Shown here: positions 1 through 64,000 of the stretch, piece after piece | Layout: each line of letters opens with the position of its first letter | Numbering within the stretch: the stretch's first letter is position 1 | Source: Nemertoderma westbladi | Lineage: Eukaryota > Animalia > Xenacoelomorpha | Reading direction: 5' to 3' | NCBI GenBank assembly: GCA_032718475.1 | Contig: JAUCBJ010005949.1 | Location: 49,638-113,637 of the forward strand | Length of the DNA stretch: 64,000 bases | Position numbers and translations under genes: made by a program | Notes under the pieces: generated by a model | The model's database searches: none | Told to the model about the DNA's origin: nothing | Seen by the model: the letters and a program-made list of their open reading frames with translations, nothing else

Positions 1-104
1 ATTCTTATTTTATCTCCCTTTCTTCCTGTCCATTTGCATTCATCATCTTTCTCTTCACAGACACCCGGACAACAACATAGGCATTTCTTCAGAAATTTCG
101 CCAT
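1..104 (-). CDS. 5' end of a paralog of the 240-aa ORF at 45826-46548 (runs off the window start)
   Basis: ATG at 102-104 on the minus strand; reads MAKFLKKCLCCCPGVCEEKDDECKWTGRKGDKIR, nearly identical to the N-terminus of 45826..46548. Confidence 0.65.
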   Translation of the reverse strand, partial: MAKFLKKCLCCCPGVCEEKDDECKWTGRKGDKIR

Positions 105-847
105 TAATAAATTATTTTTAACACCACAATACAGTCACAATGTTGTGGTACAGTAGAATTGATTACAAATTGGAGCACTGTATTAATTATTATTGATGTA
201 ACTTTTAAAATATTATTTTTGACAGATTTTAGGTTAGCGAATCCTGTATTTATAAAGGCGAGATTGGTATTGGGATTCTTTTGGGATTGTTTATCACCCG
301 TATTATTGATATTGAATGGGACTTTACCGTAATGGTGCCTATATGTATGTACTCTTTGTGTGGGTGGTTAAGATAAGATAAGCGTAGTTAGTTAGTTATA
401 GTTCTATTTTTATACATTACCTCAGTACCTGCAATAAACACACTGACGTCCTAATGAATTAATAATCTCCTTATTCTTTCTACAGTACTTACAGTGGCAA
501 CGATCAGACACTCTGGCTGGACAGTGGCTAGGCTGCCTGGCATAACAATAATTAAACAGGTAAACAATAGAGTCTTATACACCCCACAAACAATAAAAAA
601 ATCATAGAATAAGGACATTACGCCCAAAATACTCGTCCTTCGGGCCATCAACAAACCACAAGGGGCATAAACAAAAAAAAACAACAAACAAAAATCAAAT
701 ATATTAAAAATGCTCAACATACAGGTAACCACCATAAACTATAAATGATATTATACTTCACAAAAGCTAAGCCTATATTCTAAAAGAAAATATATGACAT
801 TGTAAAAGCTTTTGCGGACAAAATAAGTCAGTTTGCGCAATGCGCTG
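1..847. repeat. Segmental duplication copy 1 (matches about 46445-47040), including the junction with the D-type LTR
   Basis: Near-identical sequence by eye; this copy has about 250 extra bp (481-729); both copies continue GACAT|TGTAAAAGCT into the same LTR. Confidence 0.9.
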
Positions 848-2747
848 AATACTGTAAAAGGCTTATAATTGTACAACTACGTGTCTGTCAAAAAACTCAA
901 GAGTTGGAATGACAAAATCTACCAGCTGTTCCTTCATGTGAGGAATCTGCTTTGTTGACATATATTTCAGCCAATCAGAGCGATCTCCCTTCCTCTGTTT
1001 ACAGTGGCCTATAAGAAATGATGCAATGGCGGCAAATTCGGAGAATTCATTCATTCAGAATTCATTCATTCGGACATTCTGACTTTCTGACTTTGCCCTA
1101 ACATCAGTGGCCTAAGAGAGTCGTAAGAACGCAAATCTATTAACACATTGCATATCATACACATCTCACTGCACAATTCATACACTGTAAACTGCAATAC
1201 TGCTGTTGCGTCATTAACACCATTTCTACTGTTTTATACTATTGTTAATTGCTGTTATATATTAATGGATGTTATATTTGGAGAATACTGATGAATAATC
1301 GTTAAATCCCCCTTAATTTTCTTAATTACTGAGGTAAGCAGAAGGGTGTATCAGTAGCAATTGTGGCTCAATTTATAGTGGTTTGTGTGAATTTAATGCT
1401 ATTTCATAATCCTAACGTATGTGAGTCGCAATCCTCCTTATATATTACTAAAATCAGTGGCAGACGGCAAATCAGTGTGCGTTAGAGTGAATATTAGTGT
1501 AGAGTGTTAGTGTGAAGGTTAATAAAGCATTCCTAAAGAATGTGCCAATTGCATTATCCTAGTGCCACCAGTTGTAATTAGTGTCAGTCATAACTCTGCT
1601 TGATACTTAAAGCGCCACGTCCCAAAGGAACTGTTAATATTTTCCCGAAAGTAAATATAGTTGTCGGTGTTGAAAATATATTAGACTGTGGTGATGGGAA
1701 TGTTGACCATACTGTATCTATAAAATATATTCCCTTCTGGATCTAAGTTCTTATCTTTTAGTTGTACCGGTACTCTGTACTGTACTGCTTTCTTATATAT
1801 ATATCTGAATGTGCTTTTGTCTATGTAAGTCTGCATGTGCTTTGTATGTACATTTTATTAACTGTATGTCTTATTGCCTACCTCATGAATATGGAAACAT
1901 AGTGCAGAATTGCTTGACTCTGTATTTTCTTCTGCTTGATTAGACTGCAATTCTCAACATGGTGCCTGGACCCGTTGAGTCCTCCTGACCTAATTGTACC
2001 GCACATACGGTACCACTGGAAATACGGTACAACTACCTGACTACATAGGTGCTAATTGAATATTACGCCTGCTGTAATAATGGAATCTAAAAAACGAACG
2101 CAATTACTACCATCAACTGGCAGACTGGGGATGACGGACCACATTGATTAACATGTTTTGTACCTATGGATGCCTTGGAATCTAGAAATAGTGCTACTGT
2201 CCTAAGCCTACTACCTACAGATAATGAAATGTTGAATACTTGAATATACATTGAAATGTTACTTAACTTCTAAAGACCGAGGTTAGTTTGCTATCCTACT
2301 GCAGTGCACATTGCAGTGACTAAAATCAGTGGCAGATGGCAAATCAGTGTGCGTTAGAGTGAATATTAGTGTAGAGTGTTAGTGTGAAGGTTAATAAAGC
2401 ATTCCTAAAGAATGCGCCAATTGCGTTATCCTAGTGCCACCAGTTGTAATTAGTGTCAGTCATAACTCTGCTTGATACTTAAAGCGCCACGTCCCAAAGG
2501 AACTGTTAATATTTTCCCGAAAGTAAATATAGTTGTCGGAGATTTTATAGCAGTGATCAATCGAATAATACAAAGTAGCCTACTGCAATATTGTTCTCTC
2601 TTTATAACAGAATCCAGTCTCCCACACCCGTGGGTCATACACAGCGCTAGACTGGCTTCAGCTGATGTCAATTAGTACGGGCAATAGTCAATTCATAAGA
2701 CACTTAAATTAGCAGGTTAAACTGTTAAAGGTCTAAAAGCGCGAACA
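801..2747 (+). repeat. 5' LTR of element D, expanded by an internal 221-bp duplication (1447-1667 / 2319-2539) and an insertion
   Basis: TGTAAAAGCT...AAAGCGCGAACA termini shared with the other LTRs; conserved internal blocks such as AAAGCGCCACGTCC.AAAGGAACTGTTAATATT. Confidence 0.85.
1668..1975 (+). mobile_element. Unrelated short LTR (292 bp, 1668-1959) with a canonical tRNA-type PBS, inserted in the D LTR
   Basis: Inverted termini TGTTGA...TCAACA followed directly by TGGTGCCTGGACCCG, resembling tRNA-Phe/His-type PBS sequences. Confidence 0.65.
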
Positions 2748-2758
2748 TTAATAGATTT
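2748..2758 (+). promoter_or_regulatory. Non-tRNA primer-binding site of D (TTAATAGATTT), complementary to LTR 1133-1143
   Basis: Exact 11-nt reverse complement of AAATCTATTAA at 1133-1143; abuts the LTR terminal CA. Confidence 0.8.
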
Positions 2759-3405
2759 ATTCTTTTATTGCTCAGTAGGCAATAAACCATAACATACCGG
2801 TCTGACGGTAAACTGTAGGCTTAGTAGTGCCGAACCGGTACCGTATAGCAGTATTACTTCAATTGTGACATATTTGTATATTCGTAGGCTGTTTAAGAGA
2901 CTAGGGCCTGTACACCCCTTATTTCTTTTAGAGTTTACATATTTCTGTTGGCTTTATTTACAGTCTGTGTCTTGTTCTGTGTTTGGTCTGTGTTTTATTT
3001 GAATAGTCTGTATGGGTAGCGTAATATTTATTATTCAGAGTTTATGCAAGTAATTTACAACATCCATGTTCCAAAGTTTATTCCTTACAGTAATTCTGCT
3101 TGTTATGCATAACACAATAGTTAAATTAACCCCAGTACTATTTCAGGACTGCTTGGCATAGGACAAACTGGTGATTTCTTTAGCATCGGATGATTAAACC
3201 TAATTACTCCAGTCACTCCAGCAGATGCTGTGGTTCTTTTAGCTGTTCACGTATATTTAACTGCAAGTTATATGTTGTATAAGTGCTAGTATCTAATCTA
3301 GGGTTTAGAGTACAGCGCTTTCCTGAAAGTTAATGTAGTGTGTACGCAGTATATTTGTGTTGTAACGTCGTTAATAGGTCTGTTAGCTTTAGGCTTCGAT
3401 AATTA

Positions 3406-6400
3406 ATCGAAGGACTGTCTCCTGTAGCCCTGATGTGCCATCCAGCTACCACGTCGGCGGCTCCCGCACCTGCGGTTGAGTGGATGGAGGAAGGGCGGCA
3501 GGAGCTGAGAGAGTTGCTTGGGCACTTAGCCCAAACAAAGGCTCGATCTGATGAACAAGTCCGAGATTTGGAAGGAACTGTTAAATTATTAAAGGGAATA
3601 GTACGAGGCAGTAGAATAGAGTTGCAAGAAGTGTAGCAACACATCGTTCTCGAATGCGATAAATTAGTCAATATACAAATGGGTGTACCACCACCCCCTG
3701 TAACATTGTGTCAGCCCTTTAGGCCTGAAGTACCTCATGCGCAAGGTATGGAGCATACTGCTAGTGAAGTAGAAACTCCTATAGTAAACCATGTTAATTA
3801 TATTAATAAACCTGTTGATAATGATATCCCATACCGATCTGATAATAATCCGTGAAATTTATATACTGATAATTCGATATTAAACAGTACGATGGCTCAA
3901 GAGAGTTTCCGCGTCAGATGGCTAGGATGGAAGCTCGTCAAGCTGTAAAGGTGGGAGAGGTTGTCAAGTTTAATGGAGATGAGATGAAATGGTTACCTTT
4001 TAATGAATATTACAAAGATAACATACAAAAGTCTGTACTATCCAACGGAGAAAAACTCATCGAGTGCTTGGAAGGTCCTCCCAAGTTAATGGCGTTTAAG
4101 TTTATTGGACATCCTGACGGTTTAAGACAAGTTTGGGATACACTTAACATCAGGTATCTACAGGTATCAGGTATCAGGCATCTAGGTGGCTACATGTCTA
4201 AACATTAAATGTCCTCCCATTTCTTTGCTTTTAATCCGTTTAACCTGAAACTTGGCACAATTGTACTCGACCATTAGCTGTGTCATTTAAACTTTTTCTG
4301 AGGTTTTAACCCTTCGTTTTTTCAAACAGATGATTCCTTTGAAGTCAATTTTGACCTCAGGTAAATGAGAGGGTTGGGGTGGTAGTAGGGTCTTGGGCGG
4401 CTCAGCGACAGTTAGACCTCACTGACTAATTTCTATGGTGGTAGGAGCTGTAGAAAGGATTAATAAATAATAGAAAGGATTAATAGAAGATAGGAAAAGA
4501 GCTGCAGCCGCTGAGGCCAAACTTAAAGCTGCAGCGCGGAAGTTGAACGGAAAGCTGCAGCGATAGCGGCGGAAGTCGAACAGAAAGCTGCAGCAGCAGC
4601 GGCAGCGGCAGTGGCAGCGGCAGCAGCAGTGGCAGTGGCAGAAGTCAAACTTAAAGCTGCAGCGGCAGCGGCAGAAGTTGAACTTAAAGCTACCACAGTA
4701 GAAATTGAAAAAAGGGCAGCTGAAGCCAAAGCACAACTAGAGTTAGAGAGCATTCAAGCGAGACAAGATTTCTTAAGTAAACCAAGGGCAGCGAATCAGA
4801 TGCAATACCTAAGTCGATCTACTCCTAAAAGACATGGATTTACTACTTCCTCGGATGAAGGTACTATCACTGATTCCAAGTGTAGAAGAAATAAATCCCA
4901 TTCAAATGGATGTAGAAGAGCGCCCATAGGACATAAGTTAGCCCCCCCCCCCCCCCCCCCCCCCGGTGAGAAGGGAATTAACTAATGCAGACTTAAGAGC
5001 TAAAGAGTCAATAACTCAAGTTGTACGATCAGATAGACACCCTACTATAGTGGATGAGCCAGAAATAATTAGGCCTGCTATCAAAACTACTCCTTTAATG
5101 GAGACCCTTTTGCTGCCTGAACACAACTCTGAATTCCCTTTACACAGTACCAAACTTACCTTGGCCAGTAGACAAATACCAGAGTCTCCGACCGGTATTG
5201 ATACCGAGCAAAATTTGTTTATCGAAGGACTGTCTCCGGTAGCCCTGATGTGCCATCCAGCTACCACGTCGGCGGCTCCCGCACCTACGGTTGAGTGGAT
5301 GGAGGAAGGGCGGCAGGAGCTGAGAGAGTTGCTTGGGCACTTAGCCCAAACAAAGGCTCGATCTGATGAACAAGTCCGAGATTTGGAAGGAACTGTTAAA
5401 TTATTAAAGGGAATAGTACGAGGCAGTAAAATAGAGTTGCAAGAAGTGCAGCAACACATCGCTCTCGAATGCGATAAATTAGTCAATATACAAATGGGTA
5501 TACCACCACCCCCTGTAACATTGTGTCAGCCCTTTAGGCCTGAAGTACCTCATGCGCAAGGTATGTAGCCTACATGCATCTATACTGCTAGTGAAGTAGA
5601 AACTCCTATAGTAAACCATGTTAATAATATTAATAAACCTGTTGATAATGATATCCCATACCGATCTGATAATAATCCGTGAAATTTATATACCGATAAT
5701 TCGATATTAAACAGTACGATGGCTCAAGAGAGTTTCCGCGTCAGATGGCTAGGATGGAAGCTCGTCAAGCTGTAAAGGTGGGAGAGGTTGTCAAGTTTAA
5801 TGGAGATGAGATGAAATGGTTACCTTTTAATGAATATTACGTCAAAGATAACATACAAAACTCTGTACTATCCAACGGAGAAAAACTCATCGAGTGCTTG
5901 GATGGTCCTCCCAAGTTAATGGCGTTAAAGTTTATTGGACATCCTGACAGATTAAGACAAGTTTGGGATACACTTAACATCAGGTATCTATAGGTATCAG
6001 GTATCAGGCATCTAGGTGGCTACATGTCTAAACATTAAATGTCCTCCCATTTATTTGCTTTTAATCCGTTTAACCTGAAACTTGGCACAATTGTACTCGA
6101 CCATTAGCTGTGTCATTTAAACTTTTCTGAGGTTTTAACCCTTCGTTTTTTCAAACAGATGATTCCTTTGAAGTCAATTTTGACGTCAGGTAAATGAGAG
6201 GGTTGGGGTGGTAGTAGGGTCTTGGGCGGCTCAGCGACAGTTAGACCTCACTGACTAATTTCTATGGTGGTAGGAGCTGTAGCTTCAACTTTGCCAAAGG
6301 GTGGAGTAGGTACTCATTGGGACAAAAAGGTTCTATACTTTATGGACCAACATCAGAGAGATCCAACCATGGCGGACCTTATGTCGTTCTTAAACGGAGA

Positions 6401-7925
6401 GGTAAGATTACAGCTAATGAAACAGTCTAGAGAGAAGACTCCAGAAACCAAGGTAAGTGAGAAACCTGTTGCTAGGAGAAAGATAACACCAGTATGTTAC
6501 ACCGAATATGAGAGTCAAACATCCTATGATGAGGACAGTAGCAAAGACACCGAAAGGACTTATTATATGAGTAAAGGTAAGGAAATAAGTAAACCCACGG
6601 TTTGACCTGGTAACAAGGGAGAACAACTTAGAACTCCTCCTACGTCTCCCAAGAGAATGCCGGGTAGGAAGCCCGAAGTAAGAACTAACGTACAAAACAC
6701 CATGCATACCAAGGTAAGTAACATCAAACCTAAGTGGGTATTGTGCAAAGGGCCCCATCGTTTGAGTGGGTGTGAGGAATTCTTAAAGAAAGAACTAAAA
6801 GATCGACGTAGTGTAACTTGGGATAAAAGGTTATGTTACAATTGCCTCAGGAGAGGACGTCAAAGGAAAACCTGTTACTCAGATGTGAGGTGCGCTAAGT
6901 GTGGAGCGAAACATAATATCCTACTGCACACTGAGTTCGATAAGGTAAGTGAACCAGAACTGCATGTACAGTTCAGTGATGTAAACGACACAGATCAGAG
7001 TTTGGAGATGGAAGGATTCTATACGGACGAGTTTTCTGATGAAAATGAATTCTGCTATATGATCAACACAGCCGTATATTGAGCCCTTACTTATGAGGCA
7101 GTGACTGACAGATAGGAATCCCACCTACCCATTCCGGATCGACAGCCCTCATGGAAGGTTTCGCAACCATCTATCGGCATCAGAGAGTTTCCAGTGGTGC
7201 AGCTTAGGGTACATGGACAAGGTAAGGGCCTTATTGTTAATGCCCTCCTTGATTCAGGTAGTACAGGCACCTTTATTGATAAAGATTTAGCCGAGGATAT
7301 ATTCACTGGTCAAGAGAGATTCCAAACACAAACTGAAATTTTCCAGGATCATGCAGGTATGGAAATCTACTGTTTCTACAGATTTCTATTTAGGATCGTT
7401 GTCGACTCCCCAGGATAAATCAGGTGAGGACAGTATAAGGTCAGTTAAAATGGTGGCCAGTAAGAACTTTACTGCTAGTCAAGTAGAGCCTTATAACTGG
7501 GACGAGGACAGCTTTGCCCAACAACATAATGTCCCCAGATTTAAAACAAATTACCTAGGGGTACAAATATTACTCGGTCAGAATGCGCATGAAGCGCTAG
7601 AAACCATCGAGAAACAGCCTGCTCGACTGCTACCCTTACAAACGTATACGGGACGAACTAGAGTAGGTTGGTATTTCACGGGACCATCTAGAAGGACTTT
7701 GAAGGAGAGATTAGAAAGCGAGCAAATCCATCAGGTAAGAGAGTGTGTGGAAACCGTGAAAGATGAGGACATCATAACTGAGGGAACTTCATGCTCCTCA
7801 GATAACGGTGATATTCAGACCCTATACAACGAGGATAACACTATTGAACTCCTCACTGAGACTCAAACTCAGACGCAGAATAGCGACCTATTCGCTTATG
7901 ACAACGACGAACTTAATGAGGTAGT
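3406..7925 (+). pseudogene. gag-pol: Fragmented gag and protease of element D, with an internal duplication of about 1.05 kb (3406-4452 / 5221-6282)
   Basis: ORF pieces with KFNGDEMKWLPF, zinc knuckles (CYNCLRRG) and ALLDSGSTGTFI, broken by stops and frameshifts; an unrelated segment of about 270 bp replaces part of gag in both duplicate copies. Confidence 0.85.
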
Positions 7926-9158
7926 TGTAAAAGCTTTTACTGAATTGTCCGGTTATTTTTCCTTATTTTTCCCGTAAAGTACTCTGTAGTTGGTTTACCA
8001 GGCATAAAAAGGCCGTGTCCTTGCTGTACTGGTGTTTTAGCGGACATAAAAGCTATTTCTTCTGTATTTGTACTTTAGAGGACATAATCCATAATTCCGT
8101 GACGTAAAAGCTCGATACTCTTGAAAACAGTGTCGCTACCATGACGACGGCTAGCAGCTGATATTGCCACGTCGACGTTTCTTTGTTTCTCTGTTCTCTC
8201 GTTGTTCATGTTGACCAATCAGAGCGTTTGTGATCTCTGTGTTGGAGGTATATACAGAAACTCAGTAGTTCAGTGTTATGTTTTTGTCCAGAGCCTAAGA
8301 ACCGGCTTTGGCACCTCCGTGTTTTCAGTTTTTAGTCTTACACTAGTAGGTTTAATTATAAAGGGCATATATCCTTTAACTGACGCACCTACCTGACTCA
8401 TGGAATCACTGCATACTGATGACTGATGTCTGCATACTGCAGTACTGCATACACTGCATACTGTGTAACATTGTGCATACCTTTATATTGTTATACTGCT
8501 ATTTACCGTCAGTTCTTCATAATATGGTTGATGAATAATTATATTTGGAATAACGATAAACAACCCCGAAACCCAATGTTCTTGATATACCGAAGGTAAG
8601 AGAGAAGGGTTACAGATAAACGATTGTGACTTATGTTAAAGTGGTTTGAAGTGAATCTAATGTTATTTGATAGACCCTACATGAGCCAGTCTGTGTTCCT
8701 TTTATATGTGACTAAAATCAGTGAAGATCGGCAGATTAGTGTGCAGTATTGTGCAGCATTGTGTATGAGTGAGTCTGTTAAAGAAGCATTCCTAAAGAAT
8801 GCGCCATATATGTGAATTATAATTAAGCCATATCGTTGTGAGTGGTTTAAGTCATAACTCTGTTTATATAGATAAAGCGCCACGTCCTAAAGGAACTGTT
8901 AATATTCCCGAAGGTGAATAATATTGTCAGAGATTATATAATACTGTCAGTCGAATAATACATTAGGCTTACATAGCAATAAAATTAAACCGTCGAACCC
9001 AATCTCCCGGGAATTTCCAGTGGGTGAATGGTCGCGCACGGATTGGTTTCGACTAGTGTAGTGAATCAAATACTTGTCATAGACTAAAAACTGATTTAAT
9101 ATCTAGAAGACATCTTAATTTGGTGGGTTAAACTGCCAAAGGTCTGAAAGCGCGAACA
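7926..9158 (+). repeat. 5' LTR of element A
   Basis: Direct repeat of 18670-19902; CCAAT (8215), TATATA (8249) and TCAGT (8262, 8270) motifs. Confidence 0.95.
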
Positions 9159-9169
9159 TTAAAGGATAT
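9159..9169 (+). promoter_or_regulatory. Non-tRNA primer-binding site of A (TTAAAGGATAT), complementary to LTR 8369-8379
   Basis: Exact 11-nt reverse complement of ATATCCTTTAA; no TGG after the LTR. Confidence 0.8.
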
Positions 9170-9439
9170 TGCTTCTGTATTGCAGTAGGCAATAAAGCTG
9201 AAGTACCGGCAACCGGTACCCAGTAGGCCTGACTACCTAACCACCCGGACCGGTACCTACAGCAGTACAGGTGCAGCAGTATTATTCGATTTTGATAATT
9301 ATATACCGGTAGGCCTTAATAATTAATCAGGGAGGGCCCGCCCTGGTTTTTTATTGAGTTTTTACTTATTTCTGTCAAATTTTATTTATTTGTAGGCCAG
9401 TATTGAACAGAAGGCGTGTAAACCTCATCAGATTGTACA

Positions 9440-11330
9440 GACAATTTGTAGGCTGAGCTGTTGTCTGATTGCTGTTAAGTCTGAACGGATTGCAGTGTGT
9501 GTAGAGCAACTGTCCGATTAAGTACGATTAGGCAGTAGGGGCAGTGAATACTGTAAGGTAAACCCCCAATTAAAGAATAAGTCGCACTACTGGGTTAGAG
9601 CGCATACTCCCTAATCATTTCGGAGTCTGCATGTCCTGTGGTTTATTTAGGCTTGAGAGTAGTCTGCCATCGTTTGGTCTGTACTTTGTTTGTGTAAGTC
9701 TGTACGGGTAGCGTATAATTTTATTTAAATAATTTGTAGGCTGGATAGTTGTCTGGCTGTTATTAAGTCTGAGCGGATTGCCGCGTGTGTAGATCATCTG
9801 TCCGATTAAGTACGATTAGGCAGTAGGGGCAGCGAACGCTGTAAGGTAATCCCCCAGCTAAAGAATAAGTCGCACTACTGGGTTAGAGCGCATACTCCCT
9901 AATCATTTCGGAGTCTGCATATACCGTAGTTTGTTTAGGCTTGATAGTAGTCTGTCAGTGTTCGGTCTGTATTTTATTTGAGTAGTTTGTACGCGTAGCG
10001 TAATATTTATTATTCAGAGTTTATGCGATTATTCGCAACATTCATTCCCTAAGTTTGTTCCTACAGTAATTGTGTTTGTTATACATACCGTTATAGTTAA
10101 ATTAACCCCGGTACTATACGGGCTGCTCGGCGTAGGTAAAGACTGGTGATTTTGTGCATCGGTCACTCCAGCAGATGCCGTGGTTCTTTTAGCTGTTCAA
10201 GTATATTTAACTACTGATTATTTGTTGTACAAGTACTCGTACCTAATTTAGGGTTTAGTGTACAGTGCTTTCCTGAAGTAATTATTGTAGCCATTATATT
10301 TGTGTTGTAAAGTGGTTGATAGGCACATTCGATTAGCTCTATTAACTTCTAGGTAGGAACACTCCGTGATACATAACGTAGAACCTATAGCGATACGGCT
10401 ATAGGTCGTCAGGCGGTGGCATTTTCCTATCTAGACAACGCAGTGTATTTACTACTACTTATTATTTCAAATACCGTAGTACCCTGTCCGCTGTAATAAT
10501 CAGTTTTCTAACCCTTTGTTAGGCTGGTTTGTAGACTTCTTGTAAAATTACCCTAAAAATTCGTATTTTGCGTTTTTGTAAATTTTTGTGTTTATTTAGA
10601 GATTGTAATCTCAACCCGAATTGTACGTAATTTGTAGTATTAAGTAACTTAGGTCAATTAGAATTATTTGTTTTAGTGTCTTATAAGTAACACTTCATTG
10701 AAAGCGCACCGCTTTGTGTAGTGATTACTCCCCAGAAATAATAACATTTATTTCAAACATTGACTAAACCCATTAAAACGGGTATATATATATTATAAAT
10801 CAAATCTAACGATTTATAAATAGTAGACCTACCATATAACCATTAGGTCTCAATATCAGTTGGATTACTGCTCAAATAACGGTAATAAAGTAAGTAAAGT
10901 AACAAAGTAACCCTAAAGTAACAGAAATTCAATTATTTGAAATAATTGATATACCGGTATTTACAATAGGCTTATTATATTTATTTCTATAAATTTTAGG
11001 TTGAAATCATACCGGTATTCTGTAATTAATTCTAGTTTGTAATTATACTTATATATATATACTATAAGTGTAAACTGCATACCGGTATTTACGATAGGCC
11101 TATTATCTTTATTTCTATAAATTTAGGCTGAAATTATACTGGTACTTGTAATTAATTCTAGTCCAGAATTATATATACTACAAACTGTAAGCTGTATACC
11201 GGTATTCCCGATAGGCCTATTATATATTTATATATATTTGTGCTAAAATTATACCGGTATTCTGTGATAAACCTAGTCTGTAATAATACTTATATAGTTA
11301 TATATACTATAAGTATACCGGTATTCTAAT
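9440..11330 (+). repeat. Long 5' leader of A with a tandem pair of about 290 bp and AT-rich repeats with TACCGGTA cores
   Basis: AATTTGTAGGCTG...GTAGCGTAAT occurs twice (about 9442-9720 and 9731-10005); ATACCGGTATT recurs across 10950-11330; same layout in B and C. Confidence 0.75.
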
Positions 11331-11459
11331 ATATTATATATATCACGCTACACTGAGTAGCAGTAACGGTAATTAATTACTAGGCTAGTAGGTAATATTG
11401 AGTTACTAGACTTACTCAGACTGTAATACAGCAGTAGACATTCAACTGTACACATAAGC

Positions 11460-14400
11460 ATGTCTGACGCAAAGCAGAACCTGTCAGACAGTCTACTAGA
11501 TACAACCGAGAGCGAAGTGACAGCAGAGAAACCGCATAAGAGGGATGCCATTGATATCTATCTGTCAGACTATCAGCGTTTTGTGGGAGATGAAGAGTTG
11601 AGGAGAAGGCTAGAGGGACTTAGCCCTAATAGCGAAGGAGCCAAACTTGTGTTAGATGCGATTGATGTGGATAGGTTAGCGGCGAACCAAGCTAAATTCG
11701 ATGAACAACTCCGCCTGACAAGAGTCAAAGAAGAACAAGTAAAGAAAAAACGTATCGAAGACAGAAAGGCAGCGGCAGTAGCAGCAGCAGTGGCAGCTGC
11801 AGAAGCAGAAACAAAGGCAGCAGCGGCAGAGGCAGCGGCAGAGGCAAAAGCGGCAGCGGCAGAGGCAAAAGCGGCAGCGGCAGAGGCAGCGGCAGAGGCA
11901 GCGGCAGAGGCAAAAGCGGCAGAAGCAGAAAGAAAGGCGGCAATGGCAGCGGCCGAAGCGGAAAGAAAGGCGGCAGAGGCAGTGGCAGAAGCAGAACGGA
12001 GGGCATCTGAAGAGGCAACCCAACTAGAGTTGGAAAATCTTCAAGAGAGGCAAGACAACTTCAATAAACAGTTAACAGCGAGCAATATGCAGATGATGAG
12101 TCGATCTACTCCCAAAAGACAAGGGTATACCTCATCTGAGGAAGGCGATACCACCGACACTGAAGGCGGAAGAAATCGATCTCGCCTAAGCAGACGTAAA
12201 AGAACATTCCACCGGCAGAAATTGCCTGATTTGCCTCCAGCTGTTAGAAGGCAACTAAATAACACCAACTTAGGTAGTACAGAGCCCACAGACCAAATAA
12301 TTACAATAGAAAGACTCCCTACTATAGTAGATGAGCCTGAAATAATTAGGCCTGTTCTTGAAATCACCCCTTCGGTGATAGACACACCTGTGCTCCCTGA
12401 AGCTACTTCTAAATTCCCTCTACATAGCACTAAGCTACCTGTGCCCAGTAGAACTGCCCAGGCGACAGTTCAGGTCCTGGACCCCGAGCGAAATATTCAT
12501 AATTTGTCGCCCGTTGTCCCTCGTCCGCCCGCTACAACGTTGGCGACTCCCGCTTCGGCGGTCGAATGGGTGGACAGGGGACGGCGGGGGATGGATATCC
12601 TGCTCGGGCAGATGCAGGAGACTGTCCAGCAATTCAAGGGCACAGTAAGGGAAAGTAGGCTAGAGTTGCAAGAAGTGCAGCAAAGTATCGCGCTAGAACG
12701 CGATAAATTAGTAAATACCCAAAAGGGTATACCACCACCCTCTGTAACAATGTGTCAACCTGTTAGGTCTGAAGTATTGCATGCGCAAGGTGTGGAGCCT
12801 ACACGCATATATACTGCTAGCGAAGTAGAAACTCCTATAGTGAACCCTATTAAGGGTAATTATAGACCTGTTGATAATGATATTCCCTATAGAACTGATC
12901 ATAATCCGAGAAATTTATATACCGATAACTCGATATTAAATAGCACAATGGCCCAAGAAAGTTTTACGCGTCAAATGGCTAGAACCGAAGCCCGGCAAGC
13001 GGTAAAGGTTGGAGAGATCGTCAAGTTCAATGGAGATGAGATGAAATGGTTACCTTTTAATGAATATTACAAAGATAACATACAGAACTCTGTACTATCT
13101 AATGGAGAAAAACTTAGATACCTCATCGAGTGCTTGGAAGGATCTCCCAAGTTAATGGCGTTAAAGTTTATTGGCCATCCAGACGGATTAAGACAAGTTT
13201 GGGATATACTAAACATCAGGTATGGTAATAGGAATAATATCGCTAAGTATTTATATGCAAAATTAGTAGCGCCCAGAAAGTTCATCAGCAGTGGGATAAT
13301 AGAGTTTTCCGATGAGATTCAAGAGATCTGTAGACAATTAGATTGGTTAGGTAAGTCTCATGAATACCAAAGTTCTATGGTCATTGGAGCTGTGGCTTCT
13401 ACTTTACCGAAAGGTGGGGTAGGCACACGCTGGGATAAGAAAGTACTTTATATGATGGAACAACAACGACGAGACCCTACCATGGCTGATCTCATGTCAT
13501 TCTTGGATGGAGAAGTGAAATTGCAACTCCTCAAGCAGTCCCGAGAGAAGACACCGGAAAACAAGGTAAGTGAAAAACCCGTCTCTAGGAGAAAGGTAAC
13601 ACCAGTATGTTATACCGATGACGGCGAAAGCCAGACTTCTCAAGGAGAAGATAGCGGGAAAGACACGGATAGATCTTATTACGTGAACAAAATGCCTAAA
13701 GATCAGGTAAGTAAATTTAAGTCTCGAACAAATGACAGGAGGGAACAGGTAAGAAAAACTCCTCCCACGTCTCCCAAGAGAATTCAGGTGAGAAAACCCG
13801 AAGAAAGGGCAAGTGTACACAATGTGACTCAAAACAAGGTAAGTAACATCAAACCAAAATGTGCACTGTGTGACGGGACCCACCGTTTAAATGCGTGTGA
13901 TAAATTCCTGAGGAAATCACTAAAGGATAGACGTGAAGTCATGTGGGATAAGCGGTTGTGTTATAATTGCCTCAGACGAGGACACCAACGGCGAACCTGT
14001 AACTCCGACGCAAGGTGTGCAAAGTGCGGCGCAAAACATCATATCTTGTTGCACACGGAATTCGAACGAAACAGCCCGAGTCAGGTAAGTGAGTCCGAAC
14101 TACATGTCCAATTCAGTGATGTGAACGACACTGATCAATCTGAGATGGAAGGATTCTATACGGACGAGTTCTCCGACCAAAACGAATCCTGTTACCTAAC
14201 AAACACCACCACAGTGTATCGAGCACTCGTGTATGAGAAAGACACAGACAGCGACCTTACCTTAACTACTTCCGATCAACAACCATCTTGGAAAGCGCCA
14301 ACTTCCAATATAGGAATCCGAGAGTTTCCTGTGGTGCAGGTAAGGGTGCACGGACCTAAACGGAGTTATGTAGTGAACGCCCTCCTGGACTCCGGCAGCA

Positions 14401-15599
14401 CAGGAACATTCATCGATAAAGAGCTAGCCGAAGATATATTTGCTGGACAACCCAAGTTCCAAACTAAGCTCAACATGTCAGGCATTATGCAAGTTTGGAA
14501 ATCTACAATAACAGCTGATTATTATGTAGGCGCGTTGTCCACCCCACAAGACGAACTAGGAGAATACAGTATAAGGTCAGTGAAAATGGTGGCTATAAAG
14601 AACTTCGCTACTACTCAAGCAGACCTTTATAATTGGGACGAGGATGAGAGCATCCAACATCTTAACATACCTCGATTCCAGACTGATTATCCTGGAGTGC
14701 AAATACTCATCGGCCAAAACGCGCATGAGGCGCTGGAGACATTAGAGAAACGACCTGCTCAACCGCAGCCACTACAGACCTATGCGGTAAGAACTAGAGT
14801 AGGTTGGTACCTTACTGGACCTTCCCGTAGAACGCTCAGGGAAAGACTGCTTCAAGATCGTGTCTGCCAGGTGAGTGAATGGGAAGACGATACTAGTGAG
14901 GGAGACGACCCAACTGAGGGAACACCACACTCCTCAGATAATGACAATCTTAGCTCCAATGTAGATCAATGGAGATATTGCCCCAAGAAGTTTAATCCAA
15001 CGGACATCGCTTCCAGAGGAGCAACTCCTCAAGAACTGACAGATACTATAGACCGGTTAGGTGAACCCGACTTCCTGAGTAAGGAGAATGAATGGCCTCC
15101 CCATCTTACTCCGACTGAGATTAGACCAGCCAAGGGAGCGGAGAAAGTCGAACCTGAAACCCGGACGGGTGGATCGGAGTTATTTGAACCCGGGATAGAT
15201 CTGTCGGTATTACATGTTGCCAGGGACGACGCCGTGGATCTGGACCTCCCCACCGCGAGTGGATCCTTCATGAAGATCAGAGAGAGCGATTGGAGCTCTG
15301 GAACATCAGACGTCTCGCAGGGACTCTCACCTCTCCTGCAGAGAGCGACGGACCACTATAGCTCCTGGAATCGGCTTTGTGACGCCGTCATATACTTTGA
15401 GCGATGTTTCTATCGTCACTATTCCAGGACGAAGAGGAAACCTGGAATTGTATTCAGGATGCAGCGACTCAATCACCCAGTCGGTCGTTTGTGTTTATCG
15501 GAAGGGAATGGAGGACTCTCCGGAAACTGTGGAAGGCAAGATTCTCTTCCCACGACCACCTCCCTAATCCTTCAAACATCTAGGGACTCCATAACGTAA
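11460..15599 (+). CDS. gag-pro: Gag-protease polyprotein (1379 aa) lacking RT, most of RNase H and the integrase core
   Basis: BEL-type Gag core, three Cys/His knuckles (CALCDGTHRLNAC, CYNCLRRGHQRRTC, CAKCGAKH), protease ALLDSGS; jumps SSDNDN to DQWRYCP and HYSRTKR to KPGIVF relative to B without losing frame. Confidence 0.9.
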   Translation: MSDAKQNLSDSLLDTTESEVTAEKPHKRDAIDIYLSDYQRFVGDEELRRRLEGLSPNSEGAKLVLDAIDVDRLAANQAKFDEQLRLTRVKEEQVKKKRIEDRKAAAVAAAVAAAEAETKAAAAEAAAEAKAAAAEAKAAAAEAAAEAAAEAKAAEAERKAAMAAAEAERKAAEAVAEAERRASEEATQLELENLQERQDNFNKQLTASNMQMMSRSTPKRQGYTSSEEGDTTDTEGGRNRSRLSRRKRTFHRQKLPDLPPAVRRQLNNTNLGSTEPTDQIITIERLPTIVDEPEIIRPVLEITPSVIDTPVLPEATSKFPLHSTKLPVPSRTAQATVQVLDPERNIHNLSPVVPRPPATTLATPASAVEWVDRGRRGMDILLGQMQETVQQFKGTVRESRLELQEVQQSIALERDKLVNTQKGIPPPSVTMCQPVRSEVLHAQGVEPTRIYTASEVETPIVNPIKGNYRPVDNDIPYRTDHNPRNLYTDNSILNSTMAQESFTRQMARTEARQAVKVGEIVKFNGDEMKWLPFNEYYKDNIQNSVLSNGEKLRYLIECLEGSPKLMALKFIGHPDGLRQVWDILNIRYGNRNNIAKYLYAKLVAPRKFISSGIIEFSDEIQEICRQLDWLGKSHEYQSSMVIGAVASTLPKGGVGTRWDKKVLYMMEQQRRDPTMADLMSFLDGEVKLQLLKQSREKTPENKVSEKPVSRRKVTPVCYTDDGESQTSQGEDSGKDTDRSYYVNKMPKDQVSKFKSRTNDRREQVRKTPPTSPKRIQVRKPEERASVHNVTQNKVSNIKPKCALCDGTHRLNACDKFLRKSLKDRREVMWDKRLCYNCLRRGHQRRTCNSDARCAKCGAKHHILLHTEFERNSPSQVSESELHVQFSDVNDTDQSEMEGFYTDEFSDQNESCYLTNTTTVYRALVYEKDTDSDLTLTTSDQQPSWKAPTSNIGIREFPVVQVRVHGPKRSYVVNALLDSGSTGTFIDKELAEDIFAGQPKFQTKLNMSGIMQVWKSTITADYYVGALSTPQDELGEYSIRSVKMVAIKNFATTQADLYNWDEDESIQHLNIPRFQTDYPGVQILIGQNAHEALETLEKRPAQPQPLQTYAVRTRVGWYLTGPSRRTLRERLLQDRVCQVSEWEDDTSEGDDPTEGTPHSSDNDNLSSNVDQWRYCPKKFNPTDIASRGATPQELTDTIDRLGEPDFLSKENEWPPHLTPTEIRPAKGAEKVEPETRTGGSELFEPGIDLSVLHVARDDAVDLDLPTASGSFMKIRESDWSSGTSDVSQGLSPLLQRATDHYSSWNRLCDAVIYFERCFYRHYSRTKRKPGIVFRMQRLNHPVGRLCLSEGNGGLSGNCGRQDSLPTTTSLILQTSRDSIT

Positions 15600-17259
15600 C
15601 AACATATGGAGTGGGTGTGTGACTCTATTATTTTATATTATTTTATTATTTTTATATTTATGTATGTATTACTATGTAATTCTATTATAATCGTTTTCTT
15701 TAATTTTATTCAGTAGAATGTTATTTTAGCGATTATTTAGTAGATTAGTGCAATATATATTCGTGTTTATTACGTACGTAATTACTTATATTATATTTAG
15801 TGCGACGGCGAAGAAATAATTACTTTTTCTCTTTCCTTACTGTCCGTATTATATTATAAATACGTAACTACAGTAAGATGAAATGTACGTACTTATTAAA
15901 GTACAATAAAGCCACTACTATATTTAAGTATTATTGGTAGGCAGAGTATTAGGAATGCAAAGTTCAGATCCTCGTGTCTCGGCTAAACCAAGCTCTGGGT
16001 AGACCTTGGAAACGACTTGCCTCTTCACACTGACATTGCTTCGTGCGATATTGCTCTCATACCGTATATTAAATAATACATATAGTAGCGTGATGTCCCT
16101 TTAACAGTAGCGTATAACGCAAAATAAATCTGTTAAACCCTTTGACCATCTGTAATTCTAGTCGATTAAGATATCGCGGCACCCACCGATATACTTGAAA
16201 GACAAATTCTAGAATCAGTGGTTAACGTCCCCAGACAAGTTCTGGAATAAATCGGTGCCCATCTCAAATATTAATTAATTAATATTTGCAAAATCTAATA
16301 AATCAAAATCTGTAAAATTCAGATCCTTCAATAATTCTAGTCAATTAAGATATCGTAGCATTTACCGATATTCTTAAAAAGACAATTGTCATAGAATTAA
16401 GGATCTTGTGTCCCCAGACATATTCTAGAATCAAAATATGTCAATTTAATTATCAAATAATAAAATTTCAGGGAATAAATTTAAATTCATGCCTTTTAAT
16501 GAATTTAATAAATTGCCATTTTTACGCAATTTATAACATTCCCAAAATTCCATTAATTAATAGATCAAGGGAGCGGAGATTTATCTTATTATAGGTATGA
16601 GTGTGCGAAAGTCTCCCAAACATAGTCAATAGCCGATAAAATTCATAAAGTCATGTATAAAACAGAACATTGACTATTAAAGAATACTATTAAATAACAT
16701 CCCAGATCTGTATGCATTGGAATTGCTCTAATTCTACCGCTAGCTTTGCATAATGTCACCATAGCAACAACCACGCTAGAATTAGAATTGAGTTAAAAGA
16801 ACAATGGAAAGCTTGTCCCATTGAATAGCATAGGGAATAAATAGTGCACTGATAGTATCCAAGGATACATAATAATACAGTGACATTCTGGAAGGCATTG
16901 ACTAACGGACAAGTGACCCGAGTGTGTGTAATTTGTGACAAGTTGTGTGTGTGGTACTTGTGAGTTTATAGGCGAATGTTACTACTAAGGTGTGTTTACA
17001 GTAGCTAGTCGCAATCGTAAAAGTAACCTAACTCTCCAAGGAAAACCTGAAGTACATCTAAGTCTTTGGGACGGACAGTCGAGTGACTTGTGTCGGTTGT
17101 CGTTGTCGTTGTGCGGCTACGTCGTTGGCGAAAGTACAGCGGCGACGACACATCGGCGCTGAGGATCTCGTACTGTCCGGGGGTTAATTGGAGTAGGCAG
17201 CGACGATCGCTAGCCTGAATATAAACTCATTATAATATGGATAAACTCATATAGCAGAT

Positions 17260-18591
17260 ATGGTTGAGTTGATAGAAGATGATCTTGGTATCGGGGAGCG
17301 ATATACTCTACTTTTGCAAGCGTTTGTTGATAGCTTAATACGCGGTGACGTTAGTCTAACTGCTGCGGAGGACGATGGTCGTTATATCGAACCGACAATG
17401 TCCCAAGTGCAGCTCTCGCGAGAGTTGGACTATAGAAAATTCGCTGCTCGCTACACGCATTGTAATGGTATGTATATGGACTTCTTAACCATTGACCATT
17501 CTATCGATTTACACAATACGGACTATGTCGACTATATATCCTGCCCAGCGGAGTCTGAACCATAAACTGAAATTCGAATGCGAAAATTCTATTCGAAATC
17601 GGCTCGAAAGAAAAGACATTAAAGAAACAAATAAACGCGGTAACTCCAACATATATTTGGAATTCTTGATAGAATCATTGTAACTACAAATAAATATCAT
17701 CCGCGTTTCCCCTACCAGACGTGCGTCTTGGGTATTATTACGGTAAATGCCCTAGACCCAGCCAATAAACGGAAAGACATAAACATCCACGGAAACGTTG
17801 TGTTAAATACAGTTATGTTCGTTATATTTACTGGAGTTTCGAGCGAAACTTGTTTGACGTATCACCTATGCTCACTCGGCTCTAACGATCCTAGAGTAAA
17901 CCTACGATCAGAGTCCCGGAATACTCGGTCAAACCTCCTCATTCCTTAGTTGGACCTCAGACCTGCGATCCTGGTGGTGTCGCGGATCCTCGCGGACGGT
18001 ATTCACTGTTCAAGATCTAGTGCTACCCTAACAATTAATCGGTAACACTCCGACAGTGATTTCTAGCTAGCCGCCCATCTTACCTAGCTGGATTATGACG
18101 CAGACACCTAATATCATTATCCAACCGTATGGTCGTCCCGTTTAACGCGATACAACCCTTCATCAAAGTGAAGGAGAGCGTTGTACGAAACGAGTTAAAC
18201 GCTATTCTATAAAGATCAAAAAAGAAACCTGCGTTTGTTCAGATAAACGTAAGTTATAACAGTAAGTCCAATCGATAAACGAATTGTCTTTATCTCAGTT
18301 CGATTGTGAAATCCAGAATCTCTAAGAAGATATCGCACTTAGACAACCCCATTCTCTGCGAGAGTTTTTGGATGAACGTATCCAGCTACGAGCGGAGGAA
18401 AATCAGCTCGAGGAGAAGCATATCGAAACGGCGGATACCCCGACCACAATCCTACACCTTCTGATGCAATCATATTGCACCCTTCACCCACGAGTTATGG
18501 CCCTCCTAGTAAAGTGGCTCCCCCCAAAGAGAAAAAGACTCTTGCTAGCCTCAAAAAACTGCGTAAACGCCGTCTGCGTAAGAAAGACTAA
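17260..18591 (+). pseudogene. Degenerate, internally deleted copy of the extra ORF (ORF2) in element A
   Basis: Begins MVELIEDDLGIGERYTL like B/C ORF2 and ends with sequence matching ...LRKRR.RKKD; many frameshifts; exonuclease and knuckle regions are missing. Confidence 0.85.
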
Positions 18592-18669
18592 CTGTTTAGA
18601 GTATCTTTATGTTTTAGAAACTGTGATTTTTATATTTTATAGACTGAAAATCCCATTTTCTGGGAGCGG

Positions 18670-19902
18670 TGTAAAAGCTTTTACTGAATTGTCCGGTTAT
18701 TTTTCCTTATTTTTCCCGTAAAGTACTCTGTAGTTGGTTTACCAGGCATAAAAAGGCCGTGTCCTTGCTGTACTGGTGTTTTAGCGGACATAAAAGCTAT
18801 TTCTTCTGTATTTGTACTTTAGAGGACATAATCCGTAATTCCGTGACGTAAAAGCTCGATACTCTTGAAAACAGTGTCGCTACCATGACGACGGCTAGCA
18901 GCTGATATTGCCACGTCGACGTTTCTTTGTTTCTCTGTTCTCTCGTTGTTCATGTTGACCAATCAGAGCGTTTGTGATCTCTGTGTTGGAGGTATATACA
19001 GAAACTCAGTAGTTCAGTGTTATGTTTTTGTCCAGAGCCTAAGAACCGGCTTTGGCACCTCCGTGTTTTCAGTTTTTAGTCTTACACTAGTAGGTTTAAT
19101 TATAAAGGGCATATATCCTTTAACTGACGCACCTACCTGACTCATGGAATCACTGCATACTGATGACTGATGTCTGCATACTGCAGTACTGCATACACTG
19201 CATACTGTGTAACATTGTGCATACCTTTATATTGTTATACTGCTATTTACCGTCAGTTCTTCATAATATGGTTGATGAATAATTATATTTGGAATAACGA
19301 TAAACAACCCCGAAACCCAATGTTCTTGATATACCGAAGGTAAGAGAGAAGGGTTACAGATAAACGATTGTGACTTATGTTAAAGTGGTTTGAAGTGAAT
19401 CTAATGTTATTTGATAGACCCTACATGAGCCAGTCTGTGTTCCTTTTATATGTGACTAAAATCAGTGAAGATCGGCAGATTAGTGTGCAGTATTGTGCAG
19501 CATTGTGTATGAGTGAGTCTGTTAAAGAAGCATTCCTAAAGAATGCGCCATATATGTGAATTATAATTAAGCCATATCGTTGTGAGTGGTTTAAGTCATA
19601 ACTCTGTTTATATAGATAAAGCGCCACGTCCTAAAGGAACTGTTAATATTCCCGAAGGTGAATAATATTGTCAGAGATTATATAATACTGTCAGTCGAAT
19701 AATACATTAGGCTTACATAGCAATAAAATTAAACCGTCGAACCCAATCTCCCGGGAATTTCCAGCGGGTGAATGGTCGCGCACGGATTGGTTTCGACTAG
19801 TGTAGTGAATCAAATACTTGTCATAGACTAAAAACTGATTTAATATCTAGAAGACATCTTAATTTGGTGGGTTAAACTGCCAAAGGTCTGAAAGCGCGAA
19901 CA
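18670..19902 (+). repeat. 3' LTR of element A
   Basis: Direct repeat of 7926-9158, preceded by CTGGGAGCGG and followed by TSD GTAGT. Confidence 0.95.
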
Positions 19903-19907
19903 GTAGT

Positions 19908-20303
19908 AGAGCGATATAACAATAAATGACGTGATGAATTTACCCAGGAAGCTGTAGAACCCAACTCTTACGATAAAGCATTATCAGTAGAGGAAGAGAG
20001 GGCTAAACAAATCCAGGTAACGACTACTCATTACAATAAGGAGGAGGGTCGTTATGAGATTGGTCTGCCTTTTAGGCGGAGAGAACCCAGCTTTATTAAT
20101 AACTGACCTTTAGCCATCAAAAGAATCAAACAACTGCACTGGCGCTTATCGGTAAACCAGACGAAGTCCGGGTAGTATTCGACGGCTCTGCCCTTTATAA
20201 TCGACAATCCCTAAATTCTGAACTGTTGCCGGGACCCAACTTACTCCAATCTTTATTGGGAATATTATTACGACTCCAGCAATATTCTATCGCCTTCGCC
20301 TCT
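19908..20303 (+). pseudogene. pol fragment of element D between insertions A and B
   Basis: Matches FTQEAVEPNSYDKALS...RYEIGLPF...LNSELLPGPNLLQSLLGILLRL of B/C with stops and a deletion. Confidence 0.85.
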
Positions 20304-21461
20304 TGTTCGCGCTTTCAGACCTTTAGTAGTTTAACCTGCCAAATTAGGATGTCTTCTAGATAATAGATAGTCTTTAGCCTACGACAAATATTTGATACAC
20401 TACATTAGCCGAAACCAGTCTATGCGCGATCATTCACCCGCTGGATATACCCGGGAGACTGGATTCGGAAGCCTAATCGTATTGCGGGATAGGCCTACTG
20501 TATTATTCGACTGATCTTAGTATATATAATCTCTGACAAATATTATTCACTTTCGGGAAATATTAACAGTTCCTTTAGGACGTGGCGCTCTAAATATATA
20601 AACAGAGTTATGACTTAAACTATACACAACGGGATGGCTATAGATTCACGTATATGGCGCATTCTTTAGGAGATGCTTCGTTATCAATCACAATCATACA
20701 CAATACTGCACAATGCTGCACACCAATCTGCCGACCTTTACTAATTTTAGTCACATATAAGGAGAATAACAGACAATACGTGTAGGGCCTATAAAATAGC
20801 ATTAGATTCACTTCAACCCACTCAATGTAAGTCGCAATCGTTATATGTATCCGGTCTCTCTAACCTTTAGTATATCAAGAAGATTGGGGTGTCTGATTGT
20901 TTATCAGTATTCCGAATATAATGTTCCATCAACAAATATAATGAATAACCGACAGCAAAGCAGTAATGTTAAGGTATGAATGATTATGAGTGACTGAGTG
21001 AGATATGATCAGTGAGTAAGATAACGGATATACGTTCTATAATTAAGCCTACTAATGTTGAACTAAAGACTGAAACACGGAGGTTCCACGCCGGTGTTGT
21101 AGGCTGTGGAAAAATCACATACTGACTCAACTCCAAGAGTTTCTATCTACCATCTAACACAGAGGCAAAAAACGCTCTGATTGGTCGACCGATCAAAGAG
21201 AGAACAAAGAACAAAGAGATGTTCTACATGGCAATATCAGCTGTTAGCCGTCGTCATGGTAGCTACACTGTTTCAAGAGGATCCGGCTTATTGCGTCATA
21301 AAATTGAGGATTATGTCCGCTAAAGTACACATACAGAAGAAATTACTTTTATGTCCTCTAAAACAACAATACAGTAAGGACACGGCCTTTTATGCCTGGT
21401 AAACCAACTACAGAGTACTTTACGGGGAAAATAACCGGCTAATTACGCAAAAGCCTTTACA
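20304..21461 (-). repeat. 3' LTR of element B
   Basis: Direct repeat of 37734-38891; CTGGGAGCGG lies immediately upstream on the minus strand. Confidence 0.95.
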
Positions 21462-21539
21462 CCGCTCCCAGAAAATGGGATTTTAGTCTATAAAATATAA
21501 CAAATCACAGTTTCTAAAATATAAAAATACTCTAAACAG

Positions 21540-24500
21540 TTAGTCTTTCTTACGCGGACGGCGTTTACGCAGTTTTTTGAGGCTAGCAAGTGTCCTTTTC
21601 TCTTTGGGGCGAGCCACTTTACTAGGAGGGCTGTAACTCCTGGGTGAAGGGTGCAATACAATTACATCAGAAGGTTTAGGATTACGATCGGTGTATCCGC
21701 TGGTTGAGGTACCTGGTTGATCGATATCAACTTCAGTGGAGCGAGGTCTAACGGCCTTTAGGGCGCGTCTTAGGACAGCAGCTCCTACGGGTCCTTGACG
21801 GGTCGTCTGGACAACAGCGGTAGGCGGACCGTGAGTGGTGAGAAACTTCCTTGGTTTAATGGTTCTTTCCAGCTCGCGTTCTCGGGCTCGATATTCGTAG
21901 GGCCGTCGAGATACTTCCTGTAACTCAGGGTGCGAGTTGATAAATAAATCGCCATACTCAGGGTCTTGACGGATGTAATTGATCAAATGGTATGAAGTAA
22001 TATCGTTAGGATTGACCTTCCTAAGGTATTTTCGAACAAATTTGGTGGAAATACACTCACCAACACGCTTCATTAGTTCGTAACTCGGTGTGCGTGTTTT
22101 TTGTTCCACAGACGCGAATAAATAAGGATGGAACGCGTAAACTCCCTCGTAAGAGCGTCCAGGGTAGTAGCGATGGCGGGACTCACAATGTAAATCCGCG
22201 TTCGCTTCCCAAGCTCGGATGTAGCGCAGGGTAATCATTTCATCTACGCTCTCTAAATCGCGATTAAAGGGGCAATTATAACTGGCATGTCCTTTAAGTT
22301 GACAGTGGTGGCATTGTGTCATAAATTGGGGGCAGACTGCAAAAATATGAGAGTTATTAAGTCTGCAATATGCACAATATATCTCCATCATAGGTTGTTC
22401 GTGGAAATAGGAGCAGGGTACGTCTGAGTCCATGGGGGTGAAATGGTCTCTCGATGCACATAATCGACAACGTTTTCGAGAAACATAGTTAGCGTGTCGA
22501 TAATCGTATGCGGTGAGACATTGTGGACCTTGATACCACTCTAAGACGTAGTCGTTATCGCTGCTCCGGGGCGCTGTAGGCTGGATCGCTTCAGATTCTA
22601 AGCATATTGGTTCGTCTTCCAATTGCATAGCTGAGGTAGGTGCGGCTGTCTCCGCAAGCGGACCCACTGTCTGAACTTCCACGACAGAATAACCTGTGGG
22701 TATTCAGGGTCTTTGTATAACAGATGAATGTAAGTTCTGTATACAAACGTCCTGAAAGAGAGCAAATCCCGCGCTGTTTAGCTTCTCCGCAGCTGAGTCT
22801 CTTAGGCTGAGTTTGGTCAGAGCGCGGTCCTTGAACTGACTATCAACGTTACGGAACGGAGTCAGAAAGCGCCTGAAACATTCGAAGCGGATGAATTTAT
22901 TGTGTTCATCTAACTTGGCGAGTTTGGTTCCAAGTATTAATGGATGGGCGCGTATGGTACGACTGCACACATCGGCTAGCCAACCGGCAAGTGCTGCGTT
23001 TTCAAATATCATGTATATAGCTAAGGAGGGACGAAGTGGAACACTCATAAAGCTATACACGGCGCCAGGCGCGGTCAATGGTCCATCAAAGTATAAACGA
23101 GAATAATGATCTCCATATACTTGTTGGTAATTTATAGGATTTCCAACCTTGAAATTCCATCCGTATTCTTGAAAGGCAAGATGTCCGATGGAGGTTCGTT
23201 GTACTTTAGTAATGCTGCTGGGTGTATTGGCATACATAGTGCGGAAGAAACCTTGGCCTTCTGCCCAGGGAGCAATCAGCTGAGTATCAACGAAAGGGTA
23301 TGGTCTCCATATTCCGAAAGTCGTTTTGTAGATCTCCATAAACAGCTGAACCGATTTTAAGGATTCTTTCGTTAAACAACATCTCGAGCACGGGTTGGGG
23401 TAACATCGATCCATCGATACCCATGGCCGGTTTGCGCTCGGTGTCGGTGACATAACGCTGCGCGAGTTCGAATTGTCCATGTCGGAGTTTCTTTTGGGTC
23501 TCAGTAAGAGTTTCAAAAGAATAATCAATCACATCGGAACACGCTCGAGTAAATACGTGGGTAGAACCAGCGAGTCCTCGTATGTGTATCATCCGCGTAG
23601 TTCCCAGTTCTCCAACCGGAACGCTACCTTCGTTGTCGTAGGTGACAACTCCATACATCTCGATAACGTTAAGAGTCTCATTCCACTCTGTAGTGGCGTT
23701 TTCGAGAGTCATTCCCACAGGATGCCACAAGATAGCGCATTCGCTAGCATTAAGTAGGTCTCTATACTTTAAATATTGTGTGGTATATGTTTCCACATCT
23801 CCATATCGTTGTATTCTTTCCTCCTCGAATAACACGTCAAGATTCCAGTGTACTAAACGAGTTTTGATGAATCCATCAAGATTATACGGAGGTATTGTTT
23901 CTTTCTCTATTCTGGAAACATTATATGGTTTTCGAAATGAGTTTACTTTAACTAACTGATCCAGATGTTTCTGCAGTTGTTCGAGTTCGACAAGATCGAG
24001 AGGATTTATTAGTGGTAGAAACCTCAGACTATGTGTAGGATCTTCCGGTTTTACCATATAATATTGTGTTAGGTTAACGTAATAAGGGTGATCTTTGATC
24101 CCATAAAACGAGTCCGGTAAAGGTCTAGCGCGTATGTTAACATCGTGTACCATGCGACGGACAAGATCCGCTCTATTGTCCGGAGGTTCAACGAGTATAC
24201 CATCGACACGAGCGGCTTCGATGGGAGGACGCTGTAACATGGGAGCGTCAGCGATAAGATCTCGAGATCTTAGGTTGATATCAACCGGTTGTTTTTGTGC
24301 CGTCGCAAAGAGTTTGTCTCCGAAATGGGGAACCATCGAGGGATGAAGGATGGTTTTAGAGTAGAGATCCGTCATAAGGATTTGAGCTTCGGGTTGAGCT
24401 AAAGCTGCTTCTTCTCTCTCATCCAGTTCTATATGTCTCTCCTCGAGCTGATTTTCCTCCGCTTGTTGTTGTAGACGCTCATCTAGGAACTCTTGTAAAG

Positions 24501-25788
24501 AGTAGGTTCGTCCACGTTCGATGTCCTCCTCGAGATTTTGTATTTCTCTATCGAACTGGGGTAAAGCTAATTCCTTCACCGCTTGGACTTGTTGTTGTAA
24601 TTTACGTTTCTCCAAACAATCGTAAGTTCCCTTTCCGATTTTCTGCCGAATAGCGTCTAGCGCGTTTCGTACGACGCTCTCTTCGACTTCCGTAACGGGT
24701 TGGATCGAGGTGAAGCCGGGATGGTTGTATGGGTTAAACAGCGATATTAGATGACCGCGTCCCAATCCAGCTAGGTAGGGTTGGCGAATATCTAGTGAGC
24801 CTACTACCGGAGTGCTACCGATCAACTGTTCGGGTAACACTAGATCTTTGAACAGTGAGTACAGTTCGGGAGGATCCGTGATACTATTAGGATCAAGAGT
24901 CTGAGGTCTAACTGAGGAATGAGGAGGTCTGACCGAGTATTCCGGAACTCTGATCATCGGTTTATTCAAGGATCGTTTGAGTCGAGCAACCGTAGGGGAT
25001 ACGTCGAATAGGTTTCGCTCGAAACTCCCATAAGTATATCGTGTAAAACTGTGTTTAGCGCAACGTCTCCGCGGATGTTTATGTCTTTCCGTTTGCTGAT
25101 TGGGTCTAGGGCATTCGTCGCAGTAATACCAAAGACGCACGTCCTGCAAGGGAAACGCGGGTGATCATTCTCCAGTTTTACAATATTCCTCCATCTGTTC
25201 GAAGCTATCTGGGACGACAGGTAGTGGTCGATCGGCGGTAAGATACATCATAGTGAAATAGAGTCGTTTGAGTTCTATCATAGGATCATGATGTATACCT
25301 TGAGGATATCTAGTTTCGAGATTTTGTTGGCTGGCAATGTTGAGATATGTCTCTCTCAGGAATTCCAGATAATCGTTGAAGTCACTGCGTTTATCTGGCT
25401 CTTCAACGTCTTCCCTTTCGAGTCTGTTTCGAATAGAGTTCTCGTGTTCTATTCTCGGTTTATCGTTCCGACTCCGCTGGGTATGATATTTAAATAAAAC
25501 CATTTCCCTTTCGGTGTCTACATCGTCCGTATCGTGTAAATCGATAGGATGGCCAGTAGTTAAGAAGTCCATATACGTACCATTACGATGCGTATAGCGA
25601 GCGGTGAACTTTCTATAATCCAATTCACACGTAAGTTGCTCCTGGGACATTGGCGGTTCGATATAACGACCATCATCCTCCATAGTAGTTGGACCAGCGT
25701 CGCCGCGTATCAAGCTATCGACAAACGCTTGTAAAGGTAGAGTATATCGCTCCCTAATACCAAGATCATCTTCTATCAACTCAGTCAT
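21540..25788 (-). pseudogene. ORF2 of element B: protein of about 1,420 aa with a DEDDy exonuclease-like domain and zinc knuckles, broken by two nonsense codons and one small deletion
   Basis: ORFs 25165..25788, 23287..25149, 22704..23528 and 21540..22682 are collinear with C ORF2; CGA>TGA at about 25166 and 22705; about 5 nt lost near 23305. Confidence 0.85.
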
Positions 25789-27419
25789 ATCTGCTATGAG
25801 TTTATCAATATTATAATGAGTTTATATATTAGGCTAGCGGGCGTCGCTGCCTACCCCTCTTTTGCCCCCGGACAGTGCAAGATCCTCAGCGCCGATGTAC
25901 CGTCGTCGCTGTGCTTTCGCCAACGATGTAGCTACACAACGACAACGATAACCGGTACAAGTCACTCCACTGTCCGTCCCAAAGGCTTAGATGTACTGCA
26001 GGTTCTTTCTGGAGAGTTAGGGCTACTTTCACAATTGCGACTCGCTACTGTAAACACACCTTAGTAGTAACATTCACCTACAAACGCACAAATTCAACAC
26101 AACTGCCATAAACTGCACACATTCGGGCCATTTGTCCGTTAGTCAGTACCTTCCAGAATGTCACTGTATTTATTATGTATCCTTGGATACTAGCAGTGCG
26201 CTATTTTTTCCCTATGCTATTCAATAGGGCAAGCTTTCTATTGTTCTTTTAACTCACTTCTAATTCTAGCGTGGTTGTTGCCATGGTGACATTATGGAAA
26301 GCTAGCGGTAGAATTAGGGTAATTCTCATGCATACAGATCTGGGATGCTATTTAATAGTAATTCTTTAATTGTCAATATCCTCTCTATATATGATTTCAT
26401 GAATTTTATCGGCTATTGACCATATATTGGAGATTCTCGCACACAAATACACTTAATAGAGTGAATCTCCGCTCCCATGATCGATTAATTAAGGGAATTT
26501 TGGGAATGTTATAAATTGTATAAAATGACAATTTATTAAATTCATTGAAATATATGAATTTAAATTTATTCCCGTAAATTTTATTATTTAATATTAAAAT
26601 AGACACAATTTTATTCCAGAACGTGTCTGGGGACTGGGATCCTTGATTCTAGGAATTTTGTCCTTTTAAGAGTATCGGTAAGTGCTACGATATCTTAATC
26701 GACTAGAATTTTAAAGGATCTGATATTTGACAGATTTTGTAAATATTAATAATTAATATTTAGGATGGGCACCAGTTTATTCCAGAACTTGTCTGGGGAC
26801 GTTAACCACTGATTCTAGAATTTTGTCTTTCAAGTATATCGGTGGGTGCCGCGATATCTTAATCGACTAGAATTGCAGATGGTCAAAGGGTTTAACAGAT
26901 TTATTTTGTGTTATACGCTACTGTTAAAGGGACATCACGCTACTATATGTATTATTTAATATACGGTATGAGAGCAATATCGCACGAAGCAATGTCAGTG
27001 TGAAGAGGCAAGTCGTTTCCAAGGTCTACCCAGAGCTTGGTTTAGCCGAGACACGAGGATCTGAACTTTGCATTCCTAATACTCTGCCTACCAATAATAC
27101 TTGAATATAGTAGTGGCTTTATTGTACTTTAATAAGTACGGACATTTCATCTTACTGTAGTTACGTATTCGTAATGTAATACGGGCAGTAAGGAAAGAGA
27201 AAAAGAATTATTTCTCACCGTCGCACTAAATATATAATATAAGTAATTACGTAATAAACGCGAACATATTGCACTAATCTACTAAATAATCGCTAAAATA
27301 ACATGCTACTAAATAAAATTAAATAAAACGATTATAATAAAATTACATAATAATACATACATAAATATAAAATAATAAGAATATAAAATAATATGGTCAT
27401 CCACCCACTCCATATGCTA

Positions 27420-30400
27420 CTAAGCTGGGGAGTCCCTAGATGTTTGTTGAATTAGGGAGGTGGTCGTGGGAAGAGTATCTTGTCTCCCATAGTTTCCGGA
27501 GAGTTCTCTGTCTCTTTCCAGTAAACATAAGTGACCAACTGGGCGATTGGGCTGCTGCGTCTCGAAGACAATTCCCGGTTTCTTGAAGTTACGTCGCATG
27601 ACGACGAGTTCTACCGATCGCACCAAACCATCATAAGAGATGTGAGTCTCGATGATACGACCTGTCTGCCACCGCTTACGTGGAAGATCTACATCCACAA
27701 TAAGAACCATGTCTCCAGCGCTGACGTTTTCTTGCTGCGCAAACCACTTAGTTCGAAGTTGTAGCGTGGGCAGATAATGTTTTTCAAAATGATCAGCGAA
27801 ACGACGGGATAACAACTGCATGAGTTGCCAAGTTTGCCGGCAGTATTCGTCTCCGTCTGTGATTTCCGATTGTGGGAGCATGGCTACAGGTTTCTTTAGT
27901 AGGAAATGCGCGGGTGTTAGCGCTTCCAGGGAATCGGGACTCGATGAGACTGGCATAAGCGGTCTCTCGTTGAGATAGGCGGCGATTTCCTCCATTAACG
28001 TCCGCAAAAGTTCGTCGGTGAGATACGCGCGGCAAGGCACTATAAAGTGAAATGCTGTCTTCACACTTCTTATTAATCTCTCCCAACTTCCTCCCCACCA
28101 AGGGGCGTCGGCGGCGTTGAAGGTCCAGCTAGACGCTGTTACTCGTAGCTGATCGTCCACCTGTCTTTGGTTCCAATCTTTGACGTAAGCTTTGATTTCA
28201 TTGTTGGCACCAATGAAGTTAGTTCCCTTATCAGATCTCATCGTGTTACTAGTGCCAAAGCGAGCGATCTGTCGTCGTAAGCTTAATAGGAAGCTGTTGG
28301 TCGATAAATCGTTCACCATATCGAGATGGATAGCTCTACAAGTCATACAAACAAAGATTACACACCATCTCTTGACTATAGTCCTAGCACGATATACTTC
28401 AATAGGGCCAAATAAATCCACACCGGTATTAGTAAAGGGTGGTTCATAGAAGCTTACTCGTTCCCTAGGTAATTCTGCCTCTCGCTGTGTTAAAGGCCTA
28501 CTGAATGCTTTCCTACAGGGTATACAGTTCCTAAGAACTTGGTTCAGAGCTCTACGGGGTTTATAAAAATAATAGCGAGTTCGAATTTCGCTAAGAACTC
28601 GTTCCCTACCAGCATGATAAAGTTTGCTGTGAACATCTACAATCATCTTGACTTGTATTTCAAGATTTCTAATGAGTATGGGGAACTTAGTGTCAAAGGA
28701 TAATGGAGCATTCGTTAATCTTCCTCCAACACGTATCAACCCATCTCTCATTGTGCTAGAGAAACGATCCCTTAAGCGCATCTGTGGATTTCTCAACAAC
28801 AGGAAATACTTATCGGAATCTTCATAGCATTGCAGGAGTCTCAGCATCTGCTTGTTGGTTTCTTCATGCTCCTGATAACTGATCTTCTCCTTCAGAAACC
28901 TGTCGGGTATCTTATATTTGGGAAGATCTTTAATAACATGGACCTGCACTGATGTTATTGGAGCGGTATCACCTTTGGCCTTCATTCCGGTGTAGTGATG
29001 GTGAAAACATCTCTTTAAATATGTAACGGCCTTACAGAGCCGATTCCAGGAACTGTAGTGATGTATCGCTCTCTGCAGAAGAGGTGAGAGTCCTTGCGAG
29101 ACGTCTGGTATTCCAGATTTCCAATCCTTATCACGGATTTCCACAACAAGTTTATTTGTGGCTGTGGGTTTCTGATCCAAAGCGTCGTCTCCGGAAGTAT
29201 GTAGTACAGACAGATCTACCATAGGTTTGAATAACTTCGATTTACTCGCCCGAGTTTTAGGTTTGACTTTCTCCGCTCCCTTGGCCTGTCTAATCTCTGT
29301 GGTAGTAAGATGAGGAGGCCATTCTTCTTCTTCTTTGTAGAGGAAGTCGGGTCCACCTAACCAGTCTGGAGTGTCTACCAGTTCTTGTGGAGTTGCTCCC
29401 CTGGAGGCGATGTCTGCTGGATTAATCGTTCCGGGGCAATGTCTCCATTGATCCATCGTTGTGCGACTGAGTATAATGGCTACTCTGTTGGTAACGAAGA
29501 CGCTGAACTGACAGACTTCATTGGTTATATACTCCAACACGAGTAAAGCGTCGGTCCAATAGACAGTTTTCTCCAGTGGATAGTCGATCAGTTCTGTTAC
29601 ATTTCGGCCGATGGCTGTAGCGTATAGAGCCGCTTTTAACTCCGCTCGAGGAACTTTCAACTTATTGTTTATCAATGCCTTAGAAGTAACCAAGGCGACT
29701 TTGATTCCGTCCGGAGTTTCCACCCTTAGGTAGGCTACTATACCTATTCCCATATCGCTGGCGTCTCCAAACACATGGAGTTGATAGGAATACGTAGGGA
29801 GAACATGACCAAAATATGAACGGGAAATTATAAAGTTCTCGATGGCTGGTAGAGAATCTTCCCATTTCATCCACTTCTTTAATAATTCTCCCTTAAGTGG
29901 ATCGTCCCATGAGTGGTTTTCAAGCCACATTTGTTGTACTAAACTCCGAGCAATCAATATAACTGGGCTAATAAATCCCAATGGATCGAAATAAGTGCTC
30001 AGGATACTTAAACAAATCCGTTTAGTCCGAACTGGATTATCTCGCTGTTTTAGTTGGAAAAACAGGATATCTCTTTCGGTGTCCCATTTCAAACTAAGGG
30101 TCTTAGTTTCTGGGAGATCATCTTTTATTAGATCCAGGTCTTTTGCTCCTCGATCTTCTACCGGGATCGACTCCAGAAACTCACGGGAGTTGCTGGTGAA
30201 TTTAGTTAATCGAAATCCACCTCTTTTTAAGCACTCTACCGTTCCTTTAGCGACATCGATGGCTTCTTCGACTGATGGAAGGGACTTTAGATTGTCGTCC
30301 ATGTATATATCCCGCTTAATGTTGTCAATCACCTCTTTAGAGAAGGCGTCTCGGTTGTCATCCGCAGTGGTGCGCACCACGGAACAGGCGTTTGAGGGGC

Positions 30401-33400
30401 TCGAGATTATCCCAAAAGCTTGGATGGTCATCCAGTACTCCACCGGTTTCTGGTTGAGGTCTCCTTCAGGCCACCACAGAAATCTTAGGCTATCTCGATC
30501 CCTATCCAGCGCTTTGACTTGTAAGAACATGCCTTCTATATCTGAGGCGAAAGCAATGGAATATTGTCTTAATCTTAAAAGTATTCCCAACAATGATTGG
30601 AGTAAGTTGGGTCCGGGTAGCAATTCAGAATTAAGGGATTGGCCCATATAGAGGGCGGAGCCGTCAAACACCACTCGTACTTCATGGGGTTTACCGGGTT
30701 TGGGAACATAATGGTGAGTTAAATAATACGTTCTCTCAGTTATAGGTGTTTCTTCCGGTACTAGCTCCGCATATCCCTTGCTAATAAACTTCTTCAACTG
30801 CGTTTGATACATTTCTTTAGCTGAAGAATTTGCCGTAAGGCGTCGATGTAGTTGAGCAATTCTTTTCTCCGCCAAGGGTCTGTTGTTTACGAACTTTGGT
30901 TCTCGCTTTCGGAAAGGTAGACCGATGTCATATCTACCTTGATCTTTAAGAAAACGTGTAGTGGTCTCTTGGATCTGCTTGGCTCTTTCTTCCTCTACCG
31001 ATAGGGCCTTATCATAGGAGTTGGGCTCTACAGCCTCTTGAGTAAAGAATCGTACGGCGTGTTCGTCCCGAGTCTTGGCATTATAACGTTCAATGAAGTC
31101 ATTAAGCTCGTCGTTATAGTCGTCTCGCTCTGATGGAAGAAGGAGTTGACATAAGTTCACTTGGTTTTGCCAAGTCTCGTTTTCCTTAAGGAGATCGATG
31201 GCATTCTCCTCGTCAAAAAGTTGGTGGACATCGTCATTATCTGAGGAGTATGGTGTTCCCTCAGTTGGATCGTCTAACTCACTGCTCTCGACTTCCCATT
31301 CTCTCACTTGACATACCTCGTCTTTCGGTAATCTTTCCATGAGGGTTCTACGGGAAGGGCCAGTAAAGTACCAACCCACTCTAGTTCTTCCCGCATAAGC
31401 TTGTAGTGGTTGCGGTTGAGCGGGCCGTTTCTCCAATGTCTTGAGCGCTTCATGCGCGTTTTGACCGATGAGTATTTGCACTCCAGGGTAATCGGTGTTG
31501 AATCTAGGTATTTCCAGCTCCTGGGTGAAATCATCCTCATCCCAGTTATAAGGTTCCACTTGGGTGGTAGCGAAGTTCTTTATCGCCACCATTTTTACTG
31601 ACCTTATACTATGTTCTCCTAGTTCATCCTGGGGGGTGGACAACGCACCTACATAATAATCCGCGATTACTGTAGATTTCCAAACCTGCATAATTCCTGA
31701 CATGTTTAGCTTAGTTCGGAACTTGGGTTGTCCAGCAAAGATGTCTTCGGCTAGTTCTTTGTCGATGAATGTTCCTGTACTACCGGAGTCAAGGAGGGCG
31801 TTCACTACATAACTCCTTTTAGGTCCGTGGACCCTTACCTGTACTACAGGAAATTCTCGGATTCCTACATTGGAAGGTGGCGCTTTCCAAGATGGTTGTC
31901 GATCAGAAGTAGTTAGGGTGAGGTCGCTGTCTGTGTCTTTTTCATAGGTAAGTGCTCGATACACTGCGGTATTTATCATGTAACAGGATTCACCTTCGTC
32001 GGAGAATTCATCTGTATAGAATCCTTCCATCTCAGAACTTTGGTCAGTGTCGTTCACATCACTGAATTGGACATGTAGTTCGGAATCACTTACCTGACTC
32101 TGGCTGTTTCGCTCAAATTCAGTGTGCAACAAGATATGATGTTTCGCACCGCACTTGGCACACCTTGTGTCGGAGTAACAGGTTCGCCGTTGGTGTCCTT
32201 GTCTGAGGCAATTATAACACAACCGCTTATCCCACATGACTTCCCGTCTCTCCGCTAATGATTTCTTCAGGAATTCATCACACATATTCAAACGGTGGGT
32301 CCCGTCACATAGCGCACATTTCGGTTTGATGTTACTTACCTTATTTTGAATAACATTATGCACGCTCGTTCTTTCTTCGGGCTTTCTCACCTGAATTCTC
32401 TTGGGAGACGTAGGAGGAGTTTTTCTTTCCTGTTCTCTCCTGTCATTGGTTCGAGACTTGAATTTACTCACCTGTTCTTTAGGCGTTTTATTGACATAAT
32501 AAGTTCTTTCAGTGTCTTTCCCGCTAACCTCTCCTTGAGAAGTCTGGCTTTCGCCGTCGTCTGTATAACACACTGGTGTTACCTTTCTCCTAGAGACGGG
32601 TTTCTCACTTACCTTGTTTTCCGGTGTCTTCTCTCTGGACTGCTTTATGAGCTGTAATTTCACTTCGCCATCCAGGAATGACATGAGATCAGCCATGGTA
32701 GGGTCTCGTTGTTGATGTTCCATCATATATAACACTTTCTTGTCCCAGCGTGTACCTACTCCACCCTTCGGTAAAGTAGAAGCCACTGCTCTAATAACCA
32801 TAGCACTCTGATACTCATGAGACTTACCTAGCCAATCTAATTGTCTGCAGATCTCCTGAATCTCATCGGAAAACTCTATAATCCCGCTGCTAATAAACTT
32901 TCGGGGCGCTACCAACTTTGCATACAAATACCCAGCTATGTTATTCCTATTACCATACCTGATGTTTAGTGTATCCCAAACTTGTCTTAATCCGTCTGGA
33001 TGTCCAATAAACTTTAACGCCATTAACTTGGGAGATCCTTCCAAGCACTCGATGAGGAATCTAAGTTTCTCTCCATTAGATAGCACAGAGTTCTGTATGT
33101 TATCTTTGTAATATTCATTAAAAGGTAACCATTTCATCTCATCTCCATTGAACTTGACTATCTCTCCCACCTTTACCGCTTGGCGGGCTTCGGTTCTAGC
33201 CATTTGACGCGTAAAACTTTCTTGGGCCATCGTGTTATTTAATATCGAGTTATCGGTATATAAATTTCTCGGATTATGATCAGGTCTATAGAGAATATCA
33301 CTATCAACAGGTCTATAATTACCCTTAATAGGGTTTACTATAGGAGTTTCTACTTCGCTAGCAGTATAGATGCGTGTAGGCTCCACACCTTGCGCATGAG

Positions 33401-34700
33401 ATACTTCAGACCTAACAGGTTGACACATTGTTACCGGGGGTGGTGGTATACCCTTTTGTGTATTTACTAATTTATAGCGTTCTAACGCGATACTTTGCTG
33501 CACTTCTTGCAACTCTAACCTACTTTCCCTTACTGTGCCCTTGAATTGCTGAACGGTCTCCTGCATCTGCCCGAGCAGGAGATCCATCCCCCGTCGTCTC
33601 TCATCCACCCACTCGACCGCCGAAGCGGGAGCCGCCAACGTTGTAGCGGGCCGACGAGGGACAACGGGCGACAAATCATTAATATTTTGCTTGGAGTCCA
33701 GGACATGAACATTTTCAAGGGTGGTTCTGTGTGGCACAGATAGCTTAGTGCTGTGCAGAGGGAATTTAGAGGTAGGTTCAGGGAGTACAGGTGTCTCTAC
33801 CACAGAAAGGGTGGCTTCGGGAACAGGCCCAATTATTTCAGGCTCATCTACTATAGTAGGGAGTCTTTCTATTTTAATTATTGGGTCTGTGGGTTCTGTA
33901 CTACCTAAGTTTGTGTTATTTAGTTGCCTTCTAACAGCTGGAGGCAAATCAGGCAATTTCTGACGGTGGGATGTTCTTCTACGTCTGCTTAGACGAGACC
34001 TATTTCCTTTGCCTTCAGTATCGGTGGTATCGCCTTCCTCAGATGATGTATATCCCTGTCTTTTGGGAGTAGATCGATTCATCATCTGCATATTACTAGC
34101 TGTTAACTGTTTATTTATGCAGTCTTGATTCTCCTGAATGTTTTCCAATTCTAATTGGGTGGTTTCTTCAGCCGCTCTCCGTTCTGCTTCTGCCACTGCC
34201 TCTGCCGCTTTTCTTTCCGCTTCTGCCGCCGCCGCCTTTCTTTCCGCCTCGGCCGCTGCCACTTTTCTTTCTGCTTCTGCAGCTTCCACTGCTGCTGCCA
34301 CTGCCGCTGCCTTTCTGTCCTCTATACGTTTTTTCTTTACTTGTTCTTCTTGGACTCTAGCGATGCGGAGTTGTTCATCAAATTTAGCTTGGTTCGCAGC
34401 TCTCATATCCACGTCGATGGCGTCCAACACACGCTGGGTTCCTTCACTATTAGGTCTAAGTCCATCCAGCCTTCTCCTCAACTCTTCATCACCTAAAAAA
34501 CGTTGATAGTCTGACAGATAGATGTCAATGGCATCCCTCTTATGCGGTTTCTCTGCCGTCGCTTCACTTTCCACTTGGGAAAAAGTAGCATCTGTTGATT
34601 CTCCATGGGTTGAGCGCTCCTCCAGCTGAGCTTTCCACTGAGCCATTCCTTGAACCTGGAGACTCACCCGTTGAAACCAAGTCTTTACGGCAACTTGCAA
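27420..34700 (-). CDS. gag-pol: Gag-Pol polyprotein (2426 aa open frame), BEL/Pao type
   Basis: Gag knuckles; PR ALLDSGS; RT DIEGMFLQV and YMDD; RNase H VFGDAS, PRAELKAA, YWTD; integrase H-H-C-C, GVDLFGP, SDKGTNF, WGGSWERLIRSVK. True start uncertain (first ATG at 35477). Confidence 0.95.
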   Translation of the reverse strand: MQVAVKTWFQRVSLQVQGMAQWKAQLEERSTHGESTDATFSQVESEATAEKPHKRDAIDIYLSDYQRFLGDEELRRRLDGLRPNSEGTQRVLDAIDVDMRAANQAKFDEQLRIARVQEEQVKKKRIEDRKAAAVAAAVEAAEAERKVAAAEAERKAAAAEAERKAAEAVAEAERRAAEETTQLELENIQENQDCINKQLTASNMQMMNRSTPKRQGYTSSEEGDTTDTEGKGNRSRLSRRRRTSHRQKLPDLPPAVRRQLNNTNLGSTEPTDPIIKIERLPTIVDEPEIIGPVPEATLSVVETPVLPEPTSKFPLHSTKLSVPHRTTLENVHVLDSKQNINDLSPVVPRRPATTLAAPASAVEWVDERRRGMDLLLGQMQETVQQFKGTVRESRLELQEVQQSIALERYKLVNTQKGIPPPPVTMCQPVRSEVSHAQGVEPTRIYTASEVETPIVNPIKGNYRPVDSDILYRPDHNPRNLYTDNSILNNTMAQESFTRQMARTEARQAVKVGEIVKFNGDEMKWLPFNEYYKDNIQNSVLSNGEKLRFLIECLEGSPKLMALKFIGHPDGLRQVWDTLNIRYGNRNNIAGYLYAKLVAPRKFISSGIIEFSDEIQEICRQLDWLGKSHEYQSAMVIRAVASTLPKGGVGTRWDKKVLYMMEHQQRDPTMADLMSFLDGEVKLQLIKQSREKTPENKVSEKPVSRRKVTPVCYTDDGESQTSQGEVSGKDTERTYYVNKTPKEQVSKFKSRTNDRREQERKTPPTSPKRIQVRKPEERTSVHNVIQNKVSNIKPKCALCDGTHRLNMCDEFLKKSLAERREVMWDKRLCYNCLRQGHQRRTCYSDTRCAKCGAKHHILLHTEFERNSQSQVSDSELHVQFSDVNDTDQSSEMEGFYTDEFSDEGESCYMINTAVYRALTYEKDTDSDLTLTTSDRQPSWKAPPSNVGIREFPVVQVRVHGPKRSYVVNALLDSGSTGTFIDKELAEDIFAGQPKFRTKLNMSGIMQVWKSTVIADYYVGALSTPQDELGEHSIRSVKMVAIKNFATTQVEPYNWDEDDFTQELEIPRFNTDYPGVQILIGQNAHEALKTLEKRPAQPQPLQAYAGRTRVGWYFTGPSRRTLMERLPKDEVCQVREWEVESSELDDPTEGTPYSSDNDDVHQLFDEENAIDLLKENETWQNQVNLCQLLLPSERDDYNDELNDFIERYNAKTRDEHAVRFFTQEAVEPNSYDKALSVEEERAKQIQETTTRFLKDQGRYDIGLPFRKREPKFVNNRPLAEKRIAQLHRRLTANSSAKEMYQTQLKKFISKGYAELVPEETPITERTYYLTHHYVPKPGKPHEVRVVFDGSALYMGQSLNSELLPGPNLLQSLLGILLRLRQYSIAFASDIEGMFLQVKALDRDRDSLRFLWWPEGDLNQKPVEYWMTIQAFGIISSPSNACSVVRTTADDNRDAFSKEVIDNIKRDIYMDDNLKSLPSVEEAIDVAKGTVECLKRGGFRLTKFTSNSREFLESIPVEDRGAKDLDLIKDDLPETKTLSLKWDTERDILFFQLKQRDNPVRTKRICLSILSTYFDPLGFISPVILIARSLVQQMWLENHSWDDPLKGELLKKWMKWEDSLPAIENFIISRSYFGHVLPTYSYQLHVFGDASDMGIGIVAYLRVETPDGIKVALVTSKALINNKLKVPRAELKAALYATAIGRNVTELIDYPLEKTVYWTDALLVLEYITNEVCQFSVFVTNRVAIILSRTTMDQWRHCPGTINPADIASRGATPQELVDTPDWLGGPDFLYKEEEEWPPHLTTTEIRQAKGAEKVKPKTRASKSKLFKPMVDLSVLHTSGDDALDQKPTATNKLVVEIRDKDWKSGIPDVSQGLSPLLQRAIHHYSSWNRLCKAVTYLKRCFHHHYTGMKAKGDTAPITSVQVHVIKDLPKYKIPDRFLKEKISYQEHEETNKQMLRLLQCYEDSDKYFLLLRNPQMRLRDRFSSTMRDGLIRVGGRLTNAPLSFDTKFPILIRNLEIQVKMIVDVHSKLYHAGRERVLSEIRTRYYFYKPRRALNQVLRNCIPCRKAFSRPLTQREAELPRERVSFYEPPFTNTGVDLFGPIEVYRARTIVKRWCVIFVCMTCRAIHLDMVNDLSTNSFLLSLRRQIARFGTSNTMRSDKGTNFIGANNEIKAYVKDWNQRQVDDQLRVTASSWTFNAADAPWWGGSWERLIRSVKTAFHFIVPCRAYLTDELLRTLMEEIAAYLNERPLMPVSSSPDSLEALTPAHFLLKKPVAMLPQSEITDGDEYCRQTWQLMQLLSRRFADHFEKHYLPTLQLRTKWFAQQENVSAGDMVLIVDVDLPRKRWQTGRIIETHISYDGLVRSVELVVMRRNFKKPGIVFETQQPNRPVGHLCLLERDRELSGNYGRQDTLPTTTSLIQQTSRDSPA

Positions 34701-35477
34701 CGACGTGTCTTTCTTCTTTTAGAAGCCTCCTCGATAAGATTAGCCTGATTCGTAGAATTCTTTCTCTAACTTGATAAAGCAGCTGTCCCTGCTCTTGAGG
34801 TCCTTGGGGTTGTTGAAACAGTTGTTCTTTTAATCGCTCCATAGAGCTGAAGAATCTCTGTGCGTATCCGGCTGCGGACCTCTTCCACACAGCTGGATCG
34901 ATGGTTTCTTTGGTTACTCCCATCCTGTGTATATCTTCCCAGGCAGCTTCTGATAAATCAAACGGGAATCCGGGTCCGGGGAAGTTCCATTGCGACTCGA
35001 CAATAGACTTCAGTTCTTCCCTTGTGTATCCCGCATAACTATCTTTAGTCGATCGCTTACTTCTCGCCCAATCGATCTGGTGTTCTTCCACCGCAATCAA
35101 TAACCTAGTGAGTACGGCTGCAGGAAGGATGAGAAGGGGATCCGAATAAACCGCATCCGTCATCTTTGCTCCGCGCTCGGGTGTCAGCTCTACAGTATCC
35201 TCACTACTGGAGCTGTCGGCCGTTGAGAAATAAGTTCTTGGCTCGCGGGTTGTTGTTGTTCCGCTGCTTCTTGGTCCCGCTTGACCTGAGCTCTAGTGCC
35301 TATGATAGACCTACGGTGTTGGACCAGCCTAGGTTCTGATATTACTACTGGGGGAATGATCTTTCTTACAGTAGGAGGTGAGTTGAACTTTGGTTTAACA
35401 CGTTCCACACTCCTGTCTAGGTCACATATGGTTGTATCTAGGAGACTGTCTGACAGATTTTGCTTTGTGTCAGACAT
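34564..35477 (-). CDS. Gag N-terminal region of B split over two short frames (35190..35477 and 34564..35163)
   Basis: Starts MSDTKQNLSDSLLDTT like A and C; about 770 bp of it is absent from C and more from A. Confidence 0.55.
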
Positions 35478-37721
35478 GTTGGTTTGTACAGTTGAATGCC
35501 TACTGCTATATTACAGTTTAAGCAAGTCTAGTAATTCAGTATCACTGTTAGCCTAGTAATTAATTACCGATACTGCTACTCAGTGTAGCGTGATATATAT
35601 ATATAATATATTAGAATACAGGTATGCTTATAGTATATATAAGTATTATTACAGACTAGGTTTGTCACAGAATACCAGTAGGTAATTTCAGCACAAGTAT
35701 ATATAAATATATAATAGGCCTATCGTGAATACCGGTATACAGCTTACACTGATAATGTATATAAGTATAATTATTAACTAGAATTAATTACAGAATACCG
35801 GTATGATTTCAGCCTAAATTTATAGAAATAAATATAATAAGCCTATCGTGAATACCGGTATGTCAATTATTTTGGAATAATTGAATTTCTGAATTTTTAG
35901 GGGTTACTTGGTTACTTTAACTTACTATATTACCGTTATTTAAGCAGTAGTCCCACTGATATTGAGACCTAGTTGTTGTATGGCAGGCCTACTATTTATA
36001 AATCGTTTGAGTTGATTTATAATATATATACCCGTTTAATGGGTTTTTGTGTCAATATTTGAAATAAACATTATTATTTCTGGGGGGAGTCACTACACAG
36101 AAGCTGTGTGCTCTCAGTGGAGTGCTACTTGTTGGACACTAAAAACAAATAATTCTAATTTACCTAAGTTACTTAATACTACAAATTACGTACAATTCGG
36201 GGTGAGATTACAATCTCTAAATAAACACAAAAATTACAAGTACGAATTTTTAGGGTAATTTTACAAGAAGTCTACAAACCAGCCTAACAAAGAGTTAGAT
36301 TATCTGGTTATTACAAAGGACAGGGTACTACGGTATTTGAAAATAATAAGTAGTAGTAAATATACTGCGTTGTCCAGATAGGAAAATACCACCGTCTGAC
36401 GACTTATAGCCGTATCGCTATAAGTACTACGTTATGTATCACGGAGTGTTCCTACCTAGAAGTTAATTACCGCGGTCTACCAGAACCAACGTGCCTATTA
36501 ACCACTTTACAACACAATATACTGCCCACACACTAATCACCTTCGGAAAGCACTGTACACTAAACCCTAAATTAGGTACAAGTACTTGTACAACAAATAA
36601 TTAGTAGTTAAAAATACTTGAACAGCTAAAAGAACCACGGTATCTGCCGGAGTGACCAAAGCATAAAATCTCCAGTCTTTACCTACGCCGAGCAGCCCTG
36701 ATATAGTACCGGGGTTAGTTTAACTGTAACGGTATATATAACAAGCACAATTACTGTAGGAATAAACTTGGGGAATGAATGTTGCGAATAATCGCATAAA
36801 CTCTGAATAATAAATATTACGCTACGCGTACAGACTACTCAAACAAAATGCAGACCAAATACTGACAGACTACTATCAAGCCTAAACAAACTACGGTATA
36901 TGCAGACTCCGAAATGGTTAGTTAGTATGCGTTCTAACCTAGTAGTACGACTTATTCTTTCAGAGGGGGTTTACCTCACAGCACTGGAAGCCCCTACGTT
37001 CCCAACTGGCACTTTATCGGACATACACTCTACATACACCGAAATTTCCTCAGACCTAACAACAGCCAGACAACTATCCAGCCTACAAATAATCTAAATA
37101 AGAATTATACGTTACCTGTACAGACTACACAAACAAAGTACAGACCAAACGATGGCAGACTACTATCAAGCCTAAATAAACTACAGTATATGCAGACTCC
37201 GAAATGATTAGTTAGTATGCGTTCTAACCTAGTAGTACGACTTATTCTTTCAAAGGGGGTTTACCTCACAGCACTTGAAGCCCCTACGTTCCTAACTAGC
37301 ACTTTATCGGACAGATGCTCTACACACACTGCAATCCGTTCAGACTTAACAACAGTTAGACAACAGTCCAGCCTACAAATTATCTGTACAATCTGAGCAG
37401 GCTTACACGCCTTCTGCTCAATATTAGCCTACAAATAAATAAAACTTGACAGAAATAAGTAAAATCTCAATAAAAAACCAGGGCGGCCGTCCCTGATTAA
37501 TTATTAAGGCCTACCGGTATATAATTATCAAAATTGAATAATACTGCTGTACCTGTACTGCTGTAGGTACCGGTCCGGGTGGTTAGGTAGTCAGGCCTAC
37601 TGGGTACCGGTTGCCGGTACTTCAGCTTTATTGCCTACTGCAATACAGAAGCTATGTCCGTTATTGTTCTTACCAGAACAATATTAAACTGTATTTATTG
37701 CCTACCCTGCAATCCGAACTT

Positions 37722-37733
37722 TATATCCGTTAT
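37722..37733 (-). promoter_or_regulatory. Non-tRNA primer-binding site of B (ATAACGGATATA), complementary to LTR 38451-38462
   Basis: Exact 12-nt inverted match; abuts the LTR end. Confidence 0.8.
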
Positions 37734-38891
37734 TGTTCGCGCTTTCAGACCTTTAGCAGTTTAACCTGCCAAATTAGGATGTCTTCTAGATAATAGATAG
37801 TCTTTAGCCTACGACAAATATTTGATACATTACATTAGCCGAAACCAGTCTATGCGCGATCATTCACCCGCTGGATATACCCGGGAGACTGGATTCGGAA
37901 GCCTAATCGTATTGCGGGATAGGCCTACTGTATTATTCGACTGATCTTAGTATATATAATCTCTGACAAATATTATTCACTTTCGGGAAATATTAACAGT
38001 TCCTTTAGGACGTGGCGCTCTAAATATATAAACAGAGTTATGACTTAAACTATACACAACGGGATGGCTATAGATTCACGTATATGGCGCATTCTTTAGG
38101 AGATGCTTCGTTATCAATCGCAATCATACACAATACTGCACAATGCTGCACACCAATCTGCCGACCTTTACTAATTTTAGTCACATATAAGGAGAACAAC
38201 AGACAATACGTGTAGGGCCTATAAAATAGCATTAGATTCACTTCAACCCACTCAATGTAAGTCGCAATCGTTATATGTATCCGGTCTCTCTAACCTTTAG
38301 TATATCAAGAAGATTGGGGTGTCTGATTGTTTATCAGTATTCCGAATATAATGTTCCATCAACAAATATAATGAATAACCGACAGCAAAGCAGTAATGTT
38401 AAGGTATGAATGATTATGAGTGACTGAGTGAGATATGATCAGTGAGTAAGATAACGGATATACGTTCTATAATTAAGCCTACTAATGTTGAACTAAAGAC
38501 TGAAACACGGAGGTTCCACGCCGGTGTTGTAGGCTGTGGAAAAATCACATACTGACTCAACTCCAAGAGTTTCTATCTACCATCTAACACAGAGGCAAAA
38601 AACGCTCTGATTGGTCGACCGATCAAAGAGAGAACAAAGAACAAAGAGATGTTCTACGTTGCAATATCAGCTGTTAGCCATCGTCATGGTAGCTACACTG
38701 TTTCAAGAGGATCCGGCTTATTGCGTCATAAAATTGAGGATTATGTCCGCTAAAGTACACATACAGAAGAAATTACTTTTATGTCCTCTAAAACAACAAT
38801 ACAGTAAGGACACGGCCTTTTATGCCTGGTGAACCAACTACAGAGTACTTTACGGGGAAAATAACCGGCTAATTACGCAAAAGCCTTTACA
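37734..38891 (-). repeat. 5' LTR of element B
   Basis: Direct repeat of 20304-21461; TGTAAAGGC...GCGCGAACA on the minus strand. Confidence 0.95.
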
Positions 38892-41410
38892 CCTCTGACA
38901 TTGAAGGCATGTTTCTGCAAGTTAAAGCATTACCTCGAGATCGAGATAGCCTACAATTTCTGTGGTGTCCTGAAGGAAACCTCAACCGAGAACCGGTGGA
39001 GTACTGGATGACCATCCAGGCTTTCGGGATCATATCTAGCCCCTCGAACGCTTGTTCGGTAGTGCGCACCACTGCCGACGATAATAGAGACGCCTTCTCT
39101 AAAGCGGTTATCGACAACATCAAATGAGATATTTACATAGATGACAACCTTAAGTCCCTCCCCTCGGTGGAAGAAGCAATTGAAGTTGCCAAGGAAACGG
39201 TAGAGTGCTTACAACGAGGTGGATTTCGCCTAACCAAATTAACTAGTAACTCCCATGAGTTTCTGGAATCGATCCCAGTGGAAGACCGATGTGTTAAAGA
39301 TCTTGACCTCATTAAGGAAGATCTCCCAGAAACCAAAACCCTTGGACTGAAATGGGACATGGAGAGAGACATTTTATTCTTCCAACTGAAACAACACCAA
39401 AATCCTGTTCGAACTAAACGGATTTGCCTGAGTAATCTGAGCACTTATTTCGACCCATTGGGATTCATTAGTCCCGTAATCCTAGTCGCTCGGAGTATGG
39501 TGCAATAAATGTGGCTCGAAAACCACTCTTGGGATGATCCACTCCAGGGAGAACTGCTAAAGAAGTGGATGAAGTGGGAGGATTCTTTACCAGCCATCGA
39601 GAACTTTAAGATTTCCCGCTCGTATTTCGGTCACGTTCTCGCCACGTATTTCTATCAACTCATGTTTTTGGAGACGCCAGCGATATCGGAATAGGTATAG
39701 TAGCCTACCTGAGGGTTGAAATTCCCGATGGAATTAAAGCCGCCTCAAAGGCCCTAATAAACAACAAACTGCGAGTCCCCAGAGCGGAGTTAAAAGAGGC
39801 ACTATATGCTACAGCCATCGGCCGGAATGTAACTGAACAGATCGAATATCCACTAGAGAAAACCATTTATTGGACTGACGCATTACTCATTCTGGAATAT
39901 ATCACTAATGAAGCCTGTCAGTTCAGGTTCTTTGTTACCAACCGAGTAGCTATTATACTCAGTCGCACTAATATAGATCAATGGAGACATTGCCCCAGGA
40001 ATGGCCCCCTCATCTCACCACGGCTGAGATTAGACAAGCCAAGTGAGCGGAAAAAGTCAAACCAAAAAACAGGATTGGGAAAATCTAAATTGTTCAAGCC
40101 AGCGATTGATCTGTCTGTGCTACATACCGCCAGTGACGCCACTGTGGATCCTAATCAACCAAAATCCATGGACGTTACCCGAGCCCCAAACAAATCAGTT
40201 GTTGAAATAAGGGAAAGAGATTGGAAGTCTTGAACACCAGATGTATCAAAGGTACTCTTTCCCCTCATCCAGAGAGTAATTGTGTATTTAAATCGATGTT
40301 TCCATCATCATTATTCCAGGATGAAGAACGCTAATGACTCCACCTCTGAAGTAGCTGAAAGGGTCCACACTACTAGAGACCTTCCCACTTATCGGCTACC
40401 TAATAAGTTTCTAACTGATAAAATCAGTTACCAAGAACATAACGATACCAACAAGCAAATGCTGAGACTCCTGCAATGTTATGAGAATTCCGAAAAATAT
40501 TTCCTGTTGTTGAGAAATCCACAGATGCGCTTAAGGGATTCTTTTTCTAGAACAATGATAGATGGGTTAATACATGTCGGAGGGAGATTAACCAATGCTC
40601 CATTGTCCTTTGACACTAAGTTTCCCATACTAATTAGAAATCTTGAAATACAAATCAAGATGATTGTAGATGTTCACAGTAAGCTTTACCATACTGGTAG
40701 AGAACGAGTTCTTAGCAAAATTCGAACTCGCTATTATTTCCATAAGCCCTGTAGAGCACTAAACCAAGTTCTTAGGAACTGTATACCATGTAGGAAAGCA
40801 TTTAGTAGGCCTTTAACACAGCGAGAGGCAGAATTACCTAGGGAAAGAGTAAGCTGTTATGAACCACCCTTTACCAATACCTGTGTGGATTTATTTGGCC
40901 CTATTGAAGTGTATCACGCTAGACTATAGTCAAGCGATGGTGCATCATCTTTGTTTGTATGACTTGTAGAGCGAACCATCTTGATATGGTGAACAATCTA
41001 TCTACCAACAGCTTCAAACTGAGTTTACGCCGACAAATCGCTCGTTTTGGGACTAGCAATACTATGAGATCTGACAAGGTACTAATTTCATCGTAGCCAA
41101 CAACGAGATCAAAGCTTACGTAAACAATTGGAACCTAAGACAGGTGGACGACAGCTGAGAGTAACAGCATCTAGCTGGACCTTCAACGCCGCCGACGCCC
41201 CTTGGTGTGGAGGAAGTTGGGAGAGACGTAGCATGAAGACCGCATTTCACTTCATAGTGCCGTGCCATGCTTATCTCACTGACGAACTTTTGCGGACGTT
41301 AATGAAGGAAATAGCCGACTATCTCAACGAGAGACCCCTTATGCAAGTCTCATCGAGTCCAGACTCCCTAGAAGCGCTAACACCCACGCATTTCCTACCA
41401 AAGAAACCAA
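38892..41410 (+). pseudogene. pol: RT-RNase H-integrase remnant of element D
   Basis: ORF pieces 38909..41484 align with B/C pol (MFLQVKAL, YFDPLGFISP, GGRLTNAPL, VDLFGP, LNERPL, ALTP.HFL) with stops and frameshifts; ends abruptly near a G run. Confidence 0.9.
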
Positions 41411-41983
41411 GAAAGAAAGGGGGGGGGGGGGTGTCCACTGGTAAAAGTGGAAGTCGTAAGTTACGAGCCATGAGTCGAAAGTGATTACTATCAAAGCCAT
41501 AGAAACTGAGAATCTTATTTTAAAGGAATAGAGATAGAAACTTTCGAATATTTGTCTCAAAAATATTTGCTTTCTAAATTTTAACGAAAAGACGAAAGCT
41601 TTTAAAGACCAACTACATTGAAACATGAAATGTACAAAATTTTATGCCACCCACATTGCCAAATAGTAAATAATTTTTTAACAAAATAACTCGTGCAGTT
41701 TAATGAGTCAATTATCATTAATTCTTCAATAAAAAAGCAAATACTGTTCAGTACCGGTATGTAGGCCTACAGTAACAGGTAAATATTACTTTCTTCAATA
41801 ATTATTATATATTACAAATAGGACTAGTACAGAGAAATAGAGATTAGATTTATTGCACATCATTAATTATAATTAACTAAATTAAATGACAATTTATTCT
41901 TCAGGATAATAAGAATCAATTTTACAACAGTAGGCCTATATAAATATAATATAATATAATATTTGCTTACAGTACTGTATGTA

Positions 41984-42625
41984 GTAGTACACGTTCGTGG
42001 GGACTTCGCGCAGCACGTAGTCGGCAAGCCTTGGCATACGGTTCATATAGAGCAAATGGGGCATGTCTAGTTTGGACCCCATATCCCATGCTATAAATGT
42101 ATTCATTCGATATACAATCATATGTTAATCCGCTAGGTGGTGTCAAATTGTTATACTGCAATTTCGTACTTACCAGTGCAGCACTGTACAGCAGTACCGT
42201 ACCGGTAGGCCTATGTCATTACTTCTGAGTCTCTAGCGGATCCCCAATTAAATGTCTTAACTTTTCAATTTCGTAAAAGATTGACTTCATGATTCTCTAC
42301 AGGCCACCAAAATTTCAGCTCAGGAAAATGAGGCCTTCCCGAGAAATTTAACATTTTCTAAAAACCACATAATCTGTCGTAGCTGACGTCAGACTGCATG
42401 ATTTTTCACCAAACTTTACAAACTTTCTAAACTTTCTCTCTACTACTTACCTACTAAGTTTGGTTCAATTCCGAACGAGCGATGCCGAGAAATTCGCGTT
42501 CAAACATTTACCAGACAGACGGACGGACAGACAGACAGACGGACAGACAGACAGACGGACATGCCCCATTTGCCCTATATGAACCGTATGCAAAGGCTCG
42601 CCGACTACGTGTCTCGTCCCACAGT
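41984..42625. mobile_element. Small non-autonomous element with 54-bp inverted repeats and a (GACA/GACG)n tract, MITE- or Helentron-associated-like
   Basis: 42014-42067 is the near-perfect reverse complement of 42558-42611; microsatellite at about 42513-42560. Family assignment is inference and the boundaries are approximate. Confidence 0.55.
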
Positions 42626-42904
42626 ATATCACAGTGAAAAAATACATGTATAATGATTATTATAAATAATCGTATAGGAAGTAGCTTCCTTTATAAATTA
42701 ATAATGAAAATTTATTATTTAACCACTTCGATTGTGGGAGCACCAAAAGAAATACGTGTCCTAATTAATCTACTGTACTGAAAGGCGGGTTAACTAACAG
42801 GAGGCAACAGGGCTGTCTGAAAAAGGAACAGAAGTTAAATTAGATGAATTAAATTAAAATAAAACAGGAAAAGGAAAAACTATCTGCCGGTGTTCGATGA
42901 GGAG

Positions 42905-45800
42905 GGTAGCGACAGAACGGGGTCCATGGTTCCGGGGATGGAGGCCATCCATCAGACAGGGCGGGGTGCATGGTTCCGGGGATGGAGGCCATCAGTCAGG
43001 GTGGGGTCCATGGTTCCGGGGATAGAGGCAGTAAGACAGGGCGGGGTCCATGGTTCCGAGGATGGAGGCCATCAGTCAGGGTGGGGTCCATGGTTCCGGG
43101 GATGGAGGCCATCAGTCAGGGCGGGGTCCATGGTTCCGGAGATGGAGGCTGTAAAAGCTTTTGCGGATATAACCAGTCATTTTCTCCGCAATATACTGTG
43201 TGGGTGTTTTAGCGGAAATAACAAGCCATTTTCCGCCGCAATGCGCCTAATACTCTAAAAGTCTGGAACTCAGATGACGAAATCTGTCAGCTGATTTACT
43301 GTAAACGTGGAACACCTCTTTGTTCAGCTCGCTCAGCCAATCAGAGCGATTTTCATTTTATCTTGTACAGAGGCCTACGGAAAACCGCGCAATGCATTAC
43401 GGTTTTTGTTTACCTTTTCTGAGCCTCGGAACATCGGCTTAGCAATTCTTCTGTACTTCTGTAGAAGTTTCAGACTTTGACCTACAGTAAACATCAGAAA
43501 CATCAGATGGCTTTGATTACAAGAACGTAAAACTATTAACGCAATTCAACTACGCAACACACCGCATCACACCGCAAGTCAGCATTGCTGCACATGGAAC
43601 ACTGCATCAGTAACACATACTGACTGTTCACCGCATTATTTTGCTTCTGTTATTAATTGGTGTTATGTTAATGTATATTGCTGATATATTTGGAGAATAC
43701 CGATGAATAATCATAAAACCCCCAATCTTCTTGATTACTGAAGGTTAGAGGAACAGGTTTACCGGTAGCAACTGCGACTTACATTATAGTGGTTTTTGTG
43801 TGAATTAAATGCTATTTCATGATCCCTACATGTGTCAGTTGCGATCCTCTTTATATATGATCAAATTCAGTGACGGTCGGCAGATCAGTGCGCAGTAGTG
43901 TGAAGTAGTGTGAAGTCGTGTGAAGTAGTGTGAAGGTTAATAAAGCATCTCCTAAAGAATGCGCTTTTACGAAACTCAGTAGCCATCCAGTTGTGATTAG
44001 TATAAGTCATAACTCTGTTTATACTTAAAGCGCCACATCCTAAAGGAACTGTTAATATTTCCCGAAAGTAAATATATTGTCAGAGATTATATAGTAACGA
44101 TCAATCGAATAATACAGTAGGTCTACACTGCAATCACTATCAAAGCATCCGAATCCAGTCTCCCTTAACTGTGGGTGAATGGTCGCGCACAGGTTGGCTT
44201 CGGCTGATGTAACTTCAGTACATTAAATAATTGATATACAAAAGACAATTAAAATTGGCAGGTTAAACTGCTAAAGGTCTAAAAGCGCGAACAGAGGCAG
44301 TCAGACAGGGCGGGGTCCATGGTTCCGGGGATGGAGGCCATCAGACAGGGCCGGGTCCATGGTTCTGGGGATGGAGGCCATCAGACAGGGCGGGGTCCAT
44401 GGTTCCGGGGATGGAGGCCATCAGACAGGGCGGGGTCCATGGTTCCGGGGATGGAGGCCATCAGACAGGGCGGGGTACATGGTTCCGGGGATGGAGGCCA
44501 TCAGACAGGGCGGGGTCCATGGTTCCGGGGATGGAGGCAGTAAGAAAGGGCGGGGTACATGGTTCCGGGGATGGAGGCCATCAGACAGGGCGGGGTCCAT
44601 GGTTCCAGGGATGGAGGCAGTAAGACAGGGCGGGGTACATGGTTCCGGGGATGGAGGCCATCAGACAGGGCAGGGTCCATGGTTCCGGGGATGGAGGCCA
44701 TCAGTCATCGCGGGTTACATAGTTCCGGGGATGGAGGCCATCAGACAGGGCGGGGTCCATGGTTCCGAGGATGGAGGCAGTAAGACAGGGCGGGGTCCAT
44801 GGTTCCGGGGATGGAGGCCATCAGACAGGGCAGGGTCCATGGTTCTGGGGATGGAGGCAGTCAGACAGGGCGGGGTCCATGATTCCGGGGATGCAGGCAG
44901 TCAGACAGGGCGGGGTCCATGGTTCTGGGGATGGAGTCAGTGAGACAGGGCGGGGTCCATGGTTCCGGGGATGGAGGCCGTCAGACAGGGCGGTGTCCAT
45001 GGTTCCGGGGATGGAGGCAGTAAGACAGGGCGGGGTCCATGGTTCCAGGGATGGAGGCCATCAGACAGGGCGGGGTCCATGGTTCTGGGGATGGAGGCAG
45101 TCAGACAGGATGGGGTCCATGATTCCGGAGATGCAGGCAGTCAGACAGGGGGGGTCCATGGTTCTGGGGATGGAGGCAGTGAGACAGGTCGGGGTCCATG
45201 GTTCCAGGGATGGAGGCAGTCACAGAACGGGGTCCATGGTTCCGGGGATGGAGGCAGTAATAAAGGACGGGGTCCATGGTTCCGGGGATCGAGGCAGTAA
45301 GAAAGGACGAGGTCCATGGTTCCGAGGATAGAGGCAGCAAGATAGGACGGGGTCCATGGTTCCAGGGATGGAGGCAGTCACAGAACGGGGTCCATGGTTC
45401 CGGGGATCGAGGCAGTAAGAAAGGGTGGGTTCCATGGTTCAGAGGATAGAGGCAGTCAGTCAGGGCGGGGTCCATGGTTCCGGGGATAGAGGCCATCAGA
45501 CAGGGCGCGGGCAGGGTCCATAGTTCCGAGGATAGAGGCAGTCAGACAGGGCGGGGCCCATGGTTCCAGGGTTGGAGGCTGTCAGACAGGGCGGGGTCTA
45601 TGTTTCCGGAGATGGAGGCCGTCAGACAGGGTGGGGTCTATGTTTCCTGGGATGGAAGCTGTCAGACAGGGCGGGGTCTATGTTTCCGGGGATGGAGGCA
45701 GTCAGACAGGGCGGGGTCCATGGTTCCGAGGATAGCGGCAGTCAAACAGGGCGAGCCCATTGTTCCGCGGGCAGAGGCAGTCAGACAGGGTGTGGTCCAT
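42905..45800. repeat. 40-bp G-rich minisatellite, interrupted by a solo LTR
   Basis: Unit GTCCATGGTTCCGGGGATGGAGGCCATCAGACAGGGCGGG, about 6 copies before and over 35 copies after the LTR. Confidence 0.95.
43150..44293 (+). mobile_element. Solo LTR (1144 bp) of a fourth subfamily
   Basis: TGTAAAAGCT...AAAGCGCGAACA, TSD GAGGC on both sides (43145-43149, 44294-44298), no internal sequence. Confidence 0.95.
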
Positions 45801-45825
45801 GCCATCCTGTTACGAACGGTATGAG

Positions 45826-46548
45826 TTACAGACTGTGGTCGGGCTCCTCTACAGTAACGGTTTCCATTTCGCTGTAGGGTTCTATGATTCTTTCGCGCTT
45901 TACCATGAACGGTTTCCAGCCATCTGAACCATCTCCTGTGGAATACATTATACGTTCCATCACAAGACACGGACCTAAATGTTTCTCCTTTAGCAGTTCG
46001 TTGCAACAACCTCTTCCACCATCTGGATAATACTTATGTTGTTTAGCCTTGCAGTCACCGATGTGTAGCAAAATCTTGTCACCACTGTTACGAGATTCCT
46101 TGTGGAACAATGCCAGGGAATCACATGGTAAAGTATTTGGGGGCTGCCCCACAGGGTATGTAGGTTCAACAATCACAATGTTGTTTGTGTTATCAACACC
46201 CATACATCTCATGCGATCAGTTTCGAATGTCAGTAGCGAATAAAATCGTTTTGACAAAGAACCCCTTATTCTATGTTCATATATGTATTGAGTAATTATC
46301 GTTTCCGTTGGAGGACTACGACGCCCCTCCTTCTCATAACTTTGGAAGGTTATATCGTTATTGTCTTTGTCGCACTCCAAGTATTGTGCGTTATAACCTT
46401 TGTTATCAATTTTCGTCTCACTTTTAAATTTACTTTCGTTATAAATTCTTATTTTATCTCCAGTTCTTCCTGTCCATTTGCATTCATCATCTTTCTCTTC
46501 ACAGACACCCGGACAACAACATAGGCATTTCTTCAGAAATTTCGCCAT
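45826..46548 (-). CDS. Probable host protein, 240 aa, unknown function; N-terminal Cys cluster; possible beta-trefoil (IL-1-like) fold
   Basis: ATG-started non-repetitive ORF with globular composition and a conserved paralog at the window start. The fold suggestion rests on weak motif resemblance only. Confidence 0.6.
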   Translation of the reverse strand: MAKFLKKCLCCCPGVCEEKDDECKWTGRTGDKIRIYNESKFKSETKIDNKGYNAQYLECDKDNNDITFQSYEKEGRRSPPTETIITQYIYEHRIRGSLSKRFYSLLTFETDRMRCMGVDNTNNIVIVEPTYPVGQPPNTLPCDSLALFHKESRNSGDKILLHIGDCKAKQHKYYPDGGRGCCNELLKEKHLGPCLVMERIMYSTGDGSDGWKPFMVKRERIIEPYSEMETVTVEEPDHSL

Positions 46549-47041
46549 TATTAATAAATTATTTTTATCACCACAATACAGTCACAATGTTGTGGTACAG
46601 TAGAATTGATTACAAATTGGAACACTGTATTAATTATTATTGATGTAACTTTTAAAATATTATTTTTGACAGATTTTAGGTTAGGGAATCCTGTATTTAT
46701 AAAGGCGAGATTGGTATTGGGATTCTTTTGGGATTGTTTACCACCCGTATTATTGATATTGAATGGGACTTTACCGTAATGGTGCCTATATGTACTCTTT
46801 GTGTGGGTGGTTAAGATAAGATAAGCTTAGTTAGTTATTTATAGTTCTATTTTTATACATTACCTCAGTACCTGCAATAAACACACTGACGTCCTAATGA
46901 ATTAATAATCTCCCTATTCTTTCCACCATAAACTATAAATGATATTATACTTCACAAAAGCTAAGCCTATATTCTAAAAGAAAATATATGACATTGTAAA
47001 AGCTTTTTCGGACAAAATAAGTCATTTTGCGCAATGCGCTT
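46445..47041. repeat. Segmental duplication copy 2, ending in the first 47 bp of a D-type LTR (46995-47041)
   Basis: Matches 1-847; the D-type LTR is cut off where the element C LTR begins. Confidence 0.9.
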
Positions 47042-48190
47042 TGTAAAGGCTTTTGCGTAATTAGCCGGTTATTTTCCCCGTAAAGTACTCTGTAGTTGGT
47101 TTAACAGGCATAAAAGGCCGTGTCCTTACTGTACTGTTGTTTTAGAGGACATAAAAGCCATTTCTTCTGTATGTGTACTTTAGCGGACATGATTAGCAAT
47201 TTTATGACGCAATGCGCCAAATCCTCTGGAAACAGTGTAGCTACCATGACGACGGCTAACAGCTGATGCTGTATACGTGGAGCTTTTTCTTTGTTCTCTG
47301 TTCCTTCTTTGTTCGGTCGACCAATCAGAGCGGTTTTTTGCCTCTGTGTTGGAGATTGTATATAGAAACTCGTGAAGTTGAGTCAGTATGTGATTTGTCC
47401 ACAGCCTACAACACCGGCTTTGGAACCTCCGTGTTTCAGTCTTTAGCCCAACATTAGTAGGCTTAATTATAGAACGTATATCCGTTATCTAACCAAATCG
47501 ATCATATCAATTTATACCTTAACGTTTTACTGCTTTTACTGTCGGTTATTCATTATATTTGTTGATGGAATATTATATTTGGAATACTGATCAATAATCA
47601 GACACCCCAATCTTCTTGATATACTAAAGGTTAGAGAGACCGGTTACATATAACGATTGCGACTTACATTAAGTGGTTTGAAGTGAATCTAATGCTATTT
47701 TATAGGCCCTACATGTATTGTCTGTTGTTCTCCTTATATGTGACTAAAATTAGTGAAGGTCGGCAGATTAGTGTGCAGCATTGTGCAGTATTGTGTATGA
47801 TCGTGATTGATAACAAAGCATCTCCTAAAGAATGCGCCATATACGCTAATCTATAGCCATCCCGTTGTGTCTAGTTTAAGTCATAACTCTGTTTATATAT
47901 TTAAAGCGCCACGTCCTAAAGGAACTGTTAATATTTCCCGAAAGTGAATAATATTTGTCAGAGATTATATATATTATGATCAGTCGAATAATACAGTAGG
48001 CCTACCCCGCAATACGGTTAGGCTTCCGAATCCAGTCTCCCGGGTATATCCAGCGGGTGAATGATCGCGCATAGACTGGCTTCGGCTAATGTAGTGTATC
48101 AAATACTTGTCATAGGCTAAAGACGATCTATTATCTAGAAGACATCCCAATTTGGCAGGTTAAACTGCTAAAGGTTTGAAAGCGCGAACA
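47042..48190 (+). repeat. 5' LTR of element C (1149 bp)
   Basis: TGTAAAGGC...GCGCGAACA; highly similar to the B LTRs. Confidence 0.92.
47321..47387 (+). promoter_or_regulatory. Putative LTR Pol II core promoter (CCAAT, TATA, TCAGT initiator)
   Basis: CCAATCAGAGCG at 47321 is conserved in all four LTR types (971, 8215, 43337); TATATAGAAA at 47359; TCAGT at 47383. Confidence 0.55.
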
Positions 48191-48202
48191 ATAACGGATA
48201 TA
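48191..48202 (+). promoter_or_regulatory. Non-tRNA primer-binding site of C (ATAACGGATATA), complementary to LTR 47477-47488
   Basis: Exact 12-nt reverse complement of TATATCCGTTAT. Confidence 0.8.
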
Positions 48203-50491
48203 GCTTCTGTATTGCAGTAGGCAATAAAGCTGAAGTACTGGTTAACCGGTACCTAGTAGGCCTGACTACCTAACCACCCGGACCGGTACCTACAGCAGTA
48301 CAGGTACAGCAGTATTATTCGATTGTGAAATTGTATACCGGTAGGCTGTTTAAGAGATTAGGGACTGTACACCCCTTGTTTCTTTTGGAGCTTACTTATT
48401 TCTGTCAGTTTTATTTATTTGTAGGCCAGTATTGAGCAGAAGGCGTGTAAGCCTGCTCAGATTGTACAGACAATTTGTAGGCTGGACTGTTGTCTGACTG
48501 TTGTTAAGTCTGAAGAGACTGTAGTGTGTGTAGAGCATATGTCCGAAAAAGTACTAGTTAGGAAAGTAGGGGCTGCCAGTGCTGTGAGGTGAACCCCCTC
48601 GAAAGAATAAGTCGTACTACTCGGTTAGAACGCATACTAACTAACCATTTCGGAGTCTGCATATACTGTAGTGTATTTAGGCTTGATAGTAGTCTGCCAG
48701 CGTTTGGTCTGTACTTTGTTTGTGTAGTTTGTACGGGTAGCGTAATATTTCTTACTTAGATAATTTGTAGGCTGGATTTTGTCTGGCTGTTGTTAGGTCT
48801 TGAGAGATTTCGGTGTGTGTAGAGTGTATGTCCGATAAAGTGCCAGTTGGGAACGTAGGGGCTTCCAGAGCTGTGAGGTAAACCCCCTCGAAAGAATAAG
48901 TCGTACTACTGGGTTAGAACGCATACTAACTAACCATTTCGGAGTCTGCATATACCGTAGTTTGTTTGGGCTTGATAGTAGTCTGTCAGTATTTGGTCTG
49001 CATTTTGTTTGAGTAGTCTACGCGTAGCGTAATATTTATTATTCAGAGTTTATGCGATTATTCGCAACATTCATTCCCCAAGTTTATTCCTACAGTAATT
49101 GTGCTTGTTATATATACCGTTATAGTTAAACTAACCCCGGTACTACATCAGGGCTGCTTGGCATAGGTAAAGACTGGTGATTTTGTGCCCCGGTCACTCC
49201 AGCAGATACCGTGGTTCTTTTAGCTGTTCAAGTATTTTTAACTACTGATTATTTGTTGTATAAGTACTCGTACCTAATTTAGGGTTTAGTGTACAGTGCT
49301 TTCCGAAGGTGATTAGTGTGTAGGCAGTATATTTGTGTTGTAAAGTGGTTAATAGGCACGTTGGTTCTGGTAGACCGCGGTAATTAACTTCTAGGTAGGA
49401 ACACTCCGTGATACATAACGTAGTACTTATAGCGCCACGGCTATAAGTCGTCAGACGGTGGTATTTTTCTATCTGGACAATGCAGTATATTTACTACTAC
49501 TTATTATTTTCAAATACCGTAGTAACCTGTCCGTTGTAATAACCAGATATTCTAACCCTTTGTTAGGCTGGTTAGTAGACTTCTTGTAAAATTACCCTAA
49601 AAATTCGTACTTGTAAATTTTTGTGTTTATTTAGAGATTGTAATCTCAACCCGAATTGTACGTAATTTGTAGTATTAAGTAACTTAGGTAAATTAGAATT
49701 ATTTGTTCTAGTGTCCAACAAGTAGCACTCCACTGAGAGCGCACAGCTTCTGTGTAGTGACTCCCCCCAGAAATAATAACATTTATTTCAAATATTGAAA
49801 AAACCCACTTTAACGGGTATATATATTATAAATCAACTCAAACGATTTATAAATAGTAGGCCTGCCATACATCAATTAGGTCAAAATATCAGTTGGACTA
49901 CTGCTTAAATAACGGTAATAAAGTAAGTAAAGTAACCAAGTAACCCCTAAAAAATTCAGAAATTCAATTATTTAAAATAATTGACATACCGGTATTTACC
50001 ATAGGTTTATTATATTTATTTCTATAAACTTTAGGCTGAAATTATACCGGTATTCTGTAATTAATTCTAGTCTGTAATTATACTTATATATATACATTAT
50101 AAGTGTAAGCTGTATACCGGTATTCATGATAGGCCTATTATATATTTAAAAATTTAGGCTGAAATTATACCGGTATTCTGTAATTAATTCTAGTTAATAA
50201 TTATACTTATATATACTATAGGTATAAGCTGCATACCGGTATTCACGATAGGCCTATTATATATTTATATATTTGTGCTGGAATTATATACCGGTATTCT
50301 GTGACAAACCTAGTCTGTAATAATACTTATATATATACTATAAGCATACCGGTATTCTAATATATTATATATATATCACGCTACACTGAGTAGCAGTATC
50401 GGTAATTAATTACTAGGCTAACAGTGATACTGAATTACTAGACTTGCTTAAACTGTAATATAGCAGTAGGCATTCAACTGTACAAACCAAC

Positions 50492-53400
50492 ATGTCTGAC
50501 ACAAAGCAAAACCTGTCAGACAGTCTCCTAGATACTCCAGGTGAGTCTCCAGGTGCAAGGAACGGCTCAGTGGAAAGCCCAGCTGGATCAGCGCTCAACC
50601 CATGGAGAATCAACAGATGCTACTTTTTCCCAAGTGGAAAGTGAAGTGACGGCAGAGAAACCGCATAAGAGGGATGCCATTGACATCTATCTGTCAGACT
50701 ATCAACGTTTTTTAGGTGATGAAGAGTTGAGGAGAAGGCTAGATGGACTTAGCCCTAATAGTGAAGGAACCCAGCATGTGTTGGACGCCATCGATGTGGA
50801 TATGAGAGCTGCGAACCAAGCTAGATTTGATGAACGCCTCCGCATCACTAGAGTCCAAGAAGAACAAGTGAAGAAAAAACGTATAGAAGACAGAAAGACA
50901 GCGGCAGTGGCAGCGGCAGAAGCACAAAGAAAAGCGGCAGTGGCAGCGGCAGAGGCAGAGGCAGAAGCGGAAAGAAAAGCGGCAGAGGCAGAGGCAGAAG
51001 CCGAAAGAAAAGTGGCAGCGGCAGCGGCCGAAGCGGAAAGAAAGGCGGCTGTGACAGCGGCAGAGGCAGTAGCAGAAGCAGAACGGAGAGCTTCCGAAGA
51101 AACCACCCAATTAGAATTGGAAAACATTCAGGAGAATCAAGACTGCATAAATAAACAGTTAACAGCTAGTAATATGCAGATGATGAGTCGATCTACTCCC
51201 AAAAGACAGGGATATACATCATCTGAGGAAGGCGATACCACCGATACTGAAGGCGGAGGAAATAGATCTCGTCTAAGCAGACGTAGAAGAACATCCCACC
51301 GTCAGAAATTGCCTGATTTGCCCCCAGCTGTTAGAAGGCAACTAAATAACACAAACTTAGGTAGTACAGAACCCACAGACCAAATAATTAAAATAGAAAG
51401 ACTCCCTACTATAATAGATGAGCCTGAAATAATTAGGCCTGTTCCCAAAGCCACCCTTTCGGTGATAGAGACACCTGTACTCCCTGAACCTACCTCTAAA
51501 TTCCCTCTGCACAGCACTAAGCTATCTGTGCCCCACAGAACCACCCTTGAAAATATTCATGTCCTGGACTCAGAGCGAAATATTCATGATTTGTCGCCCG
51601 TTGTCCCTCGTCCGCCCGCTACAACGTTGGCGCCTCCCGCTTCGGCGGTCGAGTGGGTAGATGAGGGACGACGGGAGATGGGTCTCCTGCTCGGACAGCT
51701 GAGGGAACAACATTCTCGCTCCTCTCAGCAGGCCCAGGAGATGGAGGGATCTGTGCAGCAGTTAAAGGGAACGATTAGAGAGAGTAGGTTAGAGTTGCAA
51801 GAAGTGCAGCAAAGTATCGCGTTAGAACGCGATAAATTAGTAAATACACAAAAGGGTATACCACCAACCCCGGTAACAATGTGTCAACCTGTTAGGTCTG
51901 AAGTATTTCATGCGCAAGGTGTGGAGCCTACACGCATATATACTGCTAGCAAAGTAGAAACTCCTATAGTGAACCCTATTAAGGGTAATTATAGACCTGT
52001 TGATAGTGATATTCCCTATAGACCTGATCATAATCCGAGAAATTTATATACCGATAACTCGATATTAAATAACACGATGGCCCAAGAAAGTTTTACGCGT
52101 CAAATGGCTAGAACCGAAGCCCGTCAAGCGGTAAAGGTGGGAGAGATAGTCAAGTTCAATGGAGATGAGATGAAATGGTTACCTTTTAATGAATATTATA
52201 AAGATAACATACAGAACTCTGTACTATCTAATGGGGAGAAACTTAGATTCCTCATCGAGTGCTTGGAAGGATCTCCCAAGTTAATGGCATTAAAGTTTAT
52301 TGGACATCCAGACGGATTAAGACAAGTTTGGGATACACTAAACATCAGGTATGGTAATAGGAATAACATAGCTAAATATTTGTATGCAAAATTAGTAGCG
52401 CCCCGAAAGTTCATTAGCAGCGGGATAATAGAGTTTTCCGATGAGATTCAAGAGATCTGTAGACAATTAGATTGGTTAGGTAAGTCTCATGAATATCAGA
52501 GTTCTATGGTTATTGGAGCCGTGGCTTCTACTTTACCGAAGGGTGGAGTAGGTACACGCTGGGATAAGAAAGTGTTATATATGATGGAACAACAACGACG
52601 AGACCCTACCATGGCTGATCTCATGTCATTCTTAGATGGAGAAGTGAAATTACAGCTCCTAAAACAGTCCAGAGAGAAGACACCGGAAAACAAGGTAAGT
52701 GAGAAACCCGTTTCTAGGAGAAAGGTAACACCTGTGTGTTATACAGACGACGGCGAAAGCCAGACTTCTCAAGGCGAGGATAGCGGGAAAGACACTGAAA
52801 GATCTTATTATGTCAATAAAATGCCTAAAGAACAGGTAAGTAAATTCAAGTCTCGAAACAATGACAGGAGAGAACAGGTAAGAAAAACTCCTCCTACGTC
52901 TCCTAAGAGAATTCAGGTGAGAAAGCCCGAAGAAAGAACGAATGTGCACAATGTTATTCAAAATAAGGTAAGTAACATCAAACCGAAATGTGCGCTATGT
53001 GACGGGACCCACCGTTTGAATATGTGTGATGAATTCCTGAAGAAATCATTAACGGAGAGACGGGAAGTCATGTGGGATAAGCGGTTGTGTTATAATTGCC
53101 TCAGACAAGGACACCAACGGCGAACCTGTTACTCCGACACAAGGTGTGCAAAGTGCGGTGCGAAACATCATATCTTGTTGCACACTGAATTTGAGCGAAA
53201 CAGCCAGAGTCAGGTAAGTGATTCCGAACTACATGTCCAATTCAGTGATGTGAACGACACTGACCAAAGTTCTGAGATGGAAGGATTCTATACAGATGAA
53301 TTCTCCGACGAAGGTGAATCCTGTTACATGATAAATACCGCAGTGTATCGAGCACTTACGTATGAAAAGGACACAGACAGCGACCTCACCCTAACTACTT

Positions 53401-56400
53401 CTGATCGACAACCATCTTGGAAAGCGCCACCTTCCAATGTAGGAATCCGAGAATTTCCTGTAGTACAGGTAAGGGTCCACGGACCTAAAAGGAGTTATGT
53501 AGTGAACGCCCTCCTTGACTCCGGTAGTACAGGAACATTCATCGACAAAGAACTAGCCGAAGACATCTTTGCTGGACAACCCAAGTTCCGAACTAAGCTA
53601 AACATGTCAGGAATTATGCAGGTTTGGAAATCTACAGTAATCGCGGATTATTATGTAGGTGCGTTGTCCACCCCCCAGGATGAACTAGGAGAACATAGTA
53701 TAAGGTCAGTAAAAATGGTGGCGATAAAGAACTTCGCTACCACCCAAGTGGAACCTTATAACTGGGATGAGGACGATTTCAGCCAGCAGCTGGAAATACC
53801 TAGATTCAACACCGATTACCCTGGAGTGCAAATACTCATCGGTCAAAACGCGCATGAAGCGCTCGAGACATTGGAGAAACGGCCTGCTCAACCGCAACCA
53901 CTACAAGCTTATGCGGGAAGAACTAGAGTGGGTTGGTACTTTACGGGCCCTTCCCATAGAACTCTCCTGGAAAGATTACCGAAAGACCAGGTATGTCAAG
54001 TGAGAGAATGGGAAGTCGAGGGCAGTGAGTTAGATGATCTAACTGAGGGAACACCATACTCCTCAGATAATGACGATGTCCACCAACTTTTCGATGAGGA
54101 GAATACCATCGATCTCCTTAAGGAAAACGAGACTTGGCAAAACCAAGTGAACTTATGTCAGCTCCTTCTTCCATCAGAACGAGACGGCTATAACGACGAA
54201 CTTAATGACGTCATTGAACGTTATAATGCCAAGACTCGGGATGAACACGCCGTACGATTCTTTACTCAAGAGGCTGTAGAGCCCAATTCCTACGATAAGG
54301 CCCTATCGGAAGAGGAAGAAAGAGCCAAGCAGATCCAGGAGACAACTACACGTTTTCTTAAAGATCAAGGTAGATATGAGATCGGTCTACCTTTCCGAAA
54401 GCGAGAACCAAAGTTCATAAACAACAGACCCTTGGCGGAGAAAAGAATTGCTCAACTACATCGACGCCTTACGGCAAATTCTTCAGCTAAAGAAATGTAT
54501 CAAACGCAGTTGGAGAAATTTATTAGCAAGGGATATGCGGAGCTAGTACCGGAAGAAACACCTATAACTGAGAGAACGTATTATTTAACTCACCATTACG
54601 TTCCCAAACCCGGTAAACCCCATGAGGTACGAGTGGTGTTTGACGGCTCCGCCCTCTATATGGGCCAATCCCTTAATTCTGAATTGTTACCCGGACCCAA
54701 CTTACTCCAATCCTTGTTGGGAATACTCTTAAGATTAAGACAATATTCAATTGCTTTCGCCTCAGATATAGAAGGCATGTTCTTACAAGTCAAGGCGCTG
54801 GATAGGGATCGAGACAGCCTACGATTTCTGTGGTGGCCTGAAGGAGACCTCAACCAGAAACCAGTGGAGTACTGGATGACCATCCAGGCTTTTGGGATAA
54901 TCTCAAGCCCTTCAAACGCCTGTTCCGTGGTGCGCACCACTGCGGATGACAACCGAGACGCCTTCTCTAAAGAGGTGATTGACAACATCAAGCGGGATAT
55001 ATACATGGACGACAATCTAAAGTCCCTTCCATCAGTCGAAGAAGCCATCGATGTCGCTAAAGGAATGGTGGAGTGCTTAAAAAGAGGTGGATTTCGATTA
55101 ACTAAATTCACCAGCAACTCCCGTGAGTTTCTGGAGTCGATCCCGGTAGAAGATCGAGGAGCAAAAGACCTGGATCTAATAAAAGATGATCTCCCAGAAA
55201 CTGAGACCCTTGGTTTGAAATGGGACACCGAAAGAGATATCCTGTTTTTCCAACTAAAACAGCGAGATAATCCAGTTCGGACTAAACGGATTTGTTTAAG
55301 TATCCTGAGCACTTATTTCGATCCATTGGGATTTATTAGCCCAGTTATATTGATTGCTCGGAGTTTAGTACAACAAATGTGGCTTGAAAACCACTCATGG
55401 GACGATCCACTTAAGGGAGAATTATTAAAGAAGTGGATGAAATGGGAAGATTCTCTACCAGCCATCGAGAACTTTATAATTTCCCGTTCATATTTTGGTC
55501 ATGTTCTCCCTACGTATTCCTATCAACTCCATGTGTTTGGAGACGCCAGCGATATGGGAATAGGTATAGTAGCCTACCTAAGGGTGGAAACTCCGGACGG
55601 AATCAAAGTCGCCTTGGTTACCTCTAAGGCATTGATAAACAACAAGTTGAAAGTTCCTCGAGCGGAGTTAAAGGCGGCTCTATACGCTACAGCCATCGGT
55701 CGGAATGTAACAGAACAGATCGACTATCCACTGGAGAAAACTGTCTATTGGACCGACGCTTTACTCGTGTTGGAGTATATAACCAATGAAGTCTGTCAGT
55801 TCAGCGTCTTCGTTACCAACAGAGTAGCCATTATACTCAGTCGCACAACGATGGATCAATGGAGACATTGCCCCGGAACGATTAACCCAGCAGACATTGC
55901 TTCCAGAGGAGCAACTCCACAAGAACTGGTAGATACTCCAGACTGGTTAGGTGGACCCGACTTCCTCAACAAAGAAGAAGAAGAATGGCCTCCTCATCTT
56001 ACTACCACAGAGATTAGACAAGCCAAGGGAGCGGAGAAAGTCAAACCTAAAACTAAAAGCGAGTAAATCAAAGTTATTCAAACCTATGGTAGATCTGTCT
56101 GTACTACATACTTCCAGAGACGACGCTTTGGATCAGAAACCCACAGCCACAAATAAACTTGTTGTGGAAATCCGTGAGAAGGATTGGAAATCTGGAATAC
56201 CAGACGTCTCGCAAGGACTCTCACCTCTTCTGCAAAGAGCGATACATCACTACAGTTCCTGGAATCGGCTCTGTAAGGCCGTTACATATTTAAAGATATG
56301 TTTTCACCATCACTACTCCGGGATGAAGGCCAAAGGTGATACCGCTCCAATAACATCAGTGCAGGTCCATGTTATTAAAGATCTTCCCAAATATAAGATA

Positions 56401-57888
56401 TCCGACAGGTTTCTGAAGGAGAAGATCAGTTATCAGGAGCATGAAGAAACCAACAAGCAGATGCTGAGACTCCTGCAATGCTATGAGGATTCCGATAAGT
56501 ATTTCCTGTTGTTGAGAAATCCACAGATGCGCTTAAGGGATTGTTTCTCTAGCACAATGATAGATGGGTTGATACGTGTTGGAGGAAGATTAACGAATGC
56601 TCCATTATCCTTTGACACTAAGTTTCCCATACTCATTAGAAATCTTGAAATACAAGTCAAGATGATTGTAGACGTTCACAGCAAACTTTATCATGCTGGT
56701 AGGGAACGAGTTCTCAGCGAAATTCGAACTCGCTATTATTTTTATAAACCCCATAGAGCTCTGAACCAAGTTCTTAGGAACTGCATACCCTGTAAGAAAG
56801 CATTCAGTAGGCCTTTAACACAGCGAGAGGCAGAATTACCTAGGGAACGAGTAAGCTTCTATGAACCACCCTTTACTAATACCGGTGTGGATTTATTTGG
56901 CCCTATTGAAGTATATCGTGCTAGGACTATAGTCAAGATATGGTGTGTCATCTTTGTTTGTATGACTTGTAGAGCTATCCATCTCGACATGGTGAACGAT
57001 TTATCTACCAACAGCTTTCTATTAAGCTTACGACGACAGATCGCTCGCTTTGGCACTAGTAACACGATGAGATCTGATAAGGGAACAAACTTCATTGGTG
57101 CCAACAATGAAATCAAAGCTTATGTCAAAGATTGGAACCAAAGACAGGTGGACGATCAGCTACGAGTAACAGCGTCTAGCTGGACCTTCAACGCCGCCGA
57201 CGCCCCTTGGTGGGGAGGAAGTTGGGAGAGATTAATAAGAAGTGTGAAAACCGCATTTCACTTTATAGTGCCATGCCGCGCGTATCTCACCGACGAACTT
57301 TTGCGGACGTTAATGGAGGAAATCGCCGCCTATCTCAATGAGAGACCGCTTATGCCAGTCTCATCGAGTCCCGATTCCCTGGAAGCGCTAACACCCGCGC
57401 ATTTCCTACTGAAGAAACCTGTAGCCATGCTCCCACAATCGGAAATCACAGACGGAGACGAATACTGCCGGCAAACTTGGCAACTCATGCAGTTGTTATC
57501 CCGTCGTTTCGCTGACCATTTCGAAAAACATTATCTGCCCACGCTACAACTTCAAACTAAGTGGTTTGCGCAGCAAGAAAACGTCAGCGCTGGAGACATG
57601 GTTCTTATTGTGGATGTAGATCTTCCACGTAAGCGGTGGCAGACAGGTCGTATCATCGAGACTCACATCTCGGATGATGGTTTGGTGCGATCGGTAGAAC
57701 TCGTCGTCATGCGACGTAACTTCAAGAAACCGGGAATTGTCTTCGAGACACAGCAGCTCAATCGCCCAGTTGGTCGCTTATGTTTACTGGAAAGAGACAG
57801 AGAACTCTCCGGAAACTATGGGAGGCAAGATACTCTTCCCATGACCACCTCCCTAATCCAACAAACATCTAGGGACTCCCCAACTTAA
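50492..57888 (+). pseudogene. gag-pol: gag-pol of element C, with one frameshift near 56055 and a first ATG (50492) out of frame with the long ORF
   Basis: ORFs 50541..56066 and 55951..57888 together match the B polyprotein; one extra base in AAACTAAAAGCGAG relative to B. Confidence 0.9.
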
Positions 57889-59517
57889 CAACGGCTGGAG
57901 TGGGTGTATGACTAGATTTTATATTTGTTTTATTCTTTTATATTTATGTATATATTATTATGTAATTTTATTATAATCGTTTTCTTTAATTTTACTTAGT
58001 AGAACGTTATTTTAGCGATTATTTAGTAGATTAGTGCAATATATATTCGCGTTTATTACTTAATTACTTATACATTATATATTTAGTGCGACGGCGAGAA
58101 ATAATTCTTTTTCTCCTTCCTTACTGTCCGTATTACATTACAAATACGTAACTACAGTAAGATGAAATGTCCGTACTTATTAAAGTACAATAAAGCTCCT
58201 ACTATATTTAAGTATTATTGGTAGGCAGAGTATTAGGAATGCAAAATTCAGATCCTCGTGTCTCGGCTAAACCAAGCTCTGGGTAGACCTTGGAAACGAC
58301 TTGCCTCTTCTCACTGACATTGCTTCGTGCGATATTGCTCTCATACCGTATATTAAATAATACATATAGTAGCGTGATGTCCTTTTAACAGTAGCGTATA
58401 ACGCAAAATAAATCTGTTAAACCCTTTGACCATCTGTAATTCTAGTCGATTAAGATATCACGGCACCCACCGATATACTTGAAAGACAAATTCTAGAATC
58501 AGTGGTTAACGTCACCAGACAAGTTCTGGAATAAACTGGTGCCCATCCTAAATATTAATTATTAATATTTACAAAATCTGTCAAATTTTAGATCCTTTAA
58601 AATTCTAGTCGATTAAGATATCGTAGCACTTACCGATACTCTTAAAAAGACAAAATTCCTAGAATCAAGGATCCCAGTCCCCAGACACGTTCTGGAATAA
58701 AATTGTGTCTATTTAACATTAAGTAATAAAATTTACGGGAATAAATTTAAATTCATATATTTTAATGAATTTAATAAATTGTTATTTTTATACAATTTAT
58801 AACATTCCCAAAATTCCTTTAATTAATAGATCATGGGAGCGGAGATTCACTCTATTAAGTGTATTTGTGTGCGAGAATCTCCAATATATAGTCAATAGCC
58901 GATAAAATTCATAAAATCATATATAGAGAGGATATTGACAATTAAAGAATTACTATTAAATAGCAGATCTGTATGCATGAGAATTACCCTAATTCTACCG
59001 CTAGCTTTCCATAATGTCACCATGGCAACAACCACGCTAGAATTAGAAGTGAGTTAAAAGAACAATAGAAGGCTTGCCCCATTGAATAGCATAGGGAATA
59101 AATAGCGCACTGCTAGTATCCAAGGATACATAATAAATAAAGTGACATTCTGGAAGGTACTGACTAACGGACAAATGGCCCGAATGTGTACAGTTTATGG
59201 CAGTTGTGTTGAATTTGTGCGTTCATAGGTGGATGTTACTGCTAAAGTGTGTTTACAGTAGCTAGTCGCAATTGTGAAAGTAGCCCTAACTCTCCAGAAA
59301 GAACCTGAAGTTCATCTAAGCCTTTGGGACGGACAGTGGAGTGACTTGTGCCGGTTATCGTTGTCGTTGTGTAGCTACATCGTTGGCGAAAGCACAGCGA
59401 CGACAGTACATCGGCGCTGAGGATCTTGCACTGTCCGGGGGCAAAAGAGGGGTAGGCAGCGACGCCCGCTAGCCTAATATATAAACTCATTGTAATATTG
59501 ATAAACTCATAGCAGAT

Positions 59518-62500
59518 ATGACTGAGTTGATAGAAGATGATCTTAGTATCAGGGAGCGATATACTCTACCTTTACAAGCGTTTGTCGATAGCTTGATACG
59601 CGGCGACGCTGGTCCAACTACTACGGAGGATGATGGTCGTTATATCGAACCGCCAATGTCCCCGGAGCAACTTACGCGTGAATTGGATTATAGAAAGTTC
59701 ACCGCTCGCTATACGCATCGTAATGGTACGTATATGGACTTCTTAACTACCGGCCATCCTATCGATTTATACGATACGGACGATGTAGATACCAAAAGGG
59801 AAATGGTTTTATTTAAATATCATACCCAGCGGAGTTGGAACGATAAACCGAGAATAGAACACGAGAACTCTATTCGAAACAGACTCGAAAGGGAAGACGT
59901 TGAAGAGCCAGATAAACGTAGTGACTTCAACGATTATCTGGAATTCCTGAGAGAGACATATCTCAATATTGCCAGCCAACAAAATCTCGAAACTAGATAT
60001 CCTCAAGGTATACATCATGATCCTATGATAGAACTCAAACGACTCTATTTCACTATGATGTATCTTACCGCCGATCGACCGCTACCTGTCGTCCCAGATA
60101 GCTTCAAACAGATGGAGGAATATTGTAAAACTGGAGAACGATCACCCGTGTTTCCCCTGCAGGATGTGCGTCTTTGGTATTACTGCGATGAATGCCCTAG
60201 ACCCAATCAGCAAACGGAAAGACATAAACATCCGCGGAGACGTTGCGCTAAACAGAGTTTTACACGATATACTTATGGGAGTTTCGAGCGAAACCTATTC
60301 GACGTATCACCTATGGTCGCTCGGCTCAAACGATCCTTGAATAAACCAATGATCAGAGTTCCGGAATACTCGGTCAGACCTCCTCATTCCTCAGTTAGAC
60401 CTCAGACTCTTGATCCTAATAGTATCACGGATCCTCCCGAACTGTACTCACTGTTCAAAGATCTAGTGTTACCCGAACAGTTGATCGGTGGCACTCCGGT
60501 AGTAGGCTCACTAGATATTCGCCAACCCTACCTAGCTGGATTGGGACGCGGTCATCTAATATCGCCGTTTAACCCATACAACCGTCCCGGCTTCACCTCC
60601 ATCCAACCCGTTACGGAAGTCGAAGAGAGCGTCGTACGAAACACGTTAGACGCTATTCGGCAGAAAATCGGAAAAGGAACTTACGATTGTTTGGAGAAAC
60701 GTAAATTGCAACAACAAGTCCAAGCGGTGAAGGAATTAGCTTTACCCCAGTTGAATAGAGAAATACAAAATCTCGAGGAGGACATCGAACGTGGACGAAC
60801 CTACTCTTTACAAGAGTTCCTAGATGAGCGTCTACAACAACAAGCGGAGGAAAATCAGCTCGAGGAGAGACATATAGAACTAGATGAGAGAGAAGAAGCA
60901 GCTTTAGCTCAACACGAAGCTCAAATCCTTATGACGGATCTCTACTCTAAAACCATCCTTCATCCCTCGATGGTTCCCCATTTCGGAGACAAACTCTTTG
61001 CGACGGTACAACCCCAACCGGTTGATATTAACCTAAGATCTCGAGATCTTATCGCTGACGCTCCCATGTTGCAACGTCCGCCCATCCAAGCCGCTCGTGT
61101 CGATGGTATACTCGTTGAACCTCCGGACAATAGAGCGGATCTTGTCCGTCGCATGGTACACGATGTAAACATACGCGCTAGACCTTTACCGGACTCGTTT
61201 TATGGGATCAAAGATCACCCTTATTACGTCAATCTAACACAATATTACATGGTAAAACCGGAAGATCCTATACATAGTCTGAGGTTTCTACCACTCATAA
61301 ATCCTCTCGATCTTGTCGAACTCGAACAACTGCAGAAACATCTGGATCAGTTAGTTAAAATAAACTCATTTCGAAAACCATATAATGTTTCCAGAATAGA
61401 GAAAGAAACAATACCTCCGTATAATCTTGATGGATTCATCAAAACTCGATTAGTACACTGGAATCTTGACGTGTTATTCGAGGAGGAAAGAATACAACGA
61501 TATGGAGATGTGGAAACATATACCACACAATATTTAAAGTATAGAGACCTACCTAATGCTAGCGAATGCGCTACCTTGTCGCATCCTGTGGGAATGACCC
61601 TCGAAAACGCCACTAAAGAGTGGAACGAAACTCTTAACATTATCGAGATGTATGGAGTTGTCACTTACGACAACGAAGGTAGCGTTCCGGTTGGAGAACT
61701 GGGAACTATGCGGATGATACACATACGAGGACTCGCTGGTTCTACCCACGTATTTACTCGAGCGTGTTCCGATGTGATTGATTATTCTTTTGAGACTCTT
61801 ACTGAGACACAAAAGAAACTCCGACATGGACAATTCGAACTCGCGCAGCGTTATGTCGCCGACACCGAGCGCAAACCGGCCATGGGTATCGATGGATCGA
61901 TGTTACCCCAGCCCGTGCTCGAGATGTTGTTTAACGAAAGAATCCTTAAAATCGGCTCAGCTGTTTATGGAGACCTACAAAACGACTTTCGGAATATGGA
62001 GAACATTCCATACCCCTTCGTTGATACTCAGCTGATTGCTCCCTGGGCAGAAGGCCGAGGTTTCTTCCGCACTATGTATGCAAATACACCCAGCGGCATT
62101 ACTAAAGTACAACGAACCTCCATCGGACATCTTGCCTTTCAAGAATACGGATGGAATTTCAAGGTTGGAAATCCTATAAATTACCAACAAGTATATGGAG
62201 ATCATTATTCTCGTTTATACTTTGATGGACCATTGACCGCACCTGGCGCCGTGTATAGCTTTATGAGTGTTCCACTTCGTCCCTCCTTAGCTATCGATCT
62301 TTGAAAACGCAGCACTTGCCGGTTGGCTCGCCGATGTGTGCAGTCGTACCATACGCGCCCATCCCTTAATACTTGGAACCAAACTCGCCAAGTTAGATGA
62401 ACACAATAAATTCATCCGCTTCGAATGTTTCAGGCGCTTTCTGACTCCGTTCCGTAACGTTGATAGTCAGTTCAAGGACCGCGCTCTGACCAAACTCAGC

Positions 62501-63661
62501 CTAAGAGACTCAGCTGCGGAGAAGCTAAATAGCGCGGGATTTGTTCTCTTTCAGGACGTTTGTATACAGAACTTACATTCATCTGTTATACAAAGACCCC
62601 GAATACCCACAGGTTATTCTGTCGTGGAAGTTCAGACAGTGGGTCCGCTTGCGGAGATAGCCGCACCTACCTCAGCTATGCAATTGGAAGACGAACCAAT
62701 ATGCTTAGAATCTGAACCGATCCAGCCTACAGCGCCCCGGAGCAGCGATAACGATTACGTCTTGGAGTGGTATCAAGGTCCACAATGTCTCACCGCATAC
62801 GATTATCGACACGCCAACTACGTTTCTCGAAAACGTTGTCGATTATGCGCATCGAGAGACCATTTCACCCCTATGGACTCAGACGTACCCTGCTCCTATT
62901 TCCACGAACAGCCGATGATGGAGATCTATTGTGCGTATTGCAGACTTAATAACTCGCATATTTTTGCAGTCTGCCCCCAATTTATGACCCAATGTCACCA
63001 CTGTCAACTTAAAGGACATGCCAGTTATAATTGCCCCTTTAACCGTGATTTAGAAAGCGTAGATGAGATGATTACCCTGCGCTACATCCGAGCTTGGGAA
63101 GCGAACGCGGATTTACATTGTGAGTCCCGCCATCGCTACTACCCTGGACGCTCTTATGAGGGAGTTTACGCGTTCCATCCTTATTTATTCGCGTCTGTGG
63201 AACAAAAAACACGCACACCGAGTTACGAACTAATGAAGCGTGTTGGTGAGTGTATTTCCACCAAATTTGTTCGAAAATATCTTAGGAATGTCAATCCTAA
63301 CGATATTACTTCATATCATTTGATCAATTTCATCCGTCAAGACCCTGAGTATGGCGATTTATTTATCAACTCGCACCCTGAGTTACAGGAAGTATCTCGA
63401 CGGCCCTACGAATATCGAGCCCGAGAACGCGAGCTGGAAAGAACCATTAAACCAAGGAAGTTTCTCACCACTCACGGTCCACCTACCGCCATTGTCCAGA
63501 CGACCCGTCAAGGACCCGTAGGAGCTGCTGTCCTAAGACGCGCCCTAAAGGCCGTTAGACCTCGCTCCACTGAAGTTGATATCGATCAACCAGGTACCTC
63601 GACCGGCGGATATACCGATCGTAATCCTAAACCTTCTGATGCAATTGTATTGCACCCTTAG
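59518..63661 (+). pseudogene. ORF2 of element C: DEDDy exonuclease-like plus zinc-knuckle protein, with one frameshift near 62297 and a truncated C-terminus
   Basis: ORFs 59518..62304 and 62336..63661; motifs GVVTYDNEG, LPQPVLEMLFNERILKIGSAVYGDL, FVDTQLIA, SIGHLAFQEYG; CHHCQLKGHASYNC knuckle. Confidence 0.85.
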
Positions 63662-64000
63662 TAGTATAAGAAGCATGGAGACTGGATAATGGTCACCCGT
63701 AGCCCATCATTACCATCCATTTTTGGTACTGCAGCCAATCAGAAGCCACCATTTCAACCTTTAGCGGTGGTCGTTATTATTTCAACCAATCAGATGTCAG
63801 CATTTCATCCGTAACCATGGTAACTTCTCAAGTTCCCGCTTATTCCGCTAGAGGCGTTATTAGTCCCCCGACGCTAGTACTGCATCCAATCACCAACCTT
63901 TATTTTACAGGTGTTCGGGTGTCTACACTTAGCATCAGGTAACTTCTACTATTTTTCAAATCGCTATTTTTCACCAACCATTGCATATTCATCTTCACAT
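63660..64000. other. Unrelated sequence interrupting element C, probably another repeat insertion
   Basis: Similarity to B stops abruptly after TTGCACCCTT; several CCAATCA motifs follow; identity unknown. Confidence 0.4.

Follow-up and report, generated by a model that had tools for sequence, protein, structure and literature searches.

The end of U5 is defined by the 3′ end of the primer, and the primer of Tf1 is reportedly released by RNase H-dependent cleavage. Self-priming is known or predicted for the Tf1/sushi, Tcn1 and TAR groups (PMC6317226, in excerpt), and in Tf1 the primer serves as template for the primer-binding site (PBS) at the cDNA end (PMC11042837, in excerpt). Of the main LTR superfamilies, BEL/Pao has received the least study. 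The initial annotation of the locus considered here took these elements to be described as tRNA-primed, and the ICTV taxonomy profile does state tRNA priming, with an 18-nt PBS for host tRNA-Arg or tRNA-Gly (PMC8742986). The terms primer, PBS and tRNA are absent from PMC3118150 and PMC6238403, as are PBS and tRNA from PMC554778. Neither self-priming nor a splice-built primer was found for BEL/Pao in the literature searched (outside which lie subscription papers, GyDB, Repbase and Dfam entries, and supplements), in keeping with the earlier statement that no such description was known.

Four BEL/Pao elements in a 64,000-nucleotide stretch of Nemertoderma westbladi DNA (the window) depart from this picture. 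Each has, directly behind its 5′ LTR, a short segment complementary to its own LTR, a sequence signature of tRNA-independent priming in BEL/Pao that is real and strong.

A nested cluster of BEL/Pao elements

A cluster of nested LTR retrotransposons fills much of the window, and four of them (A, B, C and D) have an internal region. Two kinds of evidence set the LTR ends: sequence differences between the 5′ and 3′ copies, and target duplications of 5 bp (A, B and the solo LTR E). The elements, their putative PBSs and the complementary LTR sites are as follows.

801..2747, plus strand: 5′ LTR of D, rearranged, with an insertion and a short duplication inside
1133..1143, plus strand: LTR site of D
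2748..2758, plus strand: PBS of D
7926-19902, plus strand: element A, about 12 kb, target duplication GTAGT, LTRs 99.8% identical
7926..9158, plus strand: 5′ LTR of A
8369..8379, plus strand: LTR site of A
9159..9169, plus strand: PBS of A
18670..19902, plus strand: 3′ LTR of A
38891 to 20304, minus strand: element B, about 18.6 kb, target duplication AGAGG, LTRs 99.3% identical
37734..38891, minus strand: 5′ LTR of B
38451..38462, minus strand: LTR site of B
37722..37733, minus strand: PBS of B
20304..21461, minus strand: 3′ LTR of B, with a purine tract just before it
43150..44293, plus strand: solo LTR E, in a 40-nt satellite, target duplication GAGGC
43529..43539, plus strand: LTR site of E, a fourth variant, one base off that of D
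47042..48190, plus strand: 5′ LTR of C, 1149 bp, TG...CA; insertion point 47 nt into the beginning of a D-type LTR
47477..47488, plus strand: LTR site of C, the candidate self-primer end, exact reverse complement of the C PBS
48191..48202, plus strand: PBS of C, at offset 0 from CA, with no TGG

Both A and B sit within the pol region of D, which begins at 801 and whose 3′ LTR is absent from the window; C begins at 47042 and extends past the window end. The satellite array broken by solo LTR E spans 42918-45801. A host segment (1-483 plus about 735-846) is duplicated at 46445-47041 and carries the start of a D-type LTR, so the D insertion is older than this segmental duplication. An element of about 600 bp at 42013-42612, with 56-bp terminal inverted repeats, is likely a non-autonomous DNA transposon. 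The leaders exceed 2 kb and contain tandem 288-290-bp and 119-bp repeats (48468-49041, 49985-50348, 9443-10002 and 36802-37385). Within the LTRs, 44032-44072 and its homologues form the most conserved and most deeply covered block of the family; the copy in C has no Rfam match.

Assignment to BEL/Pao, as first proposed, is borne out by Pfam matches above cut-offs to DUF1759, Peptidase_A17, Integrase_H2C2 and DUF5641. Domain and motif order is Gag-PR-RT-RNase H-IN with Pao-type domains, and TG...CA LTRs, a target duplication and a purine tract are also present. In B, the gag-pol ORF contains intact YMDD and the four acidic RNase H motifs. There are 484 protein homologues, with PF05380 in all 120 among the matches listed, and identity to the best protein relatives does not exceed 44%. 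The named homologues come from corals, urchins, mussels and a fish; Sinbad/Sailor elements are reported from such hosts (PMC6238403 and PMC8220671, in excerpt), a likeness that is no more than a lead on the clade. The 18-nt PBS for a tRNA 3′ end that characterizes BEL/Pao is absent, and no TGG lies within 48 nt past any 5′ LTR end. Membership in BEL/Pao follows from Pol, the PBS being the anomaly. Nor do the elements belong with Tf1/sushi, because their Pol is that of BEL/Pao and Pfam gives no chromodomain match. The coding regions are:

27420..34718, minus strand: gag-pol ORF of B, 2432 aa, with YMDD, RNase H D-E-D-D and integrase motifs
50532..57888, plus strand: gag-pol of C in two frames, with DUF1759, Peptidase_A17, Integrase_H2C2 and DUF5641
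59485..63661, plus strand: extra ORF of C in two frames, likely a DEDD-type 3′-5′ exonuclease with zinc knuckles
25821-21540, minus strand, and pieces at 17251-18373: extra ORF in the other copies

The extra ORF occupies about 1400 codons past pol in A, B and C and is interrupted at different places. It has no hydrophobic segment and is therefore not an envelope gene. Searches of its pieces against Pfam and PDB, and a word-based homologue search, gave nothing but a weak zinc knuckle. Atlas favoured a DNA_pol_A_exo1-type 3′-5′ exonuclease, scoring 0.83 over the whole piece and 0.91 over residues 700-939, where 24 of 30 matches have PF01612. One distant homologue, P0126 (E 1.9e-4), has an exonuclease-like part and zinc knuckles in the same order, with PF01612 sub-threshold at E 0.2. 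From these resemblances, the ORF likely encodes a DEDD-type 3′-5′ exonuclease.

Primer-binding sites that follow the LTR

The positions first given for all eight motifs (four PBSs and four LTR sites, with B on the minus strand) are correct, and in all four elements the 11-12 bases past the terminal CA match exactly the reverse complement of one LTR site. Every PBS begins at offset 0 behind ...GCGCGAACA. By alignment, the LTR sites are homologous across elements, as had been claimed, and the base after the site is C in A, B, C and D and also in E. The invariant pairing core is 11 nt, with a 12th pair in B and C only. In shuffled LTRs (100 per element), the anchored Watson-Crick run averages 5.4-5.7 nt and the observed length is reached once in 400. 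Across the window, an exact 11-mer complement lies within 1200 nt upstream at 12 of 3229 CA positions, the true sites counted in. Chance or an assembly artefact might be suspected where words are short and AT-rich and the D LTR is rearranged, yet its probability is close to nil given the shuffles, the homologous position with compensated changes, the presence of the stretch in contigs of independent studies and the recurrence of the signature in many unrelated records.

The reported absence of a tRNA-type TGG is also upheld: the first TGG stands at +49 in C and +59 in B, and none occurs within the first 140 nt of A and D. A tRNA encoded by the window itself is excluded as primer, as the window holds no tRNA genes. 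Rfam gave two chance-level matches and no ribozyme over the C LTR and leader. In the window elements, the element's own RNA is the only complement found to begin where U5 ends. The PBSs of B and C (48191-48195 in C) and of Tf1 (PMC11042837, in excerpt) open with the same five bases, probably by coincidence.

Covariation ties each PBS to its LTR. Columns 1, 5, 6 and 10 vary, and each change is matched in the LTR site, so that the earlier claim of full compensation holds; it holds for three independent PBS variants rather than four, B and C having one in common. LTR identity between subfamilies is 71-85%, and 94% between B and C. One PBS column is T, A or C, which means that no single unmodified host RNA matches all variants. 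Tracking ends at 11-12 nt: the A LTR differs just upstream of the site, and the A leader is not changed to match. If the primer is copied into the PBS in each cycle, covariation is expected, and it would therefore indicate templating rather than selection for a helix.

The LTR site of solo LTR E led to a prediction, recorded beforehand, of A>T at 2755 in a D-type PBS. Among five listed differences in contigs this is the commonest (13 contigs of X1 and 5 of X3, from two studies), in contigs not tied to an E-type LTR. Three further PBS changes listed there, 2748 T>G, 2754 G>T and 2757 T>C, may or may not be compensated. The stretch itself occurs in contigs from independent studies. In a few X1 contigs the LTR end and PBS are duplicated and accompanied by a short insert, which may be a mark left by strand transfer or aberrant priming.

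Relatives were drawn from a profile search as the best 80 of 524 metagenome loci plus 20 genome-contig loci (L001-L100). The latter, L081-L100, are BEL/Pao elements in 20 contigs of bacterial genome records and are most likely leftover animal host DNA. The LTR-end pattern had 0 matches in metagenome contigs, and the viral contigs searched held no relative. In 19 of the 100 loci a repeat pair fixes the 5′ LTR end at CA or TA, the other 81 being without two LTR copies or a clear end. One LTR end (L057) was borrowed from the sister locus L059, and L010 was dropped as its LTR start was not found, leaving 18 loci with an RT-RNase H identity of 28-45%.

Unspliced and at offset 0, all 18 relatives have at most 6 pairs. 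When offsets are allowed, many show 6-8 pairs directly behind a pyrimidine tract and AG, and in 13 loci (L001, L008, L017, L026, L041, L046, L052, L057, L059, L063, L082, L084 and L090, including two sister pairs and the trio L008/L017/L063) an upstream GT is preceded by bases that extend the pairing to 10-15 pairs. The best donor is GTAAG in 11 of these 13 and a tie including GTGAG in the other two, when only GT was demanded; GTRAG makes up 39 of 879 GT sites in the LTRs of those relatives. The predicted GTRAG..AG introns measure 67-451 nt and lie inside the LTRs. Their predicted exon junction is the PBS complement, and in all 13 loci the match is present only across the intron. The predicted junction of L082 and that of L084 are set apart by a matched change. 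A strict re-test, with a donor rule fixed after the first splice test, gave at least 10 pairs to the own LTR in 15 of 18 loci, 13 spliced and 2 contiguous (L019 and L083). Cross-pairs of a PBS with the LTRs of other families were positive in 7 of 458 cases, of which 6 fall within the trio L008/L017/L063 (RT identity up to 77%). The remaining loci are L081, with 8 pairs only, and L079 and L096, with TGG-type sites. A scan of loci without defined LTR ends, uncounted owing to its noisy null, gave apparently clean spliced matches in L002, L023, L024, L033, L042, L043, L055, L061 and L089 and contiguous candidates in L011, L047 and L080. By these sequence matches, a self-complementary PBS is common to a wide group of marine-type BEL/Pao relatives, mostly by way of a predicted splice junction.

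For the window's own elements, a splice-built primer was rejected: spliced totals do not exceed those of shuffles, and there is no strict match. A donor-like site, AAG/GT(A/T)AG, is kept at about 590-670 of the LTR in A, B, C and E, between the primer site and the LTR end. No conserved strong acceptor for it was found; an intron there would shorten the 700-nt loop.

In a quick IQ-TREE tree of 96 RT-RNase H segments, from which 6 short loci were left out, a long branch sets L096 and L098 apart from the remaining 94 rows. The spliced type is interspersed with the contiguous type, which takes 4 changes. This fits repeated intron loss, the tree itself giving no direction; intron loss would follow if a spliced 3′ LTR were copied. 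The window family forms a long branch with poorly resolved neighbours. The TGG-type element L079 is nested among self-complementary ones and may represent a return to tRNA priming.

L079:406-430: TGG-type PBS, which resembles the complement of initiator Met tRNA

Proposed routes to a probable element-derived primer

Self-priming is supported as the most economical reading of a self-complementary PBS without a tRNA site. The primer very likely derives from the element itself, all such readings taken together, and priming in cis with an RNase H nick is the probable form. By this model, the element RNA would double back on itself and bring the LTR site into pairing with the PBS. By analogy with Tf1, the RNase H of RT would then nick the RNA directly after the site, before the unpaired C, and the new RNA 3′ end would prime minus-strand DNA at CA. 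During plus-strand synthesis, about 11 nt of primer sequence would be copied back to form the PBS. With the PBS templated by the primer as in Tf1, a self-primer would hold the PBS matched to the LTR, and this copy-back would explain both the exact tracking over 11-12 nt and the loose pairing beyond. One point goes against the cis model, in that it gives no reason why plus-strand copying ends 11 nt into a 100-nt primer. In most relatives, the same primer end would be assembled by splicing of a short LTR intron, the window family being the intronless form.

The predicted promoter of C and the helices around its LTR site and PBS are as follows.

47321..47387, plus strand: predicted promoter, with CCAAT at 47321, a TATA-like box at 47359 and an initiator-like TCAGT at 47383; the start site is predicted
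47471..47476, plus strand: arm, on the LTR side, of a second helix that is short and imperfect, paired with 48203-48208, weak alone (p 0.15)
48151..48172, plus strand: hairpin immediately ahead of the LTR end, its loop GTTAAA; in A, B, C and D it is preserved by one-sided changes only
48210..48228, plus strand: conserved leader hairpin overlapping AATAAA, just past the PBS, with homologues in A, B and D

Across the family, the LTR site is preceded by CCAAT at a distance of 152-162 nt and by a TATA-like box at 118-123 nt (B has no TATA), with none near -30. These motifs place the predicted start about 90 nt upstream of the site and give a primer of about 100 nt, its end predicted about 90-110 nt after the start. 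Of 11 spliced relatives examined, 5 likewise have a TATA-like box, 110-142 nt ahead of the donor. The predicted 100-nt primer has no common fold (z -1.0 to -1.8). Two local hairpins flank the PBS, which is unpaired in the local consensus fold. The second helix beyond the core reaches a combined p of 3e-4 over 19 non-independent rows and p 0.07-0.45 in single window elements. The LTRs of B and C have no AATAAA.

The loop between site and PBS measures 702-779 nt in the window elements, compared with 44-251 nt in relatives. In ViennaRNA folds of the full 870-nt leader with a start about 95 nt upstream, duplex probability is 0.15 in C, 0.06 in B, 0.00 in A and 0.39 in D; such long-range predictions are unreliable, yet they lend the model no support. 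A primer acting in trans, the chief alternative, would dispense with this loop of 700-780 nt that folding backs so poorly. A short LTR transcript, from a solo LTR or ended early, would pair with the genomic PBS, and its tail would be cut or trimmed to the duplex edge, possibly by the element's exonuclease. LTR ends lie far deeper in contigs than the leader, which fits many solo LTRs, and the conserved AATAAA just past the PBS and the likely DEDD exonuclease ORF downstream of pol also suit such a route. It is nonetheless unlikely. The strict match to the own LTR suits cis priming better where subfamilies co-occur in one genome, and the exonuclease ORF has no match in L001-L100, although those relatives show the same signature. 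The ORF is thus not required for the signature that they share.

In a fully Tf1-like arrangement, transcription would really begin at the LTR site or immediately ahead of it, and the RNA would use its first 11-20 nt as primer. The invariant core of 11 nt agrees with it, as do initiator-like TCAGT motifs about 40 nt upstream of the site. With an RNA that begins close to the site, folds of C (0.83-1.0) and A (0.53-1.0) favour the duplex; B stays at or below 0.06 at all four starts. The positions of CCAAT and the TATA-like box speak against a start there, and in spliced relatives the first exon must extend upstream of its 3-9 paired bases, where the second helix also lies. Such an arrangement is considered quite improbable.

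Similarly doubtful is a duplex with a structural or regulatory role (packaging, translation or a switch that masks the PBS), combined with priming by a host tRNA fragment or another host RNA. Osser, Bryco and Bianca are described as primed by half-tRNAs (PMC6317226, in excerpt), so host fragments of this kind have a precedent. However, each subfamily would need a different host RNA plus an exact LTR match, and pairing starts exactly where the primer must end. Moreover, the PBSs of relatives differ widely, yet they follow the own LTR or splice junction.

The cis model can be extended, tentatively and with less than even confidence, to a wider scenario. A large animal branch of BEL/Pao may have dropped tRNA priming for a tRNA-sized capped primer made from its own 5′ RNA, mostly via LTR-intron splicing, such that host splicing would gate reverse transcription. 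The window family would be an intronless form with a 3′-5′ exonuclease able to finish the primer end.

Comparison with known systems

A self-made primer across a wide animal branch would make BEL/Pao the third superfamily with self-priming. Such a primer could explain why these elements were missed by PBS-dependent annotation, and it would presumably place them beyond the reach of tRNA-fragment control. In the spliced relatives, reverse transcription would be tied to host splicing.

In their Pol and LTRs, the elements resemble the Belpaoviridae of the ICTV profile, with the same domain set and order, TG...CA LTRs of up to 1.2 kb, 5-bp target duplications and a purine tract (PMC8742986). Achilles, another BEL/Pao element, has a tRNA-Tyr site (PMC4580426, in excerpt), whereas the window elements have no tRNA-type site. 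An extra ORF past pol resembling a 3′-5′ exonuclease also occurs as the DEDDy ORF3 of the bdelloid Juno and Vesta (PMC5408684, in excerpt). These belong to other lineages, and the excerpted text describes no link of ORF3 to priming. In size, the two kinds of ORF are far apart, the ORF3 of Juno and Vesta being much smaller.

Among self-primed elements, Tf1 and Tf2 of S. pombe, Tj1, Tosmo and the Tf1/sushi and Tcn1 chromoviruses likewise have a PBS that adjoins the LTR CA and complements the LTR, with extra helices beside it (PMC4600332 and bioRxiv 10.1101/2022.12.06.519325, in excerpt). Those elements are Ty3/gypsy, whereas the window elements belong to another superfamily, BEL/Pao. The Tf1 self-primer is the very 5′ end of the RNA; in the window elements, the site is predicted about 90 nt inside and a 700-nt loop separates it from the PBS. 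Compared with the three-duplex 'pretzel' of Tf1, there is one imperfect second helix and two local hairpins, and full-length folding is weak. The excerpts of the literature on Tf1/sushi-type elements that were examined do not describe an intron-built primer. For the TAR clade (Houba, Osr-1), self-priming was recognized by a complement of at least 10 bp lying 0-5 bp past the LTR, which is found here as well (PMC6317226, in excerpt); that clade differs in being plant Ty1/copia, and its self-priming is, in the same excerpt, predicted only. Set beside these systems, self-priming in BEL/Pao would be a variation on a known mechanism, new for the superfamily as far as the literature was searched.

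What the first reader, a model, noticed from the sequence alone, without database searches (positions are those of the whole stretch)
47580..48190. Large conserved, co-varying RNA structure in the 3' half of the LTR
Four otherwise divergent LTR types keep the same blocks and pairings. (1) GCAT(C)TC-CTAAA-GAATGC hairpin (47818-47835). (2) Near-invariant AAAGCGCCACGTCCTAAAGGAACTGTTAATATT (from 47903). (3) ATAACTCTG/CAGAGATTAT (47883/47959). (4) CCAGTCT/AGACTGG (48032/48073), which is CCAATCT/GGATTGG in A. (5) A UUCG-loop hairpin GGC-TTCG-GCT that is GGT-TTCG-ACT in A. (6) GGCAG-GTTAAA-CTGCT (48154-48169), which is GGTGG...CTGCC in A and AGCAG...CTGTT in D. This much constraint is unusual for an LTR. 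It lies between the putative primer and the PBS, so it could be a scaffold, a packaging signal or a catalytic RNA that releases the primer.
Basis: partly seen in the sequence, partly recalled or inferred. Interest (0 to 1): 0.75.

Follow-up and report, generated by a model that had tools for sequence, protein, structure and literature searches.

The report
Primer-clamping RNA in self-priming retrotransposon
The terminal repeat of this BEL/Pao jumping gene holds a short stretch complementary to the site where DNA copying starts, and a second, co-varying set of sequences complementary to that same stretch, so its RNA likely makes its own primer and likely folds into a clamp that holds the primer back until it is cut free.

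Summary
The window is a nest of BEL/Pao LTR retrotransposons with five LTR types. The six listed motifs are present, but the four helices counted carry 1 double-sided change in 27 pairs, no better than shuffles. The co-variation lies in long-range helices that bind the element's self-primer (47477-47488, the exact complement of the PBS). Helices Y, Z and X carry 9 double-sided changes in 22 pairs. The invariant hairpin 47818-47835 branches off opposite an invariant bulged C, giving a three-way junction. This clamp excludes primer:PBS pairing, and the two folds are close in predicted energy. Best reading: a primer-sequestering switch beside a retrovirus-like PBS domain, with the primer cut probably by the element's RNase H as in Tf1 (inferred). 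No known ribozyme family matched. A new hydrolytic ribozyme is not excluded (about 0.1). The scan had already noted BEL/Pao self-priming in other genomes; my look-ups found no note or paper on the clamp.

The parts
47042..48190 (+). 5' LTR of BEL/Pao element B (1149 nt, TG...CA); its terminal AAAGC is the inverted repeat of GCTTT near the 5' end (likely integrase att sites, DNA-level)
47319..47387 (+). CCAAT box (all types), TATA-like box 47359 and initiator-like TCAGT 47383-87; predicted RNA start about 47385
   Evidence: sequence; start inferred, not measured
47439..47448 (+). helix U 5' strand (pairs 48115-48124)
   Evidence: 2, 1, 0, 17, 12 of 300 shuffles in B, C, D, E, A; the partner found differs in register in C and E
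47451..47457 (+). helix X 5' strand (pairs 48086-48092); second docking arm of the primer-bearing segment
   Evidence: 35 of 35 cells paired, 2 double-sided changes
47460..47473 (+). helix W 5' strand (pairs 47850-47858; type D is longer on both sides)
47470..47488 (+). self-primer: 47477-47488 is the exact complement of the PBS; 47470-74 extends the duplex; invariant bulged C at 47482
47489..47489 (+). invariant C just 3' of the predicted primer end; pairs with invariant G47809
   Evidence: cut site inferred
47490..47555 (+). length-variable arm pairing with 47751-47808
   Evidence: 73, 11, 1, 0, 8 of 200 shuffles in B, C, D, E, A
47627..47635 (+). donor-like AG|GTNAG, one per LTR type at this position; role unexplained
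47642..47745 (+). apical hairpin domain
   Evidence: z -2.0, -1.4, -1.6, +0.3, -3.2
47809..47815 (+). helix Y anti-primer strand (pairs 47483-47489)
   Evidence: pair probability 0.63-0.99 in 5 of 5 types; 34 of 35 cells, 3 double-sided changes
47839..47846 (+). helix Z anti-primer strand (pairs 47474-47481)
   Evidence: 37 of 40 cells, 4 double-sided changes
47864..47887 (+). hairpin GTTGTG/CATAAC
47903..47945 (+). near-invariant core; weak hairpin 47911-47928 with an AC bulge and YAAA loop; role unexplained
47986..48014 (+). 5' strands of helix T (47986-94 with 48312-20) and helix V (48000-14 with 48210-22), which close a PBS domain with the leader
   Evidence: V: 2, 0, 9, 1 of 500 shuffles in B, C, D, A
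   Evidence: 4 one-sided changes, all G-U compatible on this strand
48191..48209 (+). PBS directly after the LTR's CA; no TGG, complementary to the self-primer
50541..57888 (+). BEL/Pao gag-pol of element B (two overlapping frames; one frame in sister element C, 27420-34700 minus)

Best explanation
The 3' half of this BEL/Pao LTR carries co-varying complements of the element's own predicted primer, and on the RNA it likely acts as a primer clamp that would switch the primer between a held state and a PBS-paired state. Shown in sequence: 47477-47488 is the complement of the PBS in every type with a PBS, and the same bases are complementary, with changes on both sides, to 47809-15 and 47839-46, which flank an invariant hairpin; 47439-57 is complementary to 48086-48124. 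Predicted: the clamp is the default or near-default fold and cannot coexist with primer:PBS pairing; helices T and V and the terminal hairpin frame the PBS, much as in retroviral leaders. Inferred: a cut at or near 47488/47489, most likely by the element's RNase H as in Tf1, leaves a 3'-OH on a 5' piece of about 100 nt, which moves to the PBS and primes like a tRNA. Also inferred: the clamp stops early priming and keeps the twin primer copy in the 3' LTR inactive, the job that an intron in the primer may do in relatives.
For: Primer:PBS complement of 11-12 nt with different letters in B/C, D and A, and none of that length after the 3' LTRs or the solo LTR. Folded one by one, 5 of 5 types form helix Y. 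Two Watson-Crick-only helices with at least 2 double-sided changes were found inside the LTR; 1 of 300 column-block shuffles gave one, 0 gave two. The primer-centred model has 10 of 47 pairs with double-sided changes, 0 of 500 shuffles, and at most 2 when partners are slid. The three-way junction forms in B, C, D and E (2, 0, 0, 2 of 200 shuffles). A nick at +1 shifts the energy toward the PBS state by 4.0, 1.5 and 4.7 kcal/mol in B, C, D. RNase H motifs are intact in element C. In run X1 two loose ends of a further type show an anti-primer start and a PBS start that agree (not shown to be one molecule). In relatives, 13 of 15 have a self-complementary PBS and 6 of 12 a second primer complement 44-76 nt before the LTR end.
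Against: Only five related types, B and C being 93% alike at fourfold sites; the model was derived from the same sequences. No RNA data show the start, the cut, the poly(A) site or either fold. Folding z-scores are modest: rod domain -0.8, -1.8, -4.2, -2.7, +0.7, with D equally strong on the antisense strand; 120-nt windows are mostly near zero. Copy A1 fails the junction test (119 of 200), and the cross-type binding matrix is not diagonal. Which state wins depends on the stretch folded, and after the nick C and D still favour the clamp. A simple guide scan did not pick helix Y in the window's own types. The invariant core and the donor-like site are not explained.
Confidence: 0.6

Rival explanations
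1. The structure is a hydrolytic ribozyme: helix Y holds the scissile bond like EBS1/delta of a group II intron, and the invariant core 47903-47945 (CGC, AC bulge, tetraloop) is the active site that leaves a 3'-OH primer.
For: Helix Y spans the predicted cut with an invariant C-G pair at +1. The core is the most conserved part yet barely base-paired. The one change in its hairpin (type E, G-U to A-U) keeps the pair.
Against: No Rfam match. The domain 5 pattern is absent on the sense strand, the lower stem is missing, and there are 4 rather than 5 nt between CGC and bulge (domain 5 geometry recalled). Self-priming relatives have loops of only 86-216 nt and share no sequence with the core, so the group does not need a large RNA enzyme.
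Confidence: 0.1
2. The primer end is made by trimming: the variable loop is nicked and a 3'-5' exonuclease, possibly the element's extra ORF2, trims back to the duplex edge set by helix Y or the PBS.
For: The C-terminal part of ORF2 resembles PF01612 exonuclease clusters (atlas score 0.92, 25 of 30 hits, family on 11-29% of members). One distant relative has a similar domain plus a knuckle.
Against: No Pfam or PDB match. The first acidic motif looks altered in the pairwise alignment. The fold failed (pLDDT 32.5). None of the 80 relatives' loci encodes an ORF2 match.
Confidence: 0.1
3. The clamp works only in the 3' LTR. The RNA starts at or near the primer as in Tf1, so helices U, X and W cannot form in the 5' copy, and the clamp only silences the 3' copy.
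For: It gives a simple 5'/3' asymmetry. In Tf1 the primer is the first 11 bases (PMC7175516, passage).
Against: CCAAT, TATA-like and initiator-like elements point to about 47385. It needs R to reach 48124, and no poly(A) signal is shared by all types.
Confidence: 0.12
4. The conserved blocks are mainly packaging, dimerisation or protein sites (RNA or DNA), and the primer pairings are a minor fold.
For: Invariance without co-variation in the core and hairpin 1. The terminal 13 nt fit an att site. A donor-like site and a downstream acceptor-like site (about 48424) would make these blocks specific to unspliced RNA (inferred).
Against: It does not explain 7 double-sided changes in helices Y and Z that follow the primer sequence. 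It can hold for the core alongside the best explanation.
Confidence: 0.08

Closest known systems
Tf1/Tf2/Tj1 self-priming and the 'pretzel' structure (Tf1/sushi group, Ty3/gypsy)
   Same: No tRNA site; 11-12 nt of LTR sequence complementary to a PBS directly after the LTR's CA; extra duplexes around the PBS. In Tf1, RNase H cuts between bases 11 and 12 (PMC7175516) and a 3-duplex structure is required (PMC10085805); both seen as passages.
   Different: BEL/Pao, not a chromovirus. The primer is predicted about 90 nt inside the RNA, not at its start. The loop is 700-780 nt. No duplex extends primer:PBS on the U5 side. A separate, co-varying anti-primer clamp excludes PBS pairing, which the passages read do not describe for Tf1.
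Retroviral PBS domain: HIV-1 primer activation signal and U5-leader stem; avian U5-IR stem
   Same: A second primer-template contact beyond the PBS (helix X), a stem between U5 and the leader 3' of the PBS (helix V), a hairpin just 5' of the PBS, and control of initiation by masking (PMC1865047, passages; the avian comparison is recalled and was prompted by note e1-7806709).
   Different: There the primer is a host tRNA and the template signal is masked; here the primer is part of the element's RNA and the primer itself is masked.
Belpaoviridae (BEL/Pao) as described by ICTV
   Same: Pao peptidase, DUF1759, DUF5641 and integrase zinc-binding domains; LTR near the 1.2 kb upper limit.
   Different: ICTV gives an 18-nt PBS for tRNA-Arg or tRNA-Gly and 4.2-10 kb genomes (PMC8742986, whole text). 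Here there is no tRNA PBS, element C is 18.6 kb, and there are two extra ORFs that are not env-like by any search made.

Membership tests
Belpaoviridae (BEL/Pao) | Gag-Pol with BEL/Pao-specific domains, integrase after RT/RNase H | tested here: met
   PF05380, PF03564, PF18701, PF17921; nearest proteins share these domains at about 40-44% identity
Belpaoviridae (BEL/Pao) | TG...CA LTRs with target-site duplication | tested here: met
   5-bp duplications flank elements C and D and solo LTR E
Belpaoviridae (BEL/Pao) | PBS complementary to tRNA-Arg or tRNA-Gly (ICTV profile) | tested here: not met
   no TGG start, and the PBS matches the own LTR; not compared with the host's tRNA set (genome not held)
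Tf1/sushi self-priming group | Ty3/gypsy chromovirus proteins | tested here: not met
   BEL/Pao domains, no chromodomain hit
Tf1/sushi self-priming group | PBS next to the LTR complementary to an LTR segment | tested here: met
   12, 12, 11, 11 nt in B, C, D, A
Tf1/sushi self-priming group | primer is the first bases of the RNA | tested here: inconclusive
   promoter motifs suggest a start about 90 nt upstream; no RNA ends available
Tf1/sushi self-priming group | pretzel: two duplexes between PBS-adjacent sequence and LTR sequence 3' of the primer | tested here: inconclusive
   helix V fits one arm loosely; no all-type duplex on the U5 side of the PBS
Tf1/sushi self-priming group | RNase H-dependent cleavage | not testable with these tools
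   motifs intact; activity untested
Group II intron or derived hydrolytic ribozyme | domain 5 with triad, 2-nt bulge and paired lower stem; six-domain fold | tested here: not met
   only a partial look-alike at 47907-47928 (features recalled)
Group I intron or lariat-capping ribozyme | R/S core forming P7; U-G pair at the cut | tested here: not met
   motif scan 0 of 6 copies; the -1 pair is Watson-Crick
Hammerhead ribozyme | CUGANGA and GAAA core in a three-way junction | tested here: not met
   0 of 6 copies on either strand; the junction linkers are AA and GCC
RNase P RNA or tRNA-like element | CR-I motif; cloverleaf | tested here: not met

The most novel reading that the evidence does not exclude
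The LTR encodes a new hydrolytic ribozyme of about 750 nt that grips its own 5' segment with a co-evolving guide, cuts it to leave a 3'-OH and hands it to the PBS: an LTR retrotransposon whose primer is made by RNA catalysis.
Probability: 0.1. Interest if true: 0.92.

Novelty: new variant of a known kind. Interest (0 to 1): 0.62.

Why it matters
A self-priming element must stop its primer from acting too early and must keep the identical copy in the 3' LTR from acting at all. This lineage shows a concrete, base-pair-level answer, a co-evolving RNA clamp, while 10 of 15 relatives examined split the primer with an intron. Together they make the control of self-priming directly testable in a group that ICTV lists as tRNA-primed and whose replication it calls poorly understood. 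The invariant three-way junction and core are sharp targets for asking what cuts the primer.

Tried and rejected
No genome is held for the window, so no deep alignment or R-scape. Rfam: 0 hits for LTR B, 3 chance-level hits for D. ARAGORN found 0 genes. The core pattern gave 2 viral matches that lie inside a phage reading frame and are chance, and 0 metagenome matches. No relative in viral contigs. The 80 metagenome loci share no LTR sequence. No RNA holder was listed; the one run, X1, is contigs only, may be DNA, and cannot show ends or expression; its joints were not at the donor-like site. RNAalifold on 47570-48205 gave 58 pairs with 2 double-sided changes and missed the clamp because the primer was outside the input. 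Group I, group II, RNase P, hammerhead, U6-like and tRNA-mimic readings were considered and dropped (sequence inspection with recalled consensus features). Removal of the anti-primer strand by splicing was dropped: no shared acceptor before the PBS, and no LTR copy in the window shows that deletion. A sense/antisense comparison gave 32 against 12 shared pairs, but 4 against 3 with double-sided changes, so it does not separate the strands by co-variation. The ORF2 fold failed and no fold search was run. The primary Tf1 papers were not held.

Full report
Setting. The window is a nest of LTR retrotransposons whose Gag-Pol carries the BEL/Pao domains PF05380, PF03564, PF18701 and PF17921. The best RT-region relatives are about 40-44% identical; named ones come from echinoderms, amphioxus, mussel, a sea anemone and fish, so the host is an animal that I cannot name. 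Eight LTR copies of five types are present: B (47042-48190), C (pair, 99.2% alike), D (pair, 99.8%), E (solo) and A (two partial copies). C, D and E have 5-bp target duplications. No genome is held.

The observation. All six motifs are where stated. Conservation exceeds the neutral level: B against A is 90% identical at 47892-47941, 0-54% in the U3 bins and 53% at third codon positions. The listed helices hardly co-vary, however. Items 1, 3, 4 and 6 give 1 double-sided change in 27 pairs, reached by 201 of 500 shuffles. Item 3 loses to a hairpin at 47864-47887 in three types and item 5 overlaps two better helices. Local folding is unremarkable: 120-nt windows have z between -3.0 and +2.0 on the sense strand, and a structure conservation index above 0.5 in 3 of 18 windows. 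Rfam has no match.

Self-priming. The bases directly after the 5' LTR are the exact complement of an LTR segment in B and C (12 nt, 47477-47488), D (11 nt) and A (11 nt, primer read in one copy and PBS in the other), with different letters each time. The 3' LTRs and the solo LTR show at most 6. A further 4-5 bp follow a small loop. Because plus-strand synthesis copies the primer into the PBS (established for LTR elements, recalled), this match is the expected footprint of use as a primer. Of 80 metagenome loci, 25 with terminal repeats were inspected and 15 had a usable LTR end; the rest were dropped. Of the 15, 10 match a splice junction, 3 match contiguously and 2 have a TGG site. ICTV lists tRNA-Arg or tRNA-Gly priming for the family (PMC8742986, whole text read). 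Four searches for self-priming listed no paper on it in BEL/Pao; subscription journals and supplements were not seen. The scan itself holds 8 notes of it in other genomes, which I saw after my own.

The clamp. A scan for helices compatible with all types found, besides primer:PBS, helix X (47451-57/48086-92) and helix Y (47484-89/47809-14), all Watson-Crick with 2 double-sided changes each. One of 300 block shuffles gave one such helix, none gave two. Folding each type alone gave helix Y at probability 0.63-0.99 in 5 of 5 types and showed it as part of a rod: U (47439-48/48115-24), X, W (47460-73/47850-58), Z (47474-81/47839-46), Y, then a variable arm pairing with 47751-47808. Anchored by hand, Y pairs in 34 of 35 cells with 3 double-sided changes, Z in 37 of 40 with 4, X in 35 of 35 with 2 (for type A the two strands come from different copies). 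On the automatic alignment the model scores 10 of 47 pairs, 0 of 500 shuffles, and at most 2 when slid; it was derived from these sequences and type E is misaligned by one column in Z. Against: copy A1 does not form the junction (119 of 200), cross-type binding is not cognate-specific, and whole-domain z-scores range from -4.2 to +0.7. G-U-compatible changes in the terminal hairpin favour the sense strand.

The PBS side. Helix V joins 48000-14 to the leader at 48210-22 (2, 0, 9, 1 of 500 shuffles). Helix T joins 47986-94 to 48312-20 without variation (type A has a one-base bulge). With the terminal hairpin they frame the PBS as in retroviral leaders, where a second primer contact is masked to control initiation (PMC1865047, passages). 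Y and Z use the same bases as the PBS, so the states exclude each other. On 47385-48345 forcing primer:PBS costs 3.7 (B) and 15.5 (D) kcal/mol of ensemble energy. On a shorter stretch B favours the PBS state by 3.9 and C and D the clamp by 7.2 and 8.3, and a nick at +1 moves all three toward the PBS state by 1.5-4.7. These differences are near the error of the method.

How it likely works. Shown: the complementarities and their co-variation. Predicted: two near-isoenergetic folds. Inferred: an RNA start near 47385, a cut near 47488/47489, hand-over of the primer to the PBS, and protection of the 3' LTR copy. RNase H is the most likely cutter because it does this in Tf1 (PMC7175516, passage), its motifs are intact, and relatives self-prime with loops of 86-216 nt that share nothing with this core. 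Six of 12 relatives have a short second primer complement in U5, which may be a small form of the clamp; the same crude test missed helix Y in this window. A ribozyme is not excluded, since Y spans the cut and the core is invariant but weakly paired, yet every family test failed. Trimming by the ORF2 exonuclease-like domain is a third option with weak support.

Comparison and verdict. It works like Tf1 self-priming but is not a member of the Tf1/sushi group, and it differs from the pretzel structure described in PMC10085805 (passages). Other papers seen as passages: PMC4600332, PMC6317226, PMC6934838, PMC3601003, PMC554778, PMC3118150; the primary Tf1 papers were not held, and searches were seen as listings only. 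The listing on LTR ribozymes showed only small self-cleaving types. Look-ups in the scan for this sequence or for a primer clamp returned nothing on it. Verdict: a real, primer-centred RNA structure; a new variant of a known kind; interest 0.62.

Noticed in passing
L004, L009, L033, L036, L041, L057, L058, L066, L070, L073: In 10 of 15 metagenome BEL/Pao loci with a resolved 5' LTR end, the PBS matches (10-15 nt) only the junction made by removing a GTAAG...YAG intron of 67-164 nt in the LTR (0-1 of 200 shuffles). 3 have a contiguous self-complement and 2 a TGG-type site. L070/L073 and L036/L057 are near-duplicate families. The scan had noted this pattern in other genomes.
   Followed up: yes
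window 59518-62304 and 62336-63661 (+); copies at 25788-21651 (-): Two extra ORFs after pol: 928 aa with a likely DnaQ-like exonuclease domain at its end and 441 aa with CCHC-like knuckles. No Pfam family at threshold; ORF2 has no PDB or close homologue.
   Followed up: partly
window 47627-47635 and about 48395-48424: A donor-like site once per LTR type, and a pyrimidine-rich acceptor-like site past the PBS; splicing between them would remove the PBS from an mRNA.
   Followed up: partly
window 37733-37640 (-): Element C carries a duplicated PBS-leader segment; its first copy keeps helix V with different letters.
   Followed up: partly
window 47489-48190: No AATAAA or ATTAAA in types B and C and none shared by all types, so the 3' end signal is unknown.
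   Followed up: partly
window 42825-45834: A 40-bp tandem array, with solo LTR E (43150-44293) inserted in it with a 5-bp duplication.
   Followed up: no
window 48468-49047; 9439-10018: About 290-bp tandem repeats in the 2.3-kb leader between PBS and gag.
   Followed up: no
window 46998-47041, 18431-18669, 38892-41408: Elements are nested in or next to each other: B starts inside the first 44 nt of an A-type LTR, and a further pol fragment about 80% identical abuts C.
   Followed up: no
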